Assembly: GCA_965233585.1 (NCBI GenBank)
Contig: CBDDTI010000106.1
Span: 1 to 29,521 of the forward strand
Direction of reading: 5' to 3'
Length of the DNA: 29,521 nt
Origin: a bacterium
GTDB taxonomy: Bacteria > SAR324 > NAC60-12
Positions within the stretch are counted from its first letter, which is position 1. Each line of letters starts with the position of its first letter. Of the stretch, positions 1 to 29,521 are shown piece after piece. The notes beneath the pieces are model-generated. The model saw only the letters and a program-made list of their open reading frames with translations, searched no databases and was not told the DNA's origin. The translations under genes and the position numbers were made by a program.

Positions 1-354
1 TGGAACATTCCATTATTAAATGGAACAAAAACATAACAAACAGCTGCGTACAGATGAATATTCCATTGAATATTCTGCTCATCAGCAACAGCTGATTTAT
101 GAAGTAATTTTTGGAATATTCCAGGAATATTCCTGAAACATCCTGCACGTTAGACCCGGCCCTTAGGGCGCAGTCTAACCTCCAAAATATTCTTGGAACC
201 TATTAAAAATGGAACAAAAACATAACAAACAGCTGCATAAAGATGAATATTCCATTGAATATTCTGCTCATCAGCACCAGCTGATTTATGAAGTAATTTT
301 TGGAATATTCCAGGAATATTCCTGAAATATCCTGCACGTTGGACCTGGCCCTTA
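1..354. mobile_element. Two tandem PIF/Harbinger-like MITE copies (complete copy 166-351; first copy truncated by the window start)
   Basis: 189-bp period. Copy 166-351 has imperfect TIRs (GGGCGCAGTCTAAC / GTTGGACCTGGCCC) and is flanked by TTA at 163-165 and 352-354. Internal palindromes (TGGAATATTCCA); no coding capacity. Confidence 0.6.
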
Positions 355-1177
355 GAATCGATCCTCAGTCGGGAGCTCTTGCTAAAATTTGGGGCTACAA
401 TTACTTAATTTTAGCAATAGTTTCTCTCACTTAAGTTCAGTTCAAGGCAATTATTCTCTTTCCCAAGGTTACTTGGAAAAAATTGTGGCAGTGTGTTTGA
501 GCAGTAACCTACTTTTGATGCCACATTTCAACCATGACCAATTTTTGTCACCCAAAATGTTAAAACACTGTAAAATATTTATTTCTCACATCCCTTGAAA
601 GGTGTAAATTATATGGACTCCATCCACTCATGACTGTAAGCCTGATTTCACACCTTGTTGCTGTCAGCTTTGTCACTAATGATGATATGGAAGTCTGGAA
701 AGAACTAACAAACAAGCCATAAGTATACTAAGTTAATATATTAATTTGAAACTCAATAAGTAAGAATGATGAGCCTCCTGTTGAATGTGAGGATGAGCTG
801 ATCCAGCAAGGACAAGGCCTCCTTAATGTACTTCTTGATAACCACAGCATTGTCAGCCTTATCTGGTCGGTGTTTCGTGCATGTTAGACATCCTCAAGTC
901 CAGCAAGAACAAGGTCTCCTCTACGTGCCTCTTGATCGCCACAGGGTTGTAAGGCTGGTCGGGTCAGCGTTTCCAGCACATTGGACATCCTTGATGCTAC
1001 ACCAAACAACAAGCTCCTTCTGATGAACGTTGCACTTATCGCCGAGGCTGAGATGGACGCGGTTTGCAAGGCAAACCAACAAGCTCCTCTTGATGAACAT
1101 TGCGCTGATCGCAATGGCCAAGATGGATGCTGTTTGACAGGCAAAACAACCAACTTGATGAATGCTATAAGGTTGAA

Positions 1178-1400
1178 GTGGCCAAGAACATTAAAATGGT
1201 CAACAAAGATGCCCTTGAGGATGTTGCCTTGACCAAGAACATTGAGATGGTCGACAAGGATGCCATGGAAGATGCTGGCGTGGCCAAGAACATTGAGATG
1301 GTCAATAAGGATGCCATTGAGGATGTGGGGGTGGCCAAGAATATCAAGATGGTTGAAGAAAATGCCATTGGGGATGGCAAGAACGTTTAGATGATCGACA
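1178..1400 (+). repeat. 51-bp degenerate tandem repeat, ~4.3 copies (mirror copy ~12212-12435)
   Basis: Unit starts at 1178, 1229, 1280 and 1331; translates as 17-aa VAKNIEMVNKDAIEDVG-like units. Confidence 0.85.
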
Positions 1401-2738
1401 AGGATGGGAAGGGCACTGTGGTCCGGGCCGACACATTGAAAACATGACCAATTAATGAAATTAATACTTGCACTTTAACCTAGCCCCGTTGGGAAGATCC
1501 TTACCCCTGATTTTGTGGTCTTTATGTTGGCCTTTTCCCATGATTCCCCCAGATTCTTCACCATGAAATGTTTGGCAATCTAGCAGTCTAAACTGTTGTG
1601 ACAGCTCTTTGAAACAGCTAGCAGCAATGCCTCTACCCCCATAGAGTATCTTGGGATCAACAAAGAGCTGTCCTAACATTTGCTAGATCTCTGAAGATTC
1701 CATGTCCTGTTCTGGACTTCATATCTGTCAATTACCTACCATCTTTGAACAGTTAGGAATTGAGGAAAGGGAGGGAAGGGAGAGAATAATTCATGGATTA
1801 TTCCTCGATCAAGGCCAGACCAGTAAATGAAATCTTTGGCCATATACCTTTTTAACCACACAGAAAGCTTTGTTGACTGTCCAAAGAATATAGAGAAATA
1901 GGTTGCTAAGGGTCATTGCAGAGGAGCATGGTGTGGCAGACACATTGACAGATTATGAGACTTTGTATTTATATTTTTCTTCCCTCCATTCATAACTGTG
2001 CCAAGATGGCAGGTAGTTGCCCAAGATGAAGGCCAGAAAAGGACATGGTATCCTTGTCGATCTAGCCATCTAAACTCTGATCATGGCTCTTTGGTTCCTC
2101 CCCGAGGTGTCAATGGGGGTAGAGCCACTACCGCTTGCTGTTTCATAGACCAACAGATCAAGGTCCCCTTGGAAACAGCATTAGAAATTTGTGGCATTGA
2201 ATATTGTTGCATACGAAAGGACTTGAAACCAATTCACTACATTAGAGCATTGTATGACGTGGGGTCTACAAGCATCACCCTTGTCTCAGGCAGTAGGAAG
2301 GCTCATGAGCTTGGCCCATTAAGAACTGTCACAAGAGTAATGTGCTTCCAAGGCATACTATATTAGTATCAAGCAAAGGTACCCGGCGTTGCCCGGCTAA
2401 ATGTACACTGCCACCACCATCACCATTGCAGACACCACTTCTACTCCTTCTTTAAAATTTCTGAAATCCAAATGTTGAAAATGTACGATGGCAATGAAGA
2501 TGTTGGAATTTAATCACTCCTGTCAAACATACACCCATCTCGTAACTCATGGTGTAATGTTACATTACTTCTCCATTTTTGCCTTTATTGCTGTATTTAA
2601 ATTCTTAAATATCCTATATTATTTCAAAGTCTGCTAATTTTCTGTGTGAATGTTAGCTACACTGAGGAACATTTTTACCTAAGCCAGGTGACTTAAGTAT
2701 GCCTTTGCGTAGAAATTTCCTTGGCCCAGTAAAATTCC

Positions 2739-2791
2739 ACTAATATTTAGGACACATTACCATATTCAAGTAATGTGTCCTAAATATTAGT
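2739..2791. repeat. Perfect 22-bp-stem hairpin with 9-nt loop (mirror copy ~10822-10874)
   Basis: ACTAATATTTAGGACACATTAC-catattcaa-GTAATGTGTCCTAAATATTAGT. Confidence 0.9.
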
Positions 2792-2889
2792 TTAATTTTA
2801 CATGATGGCAGGTTTTTATTGCACGGTGAGCCTATTCATAAAACTGAACAGTAAAGTAGTTTTTATTTCCTTCTTTTGGTTTTTTTCCC

Positions 2890-4493
2890 TCTTTTGGTTT
2901 TTATTTCCCTCTTTTCCTCCCTTCTTATTAAATTTTCTGGCAAAGAACACACCAACCTTACTTTAATTACATTACTGGCAAAGACCTTTGGGTGTCAGAC
3001 TTTTTTGGGGTAGATGGTTATTGAGTGCTGGACCATTCCCTCGAGTGCCCCCACTCCATCATATTGGCTAGGTCATCCATCATCTTGCATGCCAACACAG
3101 CCTTGGAAACCCTCCCATCCCGGTTTATCAACACACTGATGCTTGGCAGACCCACAGGGTTGTATTTTGATTCGGTTTCGGCCATCATGATGGGGGAAGC
3201 AAAGTAGTTTTTGATGGTGAAGTCATCCAGCCTTTCTGCTTACAATTTGATCTTGGCCATGGTGGCTTGGTGGATGCCAGTTTTAGAATCCTCCATCAAC
3301 CTGGGGCAGATGAGAAAAATGCCAAAAGAACCCCTGTAGTTGACTCTTTGGCATGCACTCATCCTCCATGACCCTGGAAATGTCCAAACTTGGGCTGAAA
3401 CTTTGCTGGTCTGTCCAGTCAGTCCTTTTTTCTCCAGTGTGGTGCTGTTTCCCTAATTCTAAAGGTACATAATTATTTTGGGTGGCATTGATTTTAATTT
3501 TTTGTACTCTCTTTTTTTGTGTTTTTTAGGGCATAAAACCCTGCAATCATGCAAAATTACGTATTGGATGACTTTCATATCCTTTATTCTTAACTTCCCT
3601 TGGGACCTTAATAATGCCCTCGCTTCACTTGGGCATAAACACAAGGTCCCTCGTGAAGTGAAAAATAAAGGATATTATCGTCATCCAATAATAGTTATTT
3701 ATTGGATGACGATAATTTCCTCTATTTTTCACTTCACGAGGGACCTTGTATTTATGCCCTCGCTTCGCTCGGGCATTATTAAGGTCCCAAGGGAAGTTAA
3801 AAATAAAGGATATGAAAGTCATCCAATACGTAATTTTGCATGATTGCAGGTTTTTATGCCCTAAAAAACATAAAAAAAGAGAGTACAAAAAATCAAAATC
3901 AATGCCACCCAAAATAATTCTGTATCTTTAGAATTAGGGAAACAGCACCACACTGGAGAAAAAAAGAATGACCCGACAGACCAGCAAAGTTTTAGCCCAA
4001 GTTTGGACATTTCCAGGATCATGGAGGATGAGTACATGCCAAGGAGTCAACTACGGGGGTTCTTTTGGCAGTTTTCTCATCTGTCCCAGGTTGGTGGAGG
4101 TTTCTAAAACTGGCATCCACCAAGACACCAAGATCAAGTAGTAGGCAGAAAGGTTGGACAACTTAACCATCAAAAACTGCTTTGTTTCCCCCATCATGAT
4201 GGCAGAAACAGAATCAAAATACAACCTTGTGGGTCTGCCAAGCATCAGTGTGTTGATAAACCGGGATGGGAGGGTTTCCAAGGCTGTGTTGGCATGCAAG
4301 ACGATGGATGACCTAGCCCAGATAATAGAATGGGGGCACTCAGATGAATGGTCCGGCACTCAATAACCATCAACCCCAAAAAAGTCTGACATCCAAAGGT
4401 CATTTCCAATAATATAATTAAAGTAAGGTTGGTGTGTTCTTTGCCAGAAAATTAAATATGAGGGGAGGAAAAGAGGGAAATAAAAACCAAAAG
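2890..4493. repeat. ~1.6 kb imperfect palindrome centred near 3695
   Basis: Centre is CGTCATCCAATA-atagttatt-TATTGGATGACG. Mirrored ORFs: 3459-3644(-)/3746-3931(+) and 3025-3207(+)/4051-4359(-). Confidence 0.88.
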
Positions 4494-5013
4494 GTACATA
4501 ATTATTTTGGGTGGCATTGATTTTAATTTTTTGTACTCTCTTTTTTTGTGTTTTTTAGGGCATAAAACCCTGCAATCATGCAAAATTACGTATTGGATGA
4601 CTTTCATATCCTTTATTCTTAACTTCCCTTGGGACCTTAATAATGCCCTGGCTTCACTCGGGCATAAACACAAGGTCCCTGGTGAAGTGAAAAATAAAGG
4701 AAATTATCGTCATCCAATAAATAACTATTACTGTTTAGTTTTATGAAGGGGCTCACCGTGCAATAAAAACCTGCCATCATGTAAATAACTATTACTAGGC
4801 CAAGGAAAATTCTACGCAAAGGCATACTAAAGTCACCTAGTTTAGGTAAAAATGTTCCGCAGTGTAGTTATATAGTGGGCTATAATAAATATAATAATTA
4901 ATGTCAATAATTTTTGGACAATTTTTATTGTACTGAATAATTAATTATGATTTTTATTTATTAATGGTGAATCCTTAAAATTGGCATGGATATATATTTA
5001 TATACATATGCAA

Positions 5014-5781
5014 CAAAGTTCAAGTGTCTCAGAGATCCACGAACATCACAATGATGAGAGTCTCCACTTGCAAGAAGTGGGTGAACATGCCAACAATGAT
5101 GAAGAGCACCAACAGCTTCTGTAGATGATCAAGGATGGATCTCAAAGCAAGGATAGAGATATTCTGGACAAGATCGAAAAGTACTGGGAAGTACAGCAGA
5201 ATCTGTCAGTCAATGGGGACCTGACCAAGCATGGATGCAGGTTGTTCATACAGACAAGTCTCCGCCATTCAATGTTCTCAAGGGTGCACGAAGCACGCCA
5301 AGGAGATTGGTCACAACAGAAAGCTCGGTTGACATATTGGCCTGGCATTGATCAAGACATCGAAAAATTCAAGAGAGGGTGCAAGCACCCTCAAGATAGC
5401 CTTGCCTCACTGACAAGTGAACTGATGATGCCCATGATGAGACCATCGAGTCCTGGAGGGACTGACATGACCAAAGGAGGGTTGACACAGTTTTGCCACC
5501 TGAAGGCACATGATCTGAAACATATGGATGTAGGTAGTCATGTGGCCATCATTCGAAACATGGAGATGAAGCTCCAGGACATCCAAGGGATTGTCTCAGT
5601 GATGAGACCGTGTCGTCGGTCACGAGTTGGCAGACTGAAGAGGCAAATGCTCAATGGAAATCAACGCTTCATCCCGAAGCAAGGAGGACAACAAGATAGA
5701 GTTCAGCAAGAACTGATGCCACCACCCGAACCACCTCCTCAACCAAGAAAGAACGAGTCTAACGAAGACCATGATGCTTGA
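5014..5781 (+). pseudogene. Decayed Ty3/Gypsy integrase region (Zn-binding region and C-terminus; catalytic core apparently deleted)
   Basis: GCRLFI..RVHEARQG..KARLTYWPGIDQDIEKFKRGC resembles the integrase H2C2 region. VGSHVAI..GIV..NQRFI resembles the Mag-type integrase C-terminus. In-frame stop just upstream of 5125. Confidence 0.75.
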
Positions 5782-5840
5782 TTGAGCATCCAAATTGGAA
5801 TTGAGAAGCTCGTTGCCTTCTCTCCGAGTACTCAAGAGCT

Positions 5841-6014
5841 TGGAGGGAAGGTGTAGCATGATCGCCAGATTTCGTGCCGCTCCGTTCATTATGTTGCATC
5901 ATATTTTCCAGCGATAGGGCATGCTTCCTTTTCCATTCTCATGTCTGATTTCCACCCGTTCAAGGTTTAATCAATAAAGCCAGTCATTCCACGTATCAAG
6001 ACCTCCACTTCATC
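5841..6014 (+). mobile_element. Putative polypurine tract and 3' LTR of the decayed Gypsy element
   Basis: GGAGGGAAGG is immediately followed by TGTAGC at 5852; AATAAA at ~5973; candidate CA end at ~6011-6014. Confidence 0.5.
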
Positions 6015-6070
6015 ATCCAAGAGCCGGAAGTTTCCCATTTATCAGTGAGGACAGCCATGCACCCATCTCC

Positions 6071-7130
6071 TCACACTTCTTGTATAACGCTGTTAGGCCC
6101 CATTTGGGAATTGGCAGACAGGTGAAAGACCACTAGGCTCCCAGGGATAATGGTGGTTGTATCCATCACGAGAGGATTCAGCGCGATCAGCTGGGTACTT
6201 CCATGGATTGAGGGCTCACAATCACTCCTCAACTCATGTCTTTCGGGAGGTATTTTTGGAATCGTGGAGAGGACAAGGGAAGGTGTAGCATACACAATGC
6301 AGGAGATGGCCTTAGTGGTGGTAATTGTAGATGTTGTTATGTTGAACACATTGGGACCTCCTTTCCCTTAACAACGAGGGCACTCTTGGAGAGTAGCTGG
6401 TCAATGCTGGTCAATAATCAAGGGGTGAACAAACCCCTGTAGCACCTAGGGGCAGATCCAGAACTTTGCCGGGTTTGCCATGATCTTAAGGTCAATGCGA
6501 GGGGCCTGTCCTAGGACCTTCATCTTTTGGCCAACAGGAGCTGTGCCCATGGAGAGTTGGGGACTGGTTTTAGCTGATCGGCCGAAATCATCTGAGGGGA
6601 AATGACGTTCGTGAAGGTATTCCCATGGTCGATGAACATGGCTGTTTTGATGTTACCAAGGCCGACTGGGACATAGGTGCTGTAGTCTCTGTCCCAGTTG
6701 GGTTGCACCTGAATACGTGCAATTGGAGGTGTATTGATGGTCATGTTTATTGCTGCAACAGATTGAGCAGATGGTAATTGTGCATAGTGATACAGTGACC
6801 AGTGTTGAGCATAATCAGTGTCTTAGGTAGGGATAGGGTTCTATGGAAGACAGGACAGGAATAGGAACATGTCTTTCTACTGTCTGTCGGAGATATCCTC
6901 ACCTTTCTCCTCAGGCTATCTTCTCCTACAACATCGTCGAGGATATCAGAAGTGTCTACCTCTTTAGCCAAGGCACCTGGGTCCTTGATCGCCGCAACCT
7001 GGTAACTCCAGTAACCTTCTGTGACCAGAGGTGAAGTCTGGTAGTTTTCCGTGAATTTTACCTGTTTCCTCTTGGCAGCTGGGGAATAGGACCTTGTACC
7101 TTTCCTAATATTCAACAAGGTGTTTGGCAT
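6071..7130 (-). pseudogene. Highly decayed retroelement gag/protease remnant
   Basis: KTAMFIDHGNTFTNVISP resembles a degenerate aspartic protease D(S/T)G motif; reading frames are broken. Confidence 0.4.
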
Positions 7131-7852
7131 TACACAGGACAGGACCTTGGAACTAAAGACGCTACCAAAGACTGGCCACGAAAAAATAGAGTGAGATAGT
7201 GAAATGTTATGCTTGCTTAAGTAGTGTTATAATCCAAACAAAAACAATCACAGCTCTAAAAATCTCAAGGAGGTAAAGGATTGAGCACCTTTTTTTGTAA
7301 AGAAACACATCCCAAAACCTGTTGACTGAACTATGGGATTACAGTGCATTCAAAATAGATCATCTATAGAGGTCAATATCAACAAAGTTTGGACATTGCT
7401 TCAAAAATGACTGCTGTTGCAGTGATCTAAAGTTGTAGTTACTTTTATCATTCAATGGATTCACCTCATTTCATTTGAAATCACAGATTTCATCCATCTT
7501 CAAAACAATAACAGTTCACACTGTTCATCAGCTGCAAAAAGGTGCTCTGGGGTTTACCTCCATGGCATTAGTTGCTTAAAAGGGGGGGCGGACATGACTT
7601 ATGAAATGCTGGCCAGTCTTGTTTCAGCGTCTTTACTTGGAACCACACTGGTGGAGGAAGTCTTTGAGCCGAAGGGGGCATCTCTCCTTATGGTGGCCAA
7701 CTTCAACATAGTAATGAAAGTCAAATTTGCTTGCATATGTACATGTTTCATGTACTGTTTTCATATCTCTTAAGCTCAACAATGATATGGCTGCTATTTT
7801 AAAATGTTAAAAGCAGTAAAAATCTTTCACATAATTGTTTCTCTCATTTGAA

Positions 7853-8103
7853 GCAATTAAAATGTGGTTTTTCTGTGATTGGAAATTCAGCTTTTACATT
7901 TTTTGTGAAACTCTCTTTGCTCTCTATAGCTGTCATGTTAATTGTTTCGCTTTTGGAGCAATTAAATTTTTTTTTGTGATTTGAAATTCAGCTTTTACAT
8001 TTTTTGTAAAACTCTCTTTGCTCTCTATAGCTGTCATGTTAATTGTTTCGCTTTTGGAGCAATTAAAAATTTTTTTGTGATTTGAAATTCAGCTTTTACA
8101 TTT
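7853..8103. repeat. 101-bp tandem repeat, ~2.5 copies
   Basis: GAAATTCAGCTTTTACAT recurs at 7882, 7983 and 8084. Confidence 0.85.
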
Positions 8104-8601
8104 AATTTTTGTAGCCATTATAGAAGTTTTAAATATGATGTGAAAAACACTTGTTACTGTTTTGTTCTCTGTAGCCATCACAGTAACTTTGCATTCATTT
8201 CATTGTCAACTGTTTTACGTCAGAGGGGCACATGTGTTTCACTATTTTCATATCTCCTAGGCTCAACAATTATATAGCTATTTAAAATGTTAAAAGCGTT
8301 AAATTTTTTTTACATAATTATCTTTCCTTTGAAGTAAATATTTCAATGTAATGCAAAGTAATTTTTTGTGATATGAAATGGTGCTTTTTTCTTCCCTCCA
8401 CCATTGACAATGTTTCAATACATGGTATATGAATTTGTATCGGGTCTAATTCAATTGTTCAAAACTATTCCATGGTATTTGTATGATTTTTTTATAAGTA
8501 AAAAATTGCAACAGATTTCTCAGAGTTTGAAAATTTTCGACCACTATCTGATGAAATGGTTCAAAAGAATTAGCCACTGATAATATGATATCTATATAAC
8601 A

Positions 8602-11600
8602 TTGCATATGTATATAAATATATATCCATGCCAATTTTAAGGATTCACCATTAATAAATAAAAATCATAATTAATTATTCAGTACAATAAAAATCGTCCA
8701 AAAATTATTGACATTAATTATTATATTTATTATAGCCCACTATATAACTACACTGCGGAACATTTTTACCTAAACTAGGTGACTTTAGTATGCCTTTGCG
8801 TAGAATTTTCCTTGGCCTAGTAATAGTTATTTACATGATGGCAGGTTTTTATTGCATGGTGAGCCCCTTCATAAAACTAAACAGTAATAGTTATTTATTG
8901 GATGATGATAATTTCCTTTATTTTTCACTTCACGAGGGACCTTGTGTTTATTGTACTTGGTATATGTACTTGGGCTAAAACTTTGCTGGTCTGTCGGGTC
9001 ATTCTTTTTTTCTCCAGTGTGGTGCTGTTTCCCTAATTCTAAAGGTACAATAACTAGGGAATAAATAACTATTATTGGATGATGATAATATCCTTTATTT
9101 TTCACTTCACGAGGGACCTTGTGTTTATGCCCTCGCTTCGCTGGGGCATTATTAAGGTCCCAAGGGAAGTTAAAAATAAAGGATATGAAAGTCATCCAAT
9201 ACATAATTTTGCATGATTGCAGGGTTTTATGCCCTAAAAAACACAAAAAAAGAGAGTACAAAAAATTAAAATCAATGCCACCCAAAATAATTATGTACCT
9301 TTAGAATTAGGGAAACAGCACCACACTGGAGAAAAAAGGACTGACTGGACAGACCAGCAAAGTTTCAGCCCAAGTTTGGACATTTCCAGGGTCATGGAGG
9401 ATGAGTGCATGCTAAAGAGTCAACTACAGGGGTTCTTTTGGCATTTTTCTCATCTGCCCCAGGTTGATGGAGGATTCTAAAACTGGCATCCACCAAGCCA
9501 CCATGACCAAGATCAAGTTGTAAGCAGAAAGGCTGGATGACTTCACAATCAAAAACTACTTTGCTTCCCCCATCATGATGGCCGAAATCGAATCAAAATA
9601 CAACCCTGTGGGTCTGTCAAGCATCAGTGTGTTGATAAACCGGGATGGGAGGGTTTCCAAGGCTGTGTTGGCATGCAAGACGATGGATGACCTAGCCAAT
9701 ATGATGGAGTGGGGGCACTCGAGGAAATGGTCCAGCACTCAATAACCATCTATCCCAAAAAAGTCTGACACCCAAAGGTCTTTGCCAGTAATGTAATTAA
9801 AGTAAGGTTGGTGTGTTCCTTGCCAGAAAATTTAATAAGAAGGGAGGAAAAGAGGGAAATAAAAACCAAAAGAGGGAAATAAAAACTACTTTACATGATG
9901 GCAGGATTTTATTGCACGGTGAGCCCCTTCATAAAACTGAACAGTAAAGTAGTTTTTATTTCCCTCTTTTGGTTTTTATTTCCCTCTTTTCCTCCCCTCA
10001 TATTTAATTTTCTGGCAAAGAACACACCAACCTTACTTTAATTATATTATTGGAAATGACCTTTGGGTGTCAGACTTTTTTGGTTTTGATGGTTATTGAG
10101 TGCCGGACCATTCATCTGAGCGCCCCCATTCTATTATCTTGGCTAGGTCATCCATCGTCTTGCTTGCCAACACAGCCTTGGAAACCCTCCCATCCCGGTT
10201 TATCAACACACTGATGCTTGGCAGACCCACAAGGTTGTATTTTGATTCTGTTTCGGCCATCATGATGGGGGAAACAAAGCAGTTTTTGATGGTTAAGTTG
10301 TCCAGCCTTTCTGCCTACTACTTGGTCTTGGTGGATGCCGGTTTTAGAAACCTCCACCAACCTGGGACAGATGAGAAAAATGCCAAAAGAACCCCCGTAG
10401 TTGACTCCTTGGCATGCACTCATCCTCCATGATCCTGGAAATGTCCAAACTTGGGCTAAAACTTTGCTGGTCTGTCCGGTCATTCTTTTTTTCTCCAGTG
10501 TGGTGCTGTTTCCCTAATTCTAAAGGTACAGAATTATTTTGGGTGGCATTGATTTTGATTTTTTGTACTCTCTTTTTTTATGTTTTTAGGACATAAAAAC
10601 CTGCAATCATGCAAAATTACGTATTGGATGACTTTCATATCCTTTATTTTTAACTTCCCTCGGGACCTTAATAATGCCCTCGCTTCGCTCGGGCATAAAC
10701 ACAAGGTCCCTCGTGAAGTGAAAAATAAAGGAAATTATCGTCATCCAATAAATAACTATTACTGTTCGGTTTTATGAATGGGCTCGGCATTCAATAAAAA
10801 CCTGCCATCATGTAAAATTAAACTAATATTTAGGACACATTACTTGAATATGGTAATGTGTCCTAAATATTAGTGGAATTTTACTGGGCCATGGAAATTT
10901 CTACGCAAAGGCATACTGAAGTCACCTGGCTTAGGTAAAAATGTTCCTCAGTGTAGCTTACATTCACACAGAAAATTAGCAGACTTTGAAATAATATAGG
11001 ATATTTAAGAATTTAAATACAGCAATAAAGGCAAAAATGGAGAAGTAATGTAACATTACACCATGAGTTACGAGATGGGTATATGTTTGACAGGAGTGAT
11101 TAAATTCCAACATCTTCATTGCCATCGTACATTTTCAACATTTGGATTTCAGAAATTTTAAAGAAGGAGTAGAAGTGGTGTCTGCAATGGTGATGGTGGT
11201 GGCAGTGTACATTTAGCCGGTCAACGCCGGGTACCTTTGCTTGATACTAATATAGTATGCCTTGGAAGCACATTACTCTTGTGACAGTTCTTAATGGGCC
11301 AAGCTCATGAGCCTTCCTACTGCCTGAGACAAGGGTGATGCTTGTAGACCCCACGTCATACAATGCTCTAATGTAGTGAATTGGTTTCAAGTCCTTTCGT
11401 ATGCAACAATATTCAATGCCACAAATTTCTAATGCTGTTTCCAAGGGGACCTTGATCTGTTGGTCTATGAAACAGCAAGCGGTAGTGGCTCTACCCCCAT
11501 TGACACCTCGGGGAGGAACCAAAGAGCCATGATCAGAGTTTAGATGGCTAGATCGACAAGGATACCATGTCCTTTTCTGGCCTTCATCTTGGGCAACTAC

Positions 11601-12505
11601 CTGCCATCTTGGCACAGTTATGAATGGAGGGAAGAAAAATATAAATACAAAGTCTCATAATCTGTCAATGTGTCTGCCACACCATGCTCCTCTGCAATGA
11701 CCCTTAGCAACCTATTTCTCTATATTCTTTGGACAGTCAACAAAGCTTTCTGTGTGGTTAAAAAGGTATATGGCCAAAGATTTCATTTACTGTTCTGGCC
11801 TTGATCGAGGAATAATCCATGAATTATTCTCTCCCTTCCCTCCCTTTCCTCAATTCCTAACTGTTCAAAGATGGTAGGTAATTGACAGATATGAAGTCCA
11901 GAACAGGACATGGAATCTTCAGAGATCTAGCAAATGTTAGGACAGCTCTTTGTTGATCCCAAGATACTCTATGGGGGTAGAGGCATTGCTGCTAGTTGTT
12001 TCAAAGAGCTGTCACAACAGTTTAGACTGCTAGATTGCCAAACATTTCATGGTGAAGAATCTGGGGGAATCATGGGAAAAGGCCAACATAAAGACCACAA
12101 AATCAGGGGTAAGGATCTTCCCAACGGGGCTAGGTTAAAGTGCAAGTATTAATTTCACTAATTGGTCATGTTTTCAATGTGTCGGCCCGGACCACAGTGC
12201 CCTTCCCATCCTTGTCGATCATCTAAACGTTCTTGCCATCCCCAATGGCATTTTCTTCAACCATCTTGATATTCTTGGCCACCCCACATCCTCAATGGCA
12301 TCCTTATTGACCATCTCAATGTTCTTGGCCATGCCAGCATCTTCCATGGCATCCTTGTCGACCATCTCAATGTTCTTGGTCAAGGCAACATCCTCAAGGG
12401 CATCTTTGTTGACCATTTTAATGTTCTTGGCCACTCCAACCTTATTGCATTCATCAAGTTGGTTGTTTTGCCTGTCAAACAGCATCCATCTTGGCCATTG
12501 CGATC
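8602..12505. repeat. Right arm of giant inverted repeat, with internal palindrome ~9060-10760 centred on 9895-9942
   Basis: 8602 onward is the reverse complement of 5013 backward. 10770-12505 is the reverse complement of ~1107-2845 with few differences. Confidence 0.92.
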
Positions 12506-12720
12506 TGTGGAGTAATGTCCCTACATCACTCTCATTCGAGCTTGTTACGCTCTAAAATCACCTTAAAACGTTCTCAAAACACCTTAAAACAGGCTGAAAC
12601 CGTCTTTCAACCATCCGTTTACCGATAAAAACCATCTTGATGCGCTCTCAAAACACCTTGATGGCATCTACATTAAGGTTGTTTCAACCTGAAACCGGCT
12701 TGTAATCGTCTGCAACCGGC

Positions 12721-13006
12721 TTGTTTTCGTCTGCAATCGGCTTGCAACAGGCTCGATCGAGCCTGCAATCGGCTTGTTTTCGTCTGCAATCGGCTTGCAA
12801 CAGGCTCAATCGAGCCTGCAATCGGCTTGTTTTCGTCTGCAATCGGCTTGCAACAGGCTCAATCGAGCCTGCAATCGGCTTGTTTTCGTCTGCAATCGGC
12901 TTGCAACAGGCTCAATCGAGCCTGCAATCGGCTTGTTTTCATCTGCAATCGGCTTGCAACAGGCTCAATCGAGCCTGCAATCGGCTTGTTTTCGTCTGCA
13001 ATCGGC
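12721..13006. repeat. 53-bp tandem repeat, ~5.4 near-identical copies, each with an internal hairpin
   Basis: Unit TTGTTTTCGTCTGCAATCGGCTTGCAACAGGCTCAATCGAGCCTGCAATCGGC at 12721, 12774, 12827, 12880, 12933 and 12986 (partial). Confidence 0.95.
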
Positions 13007-13520
13007 CTGTTGCAACCCGATTGCAAGCCGTTTGCAACATCAATTTTTCCACTTTCAACGTCTTGAATCAGTTCGGGGGCGCGAAGAAAGGTTCTGAGAA
13101 CGGCAATGTTTGAATTTCCGTTCTTTAAAACAAACACAAATTAAAGCGCAACTCGTTTTGCATCAACAAATCTTAACTCGCGCCAAAATTATTGTCTTAA
13201 ACAATAATTTCCGCTCGATTATTTTATCAAAAATACATACATGTTCAACTTTTCAACAGTTATTGTTTATCAGTGTTTACGAAAAGATTCTCAATCCAAC
13301 TAAATGTCGCAATTATTTATTAACAGAAGAAATCACGTTTGTTTTTATTTTGGTTTTATGGATGATTTTTCTGCCGCTGTGTCTAATTTTTAAGTAGCAG
13401 ACTATCATTCTTAATTCCAAAATAAAAGAGCGCGCTTAATTTTAAATTTATTATTTTTTATGTCATAAACTATTTCAGTACTACATCACACGTCTTTCTA
13501 TAAACATTTGCTGCAAATTC

Positions 13521-13865
13521 ATGGTCAACAACAACAATCTCACGTATCAACATATAAAGAATCCCCACGTTTTGTTGCGAAATATCTCAATTCTTCTCAA
13601 CAGGATAAACAAAATCTTAAAGTTGTTGGATCAACGAGTATTTGTGTATCGTAAAAACGTTAAGGACCGCACGTGTTTCTTTTATATTCCAACATATGAT
13701 TCCGAAACACGCGCGCAAATCATTTTTGCCATTCAAAAAGAATTACGAGTGTACCATTATTATAAAAAAGTAACCATTAAGTTTTTGTCTAAAACGTTTT
13801 GTTTGAAAAACAACAACATTTTTAATTATGTGGAGCAACGACTCGCCTCCCGCCAATCGCCGTAA
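13521..13865 (+). CDS. Hypothetical basic protein, 114 aa (Polinton accessory)
   Basis: ATG-initiated ORF in AT-rich context with TATAAA at ~13499. Confidence 0.5.
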   Translation: MVNNNNLTYQHIKNPHVLLRNISILLNRINKILKLLDQRVFVYRKNVKDRTCFFYIPTYDSETRAQIIFAIQKELRVYHYYKKVTIKFLSKTFCLKNNNIFNYVEQRLASRQSP

Positions 13866-14082
13866 TTGTGTCCGAAGAAACAGAGATGGAGAAGATCCTT
13901 TTAAATATATTTATTTTGTAAAAGACACTATTTCCCCTTGGCTTTTAGTTTTTCTTTGGTCTTTTTTAATGCTGCTCGGTCTATACGCTTTATTTGAACA
14001 TGAATACAAATTATGGAGGAATATAAATGTTAACAACAAAACTGTAGATTTTTCTATCCCTCAAAATACAAATGTCTTGTAA
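13828..14082 (+). CDS. Small single-pass membrane protein, 84 aa
   Basis: Hydrophobic stretch ISPWLLVFLWSFLMLLGLYALF and an NKT sequon; overlaps the upstream ORF by 38 nt. Confidence 0.5.
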   Translation: MWSNDSPPANRRNCVRRNRDGEDPFKYIYFVKDTISPWLLVFLWSFLMLLGLYALFEHEYKLWRNINVNNKTVDFSIPQNTNVL

Positions 14083-14400
14083 GCGCGGTGTGTTTTACTT
14101 TCTCAGCGTGAGTTTTCTCGTTTCTTTGCGTAAATTTCGCTCAACCCTCCCTCTGCGAAGTGTTCTTCATAAAGAATCTTTCAAAGCATTTTTTTTTATT
14201 GTATGAAAAAGTTCTTTTTATTTAATTTCGACAAAAAACTTCTAACTTTATTTATAATAAATGTACATATGTTCGCGTGTTTGACCGCCCGCTTTTATTA
14301 TAAAAAATAAATAATTTCAAGTTCTTGATTTAAAAACTTCATTTCATTTTCAATTCTTAAACATTTCAAACTTTAAAAGTATATTTGCAATTCTGCCATA

Positions 14401-15465
14401 ATGAACTTCAACATCATCATCGTCTTCGTCATTTGTGCCTTTTATTTGGCACAAAAAATTTCGTGCGAGGAAGACATCACTTTATTGAAAAATCTCCTCG
14501 CCAAAATTGTCGCATCCACTAATTCTTCTTCTGATACGACCATCGTCCCAACAACCGGCTTTGCTTCAACCACCACAACTGCTTCTTCCACTTCAAGTAC
14601 CACGACCGTTCCTTCTACTAGCACTACCACCGTCCCGCCCACTACCGTTGCTACCACTTTGACGAGCTCTACTCTCTCAACTACGATTGTAACTTCACCC
14701 GCTACCACTTCGGCTGTGTTGGAAACAAGCACGGTTCTGGTACCTCCATTGCCACAACCACTTTTAATCCGCCAACGTTTTCCGCTTCGCCTAATGTATC
14801 AACAATACATAGTACTTTTTCCTTTGCGGGTTTTGACTCCACAACCTTTGACAGTAAGTATTGATTATTTTCTTTTAAGTTAACATTTTTTATACAAATG
14901 CCTTATTATTTTCAGATGTCTTCAAAATATTTGTTGGATCTGTGTTCGCCTTCATTTTTGTAACGTTTGCCATAATAATGTACAAATTAAGAAGACTGAG
15001 CCATCACCACCAAGAGCCGTCTAACGTCGAAGTATGATTATCGTATTTTATAAAATATTTTGTCTACTCTATTTTTTTTTTTTTAGCCTATTGAAATGAT
15101 TCAAATAGAGGCTGCTGCGGATCCATCAGCAAATGAAGAGGTTGTGGAAGAATCGAGTGTTGAAATTCTGCCGCTTGAGTCAACCGCATCGGCGTTGCCG
15201 TCCGATGCAACTACTTTTTTGTCGGTTCCCGAAAAAGTAGATAAAGCAACCAACACGGAGTATACGGTAAGAAATTTATTATTATTTTTAAATCGCTTAT
15301 TATATATAAATTATTTTTTAGGTTTATCATAGACGACCGTACTTTTCGAGCATGATTCCTCCGTTATTCAACACACCTCGCACGGAACCTGCGACGGATT
15401 CTTCTTCAGTAGCCGTTGACCCTTCTCTCCTTTCTGCCAGGCTAAATTTGTCTACTCCCGTCTAA
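14401..15465 (+). CDS. Mucin-like type I membrane glycoprotein, 4 exons (14401-14853, 14916-15031, 15087-15266, 15322-15465), one frameshift near 14733, ~297 aa
   Basis: Signal peptide and S/T-rich ectodomain. GT-AG introns of 62, 55 and 55 nt. Exon 2 gives TM helix VFKIFVGSVFAFIFVTFAIIMY followed by KLRR. Ends in STPV; AATAAA at ~15498. Confidence 0.75.
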
Positions 15466-15571
15466 TACATTATAATCTAGTTTTTATTTTTATTTGAATA
15501 AAATAAATGCGCATTTCATTTTATTTCTCAAAAATACATTTATGCATATGTACATCTTTGGTCGTTTTGTT

Positions 15572-16786
15572 CTATTGTTGGATATGAGGCAGTTTTTTCT
15601 TGATGCCAAAACACAATTCCATAAAGGCTTTTGTTATTTCCTCCAGCCCTCTTAGCGGTACCTGAATCTTCATAATCTTGGTCGAATATTGTTGGTTGTT
15701 TTCGTTATACTGAAAAAATGTCTTTTTAGATAAGATTTTTCATGCTATCTGACGTACTCACGTGTTCCTTTTTCACATAAATCACCGGCCAGGCTGATAG
15801 CCCTCCGGCCTTTTGAATATGCCTCAAGCCGGTTATTCCGACGGTCACTTGCGGATTAAGGTATACTACCTTGTACATCGGCTTAATTGGGAGGCTGATG
15901 CTTTTCTCATCCACTTTTTTTGTCTTGATCAGCTCAATAAATTTTTTGAGCGTGGCCGGATTTATGTACATATACTAAAATAAAAATTAAAATTATTTTA
16001 ATTCATCAAATTAAGTTAATATAGACTTACATTGTCTGGACCAAAAAAGTAGGCTTCTCTTGTTGAATGTTCTTTTTGCCATTCAGCAAAATCGATATCC
16101 CTTGTCTCGCATATTTTTTCGGTGGTCCAATTTCGAAAATATTGCTTTTGCTCATCTTCGTCCATTAAAATTTGATACGACATCAATGACGCGCCTTCAT
16201 AGACCGCATGATTGTTAATTTCAGTATCCACCAATATTCCTTTTTTATTTGACCTTTTTCTTTTCTTTCCTAAAATGTCTTGAGTCTGCTCATTAAGGTC
16301 TTCGTCATCATCATCATCATCATCATCATCATCGTCATTGTCATCATTTTCTAAACTTTCATCGCTTAACTCCTCCGCATCGGTTGAAACATCATCATCA
16401 TCAGATTGAACAGTCAAAATTTCTGACTCTGATTCTTCTTCCGTTTCTTCATTTACAGAGTCCGATTCTGATGACGAAATGTTGTGGTTCCTTTTTTGTT
16501 TTTTTCCTTTAATTATAAAATATTACCATTAATTGTAACGCGTGTAAAAAACGACTTAAAAATTAGAATTACCTGATTTCAATTTATGTTTTTTATTTGT
16601 ATTCTTCTTGGATTTTCCATTACCAATCTTCTTTTTATCAGTCTTTTTATTTTTCTTTTCCGCCTCTGACGTATTTTCAGCCTTTTTTTTCTTCTCATCA
16701 TCAACGGCTTTATAATTAATCTCTTCCGATTTACCATTTTTATTGGCTGTGTTAGGCTTTTTCTTTTTTGCGGGTGATTTCTTCAT
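15572..16786 (-). CDS. 346-aa protein, 4 exons (16786-16573, 16506-16031, 15974-15762, 15709-15572): Lys-rich N-terminus, poly-Asp/Glu tract, globular C-terminus (possibly PC4-like)
   Basis: GT-AG introns of 66, 56 and 52 nt join three listed ORFs plus a last exon into one frame of 1041 nt. Confidence 0.8.
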
Positions 16787-17455
16787 CTTATTGCTTTAAA
16801 TGCGGGTGATTTATTCTGACAATAAATCTGTACTGACGTTTGTCATCAAATGTAGGTTCTTTTTAAACCTTCTTGAGTTTAAGGGAGTGTCAGTATGACA
16901 ATGTTCTAAGGGGCTCTTGATTCCACATGCGCGGGCAAGTAGCTGATAAGTTTCATCAATTTTGATTGGTTACACAGCATAAATGAGCTATGGTGTTGAA
17001 GGTTGTAAATTTTAACGATGCTGAACGCGTTTGAGGTCAATTCTTGTTAATGTTTTTGGCTCATCCTAAATTATAACGCGTCAAGTCGTTAACAGACAAT
17101 GGTCTAAGGAAATTATGGATAATTTGTGTTTTTGAACGTGTTGAATTGTGAATTAAACAACGGTGCAAGAAAATTATGGATAATGGGTGCACTGTGTGCT
17201 GTGTGTGTGTGTGTGTGTGTGTGCGTGTATTTTCCATCAATTTTTTCTCATTCAACTAGTCCGTATTTGTAACAAATTATATTTGTCAAAACTCAATCAA
17301 AACGCCATTAATTTTTCCGAGTACTTAACGTTTCTCATGCTCAAGATTTGTAATTTGCTGTGGATATCTTTAATTTTTTTGTGCTTAATTTGTCATTAAT
17401 TTTTTCTCATGCAATTGGCTCGTAAATGTGCCAAACTATTTCCCACCAAAAATTG

Positions 17456-17491
17456 TATAAAAACGCGGTCATATTTCCAAATTCATTCATT
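17456..17491 (+). promoter_or_regulatory. TATA box plus TCATT initiator-like core promoter
   Basis: TATAAAAA at 17456 and TCATTCATT 27 nt downstream, upstream of ATG 17552. Confidence 0.55.
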
Positions 17492-17551
17492 ATAAGTTTG
17501 AACATTCGTTGAAAGAAGATCTTCTGCCATTCGCTGTCAAAGGTAATTCAA

Positions 17552-18379
17552 ATGTCTAATTCACCAAATGACTCAAACAACCCTCGCCAAGTTTTTTTTG
17601 GCCCTGCAGGGTTAAGAATAAGATTTCACCTAAGAAACGTTGATGATTTAACATCACCGCCATCTCCACCGGTTGTGCCAATTGGACGAGGTCGAAGAGA
17701 TTTGAGGTCAAATGATGGCCCAAGTTCTTCTCTCGCCGCTCGTGGTGTTGGTCGGGGCCAGAGAACATCTTCCTCGTTTAATCAACGGGGTCGAGTATCT
17801 GAACCGATAGTTGTAAACCCCGAAGGATTTGGAATTATGGTTCAGATCAATAACAATCCAGCCGATGATTTAACATCGACCAATAACTCCGCCGATGATT
17901 TAACATCGCCATCAAACAACGCTGTCGATGATTCAACATCGAACCCCATGTCTCAAAGAATTTTTGCTGAGCGCAACACCTCGAGTACTTCGGTCGCTGG
18001 TCGTGGCGTTGGTCGGGGACAAAATATTTCTCGCCCCTTCAATCAAACGACTTCAGCCTCGATTGGACGAGAGGTCAGACGCGGTGTTGGTAGGGCTGGA
18101 AGATATTCTTCTCCTTATCAACGTCCAACTCGATCAGCAGAAGAAGAAATAGAAGAGGAAAATTATTTCCCCGCACCCACAAATTTTGAAAGATCGAATG
18201 ACGGTCGTTTAGCCTCTTTCATTCTCGATTTAATTGATGTAGAAGGAGGCTCACCTTATGATTTGTTTAATCGTTATGCTGAGTACGTATTGCGTCAACG
18301 CATTCAAACGCTTGAGCGTGAACGCGAACGCTTACGTGCTCAATATCAAAGATTGTTGCGTCATTTTAGACAAGAATGA
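17552..18379 (+). CDS. 275-aa disordered RG-rich protein with C-terminal coiled coil
   Basis: Long ATG ORF with RGVGR x3, DDLTS/DDSTS x4 and a heptad-like tail LRQRIQTLERERERLRAQYQRL. Confidence 0.8.
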   Translation: MSNSPNDSNNPRQVFFGPAGLRIRFHLRNVDDLTSPPSPPVVPIGRGRRDLRSNDGPSSSLAARGVGRGQRTSSSFNQRGRVSEPIVVNPEGFGIMVQINNNPADDLTSTNNSADDLTSPSNNAVDDSTSNPMSQRIFAERNTSSTSVAGRGVGRGQNISRPFNQTTSASIGREVRRGVGRAGRYSSPYQRPTRSAEEEIEEENYFPAPTNFERSNDGRLASFILDLIDVEGGSPYDLFNRYAEYVLRQRIQTLERERERLRAQYQRLLRHFRQE

Positions 18380-18493
18380 TTTGTATTAAGTAATTTGTTT
18401 ATAAATGTCTGAGCTATATAGTTTTAATGTGTTTGTATATATTATTTCCAAATTTTATGCGTCAATAAATTTTGTTTCAGAATTTTAACAGAA

Positions 18494-19255
18494 ATGCCAA
18501 AATCCTACGTCTGCCGCGAATGCCAAAAATCGTTTGCTAGAAAATCTTCCCGAGACAAACATGAATCGTTTCGTCATCGTGAAACATCGACAAAATTCCG
18601 AAATCGGACTCCATTAAATCAATCGCTTCAGTGTCCGTTTTGTAAGAATGAATTAAGTTCCTTCAAATCAAGAAATGATTTGGTCTCTCACATCGATTCC
18701 TCTCATTTAGAAGACTTAAATTATTCTCTTTTTAAATCTGCTTTGAATGGTAAAATTAAAATTTTTCGGAAACATATATTTTCTACAGAAACGCTTCACG
18801 CCTTTGTTGTTAATAGAGCAAATAGACAAGAAATTGTTGATGTCATTCGTCATGAATTGAGTAAAACCTTTACAGTAAAAGTTGCTTTAATTTTATCAGC
18901 GGCGTATCAGATTCCTGATTTGAATTCAGCTACAAAAGACAAAGACACTGAGACGGAAGCTGCTGTTGATAATACTTCAACACAGCCTCAAACGGTTGTT
19001 AGCAACATTGATGATTCAACTGAAAAAAGTCTTGATCAGTCGTCACATCAATTAATGCCTAGCGATCGAGATGTCTTTGCTTTAAGAACCGGCTATATTC
19101 AATTCACGTCTTTTGATTCTTCTCGCTCGTTAAAAGGTAAAGTTCAAAAATTATTAAACAATTTAATAACTCGAGAAGAGGATTTGTTGATGAGAGGTTC
19201 CGGATGGAGATTCGAATCTCTGTCTTTTAGCGACATCCAAATCACTAATATTTGA
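18494..19255 (+). CDS. C2H2 zinc fingers plus putative terminal-protein domain (homolog of the pPolB N-terminal region)
   Basis: CRECQKSF..H..H and CPFC..H..H fingers; C-terminal GSGWRFESL motif typical of the N-terminal region of Polinton pPolB. Confidence 0.75.
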   Translation: MPKSYVCRECQKSFARKSSRDKHESFRHRETSTKFRNRTPLNQSLQCPFCKNELSSFKSRNDLVSHIDSSHLEDLNYSLFKSALNGKIKIFRKHIFSTETLHAFVVNRANRQEIVDVIRHELSKTFTVKVALILSAAYQIPDLNSATKDKDTETEAAVDNTSTQPQTVVSNIDDSTEKSLDQSSHQLMPSDRDVFALRTGYIQFTSFDSSRSLKGKVQKLLNNLITREEDLLMRGSGWRFESLSFSDIQITNI

Positions 19256-19305
19256 TTTTAAGGACTTATTTTGTTGTATATGAAAAATTCAAGTAAGCTT
19301 TGGAA

Positions 19306-22300
19306 ATGGATTTTATAGAAATTCCGCGAGATTTAAAAAGATCTAACTGCTTGGAATGGAATACTCGATATGATAAATTTAACTTTCTTTATCTGTACAT
19401 TAGACATCTTTTTCCAGAAACTGCTTCCATCACAGATTTTCGTCAAATGCCAATAAAATATCTTAAAAAATTCAACATAAAAGGTTTTACGTTTCCTCTT
19501 CAATTTTGTGACATAAAAAAATTTTTGTGTAGAAATCGTCATTTACCAATTTCAATTTCCGTACTTTATGAGAGTGAAGGTCACGTTTCAAAGTTAGGGT
19601 TTATTACTAACAAAAACAATGATATAAGAGAAAATACTCTCCATTTGTTAATGATAAAACACGATCCTAAAATCTCTTCCGATAAAACTTTAAGTAATTC
19701 CCGTCCCAAAAAATCGAGTTTTCCTTCCAAGTTTAAAAAAATCAAAGATTTAAATCAACAGCATCATTTCTTTAAAATTACAAAACTCCAAGGTTTTTTG
19801 AATAATCGGGCCGGACTGTTGTCGATTAATAAAGCGGGTCAACAGAAGTACATCCACTGTGAAAAATGTCTGCTGCGTTTCCGATCAAAATCCAAGAAAG
19901 AAAAGCATGAGCGGATTTGCTACGATAAGCAACGCACCATCTATCCCGGCAAAAATGCCGCTATAAGTTTTTCTAACCACAAACATAAATTTAAAGCACC
20001 TGTTGTGGGATTTTGTGATTTTGAAAGTGTACTTCAAAGAAACAAGGAACGATCTAAATGTCGACTTTGTTCTAAATTGGAATGCTTGTGTGCTTTTCCT
20101 ACAAGTGACGATATAAATGTGCATAGACCGGTAGGCTACAGCCTGATTTTTGTGGACTCCGAGAATGAAGTATTCTTTCAAGAAGAATATTTAGGAGAGG
20201 ATGCGGCCAAACGTTTTTTGGATCGGATACCTCTCTATGAAAAAGTTGTTGAAGAAAGAAAACAAAAATTCAGAGATGTTCTCAAAACTCAAGCCACCCA
20301 GGAGGAATGGCAAATGTTTCGAAAAGCAACCGTTTGTCATATATGCGGTCTCCGATTTGCTACCCATCCTAAAAAGTATAGAAAAGTTTTGGATCACGAT
20401 CATGTCACAGGAAAAATAATGGGTGCGGCTCATTCGCTGTGTAATTTGACAAGATCCGGACCCTATCACACGCCAATTTTTTTCCACAACGCTCAAGGGT
20501 AAAAAATTTTTTATTAACTTTATTTTATCAATCAATTTTTACAAATTAAACGTTTCAGATACGATTTGCATTTAATCATAGAAGAGTTAAACATTCGCCG
20601 ATTCAAGAAAATGCCGGAAGTCTTGGCTAGAAACAGTGAAAAATTTCGCACTCTTACATTGGGCAAATTCAAAATTCAAGATTCATTAGAGCACATATCT
20701 GCCAGCTTAGACGCTCTTGTCCAAGATTTGAATCAAACTTCAAACTTTTCTTTCCCTATTTTACAACAGATGGAAAGATTTCAAAAAATTCCTATCCGTC
20801 AAAAATCAAAAGCTTTTAAACTTTTAAAAAGAAAAGGCATTTTTTGTTACGAGCATTTTCAATCATTACAAGAAATGAAAAAAAGTCGAAACCTCCCAAC
20901 CAAAGACGCTTTTTATTCCGAATTGAATGAAGAACACATCTCGGAAACGGATTATTCTCATGCGCAAGAAGTCTTCAAACTGTTCAAGTGCAAGAATGTA
21001 GCGGATTACATGATGCTTTATTGTTCTTTGGATGTCATCCTGCTATGTGAGGCATTTCTTCAATACAGGAAAATGGTTATGGAACATTTTCAATTGGATC
21101 CAATCTATTACTTAGGTAAATTTCCTTTTCTGTTGCTTGACATATAAAGTTTGAATATAAAATTTATTTCGTATAATTTTAGGAATTCCTGGTTTAAGTT
21201 TTGATGTTATGCTTATGTTCTATCAAAACTCTGAACGAGCTACAACAACAAATGATAACCTCGCGGGTGAATCTTCCAAGCCTCTAGGATCTCTGGATAT
21301 CTATTCCGATCCCGAAATGGAGCAGTTTTTTACAAAGGGTATCAGAGGCGGACAAAGCTTTATCTCTCAGCGTTATGCAAAAGGAAACAGCAATCCGAGA
21401 AAAAGCGGCGATCATTTACTTTACATTGACGGTAATTTTATACTGCATCGTTTGATTAATTTATTTATTTAAAATCGGTGACTTTTTAGCAAACAACTTG
21501 TACGGGAGCATGGAAACTTTAAAATTGCCAGTTTCTGATTTCGAGTGGGTTGCAAAAAAAGATCTTGAAAAATGGACTGCCAAAGATATTATCAAGATTC
21601 CTTCTCAAGACGAGACCGGGTACGCATTCGAAGTTGATTTGCATTATCCTTCTCATCTTCACCCGGTAAATCTGATCTTTTTAACACGTTTTTGCATTTT
21701 GATAAACGGTAAAATATTTTCAGACACATGATCAATTTCCGCTGGCTCCGTATACAGACACGGTTTCTTACAAACATCTGTCTCCTTATAATCGCCGTTT
21801 ACTAAAACATCTTAACCCTCGAGATTATAAGAACAAAAGATACCGAAGCAAGAAACTGTTGAGCACTTTTTATGATCGAAAAAAGTACGTGGTGCATCTG
21901 GAAAACCTACAATACTACTTGAAAAAGGGCATGAAGCTGTTGAGGATAAGAAGAGCCGTGAAGTTCCGACAAAAAGCTTTTCTAAAAGAGTTTATCGAAA
22001 AGGTGACATTGCTACGATCGAACGCCCGTAATGATTTTGAACTTCGGCTTTTTAAGCTTTTTGCCAACTCTACTTTTGGAAAATTTATCGGTAAGTAAAT
22101 ACCCAGATTTAAGATCTTTTTTATATTTTTATATTTGCACAAGCGCGTGGTGGTACTGCCAATATTTCGTGCAAAATGTGTTGGCAGTACACACCACACG
22201 CTCATCCACATCTTCAATGTCGTCGTCGTCGGGAGGCGCGTGGACCTCGGCCTCCACGGTGATGACCTCCCCGTCGAAATCAGACATTCGGTTTGCCGCC

Positions 22301-23961
22301 GCTCGAATTTTGGCCAGACGAACGATCTCCGTTGCCCGAATTCTGGCGGCAATAGACCTGTCGTCGGCGGGGAGTCTGATGGGAATGGGGGCCTCGATGG
22401 GAACGTCGGTGGGGATCTCGATGGGGGGAACTCGATCGATGCGCCTCGGTGGGGAACTCGGTGGGGGCCTCGATGGGCACCTCGATGGGGACGGGGACCT
22501 CAATTGGCACCTCGGTGGGGACGTTGGTGGGAATCTCGGTGGTGGGGAACTCGATGAGAAACTCGGTGGGGGCCTCGATGAGCATCTCGATGGGGGACTC
22601 GGTGGGAGCTTCGATGAGCGCCTCGACGGGGACGGGGACCTCAGTGGACACTTCGGTGGGGAGGTCGACAAGAATGCCGGTGGGGACGTCGGGCTCAATA
22701 AAGTTTTCATTTTGAAAGCCTCGGACAGCGCGACCGCCGCCGCCACCGTTGGCGGCGAGCACAGCAACGCCAACGGAGAGTGCAACGGCAGCGGCGCTAG
22801 CGGTGGCGGCGGCGGCGGCAGCGGACGGCGGAGCATCAAAAATGTCGGCCACGGCCGACCGGATCCGCCGGATCAGGCCCGGTCTCCGGTTCTTCTTCTT
22901 CTCCTCCTCCTTCTTCTCCACCGCCAAAAGCGGCTCTCCATCCTCCTCCCTTAACCTCCTGTACCCTCTCCTCATCTCCATCATCATCATTTTTCCTTGC
23001 TCTTCTTCTTCCTCTTCTTCCTGGTCTAAAGTTTGTTTTGAAAATTGCCACATGGTTTTGGGAAGTTTTTAAAAAATGAATCTCCAAACTCCTACACACT
23101 TTATAATGAATTTTTATAAAAATGTTGTATTCTTTATAAAATATTAATTTTATTTTATATTTTTCAGAAAATGTTCGAAATTACATCGAAGTGGTCCTTT
23201 GTGGAGATGAAAAAAGTCTGAGGAAAGCCAGTCTTGGTCAACACATCAACAATTTTCAAATCATTAATGAGAATTTGGTGGCTGTCAACAAGAAGCCGGC
23301 AATGATAGAGCTTAAGAAGCCTTTAGCCGTCGGATTTTCCATTTTGGAGTTGTCCAAGTTGTTTATGTACAGATCATACTATGACACCATTCAAAAACAT
23401 TTCGGCAAAGACAATGTATCTTTGTGTTTTTCGGACACGGATTCTTTTCTTTTAAAAGTTAAATGCAACAATTTGGAAAGGGAAATGAAGAGATTGAAAC
23501 ACATGTTTGATTTTTCAAAGTACCCTAAACAACATCCACTTTTTGACGACAGTAAAGCCAATCAACTTTTTTATTTTAAAGATGAATTAAAAGGTAGAGC
23601 GGCTATTACTGATTTTATAGGCTTACGTCCAAAATGTTATTCTATGAAAATAGCCGATTTTTTGGACAAAAACAAAACTGATGAGAAAAAAGTATGCAAA
23701 GGTTTAAAAAAATCTAGTATAAAAAAGCAATTAACTTATGCAGATTACAAAAAGTGCTTAAAGCAAACTGTTGTAATTTACAAATCTTTTAAAAATTTAA
23801 GATCAAAGAATCACAAAATCCGAACGTGTTTTCAAAGAAAAATTGCGTTGTCGGCAATGGATTCCAAAAGATATGTTTTAAATTGCGGATGTCACACTTT
23901 ATCGCTAGGAAATTGTCTTATTGTTAACAACAAAATGTCTAAATGTCAAATTTGTAAATAA
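19306..23961 (+). CDS. polB: Protein-primed DNA polymerase B, 6 exons (19306-20498, 20559-21115, 21183-21431, 21490-21665, 21724-22090, 23168-23961), 1111 aa
   Basis: Splicing restores HNAQG|YD (ExoII), YLG|IPGLSFD, YID|ANNLYG (motif A), HP|THDQFPLAP and KLFANSTFGKFI|ENVR (motif B). ExoI DFES, ExoIII YCSLD, DTDS and RPKCYS are intact. EndoVII-like insert CHIC..DHDH..H..CN. Exon total 3336 nt, in frame. Confidence 0.93.
22129..23053 (-). CDS. Nested antisense gene in pPolB intron 5: acidic protein with a hydrophobic segment and P(T/I)E(V/A/F) repeats; frameshift near 22440
   Basis: ORF 23053-22280 and the C-terminal part of ORF 22839-22129 continue the same PTE/PIE repeat across a frameshift. 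Minus-strand TATAAAG (~23105-23099) and TCATT (~23079-23075) lie upstream. Confidence 0.7.
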
Positions 23962-24027
23962 AAAATAATTAAATCATTACTTTTATTTAAAAGAAAATTT
24001 TGTAATTTCTTTTTTAAAATTAATAAA

Positions 24028-24723
24028 ATGAACGGTTTTGATTTGAGGTTTAATATTCCGTCCAACATGTTGGTTGTCGGTCCAACATCAAGCGGAAAAA
24101 CAACGTGGCTAAAACATTTAGTGCTTCGTCGGCACGAATATTTTGCAACTCCGCCTGAAACAATGTTGTTGTTTTACAAGGAACCGCAAAAAGCATATCA
24201 GTACATGGAAGACGACATGAATGAGGGCAGAGGTTCTGACACACAATTTCCGTCTTTTCGTAAATTCAAAAATATTCCAAATTCAATTGAAGAGTTGAAA
24301 GATATTTTAGAATTATATCCGAGAAAAATGCCCAAATTGATTGTTTTTGACGATTATTTAGACGATGTTGGGCAAATATTAAAACATTTTTTTACGGTTT
24401 TGACCCATCATTACAATTGTTTCACCGTTTTTCTTTGTCAAAATTTATTTGACAAAAAAGGCGATTTACGGACATTAAGCATAAATACGCAATACATGAT
24501 CCTTTTTAACAATCCGCGGGACAGAAGCGCCGTTGCACATTTGGCAAAACAAATTTTTCCCGGTCGTGTTGGAATCTTAAATAAAGCATATAGAGAAGCA
24601 GTTAACGGTCGAAGTCACGGATATCTTCTTCTAGATTTCCATCAACAGCAAGACGATAAAGTCAGAATTCGAAGTAACATCTTTCCTTATGAAGGATTAA
24701 TGAAAGCCTACGTTACTGTTTAA
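24028..24723 (+). CDS. A32-like (FtsK-HerA superfamily) genome packaging ATPase
   Basis: Walker A GPTSSGKT, Walker B LIVFDD, HHYN..FLCQN and GYLLLD motifs; 231 aa. Confidence 0.92.
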   Translation: MNGFDLRFNIPSNMLVVGPTSSGKTTWLKHLVLRRHEYFATPPETMLLFYKEPQKAYQYMEDDMNEGRGSDTQFPSFRKFKNIPNSIEELKDILELYPRKMPKLIVFDDYLDDVGQILKHFFTVLTHHYNCFTVFLCQNLFDKKGDLRTLSINTQYMILFNNPRDRSAVAHLAKQIFPGRVGILNKAYREAVNGRSHGYLLLDFHQQQDDKVRIRSNIFPYEGLMKAYVTV

Positions 24724-24770
24724 AAAATTTCATATCTATTTAAGAAAAATTAAAAATAATTACTGTTAAA

Positions 24771-25145
24771 ATGTCAAAAAAATTAGAAAAAGCTAGTTCG
24801 CTTTTTAATGCAATAAAAAAATTAAAACATCAAGATTGTGCTAATTTTTTAAATTATTTGGACGATCGCGGCGTTGAATTGCTTTGTCGTATTTTACATT
24901 ACGTTTTGAACGGCGAATTGCCCTTACATGGCGAAGTGCGAACACGACTTCAGAAAAAAATAAGAGCTCATTTAGGGGAGTTCAGACGTCTTGCCACGCC
25001 GCCTCGTCGCTCTTCCGACATTTTGAAAAAAAGAACAATACTACAAAGGGGCGGAATTTTAGGAACTTTATCGGCAATTGCCAGCATTATCGTCCCTATT
25101 TTAGCTCAAATTATTGCAAAAAAGAGCTTGCAACGTCGTCGTTAA
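24771..25145 (+). CDS. Basic virion protein with an adenain-type GG cleavage site and C-terminal amphipathic helix (adintovirus 'cupiennin'-like)
   Basis: LQRGG|ILGTLSAIASIIVPILAQII; located directly after the ATPase. Confidence 0.75.
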   Translation: MSKKLEKASSLFNAIKKLKHQDCANFLNYLDDRGVELLCRILHYVLNGELPLHGEVRTRLQKKIRAHLGEFRRLATPPRRSSDILKKRTILQRGGILGTLSAIASIIVPILAQIIAKKSLQRRR

Positions 25146-25148
25146 AGG

Positions 25149-25994
25149 ATGAGTTCAGGTGTGAAAAGAAAAACAAATGATGAAATATACTCCATGTTTT
25201 TAGTCCCCAAAAGGCTATATCATTCTTTAATAAAAAATATAGAAGATAATGAAACAAAAAAAGAACTTATTTCTATGAATGAAAAACCAAATACGTCCAA
25301 TTACATCGAAAATGCCATTAATTTTAAAAATTTACAAGACAGGCAAAAAATGAATCAAAGCGGTGATAAATTGTACCGTTTTGGTTCTGATAATATATCA
25401 AATGTTATGCCGCCAGTACAAGTCGATAGCAGTACGGGTCGTACGTATCAATCTATTTCAAGATCAACAACCGCTCAAACTCCCCAACAAAAAGAAAATA
25501 CCGCTCAGTTTTTGCCCACTACTCCCATTATGGAAAGGGAACCCGATCCAGACTTGTTTTATACCGCTTCAAGACCAAAAAGCAAAGACGATACTTCAAC
25601 TCCTGACGTGCCAGAATGGTGAAATTTGCCTGTTATAAAGGCATTGACACAAAAAAATTCAGACGGCAAAATATTTTGTCCTTTCACCGCATGCGGGAAG
25701 CAGTATGTTGACGATGCGCAATTCGGCAAACACCTTGTAAGAGATCATATGAAAGAATTGTCTATATTTGACACAGAAAAAATTGGTAAAGATATAGCCT
25801 CGGTCTCTTCACAAGCATCAAAATCCCCTTCAGCTTCAATGTCATCCCTCAAAACAGGATCAGGAGGTGCGAAAAAGAAAACTTTTACTATTTCTCCCGT
25901 ACAAACTAGATCTAAATCAAAAAAACTTTCAACAACTGATGCAGATGCTGTTAAAAAAAAATTACTTTTTCCGGGAAAATACCCAAAATTATAA
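25149..25994 (+). pseudogene. Polinton protein with a C2H2 finger, interrupted by one in-frame TGA (25620-25622)
   Basis: ORFs 25149-25622 and 25626-25994 share a frame. N-terminal MFLVP motif; finger CPFTAC..H..H. Confidence 0.6.
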
Positions 25995-26132
25995 TGAAAG
26001 TAAAATATATATCATCGTTTATTTTCAAGTTTTTTTATAAAATGAGTTACAATTTCATCATTTTTTATTTTGGGTTTTTTTACAAATATTTTAACAAATT
26101 GTTGAGGAGACATTAAATTGTTGCCCACGGAT

Positions 26133-26468
26133 TGTTACGGTCATCTATCTATCTATATATTATCATACATCTTTGTACATAGCTATCCACCGCGCTCGTC
26201 ATCATACAGAAATATATTCACTCGCTTGTTAGCTCACATGGAGTCATGAACAGGATTTTCTCGAACTTGATTTCTGGACTTGATTTCGAGGAAGGATGCC
26301 TGGTCAAGTCCTGGCAAGTCCATCAGCTTCAAGCGCAGTCCCTGGGACCATTCTAAGTGAATCCAGGTACACCGGGAAGGCAACAGTCGCCTTCCAATTC
26401 GTCAAGGCCAGAAGAGGGGGAGTTTCCCGTGAGAAACGGCGCCCCGGCCTTTCCACCCTCGATGGAGC
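26133..26468 (+). mobile_element. 5' LTR (26133-26238), PBS and leader of a truncated Gypsy element
   Basis: TGTTACGGTC...CTCACA is followed directly by TGGAGTCATGAACAGGAT (PBS-like, resembling a tRNA-Leu complement). Confidence 0.75.
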
Positions 26469-29255
26469 TCAGACAATTGCTGTCAGCTCTAGCTCAAGTG
26501 TGGAATAATTTTTCTCCGCTGGTGACAGAGAACGGGAGCCACACTGAATAACCTTTGTCTTTTCCCCTGAGTGTTGCATGAGGACGAATCCAAGGCCGTG
26601 CAACCGGGAGGCATCAGTGATCAGCCTTGTGTTCCATGTTGGGTCAAAGTGGTTGAGGGCCAGGGCTTCGAGAAGATTTGTTTTTAGTTGATCGAAAGCT
26701 GTCTGATGATCTTCTAACCAAAGGTAGGCAGTGTCCTTTCGAAGCAGAGTTTGGAGGATGCTGGTGTGTTTTGCCAGCCCAGGGTGGTATGCGGATAGCT
26801 GGTTGACCATGCCAAGAAAGCTACGGAGCTCAGATACTGATCTCGGGGCCGGGAAGTCCCTTATTCCTTGCAAATACTCAGGGTTAGGCTGCACACCGTT
26901 TTGACTGACAATTTGTCCTGCGAACTCAACTGATTCTCCAATCTCCAGTTTTTTCCTGGACAGGGTGAAGTTGTGCGATCGGCACCTTGCCAATAGTTGA
27001 TCTATACGGTGTCGAAGAGTGTCTATGTCCGGGGCTTGTATGAGGATGTCATCGACCAACTTTCTGATTCCGGGAAGGCCTTCGATGACCTTGTCTGATC
27101 GGCGACAGAACTCATCACTAGAACAAGATAGGCCCATGGGGGCTCTCAGAAAGCGGAAGCGTCCTGAGGGGAGGAGGAAAGTTGTTAGCTTTGAGCTCTC
27201 TTCATCGAGAGGCACCTGATGATATCCCTGGGTTGCATCTAACTTGGCAAAAACTCTAGAATCCGGATCTATGCCTGACAAGATCTCTTGGGTTGATGGG
27301 AAGGTGTGGATGGGCCTCTGGACGTACTTGTTTAGTTTCGTGTAGTCGATCACGAGACGAATATCCCCATTCTTTTTAGCAACGAAGAAGCCTGGAGCAC
27401 ACCACTCTGTTGGTTCCTCCTGTGGTGTGATTACCTTGCCATCAATGAGCTTCTTAATGATCTTCTCTGCCTTTTCTCTCCAGTGGAGTGGAATCTGGTG
27501 AGCAGTACTGATGCGAAAGGGTTTCTTTTCACCTGGGGTGAGATGGACTTTCATAGCTACACACCCTGTGTTCAAGGATGTCTGTGGTAAGTCGTCCGTG
27601 AGAACGGTTGGGTTGTCCTTGATCAGAGACTCTTTCATGCTTTTATATTTATTTTCTGAGAGAAGATAGACAGGCAGAGGGAATTGCTTTGATATAACCC
27701 CGAGTTTGCTAAGATCATCTCGTCCCACGATGATTTCATTCTTGATGGCATCTGTGATAACGGCCTTCGTTTCTGATACATGGTTGGATGATTTGAGGCG
27801 AATGCGAACCGTTCCTGCGGTGGGCACAGGATCCCCGCTGACATTGTAGTATTTGACAAATGAAGGAGATGTCGGCTTTATATTCTGTCTGGTGGCAAGA
27901 TCGGCCACGATCAGAGTGGCAGCGCTTCCTGTGTCTGGAAACGTGGAAAAGTTGAAAGATCCGTTTGCATGAGAGATGTTAAGCGTTAAACGATTTACCC
28001 ATGAATTGTCCGGATCTTCAGGAGTTTCTGTCACTGACATGACAGGCTTGCTCGAGCTGGGTTTTCCCTTCAGCGCAGATGAGCAGACCTTTGCAAGGTG
28101 GCCTTTGATGCCACAATGGTTGCAAGGCGTTCTGTTTTGCCATATAGCACAGTCCTGACGGGCGTGGTTACCACCGCAACCTTTGCATCGTTTCGGTTTC
28201 GATGGTTGCTTCTCTTTGGCGTTGGTTTGTTGTTTTCCTTCGGTTGGTTGGCTTGGTTGGCGGCCTCCCCCCTTATTGAGTGCCGCGACTGGAGCGGCCT
28301 TGCGGAGAGCAGCTTCTGCTTTTTGTTGGCGATCGTATTGGTCGATTGCCTCTTTGACGGCCGTGGCGTCCTTGCGTTTGAGATCAAAGATCTTTTCACG
28401 CAAGTGGGTGTCCTCGCAAGCGTCGATGAAGCGAAAGACTGTGAGGTCTTCTTTGGAAACGGCCTCGAGGTCGGCCATGTCGCCCAGTCTGGCGAGGCGA
28501 AGATAGAAGTCGCTGGCTGTCTCTCCCTGATCTCGGCGTACCTGGAAGAAATCCACACGTCTGTTGAAGACTGGGTACAGAGACTTGAACTCGGCCTCCA
28601 GCATATCGATACAGCCGGCAGGTCCGAAGATAGATGTTCCTGGGCATAGCTGACGCTCCAAGATCTCCTGCAGTGACTGGTCCAACGCCTGTAGGAAATA
28701 TCCCTGTTGGGTGGCTACCGGTTGCTGCTGTAAGTTACTGGCGTCGTAAAATCTCCTGAATGCTGCGACCCATAGCCTCATTTCACCAGGTGTGTTGGCC
28801 TTCATGAGCTGGGTCGGGAACAGAAGCTTACATGTGCTGATTTTTGGAGGATTGGGCTGGACGGATGATTGTCCGGATGTGGATGCGGCCCTTGCAGACT
28901 CTTGTGAGTGTTTTGACACATACTCGTTTAATTTTGTCAAGGCCTTGTCCTGTCTCTCCTCATGCAGTTTAAGAGATGTCTCGGCTGCCTCGTTTGCTGA
29001 TTCGTTGCCGGCCTCGGTCTCCAGATCGCTCCAGCGGTCGTGAAGCTCGACACAGAAGTCGAATGCGTCGGTGAGACGTTTCCGAGCGTCGGAGCAGGAT
29101 GCTGGTGTGTCGAAGACGAATTTCCTTTCAACCAGCTTATCGATGGCAGTGCACGCACGGGTGACGGCGCTCTTGGCCGATGGTATGCGTGCCCAGATGG
29201 CAGCCGAATCGTTCCAATTAACTTGATCCCTCCTGTCAGCCTTGGTTGTTGGAAG
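26469..29255 (-). CDS. Mag-like Ty3/Gypsy gag-pol in a single frame, truncated in RNase H, no integrase
   Basis: Zinc knuckles CKGCGGNHARQDC and CNHCGIKGHLAKVC, protease DTGS, RT (KLDATQGYHQ, PMGL, LVDD) and RNase H TDAS..ELE. The frame is open 105 codons upstream of 28940. Confidence 0.92.
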   Translation of the reverse strand, partial: LPTTKADRRDQVNWNDSAAIWARIPSAKSAVTRACTAIDKLVERKFVFDTPASCSDARKRLTDAFDFCVELHDRWSDLETEAGNESANEAAETSLKLHEERQDKALTKLNEYVSKHSQESARAASTSGQSSVQPNPPKISTCKLLFPTQLMKANTPGEMRLWVAAFRRFYDASNLQQQPVATQQGYFLQALDQSLQEILERQLCPGTSIFGPAGCIDMLEAEFKSLYPVFNRRVDFFQVRRDQGETASDFYLRLARLGDMADLEAVSKEDLTVFRFIDACEDTHLREKIFDLKRKDATAVKEAIDQYDRQQKAEAALRKAAPVAALNKGGGRQPSQPTEGKQQTNAKEKQPSKPKRCKGCGGNHARQDCAIWQNRTPCNHCGIKGHLAKVCSSALKGKPSSSKPVMSVTETPEDPDNSWVNRLTLNISHANGSFNFSTFPDTGSAATLIVADLATRQNIKPTSPSFVKYYNVSGDPVPTAGTVRIRLKSSNHVSETKAVITDAIKNEIIVGRDDLSKLGVISKQFPLPVYLLSENKYKSMKESLIKDNPTVLTDDLPQTSLNTGCVAMKVHLTPGEKKPFRISTAHQIPLHWREKAEKIIKKLIDGKVITPQEEPTEWCAPGFFVAKKNGDIRLVIDYTKLNKYVQRPIHTFPSTQEILSGIDPDSRVFAKLDATQGYHQVPLDEESSKLTTFLLPSGRFRFLRAPMGLSCSSDEFCRRSDKVIEGLPGIRKLVDDILIQAPDIDTLRHRIDQLLARCRSHNFTLSRKKLEIGESVEFAGQIVSQNGVQPNPEYLQGIRDFPAPRSVSELRSFLGMVNQLSAYHPGLAKHTSILQTLLRKDTAYLWLEDHQTAFDQLKTNLLEALALNHFDPTWNTRLITDASRLHGLGFVLMQHSGEKTKVIQCGSRSLSPAEKNYSTLELELTAIV

Positions 29256-29397
29256 TCAGATGTTTGTTTGAATGGCCGGGCGCCGTTCGTAACGGGAAAC
29301 TCCCCTCTTCAGGCCGGAAGTAAGTGTTAAGTGGATAAAGGCAGATGGCAATGGTTGCCGGCGTCAAATTGGGACTTCTAAAGGACAGGTTCGTAAA

Positions 29398-29514
29398 GCT
29401 GTAGTAGACGCCATGTCAAGTGCTATGCAACTGATATCTATATTTATCTATGAGTCATGAATATATACAATGATATATGATGGATGATGATAGATGGATA
29501 GATAGACCGTAACA
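29398..29514 (-). mobile_element. 5' LTR (29514-29414, 101 bp) and PBS of the minus-strand Gypsy element
   Basis: On the minus strand, TGTTACGGTC...TTGACA is followed directly by TGGCGTCTACTACAGC. Confidence 0.8.
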
Positions 29515-29521
29515 ATTTTTT

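Follow-up and report, generated by a model that had tools for sequence, protein, structure and literature searches.

A probable Polinton with a likely stand-alone terminal protein gene and a polymerase OTU-fold domain that carries asparagine at the catalytic cysteine position

Introduction

The terminal protein (TP) and vOTU domains of pPolB polymerases were described by Krupovic, Kuhn, Fischer and Koonin (2024; PMC11071308 / PMC11161782, PNAS version). Sections 7 and 9 of that work (PMC11071308) give Polinton pPolBs fused TP and vOTU domains, and adenoviruses a separate TP and an inactivated vOTU; an earlier note on the DNA analysed here had said as much. According to the model current in that work, the vOTU exists to cut the TP off the polymerase, and adenoviruses lost the activity since the TP became a separate gene. 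In the literature, the function of Polinton TPs has been deduced from structure. PRD1-type terminal proteins are described as having a β-α-β-β-α-β, little-finger fold, and their linking residues lie in the α2-β4 loop (PMC11071308). The same 2024 paper suggests that adenovirids derive from Polintons with an already detached TP (PMC11071308 / PMC11161782), and its section 10 reports an adintovirus/Polinton of the coral Stylophora in which the TP split off independently and the vOTU is active (PMC11161782). On that account a split need not force inactivation of the vOTU.

Here we describe a locus that resembles the adenovirid arrangement. The window, that is, the whole stretch of 29,521 nucleotides that was analysed, carries what is probably a stand-alone TP gene followed by a pPolB gene with an OTU-fold domain that is most likely dead, a replication module in an adenovirus-like state. 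A Polinton with both a split TP and a dead vOTU was not found in the published literature.

Results

The element and its copies

The window contains what is probably one copy of a virus-like Polinton/Maverick element of a eukaryote, which has been active recently. Repeat DNA common to other copies occupies positions 12506–26132, and a terminal segment of ∼450 bp (12506–12956) was found again, inverted, on other contigs. The element has a pPolB gene and the following further feature.

24028–24723: FtsK/A32-like ATPase (Pfam matches below cutoff)

No integrase, capsid or protease gene was recognised in the window, in which the DNA common to other copies ends at 26132. The reverse transcriptase of an LTR retrotransposon adjoins the element, and the contig had been binned with bacteria. 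The copies compared below are 39 in the same assembly and come from at least five divergent families, 25 of them belonging to the two closest families. Across families, identity is 24–30% for the TP and 38–43% for the vOTU.

A probable terminal protein upstream of pPolB

The upstream gene and its parts are as follows.

18494..19255, + strand: stand-alone zinc-finger and TP gene, 253 amino acids and a TGA stop (ATG 18494, TGA 19253–19255)
18494..18718, + strand: two C2H2 zinc fingers, residues about 1–75 (Pfam zf-C2H2 below cutoff, E 0.0024)
18725..19252, + strand: TP domain, residues 78–253, from the predicted structure
19199..19201, + strand: codon of Ser236 in the GSGW motif, predicted DNA-linking (priming) residue

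This ORF is coding throughout, as judged from its differences from a family of 79% identity: codon positions 1/2/3 account for 14/12/56 of them in the N half and for 4/2/12 in the GSGW tail. The finger ligands (C7, C10, H23, H28, C47, C50 and H66) are invariant in 16/16 sequences. The same is true of G235 and S236, the sole invariant residues outside the fingers, and GSGW is present in 38 of the 39 copies of the assembly. Library searches gave 42 relatives of the ORF at E ≤ 1e-3.

In the model, the TP domain runs β-β-α-β, a disordered acidic/Ser-Thr linker (140–190), β-β-α, a loop and a final β-strand. The fold is β-α-β-β-α-β, with a four-stranded sheet and two helices in the topology of the little-finger/PAD domains of Y-family polymerases, as in PRD1-type TPs. 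Indeed, 10 of the 12 best matches in a structural search were Y-family little-finger/PAD domains. They included 4ir1, an entry that was also used in the TP/vOTU paper (PMC11071308); the PRD1 TP itself was absent among these structural matches, which were PAD domains only. Matches in BFVD were the pPolB N-termini of an adintovirus, of bidna-like viruses and of a MELD virus, and one adintovirus protein was the best match for both the TP and the vOTU models. With the N-termini of bidna-like ‘densovirus’ pPolBs the TP model gave E about 4e-3 and an rmsd of 3.4 over 176 columns. Moreover, hhalign matched the TP ORF to residues 32–284 of the fused metagenomic pPolB P0039 (E 9e-22). Both the fold and this homology to a fused pPolB N-terminus bear out the earlier identification of the ORF as a TP region.

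Ser236 (R-G-S-G-W) is positioned in the α2-β4 loop of the model, between helix 210–233 and strand 239–252. The locus therefore offers what is expected of a PRD1-type TP, namely a Ser/Thr/Tyr in the loop between α2 and the last strand with Gly or Pro nearby (Ser and Gly here), and a TP that is fused to pPolB or encoded directly ahead of it (here 50 nt upstream). On the strength of the model, Ser236 is the likely residue to which pPolB would attach the first nucleotide.

Alternatively, the upstream protein could be a zinc-finger DNA-binding regulator with a little-finger-like domain, priming being achieved by other means. Genes that precede PolB are named ‘Oncoid’ or ‘Ziftr’ in adintovirus papers, which also report zinc-binding ORFs at this place. 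The C2H2 fingers suggest DNA binding, and published support for Polinton TPs is structural rather than biochemical. However, fused pPolBs begin with the same module of fingers and domain (P0039, and the adintovirus protein that best matches both models), conservation outside the fingers is absolute only for the Gly-Ser of the linking-residue loop, and the gene lies directly upstream of pPolB. TP genes of PRD1, phi29 and adenoviruses are also found directly upstream of pPolB. A regulator is an unlikely identity for this protein.

A homologue search for longer proteins with the TP ORF found none, and an Atlas search with the TP returned generic zinc-finger clusters only. Viral and genome scans for related loci gave no match, nor did a search of a phage collection. 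A metagenome scan gave one locus (L028), which was rejected because its contig is G+C-rich and of bacterial type and its DLLTRGSGW, in a second frame, arises by chance.

The TP and pPolB ORFs are separate in every family

The TP stop is followed by a spacer and the pPolB gene.

19256..19305, + strand: non-coding spacer from the TP stop to the pPolB ATG, 50 nt, ∼24% G+C by count of letters
19306..23961, + strand: pPolB gene, predicted exons 19306–20498, 20559–21115, 21183–21431, 21490–21665, 21724–22090 and 23168–23961

The earlier note had the zinc-finger-GSGW ORF ending at 19255 and pPolB starting at 19306 in another frame, across a 50-nt AT-rich gap with stops in both frames, and each of these statements was confirmed. 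The C-terminus of the TP ORF reads MRGSGWRFESLSFSDIQITNI, with the stop 15 residues past GSGW. Further stops are present in the spacer, TAA 19259–61 in the upstream frame and TAA 19294–96 in the pPolB frame, which is open from 19297 and has its ATG in relative frame +2. The pPolB ORF begins MDFIEIPRDLKRSNCLEWNTRYDKFNFLY and also contains QQHHFFKI, in agreement with the FIEIP start and HHFFKI segment that had been read before. The spacer differs among copies by indels of 1–3 nt, including lengths that are not multiples of three, and has no codon periodicity; contigs from public runs show a 1-nt deletion variant at 19282.

The layout of stop, short spacer and pPolB ATG recurs in 38 of the 39 copies, from at least five families of the same assembly, with spacers of 2–79 nt, and this is far beyond chance; one of the 39 copies is degraded. 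A homologous stop ends the upstream ORF in 25/25 copies of the two closest families. Conservation of the stop across copies, which had been proposed as a check, thus holds, and the split is real and conserved in copies of all families in the assembly. Relative to the TP ORF, the pPolB frame is +2 in 23 copies, +1 in 12 and 0 in three. Public-run contigs from two independent studies bridge 19190–19325 and 19032–19401, and the external ORFs P0049–51 (53–57% identity) have the same Met start. All 15 stand-alone TP relatives examined end 15–42 residues past the W of the motif. The TP-vOTU junction of the fused P0038 carries ...MRGG, which we take to resemble the ubiquitin tail after which OTU enzymes cut.

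The two ORFs could be joined by splicing, read-through or frameshifting into an uncleavable TP-vOTU-pPolB that would remain attached to the DNA end, the state suggested for bidnavirids. Formally, one splice would preserve the frame, from a donor AAAAG/GTAAAG at 19137 (phase 1) to an acceptor cut after TTTTATAG at 19317–18. In 3 of 38 copies a stop is all that separates the two ORFs, which lie in one frame, so read-through is possible there. However, the splice 19137–19318 would remove helix α2, the invariant Ser and strand β4, and its donor is a Lys-Gly-Lys codon run that is missing in other families. The intron was rejected as the main transcript form, since the removed stretch evolves as coding sequence (4/2/12, as above). 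The relative frame is +1, +2 or 0 even between copies that are 96–98% identical. No single frameshift or read-through rule fits such variation, and a programmed frameshift was likewise rejected. Moreover, the 79%-identity family is without any AG from stop to ATG, and an SL-type trans-splice acceptor in the spacer was discarded because family B has no AG there.

The earlier note had also excluded any GT donor that would keep GSGW. This is not literally so, as a GT is present at 19222–19223, past the GSGW codons; that GT is in phase 2, however, and the AGs at 19261, 19292, 19296 and 19317 give no in-frame join to pPolB, as read from the letters, so that the conclusion on donors stands. Taken with the variable frames, a joined product appears quite improbable, and separate TP and pPolB genes are the preferred reading.

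The pPolB gene

The predicted exons total 3336 nt and would encode a product of ∼1111 aa. The predicted introns (60, 67, 58, 58 and 1077 nt) are all GT-AG, with splice sites and frames inferred by reading the sequence and its translations. The exonuclease and polymerase motifs FCDFES, HNAQ-G/YD, YCSLD, NSTFGKF and FSDTDS were read from the translations. Exon 1 matches P0039 (BLASTP E 5e-30), and P0039 passes Pfam DNA_pol_B_2 (PF03175; E 3.9e-9, 36.4 bits, cutoff 25.8); the pPolB exons of the window, taken singly, fell short of this family. The exonuclease part contains an insert.

20296..20451, + strand: HNH/Endonuclease VII-like insert, residues 331–382 (PF02945, E 1.1e-5, 25.6 bits, cutoff 23.6)

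Among the public runs that match this DNA none was of RNA, and the contigs of four of these runs retain the pPolB introns, without joints. Indels in the public contigs that are not multiples of three all fall in introns or in the spacer.

The OTU-fold domain carries Asn at the catalytic Cys position

The N-terminal part of pPolB contains the following features.

19306..19830, + strand: OTU-fold (vOTU-like) domain without the catalytic Cys, from the predicted structure of the pPolB N-terminus
19381..19383, + strand: codon of Asn26, at the OTU catalytic Cys position (alignment with P0038 and P0039; helix start)
19765..19767, + strand: codon of His154, at the OTU catalytic His position, retained (alignments A2 and A4; strand 152–158)

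OTU enzymes have their catalytic Cys at the N-terminus of helix α1 and their His in strand β4. In the model of this domain, Asn26 is the first residue of helix 26–35, and His154 lies in strand 152–158, the fourth long strand. The equivalence of Asn26 with the Cys comes from alignment to two distant fused sequences (22–25% identity) and from the helix-start position. Asn occupies this position in 39/39 copies, and both fused relatives (P0038 and P0039) have Cys; an alignment of 11 split and two fused forms has Asn in 11/11 and Cys in 2/2, and the external ORFs P0049–51 have Asn. The His is kept in 42/42 HSPs and is invariant in alignments A2 and A4. These data uphold both the Asn at the Cys position and the surviving His region of the earlier note. 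As Asn replaces the nucleophilic Cys, the domain is most likely unable to cut. An Asn in the Cys column, at the helix start and in every copy is indicative of an OTU-fold pseudoenzyme outside the active family.

Another Cys might take over, leaving the domain an active protease or deubiquitinase, the candidates being the Cys of SNCLEW and one four residues past the Asn. Families A and B have Cys15 and the other families of this genome Cys30, which provides each family with one near-site Cys. Against this, 25 of the 39 copies have Cys and 14 have Ser at position 15; at position 30, Leu is found in 25 and Cys in 14. Both Cys are missing from the external relatives P0049 and P0050. The model places Cys15 before a short strand and residue 30 one turn into helix 26–35, so neither lies at the N-terminus of a helix. 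The SNCLEW Cys, which had been named beforehand as the residue that might overturn the assignment, was rejected on both counts. Activity through another nucleophile is improbable, and a domain that has lost its protease activity is favoured.

The former active-site segments are the best conserved parts of the domain, residues 21–37 and 151–170 having mean column identities of 0.77 and 0.75 against 0.50–0.67 elsewhere, which makes a structural or docking role for the dead domain probable. pPolB codons 1–180 show a bias of 23/19/51 at codon positions 1/2/3.

Pfam gave no OTU family at E ≤ 1. With PDB sequence profiles, the match list of A2 was filled by zinc fingers and A4 gave chance eL20 rows only, while Foldseek against the PDB with the vOTU model returned nothing at E ≤ 0.001. 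In the published work, too, the vOTU domain was found by structure and not by sequence (PMC11071308). A homologue search for longer proteins with pPolB residues 1–200 found none, and a near-relative search with residues 1–185 gave 12 close relatives only. A small tree separates 11 Asn forms from two Cys forms across one branch (support 98/97), but says little, because its two outgroup branches are very long.

It is barely credible that the split reflects decay of a dead copy or faulty assembly of one. The contig lies in a bacterial bin, an LTR-retrotransposon reverse transcriptase adjoins the element and one copy in 39 is degraded, but at least five divergent families under purifying selection share the layout, in 38 of 39 copies, and it is seen in contigs from two independent studies, which is not the picture of decay.

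Discussion

We propose that the first gene (18494–19255) provides a stand-alone TP made up of two C2H2 fingers and a PRD1-type TP domain, and that pPolB would join the first nucleotide to the invariant Ser236 in the last loop of this protein. The second gene, 50 nt on, would provide a pPolB whose OTU-fold domain most likely cannot cut. In fused relatives the vOTU protease is thought to release the TP from the polymerase. At the present locus the TP stop sits a few residues before the small-residue junction of those relatives, so that cleavage would not be needed; this suggests, by logic and not from data, that the split made self-cleavage unnecessary. The dead domain is kept all the same and probably acts in structure or in docking the TP to the polymerase, a role already put forward for adenovirids. 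The split and its conservation, the two folds, the Cys-to-Asn replacement and the retained His are observations, from which priming at Ser236, the loss of protease activity, the docking role and the way in which the downstream pPolB gene is expressed are inferred.

Adenovirids share with this locus a separate TP gene just upstream of the polymerase gene, a polymerase N-terminal OTU-fold domain with a catalytic residue replaced, and a PRD1-type TP fold in which a linking Ser (predicted to be so here) is followed by Gly. Unlike theirs, the TP here has N-terminal C2H2 fingers and a disordered insert between β2 and β3, and no N-terminal β-hairpins are seen on the vOTU model. Adenovirid pTP is processed by adenain, and the pTP and polymerase genes are expressed by alternative splicing. 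The large helical β1-α1 insert described for adenovirid TPs (PMC11161782) is lacking here.

The Stylophora Polinton likewise has its TP as a separate gene and its vOTU still fused to pPolB; as described in the section devoted to it, however, Cys and His are kept there, whereas here Asn replaces Cys in every copy. Canonical Polinton pPolB (for example Polinton-1 of C. briggsae), P0039 and P0038 have the same domain order as the present locus (zinc finger, TP, vOTU, Zn-ribbon, exonuclease part with HNH insert, polymerase part), but in a single polypeptide and with an intact Cys/His pair. In bidnavirid pPolB the vOTU is inactivated, as here, but the TP is still part of the polymerase, which is proposed to remain on the DNA in its entirety. 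The PRD1 TP resembles the TP model in its β-α-β-β-α-β order, four-stranded sheet and linking residue in the α2-β4 loop (predicted here); it has no sequence similarity to the present TP and links via Tyr190 (PMC11071308).

With the split of the coral Polinton TP already in print, the novelty of a split as such is lower. The causal link between split and inactivation had rested on adenovirids alone and is weakened by the coral Polinton with its active vOTU. Here both features, the split and the replaced Cys, occur throughout a Polinton clade (at least five families in one host, and metagenomic relatives). This would be a second case, whether it arose independently of adenovirids or was ancestral to them, and it offers material for experiments. 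It is conceivable, if rather doubtful, that no living lineage stands closer than this clade to the Polintons from which adenovirids arose. A detached TP and an inactive vOTU would in that event be shared derived traits, where the earlier note had supposed convergence, and no other extant group would have been seen before to show both. That the dead active-site segments are so strongly conserved argues for a role other than catalysis that has been retained, with a bearing also on the inactive vOTU of the adenovirus polymerase. Finally, the zinc-finger ORFs that precede PolB in annotations of adintovirus-like genomes may include terminal proteins.

Separate TP and pPolB genes in all polinton families of the assembly

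The terminal protein (TP) ORF and the gene for the protein-primed polymerase (pPolB), which follows it, are arranged in this way:

18494-19255 (+): TP ORF, 253 residues, with two C2H2 fingers, ending 15 residues past a GSGW motif
between the TP stop and the pPolB ATG at 19306 (other frame): A+T-rich spacer, 50 nt

Coordinates and motifs reported for both ORFs and the spacer in the earlier note were correct on re-reading the sequence. The split of TP from pPolB, also proposed there, was confirmed by comparing copies within the assembly and by public-run contigs, belonging to two studies, that span the junction. Twenty-five copies of the two closest polinton families were extracted, 11 at 96-98% identity and 14 at ~79%. 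The upstream ORF stops at the homologous codon in all 25; the TP ORF is uninterrupted in 24 and the first pPolB exon in 23. Differences between the two families by codon position number 14/12/56 in the N-terminal half of the TP ORF and 4/2/12 in its GSGW tail (19137-19252); the spacer displays no codon periodicity and carries indels of 1-3 nt among copies. A tblastn search of the whole assembly added three far more distant families (24-30% identity in TP, 38-43% in the pPolB N-terminus), and over all families the order of stop, spacer and pPolB ATG is present in 38 of 39 copies, the remaining one being degraded.

Spacer length is 2 nt (8 copies), 3 (1), 18 (2), 20 (1), 49-53 (24) or 79 (2). 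Relative to TP, 23 copies have pPolB in frame +2, 12 in +1 and 3 in 0. This relative frame varies even between near-identical copies, which makes it unlikely that the two ORFs are joined by programmed frameshifting or by one fixed splice. Of the 10 indel variants listed for the public-run contigs, two are in-frame and exonic; the other eight have lengths that are not multiples of three, and each falls in the spacer or in one of introns 1, 2 and 4.

The upstream ORF resembles polinton terminal proteins

An exhaustive HMMER search with the TP ORF returned 42 relatives at E<=1e-3, and 17 were fetched for inspection; all relatives looked up derive from metagenome assemblies. Stand-alone proteins of 203-325 aa make up 15 of these, each with its C-terminus 15-42 residues past the motif W. 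The other two are fused: P0039 (910 aa) comprises a TP part, a Cys-bearing segment and a polymerase passing Pfam DNA_pol_B_2, and the shorter P0038, a fragment of 404 aa, is built likewise. In a few other matches, P0022, P0030 and P0042 among them, the similarity runs through the repeated fingers only. Profile comparison aligned TP residues 2-253 with P0039 residues 32-284 (probability 99.4, E 9e-22). Besides the finger ligands, G235 and S236 are the sole invariant residues of a 16-sequence alignment.

In the AlphaFold model (mean pLDDT 81.1) the order after the fingers is strand-strand-helix-strand, a disordered linker (residues 140-190), then a pair of short strands, a long helix, the loop R-G-S-G-W and the last strand. 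When this model was compared with 48,161 PDB chains in a search independent of Foldseek, the little-finger/PAD domain of Y-family polymerases occupied 10 of the best 12 rows. The bioRxiv version of Krupovic et al. (2024; PMC11071308) describes polinton TPs as having a PRD1-type fold derived from LF/PAD, the relationship found here exactly, and places the linking Ser/Tyr in the loop between α2 and the last strand, with Gly/Pro nearby.

The disordered linker is an insert in the β2-β3 loop:

18911-19063: acidic, Ser/Thr-rich insert, TP residues 140-190

It varies in length, by 13 codons between families and by 6 nt in public contigs, and is longer still at this site in P0039. That it acts as a DNA mimic is pure speculation.

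Asn replaces the catalytic Cys of the vOTU domain

No OTU domain was detected in the pPolB N-terminus by Pfam or PDB sequence profiles; the polinton vOTU was likewise found through structure by Krupovic et al. The best model of pPolB residues 1-192 (pLDDT 77.8, pTM 0.75; the other four lower, at 55.6-69.6) has its first long helix at 26-35 and four long strands, the fourth at 152-158. In a structural search with this model, REDD1 and potyvirus HC-Pro were the two exceptions among OTU-type matches; OTU proteins also ranked first with Foldseek, but not significantly (E>=0.47).

Asn26 shares an alignment column with the Cys of P0038 and P0039, and His154 with their His. In the model Asn26 opens helix 26-35 and His154 lies within the fourth strand, and the helix start and fourth strand are the positions given for the catalytic Cys/His pair (PMC11071308). 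Alignment and secondary structure suggest that Asn26 and His154 occupy the catalytic places, in support of the earlier note, which had put Asn at the Cys position with the His region kept. Assembly-wide, all 39 HSPs covering position 26 have Asn there, and His stands at position 154 in 42 of 42. The alternative that the cysteine of SNCLEW (position 15) serves as the active site was rejected, as this residue is Cys in 25 copies and Ser in 14. The external ORFs P0049-51 (53-57% identity) have the same Met start and Asn at the Cys place, and two of them have no Cys nearby at all.

Across pPolB codons 1-180 the differences by codon position are 23/19/51, and segments 21-37 (round Asn26) and 151-170 (round His154) are the best conserved among 11 split sequences. 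Judged from these comparisons, the dead vOTU domain is not drifting.

A model for the split system

TP would be produced as a protein of its own. Its stop lies a few residues before the small-residue junction of the fused relatives (...MRGG in P0038, 21 residues past the W; ...NGS in P0039), so gene fission would mimic the presumed cleavage product. The first nucleotide would be attached to Ser236, and the Asn-bearing OTU fold, predicted to have no thiol-protease action, may have a structural role or dock TP, as has been suggested for the inactive vOTU of adenovirids (PMC11161782). The split and the Asn substitution are observed, and they support the adenovirus-like state proposed in the earlier note; the functional steps, also that TP fission would have made self-cleavage unnecessary, we infer.

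The element's genes form a same-strand array with intergenic spacers of 3-66 nt, and in one polinton family only two bases separate the TAA of TP from the ATG of pPolB. Together these would be compatible with a polycistronic RNA translated by termination-reinitiation. The 2-nt spacing occurs on contigs C58, C164, C193, C530, C47, C435, C401 and C426 (e.g. locus L021, ~3505-3515); such spacing is characteristic of coupled termination and reinitiation and not usual among elements of eukaryotes. Just upstream of TP lies a further ORF:

17552-18379 (+): Arg-Gly-repeat-rich ORF, 275 aa, with a charged helical stretch at its end

It has no Pfam match, and AATAAA and TTTCAG occur between it and the TP ATG.

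A separate TP is already known: the bioRxiv version lists such proteins for tectivirids and adenovirids only (PMC11071308), and the PNAS version describes a Stylophora coral element whose TP gene is separate and whose vOTU is catalytically active (PMC11161782). Legend text of the PNAS supplement names inactivated vOTU alignments for adenovirids and bidnavirids only. Full-text searches on polinton/adintovirus pPolB, OTU and TP turned up no polinton that unites a detached TP with a dead vOTU, and we regard this combination, conserved across the clade, as new; it may be convergent with that of adenovirids or else related to their origin. Zinc-binding ORFs upstream of PolB are called 'Oncoid' or 'Ziftr' in adintovirus papers (PMC8502044; bioRxiv 10.1101/2024.03.25.586562), and some may be TP modules, encoded alone or on a separate exon.

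The element and its host

The contig is plainly eukaryotic, though binned with a SAR324-like bacterial genome, since short GT-AG introns interrupt the polymerase gene, an LTR-retrotransposon ORF is present and one repeat is common to dozens of contigs. This repeat (12506-26132), within which the TP/pPolB split is located, has further copies of 92-98% or ~79-86% identity on dozens of contigs in the bin.

12506-12956: candidate terminal inverted repeat, ~450 bp, where the shared repeat begins on the left
26472-29255 (-): LTR-retrotransposon pol fragment, open over 928 codons, with domains RVT_1 and RT_RNaseH_2

On other contigs the left-end segment is found in direct as well as inverted orientation, as would fit a terminal inverted repeat; its right-end counterpart is absent within the window. 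The pol fragment abuts 26132, where likeness to other polinton copies stops. The window and ~35 other contigs of the assembly are eukaryotic: besides spliceosomal introns and an LTR retrotransposon, they hold copies of polintons from at least five families; high-copy host repeats were likely binned with the bacterium. The Atlas clusters nearest to the first pPolB exon are 82-91% eukaryotic, Arthropoda being commonest, which as to the host is no more than a lead.

Other features of pPolB are:

20296-20451: HNH/Endonuclease VII-like segment (Pfam PF02945, E 1.1e-5) between Exo I and Exo II
22091-23167: fifth intron, 1077 nt, G+C 0.58 against ~0.35 around it
22385-22633: 12/36-nt minisatellite inside the fifth intron

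The HNH-like insert is also present in the fused P0039 and in other families. The fifth intron is kept in copies of 93-98% identity, and other sequence takes its place in the 79% family.

Follow-up and report, generated by a model that had tools for sequence, protein, structure and literature searches.

When the forward strand of the contig analysed here (CBDDTI010000106.1 of assembly GCA_965233585.1, 29,521 nucleotides, hereafter the window) is read for open reading frames without splicing, positions 19306 to 23961 yield six pieces of a DNA polymerase, the longest of 401 codons, raising the question as to whether this is a gene in decay, a gene from which DNA segments are excised, or a gene with introns, and if the last, where its introns came from. 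We think it very likely that this is the polymerase gene of a Polinton/Maverick-type element in the nuclear DNA of a marine eukaryote, binned with a bacterium, and that its five introns, which would be spliced by the host, were gained in one clade and in some cases lost later.

The contig is of eukaryotic origin, although it was sorted into a 12-Mb "bacterial" bin. Eukaryotic DNA makes up about three quarters (approximately 9 Mb) of that bacterial reference genome, a fraction that the marker-gene contamination figure of 2% fails to reveal; histone genes in tandem arrays and elements of the Ty3/gypsy type occur in the assembly, and the polymerase gene was found in none of 60 bacterial relatives of the bin. 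The only COX1 in the assembly is that of the bacterium, and actin is present as fragments only.

Exon-intron structure

The initial annotation had proposed five GT-AG introns in this region, whose removal would leave an uninterrupted frame of 1111 amino acids; direct reading confirms all five at the positions and lengths given below, and a scripted joining of the six exons by their coordinates gives 1111 residues with no stops. Each exon is open in the frame required for joining, with no in-frame TAA, TAG or TGA under the standard code, and on direct reading every intron begins with GTAA at its 5′ end and finishes with a T-rich 3′ tail and AG. The phases of introns 1 to 5 are 2, 1, 1, 0 and 1.

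Exon 1 (19306-20498, forward strand as are all parts of the gene) starts with the ATG and encodes Exo I and a zinc finger as well as an HNH/Endonuclease VII-like insert and the first half of Exo II; it is delimited by its open frame and by alignment to P0002 (1295 aa) and P0030 (1246 aa), two uninterrupted homologs that are collinear over every junction. Intron 1 (20499-20558; 60 nt, phase 2, GTAAAA..TTTCAG) has two in-frame stops and in the alignment represents exactly 20 codons missing from the homologs. Exon 2 (20559-21115), with the rest of Exo II and Exo III, is followed by intron 2 (21116-21182; 67 nt, phase 1, GTAAAT..TTTTAG); exon 3 (21183-21431), whose last residue is the first of motif A, by intron 3 (21432-21489; 58 nt, phase 1, GTAATT..TTTTAG); exon 4 (21490-21665), with the remainder of motif A, by intron 4 (21666-21723; 58 nt, phase 0, GTAAAT..TTTCAG); and exon 5 (21724-22090) by intron 5 (22091-23167; 1077 nt, phase 1, GTAAGT..TTTCAG), which has a G+C content of 54% compared with about 36% in its surroundings. 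Exon 6 (23168-23961) encodes motif C (DTDS) and KxY, ends in the stop codon and has 58 matches within the assembly. Exons 2 to 6 are each defined by an open frame together with homolog alignment, introns 2, 3 and 4 by homolog alignment, and intron 3 by sister copies as well.

Three of the junctions fall in or next to conserved motifs, as the initial annotation had observed: junction 1 lies inside HN..YD of Exo II, junction 3 inside motif A between YID and ANNLYG, and junction 5, at the end of exon 5, four residues after K...NSTFGK of motif B. A spliced alignment with homologs bears out the boundaries well beyond what chance would give, in that among 35 outside full-length uninterrupted homologs junctions 1 to 5 are gap-free (no gap within 8 residues) in 35, 35, 30, 30 and 35, respectively. 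An Rfam search of positions 12000-26500 found no family such as a self-splicing intron, the single match being a sub-threshold one to a scaRNA.

Identity of the polymerase and an upstream reading frame

The identification of the gene as the protein-primed family B polymerase of a Polinton/Maverick-type element is supported by the family comparisons, and we regard it as the probable one. Searched one by one against Pfam, the exons reach no polymerase model (PF03175, DNA_pol_B_2; E up to 0.01), and a profile of 26 homologs searched against solved structures (E up to 1) finds only zinc fingers and the Hpy99I restriction enzyme, and no polymerase. The polymerase assignment therefore rests on the 5 of 26 outside full-length homologs that do match PF03175 (best E 5.5e-23), together with motif patterns. 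The columns invariant in the 26 homologs (D..E, HN..YD, Y...D, D.N.LY, K...N...G and DTDS) are all present in the exons of the window; these we take to be Exo I, II and III and Pol A, B and C.

Exon 1 also matches PF02945 (E 1.2e-5; 25.5 bits against a cut-off of 23.6) at residues 331-382, approximately positions 20296-20451, as do 19 of the 26 outside family members, and the HNH/Endonuclease VII-like insert sits between Exo I and Exo II. A polymerase with an inserted HNH nuclease domain, "pPolB2", has been described from terrestrial nematode and oomycete Polintons (Jeong et al., 10.1101/2023.08.22.554363). The present gene is like pPolB2, by description, in that its Polinton polymerase carries an inserted HNH/Endonuclease VII-type nuclease domain, and unlike it in its introns, which the available portion of that paper does not report for the pPolB2 genes.

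While the exons and introns of the initial annotation stand, its gene model overlooks the N-terminal zinc-finger region, which lies in an upstream ORF of 254 aa (18491-19255, forward strand) with its own stop. This C2H2 zinc-finger ORF, whose zinc-finger Pfam matches are weak, aligns by blastp with residues 3-192 of P0002 (E 2e-6) and is thus homologous to the N-terminal region of the uninterrupted homologs, yet it is separate here. The same ORF adjoins the polymerase in all three subfamilies described below (A, B and C), in the order stop, short spacer and conserved ATG. A sixth intron joining it to exon 1 was considered and rejected: the window has no GT..AG pair of fitting length class, the spacer in group C1 is shorter than 35 nt, and the relative frames vary among subfamilies; these are two ORFs.

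The element

Homology to other copies begins at position 12506, where the flanks differ in five contigs, and the left end with its terminal inverted repeat, which contains 53-nt tandem repeats, occupies 12506-12956; the same stretch of about 445 bp recurs in inverted orientation at the opposite end of C30 and C77, two full copies. On the right, homology ends at 26132, at which point the window's element is cut off; full copies run on for about 9 kb more, and in the window a reverse-transcriptase/RNase H ORF on the reverse strand follows from 26472. Immediately to the right of the polymerase is a packaging-ATPase-like gene (24029-24723, forward strand), a single ORF with matches to ATPase_2, Pox_A32 and FtsK_SpoIIIE that are all below curated cut-offs. 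The full sister copy C30 encodes an rve integrase (1.3e-8) and a chromo domain, the integrase not being seen in the window's own truncated copy, and full sister copies add TBP- and TFIIB-like genes. A protease-like H..D..C pattern, recognised by eye at L011:660-1145, has no Pfam match, and a 581-aa ORF has as its nearest Atlas clusters ones labelled Preplasmiviricota, which we treat as a lead only. Polinton/Maverick insertion generates a 6-bp target-site duplication; inspection by eye found no matching flank in either of the two full copies, the ends of which may be off by a few bases.

The element resembles the Polintons/Mavericks of animals and protists in its size (about 22.9 kb when complete), in being present in many copies, in the inverted repeats of about 450 bp at its termini, and in its genes for a pPolB that carries the Exo and Pol motifs, an rve integrase with chromodomain and a putative FtsK/A32-like ATPase. 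It is unlike them in the five conserved polymerase introns, the gene nested in one of these, the separate N-terminal ORF, the TBP- and TFIIB-like genes of the full copies and the lack of a recognisable target-site duplication. The proposal that this is an intron-rich Polinton lineage holds for the polymerase gene but does not extend further: the ATPase, the integrase and the other large element genes are single ORFs, and intron gain would therefore be specific to the polymerase gene.

Sister copies and alternative explanations

Some 36 related copies, which fall into subfamilies A, B and C and differ in protein sequence by up to 45%, are present in the assembly, and a comparison of intron positions places their introns at the same sites and in the same phases. 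Among 21 other copies GT and AG are kept at all 105 of the 105 intron ends mapped by alignment, and removing the mapped introns leaves an intact coding sequence in all 10 of the other A copies and in 9 of the 11 from B; among the few copies that are broken, C224 has a frame shift and C96 one internal stop. Mapped intron lengths vary by 1-4 nt among sister copies, and the spliced frame stays open despite these non-multiples of three. In the 14 copies of subfamily C, with a protein identity of about 55%, the introns interrupt the same residues in the same phases, although the GT and AG found there are not independent evidence because the junction search demanded both; a complete spliced ORF, 1103 aa long, is present in both C2 copies and in 9 of the 10 C1 copies, the remaining one being cut by the contig end. 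The lengths themselves differ between subfamilies: intron 1 is 58-61 nt in A and 64-88 nt in C, whereas intron 5 measures 1077-1351 nt in A and 1583-2322 nt in B but only 55-74 nt in C.

Within subfamily A, divergence at codon positions 1, 2 and 3 is.0082,.0065 and.051, compared with.003 to.10 in introns; between A and B the corresponding values are.105,.067 and.296, and.28-.50. Of 65 indel runs in exons 64 are multiples of three, whereas 139 of the 161 in introns 1 to 4 are not. These patterns show that the exons are under strong purifying selection and that the introns evolve like third codon positions. In every comparative test run, the five interruptions behave as spliceosomal introns would, and it is on such comparisons of DNA that this part of the initial annotation, together with the Polinton pPolB identity, finds its support.

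One alternative is that the five introns are introner copies that landed in the provirus. In dinoflagellate Maverick-Polinton-like proviruses inserts have been described that belong to genome-wide introner families and are mostly post-integration (PMC12166617, as far as its available text goes), so that intron-type sequences in Polinton-like integrated elements have a published precedent. There is also a sixth interruption in group C3 that looks transposon-made: excising its 223 nt as a GT..AG segment leaves the reading frame intact, and within it lies a 212-nt element that has inverted ends of 44 nt together with a near-duplicate flank. The five introns differ from the dinoflagellate inserts, as these are characterised in the accessible part of that paper, in being unique to the polymerase gene, at fixed codon sites across subfamilies and inherited with the element. 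When the window's introns are searched by blast, all 66 matches lie in subfamily A polymerase copies and none elsewhere, a comparison that covers only about 9 Mb of host DNA and is further limited in that old introners decay beyond recognition; the five resemble one another only in short A/T runs, and they have no inverted ends. We consider an introner origin unlikely.

It is very improbable that the segments are removed from DNA, as are the internal eliminated sequences of ciliates, with the sequenced DNA being the germline form. Short, A+T-rich and precisely bounded segments would suit such a process, but ciliate eliminated sequences are bounded by TA..TA repeats and those here by GTAA..(T)nAG; moreover, the exons use the standard code, and the DNA is accompanied by histone arrays and Ty3/gypsy-type elements. 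Contigs of four DNA runs over positions 18400-24800 contain the introns and have no joint at any intron boundary, although the absence of a segment-free form is weak evidence, because contigs drop rare variants.

The view that the interruptions are mere decay, in which dead polymerase pseudogenes without a functional product have picked up small insertions and stop codons, is scarcely credible: the six-piece ORF reading, the few broken copies and the cut at 26132 fit it, but the same five segments recur at the same residues and phases in about 36 copies with the joined frame open throughout, in-frame indels and purifying selection mark the exons and out-of-frame indels the segments, and random loss would not put GT and AG at every mapped end.

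Proposed gain, loss and occupation of introns

The spliceosomal reading leads to the question of when the introns arose. All five are missing from all outside homologs, and in same-assembly copies at 27-37% identity the five sites, as far as they are covered by the alignment, carry no inserted sequence. In a midpoint-rooted tree built from a query-anchored alignment, A, B and C form one clade (support.99) that is sister to the intronless P0002 (1.0), and C2, which has all five introns, falls outside C1 and C3, a node with support of only.86. The introns would thus have arisen on the branch to the A+B+C clade, after its split from the intronless relatives. Intron 2 is precisely absent from all 10 C1 copies and intron 4 from both C3 copies (n=2), with no residue gained or lost in either case, and we infer that these are later, clean losses.

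In subfamilies A and B intron 5 appears to have become the home of an antisense protein-coding gene. Its protein is rich in repeats and conserved towards the C-terminus; in the window the ORF (22129-23053, reverse strand) is broken by a frame change within the repeats, whereas in 8 of the 11 A copies the longest antisense ORF reaches 293-380 aa. At the three codon positions of the C-terminal part, divergence is.048,.026 and.142. The ORF occurs solely inside intron 5, and an Atlas search with its protein gave no usable match.

Consequences for surveys and for the biology of the element

The available portions of the literature (PMC8097293, 10.1101/2022.07.12.499685, PMC10120064, PMC8547959) describe the core genes of Mavericks from vertebrates and nematodes, and those of endogenous viruses in protists, as lacking introns, and relative to these descriptions five conserved introns in a Polinton polymerase would be unusual. 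Surveys of Polintons and endogenous viruses use prokaryote-style ORF callers, the ground stated in the accessible text of one of them being the absence of introns (PMC10120064); such calling would fragment the A+B+C clade or score it as degraded. The initial annotation had foreseen that ORF-based surveys would misread the gene, and the public protein collection bears this out: relatives at 58-97% identity are present as pieces of 147-488 aa in 75 of 75 cases, with 29 of the implied starts within about 25 residues of the start of exon 6, 16 near that of exon 5 and 2 near that of exon 4, while junction 5 is spanned by ORFs in 27 of the 75 (P0124 among them; the ORFs of P0131 and P0143 run across both junction 4 and junction 5), a presence/absence difference between related genes. 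Metagenome contigs contained one distant related locus (38% identity), and viral contigs none.

If the introns are spliceosomal, expression in the nucleus is implied. The gene would be transcribed in the host nucleus, presumably by Pol II, the host spliceosome would remove the five GT-AG introns, and the resulting mRNA would encode the 1111-aa protein-primed family B polymerase with its HNH/Endonuclease VII-like insert. Nuclear expression bears on how these elements live, be it as transposons of the nucleus or as satellites of giant viruses in the cytoplasm. Within a single gene, the family may also provide dated and replicated examples of introns gained and precisely lost, along with one that a transposon may have made.

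A broader reading, which we advance tentatively and hold a little likelier to fail than to stand, is that a still-active Polinton clade has taken on a host-style architecture, with five introns gained and some lost cleanly, probably via reverse-transcribed spliced mRNA, a further intron being acquired from a small inverted-repeat transposon, an antisense gene in one intron, and TBP- and TFIIB-like factors of its own. If true, this would mean a fully nuclear life dependent on Pol II and the spliceosome, and the clade would provide a natural multi-copy system for watching intron gain and loss.

Exon-intron structure of the polymerase gene

The Polinton-type polymerase gene (pPolB) at window 19306-23961 on the forward strand was described in the initial annotation as split by five spliceosomal introns at 20499-20558, 21116-21182, 21432-21489, 21666-21723 and 22091-23167, and each of these segments begins with GTAA and ends with a T-rich tract and AG. 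The six exons are open in the frames required, and joining them at these coordinates gives 1111 codons with no stop, as had been proposed; introns 1 to 5 are in phases 2, 1, 1, 0 and 1. Three junctions fall in or near conserved motifs, also as described: intron 1 within HNAQ-G/YD and intron 3 within YID/ANNLYG (the slash marking the junction), and intron 5 four residues past KLFANSTFGK; we take these to be Exo II, motif A and motif B respectively. Four runs that align to the region are DNA contigs and retain the introns, some of them, from a second study, being ∼95-98% identical.

A search with exon 6 finds full-length relatives of 1074-1412 aa, each a single ORF, and in tblastn searches with two uninterrupted outside homologs, P0002 and P0030, the query residues are consecutive on both sides of every interruption. 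At intron 1, which is in frame, there is a gap of exactly 20 codons in these alignments, two of which are stops. An alignment of pPolB proteins over the spliced gene agrees with the proposed structure: 35, 35, 30, 30 and 35 of 35 outside homologs have no gap within 8 residues of junctions 1 to 5 respectively, and the remaining homologs at the gapped junctions have small indels of 1-8 residues.

Conservation of the introns among related copies

Grouped tblastn matches define 64 places in G000, the assembly containing the window, and three polymerase subfamilies there (A, to which the window belongs, B and C) bear the introns. Subfamily A has 11 full-length copies including the window, with 92-95% nucleotide identity to it and an intact spliced coding sequence in all ten others; subfamily B also has 11 (∼82% nucleotide identity), of which nine are intact when spliced, the exceptions being one frame shift and one stop. 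Subfamily C has 14 copies at ∼55% protein identity, and splicing yields 1103 aa in both C2 copies and in nine of the ten C1 copies, the other one being truncated by its contig end. GT..AG is present at all 105 mapped intron ends in subfamilies A and B, and intron lengths drift by non-multiples of three (intron 1, for example, is 58-61 nt). Divergence at codon positions 1, 2 and 3 is.0082,.0065 and.051 inside subfamily A, with.003-.10 in the introns, and.105,.067 and.296 between A and B, with.28-.50 in the introns. Indel runs are multiples of three in 64 of 65 cases in exons and non-multiples of three in 139 of 161 in introns 1-4.

In subfamily C, a junction search preset to GT, AG and an open frame puts the introns at residues and phases identical to those in A and B, with intron 5 just 55-74 nt long. 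Intron positions are shared by A, B and C, save that intron 2 is missing to the residue in 10 C1 copies and intron 4 likewise in 2 C3 copies; both C2 copies retain all five. In distant G000 copies (27-37% identity), every one of the five sites that the alignment reaches is free of extra sequence.

Other kinds of interruption were considered. The introns were rejected as members of a dispersed family, with none of 66 matches falling outside the subfamily A polymerase copies (∼9 Mb of host DNA), and the window introns do not match each other. Rfam finds no family above threshold, self-splicing or other, over window 12000-26500. Removal of the segments by ciliate-type DNA elimination is spoken against by intron ends that have no TA repeats and by exons in the standard code. 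The five interruptions are well supported as spliceosomal-type introns, and the comparative evidence is good for an intron-bearing Polinton polymerase, from which we infer splicing itself.

Both C3 copies are interrupted at one more site, in exon 1, by 223 nt (approximately G000:C98:7383-7605 and C212:69450-69672), comprising a 212-nt element whose inverted ends measure 44 nt, together with a near-copy of the flanking sequence. Excising the interruption as GTATTG..CTAAAG leaves both frame and alignment length unchanged, and reading then continues for 403 codons before a first stop, in intron 1. No second full copy of the 212-nt element occurs anywhere in G000, and the interruption may be a new intron made by a transposon.

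Phylogeny and probable gain and loss

A FastTree phylogeny (79 sequences, 839 columns) unites A, B and C in one clade (support.99) whose sister is the intronless P0002 (1.0), and the intronless G000 copies lie in three other clades, mixed with outside homologs. C2 branches outside C1 and C3 (support.86). The simplest reading would be five gains on one branch followed by two precise losses, a direction of change that we infer from midpoint rooting and a query-anchored alignment.

Gene model and the contents of intron 5

Exon 1 of the window scores above the Pfam cut-off for an Endonuclease VII/HNH-type domain, which 19 of 26 outside homologs also have; five of the 26 match DNA_pol_B_2 (best 5.5e-23). 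Exo and Pol motif residues make up the invariant columns when the 26 sequences are aligned, and the window has every one of them. A 254-aa ORF at window 18491-19255 on the forward strand is homologous to the N-terminus of P0002 (E 2e-6). Outside homologs carry this zinc-finger region as part of the polymerase protein, but A, B and C all conserve it as an ORF of its own. It was ruled out as a further exon because it has its own stop, followed by a 9-70 nt spacer and a conserved ATG, and because its frame relative to the polymerase varies among the subfamilies.

Intron 5 is not empty, and holds a candidate antisense gene. The longest antisense ORF is 293-380 aa in 8 of 11 A copies, and is disrupted in the window by a frame change inside tandem repeats; change at the three codon positions of its C-terminal part (.048/.026/.142) has a coding pattern. 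This ORF is confined to intron 5, and its product has no relative in Pfam or the Atlas protein clusters. Intron 5 of subfamily B is longer, at 1.6-2.3 kb, and contains a pair of antisense ORFs. In one of the pair, similarity to the A protein is limited to a 20-residue C-terminal motif.

The element and its source

The element extends within the window from 12506 to 26132, starting with a left terminal repeat of ∼450 bp with 53-nt tandem units inside. These units, open in several frames at 12677-13113, are the window's most repeated stretch (∼35 matches in G000). In the left arm, an ORF at 14377-14883 on the forward strand encodes a protein that is hydrophobic at its N-terminus, has a long mucin-like tract rich in Thr and Ser, and belongs to no Pfam family. 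Past 26132, a reverse-transcriptase ORF unrelated to the element runs towards the contig end. This 928-codon frame (26472-29255, reverse strand) encodes RNase H as well as reverse transcriptase domains (Ty3/gypsy-like) and was probably inserted into the Polinton element.

Two full sister copies, on contigs C30 and C77, are ∼22.9 kb long with the terminal repeat inverted at the far end and no target-site duplication seen. The portion missing from the window contains a gene for a chromodomain-bearing rve integrase, a 581-aa ORF for which the closest Atlas clusters bear the label Preplasmiviricota, and an ORF that looks protease-like by eye only. Adjoining the integrase are a TBP-domain ORF (PF00352, 3e-19; L011:2421-3035, a stretch of C30, equal to C30:16420-17034) and a TFIIB zinc-ribbon ORF (L011:3059-3850, C30:17058-17849), so that the element may carry basal transcription factors of its own. 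The whole fits a Polinton/Maverick with unusual extras. Consecutive same-frame ORFs split by single stops occur on the forward strand at window 24744-25994 (three) and L011:3059-7099 (four), and in the third window ORF (25623-25994) a zinc-finger-like CPFTAC...H...H directly follows the TGA, before the first ATG; read-through or re-initiation is therefore a possibility.

G000 is filed as a prokaryote genome of 747 contigs and 12.0 Mb, with marker completeness of 92% and contamination of 2%, and the window makes up all of its contig C106. Its densely coding share is five large contigs totalling 2.9 Mb (long-ORF cover 79-87%), and ∼7.4 Mb lies on contigs with less than 50% long-ORF cover, with G+C 36-44% throughout. 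Marker-based contamination is still only 2% with ∼3 Mb of dense coding versus ∼7-9 Mb of low-density eukaryote-like DNA. Because the small contigs, at low ORF cover, carry histone genes in tandem arrays along with reverse-transcriptase and Polinton-type elements, and the polymerase gene is in none of 60 bacterial relatives searched, the window is DNA of a eukaryote that was binned together with a bacterium. The histone units, ∼6.6 kb in tandem on C7 (at least three units) and C488, contain H3 and other core-histone-fold ORFs; they are the sole clue met to the kind of host and hint at an animal.

Public relatives and significance

The expectation that ORF-based surveys would miscall this gene is borne out by its fragmentation in the public collection, where all 75 ORFs 58-97% identical to exon 6 are pieces of 147-488 aa. 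Of these, 48 stop short of junction 5, with an implied start ∼25 residues or less from the exon 6 start in 29; 25 cross junction 5, 16 of them beginning at the exon 5 boundary; and two cross junctions 4 and 5, both beginning just past junction 3. Judged from protein ORFs, this pattern is consistent with introns at these sites in other samples too, along with further clean absences, and the junction-crossing relatives (P0115, P0124-P0146, P0148, P0149, P0151 and P0153; 60-74% identity) seem to be further lineages without intron 5, or without introns 4 and 5.

In the portions of published accounts consulted, the ORFs of intact vertebrate Mavericks are intronless, stated to match Kapitonov and Jurka 2006 (PMC8097293); nematode Mavericks have intronless core genes and introns in cargo genes only (10.1101/2022.07.12.499685); protist endogenous viruses are stated to be intron-free, hence the choice of a prokaryotic gene caller (PMC10120064); no Cafeteria virophage-like element has an intron (PMC8547959); and in some dinoflagellates introners occur in a quarter of viral elements (10.1101/2025.03.18.643946). 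A full-text literature search turned up no account of spliceosomal introns conserved in the polymerase gene of a Polinton; early work on invertebrate or fungal Polintons may include a mention of them. The Polinton/Maverick kind of element is known, and what appears to be new, and is well supported by comparative evidence, is the presence of conserved introns in its polymerase.

What the first reader, a model, noticed from the sequence alone, without database searches (positions are those of the whole stretch)
22091..23167. Antisense gene nested in the polymerase intron, directly after motif B
Seen: intron 5 is ~18x longer than the others. It is almost filled by a visibly GC-richer minus-strand gene (23053-22129) with its own TATA/TCATT elements. 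The gene stops 38 nt from the donor, and its promoter lies ~60 nt from the acceptor. The product has a charged N-terminus, a hydrophobic Ala/Val segment, 12-bp-coded P(T/I)EX repeats and a Cys/aromatic tail. Inference: a cargo gene landed in a small intron, using it as a safe harbour inside an essential gene. Opposing transcription might also regulate polB.
Basis: partly seen in the sequence, partly recalled or inferred. Interest (0 to 1): 0.85.

Follow-up and report, generated by a model that had tools for sequence, protein, structure and literature searches.

The report
Antisense gene inside Polinton polymerase intron
A virus-like transposon (Polinton) carries a complete, fast-evolving gene of unknown function on the opposite strand inside one intron of its own DNA polymerase gene, while sister elements have a tiny empty intron at exactly that spot.

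Summary
Window 22091-23167 is a GT..AG intron of a Polinton protein-primed DNA polymerase. It is 1,077 nt long; four other polB introns are 58-67 nt. It sits directly after motif B and is almost filled by a GC-rich minus-strand ORF with its own TATA-type promoter.

The same assembly holds 11 full family-A copies and 13 family-B copies with the gene in this intron. Fourteen family-C copies have an empty 55-74-nt intron at the same codon phase. Six family-D copies have no intron there.

The gene is coding:
- dN/dS is lowest in the proposed frame (0.17 C-terminal, 0.42 N-terminal).
- 36 of 47 indels are multiples of three.
- Family B keeps a homologue, plus a second nested gene.

It is also the element's diversity hotspot: 18.5% informative sites against 3.8% in the flanks, and a tree that conflicts with the backbone.

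It is an orphan. Only this lineage turned up among 1.84 billion representative proteins, with no Pfam, PDB or fold assignment.

The window's copy is frameshifted, and its element is cut by an LTR retrotransposon. Expression, function and any effect on polB are untested. Whether the gene was gained or lost is favoured as gain but not proven.

The parts
21724..22090 (+). polB exon upstream of the intron. Its last codons (22048-22089) encode LFKLFANSTFGKFI, which is polymerase motif B (KxxxNSxYG type; the motif name is recalled).
   Evidence: The exon is colinear with the 1,295-aa polB P0030. Among 11 copies dN/dS is 0.02.
22091..23167 (+). Spliceosomal intron of polB (GTAAGT...TTTTTCAG, phase 1, splitting a Glu codon G|AA). 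It is 1,077 nt long.
   Evidence: The donor and acceptor are kept in 11 of 11 family-A and 13 of 13 family-B copies. Family C has a 55-74-nt intron at the same site, and family D has none.
23100..23125 (-). Promoter-like element of the nested gene: TATAAAAATTCATTATAAA. A conserved GGAGATTCATTTT leader follows at about 23070-23090.
   Evidence: The TATAAAAATTCATT core is kept in 10 of 12 family-A copies. The leader is 82% identical to family B over 99 nt. A similar TATAAAAA..AATTCATTCATTATAAG lies upstream of the element ORF at 17513. The pattern TATAAAAA-N(0-30)-TTCATT occurs twice in the element, against a mean of 0.10 in 200 shuffles.
22442..23053 (-). Nested gene, 5' part in the first frame. 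It holds an upstream ATG at 23053, the conserved ATG run from 22990, a basic/acidic N-terminus, the helix motif PGLIRRIRSAVADIF (22838-22882), the hydrophobic segment ATASAAAVALSVGVAVLAA (22751-22807), the invariant QNENFIE (22694-22714), and then the acidic Pro-rich repeats.
   Evidence: N-terminal block dN/dS is 0.42 in this frame, against 0.97-1.07 in four other frames and 0.49 in the wobble-matched sense frame.
22385..22633 (-). Tandem 12/24/36-nt repeats encoding P-(T/I)-E-x units. Copy number varies among element copies.
   Evidence: Intact proteins are 306-380 aa long. Of 47 distinct gap runs in the ORF, 36 are multiples of three.
22430..22441 (-). Frame break of the window's copy. A small length difference from the other copies, not a multiple of three, makes this copy a pseudogene.
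   Evidence: No indel is listed here in contigs of runs X1-X3 (not independent).
22129..22419 (-). Nested gene, 3' part in the second frame. It encodes the conserved C-terminal domain ..RLPADDRSIAARIRATEIVRLAKIRAAANRMSDFDGEVITVEAEVHAPP..VVCTANTFCTKYWQYHHALVQI and the stop codon TAA at 22131-22129.
   Evidence: P0138. dN/dS is 0.17 in this frame. A search of 1.84 billion representative proteins found only 4 hits, all of this family. hhalign against the family-B tail gives probability 90%, E 1.5e-6.
23168..23958 (+). polB exon downstream of the intron (ENVRNY...). It contains the DTDS motif of motif C (motif name recalled).
   Evidence: dN/dS is 0.06.

Best explanation
**What it is.** Window 22091-23167 is a spliceosomal intron of the protein-primed DNA polymerase gene of a roughly 22.8-kb Polinton/Maverick-type element. 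The element is integrated in a eukaryotic genome whose contigs were binned into a bacterial assembly. The intron contains a complete accessory gene on the opposite strand, with its own TATA-type promoter, ORF and stop codon.

**Shown.**
- The gene is conserved in two sister element families.
- It is under purifying selection as a protein.
- polB around it remains strongly constrained with intact splice sites.
- Sister elements have a small empty intron at the same site.
- The gene is the element's diversity hotspot, varying by repeat-number change and by mosaic exchange between copies.
- It has no detectable relatives outside this lineage.

**Inferred layout of the protein.** A basic/acidic N-terminus comes first, then a conserved helix. 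In family A only, an invariant Ala/Val hydrophobic segment follows that could span a membrane. Next comes a variable acidic Pro-rich spacer, and last a small C-terminal Cys/His hairpin that may bind zinc.

**Inferred working.** Splicing removes the gene from the polB message, so the element gains a gene without interrupting its polymerase. Because the gene lies inside an essential gene, it cannot easily be lost by deletion or separated by recombination. The fast, mosaic evolution on an otherwise near-identical backbone is the pattern expected of a protein engaged with a changing partner, such as host defence, a competing element or a receptor. I take that as the most likely class of function.

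**The window's copy is dead.** It carries a frameshift, and an LTR retrotransposon cuts the element at 26132.
For: **Anatomy.**

**Copies.** The insert recurs at 76-89% identity at 10 other full-length places plus one copy cut by a contig end, and always between the same two polB exons.

**Coding signal.**
- Pooled Nei-Gojobori dN/dS over 12 copies is lowest in the proposed frame: C-terminal block 0.17 (pS 0.207, pN 0.041) and N-terminal block 0.42 (pS 0.167, pN 0.075).
- Four other frames give 0.97-3.3.
- The wobble-matched sense frame gives 0.24 and 0.49, but it contains a stop inside the invariant QNENFIE block.
- 36 of 47 distinct gap runs in the ORF are multiples of three, against 1 of 12 in the leader.
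- The single ORF is intact in 5 of 11 family-A copies.

**Family B.**
- An intron of 1.6-2.3 kb at the same site holds a homologous small gene, intact in 11 of 13 copies, with dN/dS 0.32 and 0.17.
- It also holds a second 396-aa repeat-protein gene, intact in 9 of 13 copies, with dN/dS 0.28-0.36. Its sense-frame alternative contains stops.

**Homology between families A and B.** BLASTP gives E 5e-5. hhalign gives probability 90%, E 1.5e-6 over the C-terminal 30 columns. The leader is 82% identical at nucleotide level.

**polB constraint.** dN/dS is 0.02-0.09.

**Empty-intron sisters and tree.**

**Hotspot.**
- Mean pairwise identity is 0.86-0.91 in the insert against 0.96-0.99 in the flanks.
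- Informative sites are 153 of 828 in the insert, against 141 of 3,676 and 75 of 1,959 in the flanks.
- Copies with backbones 0.6-0.8% apart differ by 8-13% in the insert, and the change is sharp at about 22100 and 23200.
- C328a groups with C284 in both flanks (support 0.96-0.996) but with the C437/C349/C112 group in the insert (support 1.0).
- Family B shows the same dip over its small gene.

**Orphan status.**

**Protein features.**
- The hydrophobic segment scores 1.85-1.99 in 5 of 5 A-type proteins.
- The N-terminal part has net charge +13 and the repeats -31.
- The family-B model has a helix at 52-76 and a C-terminal beta-hairpin at 132-143 with block pLDDT 77.
Against: - There is no expression evidence of any kind: no RNA run holds the stretch.
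- About half of the family-A copies, including the window's, are broken. Selection may therefore act only while elements are active.
- Strand assignment in family A rests on stops in the alternative frame, the promoter and stop layout, and homology to family B. dN/dS alone does not decide it, since the wobble-matched sense frame scores nearly as low.
- The structure models are poor (mean pLDDT 35.9 and 54.5), so the membrane and zinc readings are weak.
- Family-B proteins lack the hydrophobic segment (maximum 0.96-1.39), so a membrane anchor cannot be the core of the family's function.
- Synonymous diversity is also about twice that of the core genes (0.17-0.21 against 0.06-0.12). Part of the hotspot could therefore be mutational or due to imported alleles rather than selection.
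- Four-gamete incompatibility is high in the flanks too (0.23-0.33 against 0.36), so recombination is not special to the gene.
- The tree alone does not decide between gain and loss.
Confidence: 0.7

Rival explanations
1. The product that matters is the antisense RNA. Head-on transcription through the intron, probably running into polB exon 5, lowers or times polB expression, and the protein is secondary.
For: - The stop codon lies only 38 nt from the polB donor, and no canonical AATAAA lies in between. The transcript's 3' end would therefore probably overlap the motif-B codons (inference).
- The leader and promoter are the best-conserved non-coding part shared between families A and B.
- A perfect 10-bp inverted repeat sits in the most conserved codons, at 22153-22162 and 22181-22190.
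Against: Selection at protein level is clear: dN/dS is 0.17-0.42, indels preserve the frame, and terminal motifs are invariant across diverged lineages. Family B has about 140 nt of 3' space and two genes, which a pure antisense device would not need. The two readings can both be true.
Confidence: 0.12
2. The direction of change is the reverse. The ancestor of families A, B and C already had the gene-bearing intron, perhaps created by the insertion itself, and family C lost the gene by deletion down to a minimal intron.
For: On the polB tree, A+B (with the gene) and C (empty intron) are sister clades, and the outgroup D has no intron at the site. One loss is therefore as parsimonious as one gain.
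Against: - Family-C introns at the site (55-57, 68 and 73-74 nt) look like the other small polB introns (58-67 nt).
- The gene's GC3 (0.64-0.73) is foreign to the element (0.31-0.33).
- No terminal repeats mark the insert as a self-inserting unit.
Confidence: 0.2
3. It is not a gene. A GC-rich minisatellite or captured host fragment expanded in the intron, and the open frames are by-products of its composition.
For: - Several frames are open in the GC-rich stretch, including a 245-aa sense ORF.
- 5 of 11 family-A copies are frameshifted.
- Repeat hits to PT-rich proteins are low-complexity only.
Against: - dN/dS is frame-specific.
- 36 of 47 indels are multiples of three.
- The non-repeat N- and C-terminal blocks are conserved in diverged orthologues from other assemblies, P0005 and P0008, at 68-77% identity over the C-terminal 96 aa.
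- The orthologue in family B has different repeats.
- No copy lies outside the intron.
Confidence: 0.03
4. The coding strand is the polB sense strand, making this an alternative or retained exon of polB.
For: The wobble-matched sense frame has nearly as low a dN/dS (0.24 and 0.49) and long open stretches.
Against: - That frame has a stop inside the invariant QNENFIE block.
- In the five intact copies it spans only 142-235 aa of the conserved region, against 306-380 aa on the antisense strand.
- In the second family-B gene the sense alternative has several stops.
- The TATA element, ATG run and conserved stop all lie on the minus strand.
Confidence: 0.02

Closest known systems
Nested (intronic, opposite-strand) genes of cellular genomes, such as the genes inside the NF1 intron in mammals or the many nested pairs in Drosophila (recalled, not from a call)
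   Same: A whole transcription unit with its own promoter lies inside an intron of a host gene on the other strand. The host gene stays intact because the intron is spliced out.
   Different: Here the host gene is the replication polymerase of a mobile virus-like element, so host and nested gene move and multiply together. The nested gene is also the element's hypervariable locus. Five literature searches found no description of this layout in Polintons (listings only, apart from PMC11957031).
Cargo or accessory genes of Polintons/Mavericks (recalled: nematode Mavericks carrying cargo; a preprint listed mentions Polinton cargo, seen only in the listing)
   Same: A lineage-specific, non-core gene rides in a Polinton and differs between related elements.
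   Different: Known cargo sits between core genes. This one sits inside an intron of a core gene, and it is an orphan with no family assignment.
Adenovirus genome layout, where the polymerase and terminal-protein genes lie on the strand opposite to, and within the leader introns of, the major late transcription unit (recalled)
   Same: In a related virus group, genes on one strand lie inside introns of a transcription unit on the other strand, and the polymerase gene is involved.
   Different: The roles are reversed: here the polymerase gene is the host and the small gene is the guest. There is no sequence relation, and no data here show transcription.
Introners and introns in Maverick-Polinton-like proviruses of dinoflagellates (PMC11957031; passages read)
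   Same: Spliceosomal introns and secondary insertions occur inside genes of integrated Polinton-like elements that still look functional.
   Different: Introners are short non-coding transposons that create introns. This insert is a protein-coding gene without terminal repeats, sitting in what appears to be a pre-existing intron.
PT-repeat proteins (Pfam PF04886)
   Same: Pro/Thr/Glu-rich short tandem repeats. 12 of the 18 non-family hits carry this Pfam domain.
   Different: The query proteins do not reach the family threshold: the best is P0005 with E 0.074 and 13.1 bits against a cut-off of 26.2. The resemblance is compositional, and the conserved terminal domains have no match.

Membership tests
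Polinton/Maverick element | Protein-primed family-B DNA polymerase | tested here: met
   The exons are colinear with a 1,295-aa polB. One search returned 107 homologues, including proteins with precomputed PF03175 and PF02945. The window's own exon 19297-20502 hits Endonuclease_7 (E 1.1e-5). Single exons did not reach PF03175 on their own.
Polinton/Maverick element | Retroviral-type (rve) integrase | tested here: met
   The integrase is not in the window, because the element is cut at 26132. In the full-length sister copy C77, ORF L012:5733-6818 hits rve (1.3e-8) and Chromo (7.6e-5).
Polinton/Maverick element | Terminal inverted repeats | tested here: inconclusive
   No inverted repeat was found inside window 12000-26600, as expected for a truncated copy. 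In C77 and C30 the left-end 590 nt (window 12512-13101) recurs inverted at 87% identity about 22.8 kb away.
Polinton/Maverick element | FtsK/A32-type packaging ATPase, capsid proteins, protease | tested here: inconclusive
   ORF 23962-24723 gives only sub-threshold ATPase hits: Pox_A32 at E 0.003 and FtsK at 0.0052, both below their cut-offs. No Pfam hit for capsid or protease turned up among 14 ORFs.
Nested intronic gene | Promoter, ORF and stop codon all lie inside one intron of the host gene, whose splice sites are intact | tested here: met
   The 3' end of the transcript is not known.
Nested intronic gene | Independent transcription of the nested gene, and splicing of the host intron | not testable with these tools
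   No RNA run holds the stretch. Only short DNA-type contigs could be laid.
Single-pass membrane protein | A hydrophobic stretch of about 19 residues with Kyte-Doolittle mean above 1.6, with positive charge on one side | tested here: inconclusive
   The feature is met in 5 of 5 A-type proteins (1.85-1.99; the N-terminal part has net charge +13). It is not met in 4 of 4 B-type proteins (0.96-1.39). No dedicated predictor was available.
Zinc knuckle or ribbon | Four conserved Cys/His ligands around a beta-hairpin | tested here: inconclusive
   Family B has an invariant C-x8-C-x2-C-x3-HH and a modelled hairpin at 132-143 (low overall confidence). Family A keeps only C-x5-C-x6-HH. No Pfam zinc-finger hit was found. 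Metal binding cannot be tested here.
Pfam PT repeat (PF04886) | Score at or above the gathering threshold | tested here: not met
   The best score is 13.1 bits against a cut-off of 26.2.
Introner or other self-inserting element | Terminal repeats or target-site duplication at the insert ends, and copies elsewhere in the genome | tested here: not met
   No terminal direct or inverted repeats were found. All tblastn hits in the assembly lie in the polB intron. The assembly is only a partial sample of the host genome.

The most novel reading that the evidence does not exclude
The nested gene is a specificity determinant under diversifying selection. It could, for example, let an element tell self from rival elements, or counter a variable host defence. 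Its head-on position inside the polymerase intron would tie its expression inversely to polB transcription. The intron would then work as a built-in switch between a quiescent state (guest gene on) and a replicating state (polB on). The element's own TBP- and TFIIB-like proteins would read the TATA promoters.
Probability: 0.12. Interest if true: 0.8.

Novelty: new variant of a known kind. Interest (0 to 1): 0.55.

Why it matters
Polintons are thought to be ancestors or close kin of several groups of eukaryotic DNA viruses. How they gain and keep extra genes within a tight genome is poorly known.

This case shows one route with natural 'before' and 'after' states in the same sample: a gene placed inside an intron of the essential polymerase gene. 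There it cannot be deleted without risk to polB, and it always travels with the element.

The guest gene is also the one place where otherwise near-identical elements differ strongly. That points to the part of the element that meets a changing partner, and it gives a concrete orphan protein to test.

Tried and rejected
- **RNA evidence.** No RNA holder was listed for window 21700-23960. Laying runs X1, X2, X3 and X5 gave only short contigs. No joint across the intron was listed, and nothing could be said about strand or transcript ends.
- **Protein families.** Pfam found nothing for the nested proteins at E up to 1, apart from chance-level rows.
- **Language-model atlas.** No usable hit for P0008 or P0002.
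- **PDB by sequence.** Only chance rows at E around 1.
- **Structure prediction.** P0008 with 5 sequences gave mean pLDDT 35.9, and P0002 with 9 sequences gave 54.5. Both were too poor for fold search, so none was run.
- **Related loci.** Nothing was confirmed in genome contigs, viral contigs or metagenome contigs.
- **Genomic context of orthologues.** Only the read-through tail of P0007 shows the same nesting.
- **Known RNAs.** No Rfam family reached its gathering score in 21900-23400, and no tRNA was found.
- **CpG decay as the cause of the hotspot.** Rejected as the main cause. CpG observed/expected is 1.06 in the insert and 1.14-1.24 in the element. CpG transitions are 53 of 166 transitions in the insert against 38 of 153 in polB.
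- **Private hypermutation.** Rejected as the main cause, since 153 of 230 variable sites are shared between copies.
- **First tree.** A tree from exon 6 alone, with midpoint rooting, placed family C next to family B. The 1,142-column polB alignment with family D as outgroup overturned this.
- **Earlier findings of the scan.** Searches by sequence and by words gave nothing.
- **Complex prediction.** Not used, because no binding claim is made.

Full report
**Setting.** The window is contig C106 of a 12-Mb, 747-contig assembly. Earlier notes of this scan call that assembly an uncultured SAR324 bacterium (AI notes, not checked here). The window itself is eukaryotic in style.
- It has GT..AG introns of about 60 nt.
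- It carries an LTR retrotransposon with RT and RNase H domains on the minus strand at 26469-29255.
- Its left flank has CpG observed/expected of 0.34, against 1.24 in the element.

Window 12506-26132 matches sister copies of one element end to end. In C77 the element runs about 22.8 kb between inverted ends of about 590 nt. Its right part encodes an rve integrase with a chromodomain, a TBP-like protein and a TFIIB-type zinc ribbon. The window's copy stops matching at 26132, where the retrotransposon begins. The polymerase has 107 database homologues. The few named ones come from a calcareous sponge, a mussel and a dinoflagellate gene set. I did not determine the host.

**The observation.** The polB exons are colinear with an intron-free 1,295-aa polymerase. 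Four introns measure 60, 67, 58 and 58 nt. The fifth, 22091-23167, measures 1,077 nt. It splits a Glu codon directly after ..KLFANSTFGKFI (motif B; name recalled). GC jumps from about 0.35 to 0.63 inside it. On the minus strand there is, in order:
- TATAAAAATTCATT at 23118-23105;
- an ATG at 23053 and a run of ATGs from 22990;
- an ORF that changes frame near 22430-22441;
- a stop at 22131-22129, 38 nt from the donor.

Repeats with a 12-nt period fill 22385-22633.

**Copies and sister elements.** tblastn with the two flanking exons sorts the assembly's polymerases into four groups.

| Family | Exon identity to the window | Copies | State at this site |
|---|---|---|---|
| A | 98-99% | 11 complete, plus one cut by a contig end | intron of 1,077-1,351 nt |
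| B | about 90% | 13 | intron of 1,583-2,322 nt |
| C | 63-72% | 14 | intron of 55-57, 68 or 73-74 nt, same site and phase |
| D | 35-42% | 6 of 6 examined | no intron |

A maximum-likelihood tree on 1,142 aligned polB columns, rooted with family D, gives A+B as a clade (SH-aLRT/UFBoot 99.5/100). Family C is its sister (99.6/100). The tree allows either one gain on the A+B stem or one loss on the C stem. I favour gain at about 3:1, for two reasons. The empty intron is indistinguishable in size from the other small introns. The guest gene's GC3 (0.64-0.73) is foreign to the element (0.31-0.33).

**Is it a gene?** Open frames mean little at 63% GC: the sense strand also has a 245-aa ORF. The comparative tests are what count.
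- Pooled pairwise dN/dS over the 12 family-A copies is lowest in the proposed frame. The C-terminal block gives 0.17 and the N-terminal block 0.42.
- Four other frames give about 1 or more.
- The wobble-matched sense frame gives 0.24 and 0.49, as expected from shared third positions. That frame has a stop inside the invariant QNENFIE block.
- Of 47 distinct gap runs in the ORF, 36 are multiples of three. In the leader the figure is 1 of 12.
- The ORF is whole in 5 of 11 copies: C284, C77, C670, C328b and C30, at 306-380 aa. It is open but doubly shifted in C437. It is frameshifted in C106, C349, C592, C112 and C328a (the pattern missed C77, whose N-terminal motif differs).

The family-B intron holds two minus-strand genes.
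- One is a 149-171-aa homologue next to the donor, intact in 11 of 13 copies, with dN/dS 0.32 and 0.17.
- The other is a 396-aa Gly/Ala/Trp/Ser-repeat protein next to the acceptor, intact in 9 of 13 copies, with dN/dS 0.28-0.36. Its sense alternative is full of stops.

Three things tie the small genes of families A and B together:
- position;
- a leader 82% identical over 99 nt;
- the tail T-[FY]-C-x2-[YC]-x2-Y-H-H-[AT]-L-V (BLASTP E 5e-5; hhalign probability 90%, E 1.5e-6).

polB itself is under strong constraint in the same copies (dN/dS 0.02-0.09). Its donor and acceptor are kept in all 24 copies. The long intron must therefore still be spliced.

**A diversity hotspot.**
- Mean pairwise identity among family-A copies is 0.96-0.99 along 6.8 kb, except in the nested gene, where it is 0.86-0.91 with about 25-30% gaps.
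- Variable columns are 230 of 828 in the gene, against 183 of 2,783 and 103 of 1,959 in the flanks.
- Informative sites are 18.5% in the gene against 3.8% in each flank.
- The change is abrupt at about 22100 and 23200.
- C284 and C592 differ by 0.7-0.8% in the flanks and 8.3% in the gene. C284 and C328a differ by 0.6-1.6% and 12.8%. C437 and C328b differ by 0.7-0.8% and 11.1%.
- The trees disagree. C328a sits with C284 on both flanks, but with the C437/C349/C112 group in the gene.
- Two thirds of the variable sites are shared between copies. The pattern is therefore mosaic exchange of old variants plus repeat gain and loss, not private hypermutation.
- CpG decay does not explain it.
- Synonymous diversity is about doubled (0.17-0.21 against 0.06-0.12), and non-synonymous diversity is about 4- to 40-fold higher (0.041-0.075 against 0.002-0.011).
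- Family B shows the same dip over its small gene: 0.91-0.93 against 0.98-0.99.

Recombination signals are also common in the flanks. What is special is the amount of retained diversity, not recombination as such.

**What the protein looks like.** A-type proteins have five parts.
- A basic/acidic N-terminus with net charge +13.
- A conserved helix motif, GLIRRIRSAVADIF.
- An invariant Ala/Val segment with Kyte-Doolittle mean 1.85-1.99.
- The invariant NENFI block, followed by a variable acidic Pro-rich spacer with net charge -31.
- A conserved 90-aa C-terminal domain ending VVCTANTFCTKYWQYHH(A/T)LVQI.

B-type proteins keep the N-terminus, the helix, a different spacer (DVIP repeats and acidic runs) and an invariant FDEAKCVVGAxRTYCRNCxRYHHALVPQI tail. 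They lack the hydrophobic segment and the 60-aa helical part. The family-B model gives a helix at 52-76 and a beta-hairpin at the CxxC, but its confidence is low. The family-A model is unusable.

No family, fold or relative was found:
- Pfam;
- PDB by sequence;
- the language-model atlas;
- a full HMMER pass over 1.84 billion representatives, which gave 4 hits, all of this family;
- three contig collections.

The word-index searches found 7 A-type and 17 B-type proteins. All came from this assembly or from unnamed ENA assemblies. The read-through tail of one divergent member, P0007, is the antisense translation of the polB exon end, so the nesting holds there too.

**How it most likely works.**
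- *Shown:* a selected protein gene lies wholly inside a polB intron on the other strand, and polB remains functional.
- *Inferred:* splicing makes the insertion invisible to polB. Sitting inside an essential gene shields the guest from deletion and keeps it linked to the element. The promoter resembles that of at least one other element gene, and the element encodes its own TBP/TFIIB-like factors, so the guest is probably read as part of the element's own programme.
- *Inferred:* the mosaic hypervariability on a constrained backbone is what one sees in viral proteins that face a changing partner. I therefore place it as a host- or rival-interaction factor, at perhaps 50% within the overall reading. 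The other possibilities are a structural or DNA-binding small protein, or a regulator.
- *Untested:* whether head-on transcription also tunes polB.

**Novelty.** Nested antisense genes and Polinton cargo are each known. Introns and introners in Polinton-like proviruses are in print (PMC11957031, passages read). Five literature searches found no description of a gene nested in a Polinton polymerase intron, nor of this protein family (listings only otherwise). I rate it a new variant of a known kind.

**Verdict.** The window's own copy is a dead example of a live design.

Noticed in passing
L012:3889-4503 (+) and L012:4527-5318 (+), i.e. G000 C77 about 17888-19318, inside the full-length family-A element: The element encodes a TBP-like protein (PF00352, E 6.6e-19, one repeat matched) followed by a protein with a TFIIB zinc ribbon (PF08271, E 9.4e-7, just under the cut-off). 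A Polinton with its own TATA-reading factors would fit the TATA-type promoters seen before its genes. In one search none of the ten papers listed mentions Polintons alongside TBP or TFIIB.
   Followed up: partly
L009:1229-2419 (+), i.e. the family-B polB intron next to the acceptor: Family B carries a second nested antisense gene: a 396-aa protein of GAWSS/TKT and ERPVAPAWPSRTPYKSVPQKS repeats (P0003). It is intact in 9 of 13 copies with dN/dS 0.28-0.36 and has no Pfam hit. One intron thus hosts two guest genes in tandem.
   Followed up: partly
window 26133-29521: An LTR-type retrotransposon (RVT_1 and RNase H domains; a 928-aa open frame on the minus strand; GC 0.51) begins exactly where the window stops matching sister Polinton copies. 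The window's element is therefore truncated or interrupted about 13.6 kb into a roughly 22.8-kb element.
   Followed up: partly
window 1-12500 compared with 12506-26132: CpG observed/expected is 0.34 in the left flank and 1.24 in the Polinton. The surrounding genome looks CpG-depleted, as in methylated animal genomes, but the element does not. This suggests recent arrival or escape from methylation-driven decay.
   Followed up: no
whole assembly G000 (747 contigs, 12 Mb): An assembly held as a prokaryote genome, called a SAR324 bacterium in earlier notes, contains dozens of contigs with eukaryotic Polintons of at least four families and retrotransposons with spliceosomal introns. High-copy host repeats were evidently binned with the bacterium.
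   Followed up: partly
window 22153-22162 and 22181-22190: A perfect 10-bp inverted repeat with an 18-nt loop lies inside the most conserved codons of the nested gene (VCTANTFCTKYWQY). In the 11 copies the few substitutions there fall in the loop, not the stem. It may be chance (roughly 0.05 expected) or an RNA or DNA hairpin.
   Followed up: no
window 23053-22991 and the same place in sister copies: A conserved upstream ATG (MWQFSKQ.. in family A, MRENSKQ.. or MWENSKR.. in family B) precedes the main ATG run. It is in frame with the main ORF in some copies. In others it is out of frame or stopped after two codons. It therefore behaves like an upstream ORF or an optional N-terminal extension across a length-variable purine tract.
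   Followed up: no
window 14299-14883: Another element ORF (160 aa from the ATG near 14400) starts with a signal-peptide-like hydrophobic N-terminus. It is preceded by TATAAAAA..TTCATT about 57 nt upstream, the same promoter style as the nested gene.
   Followed up: no
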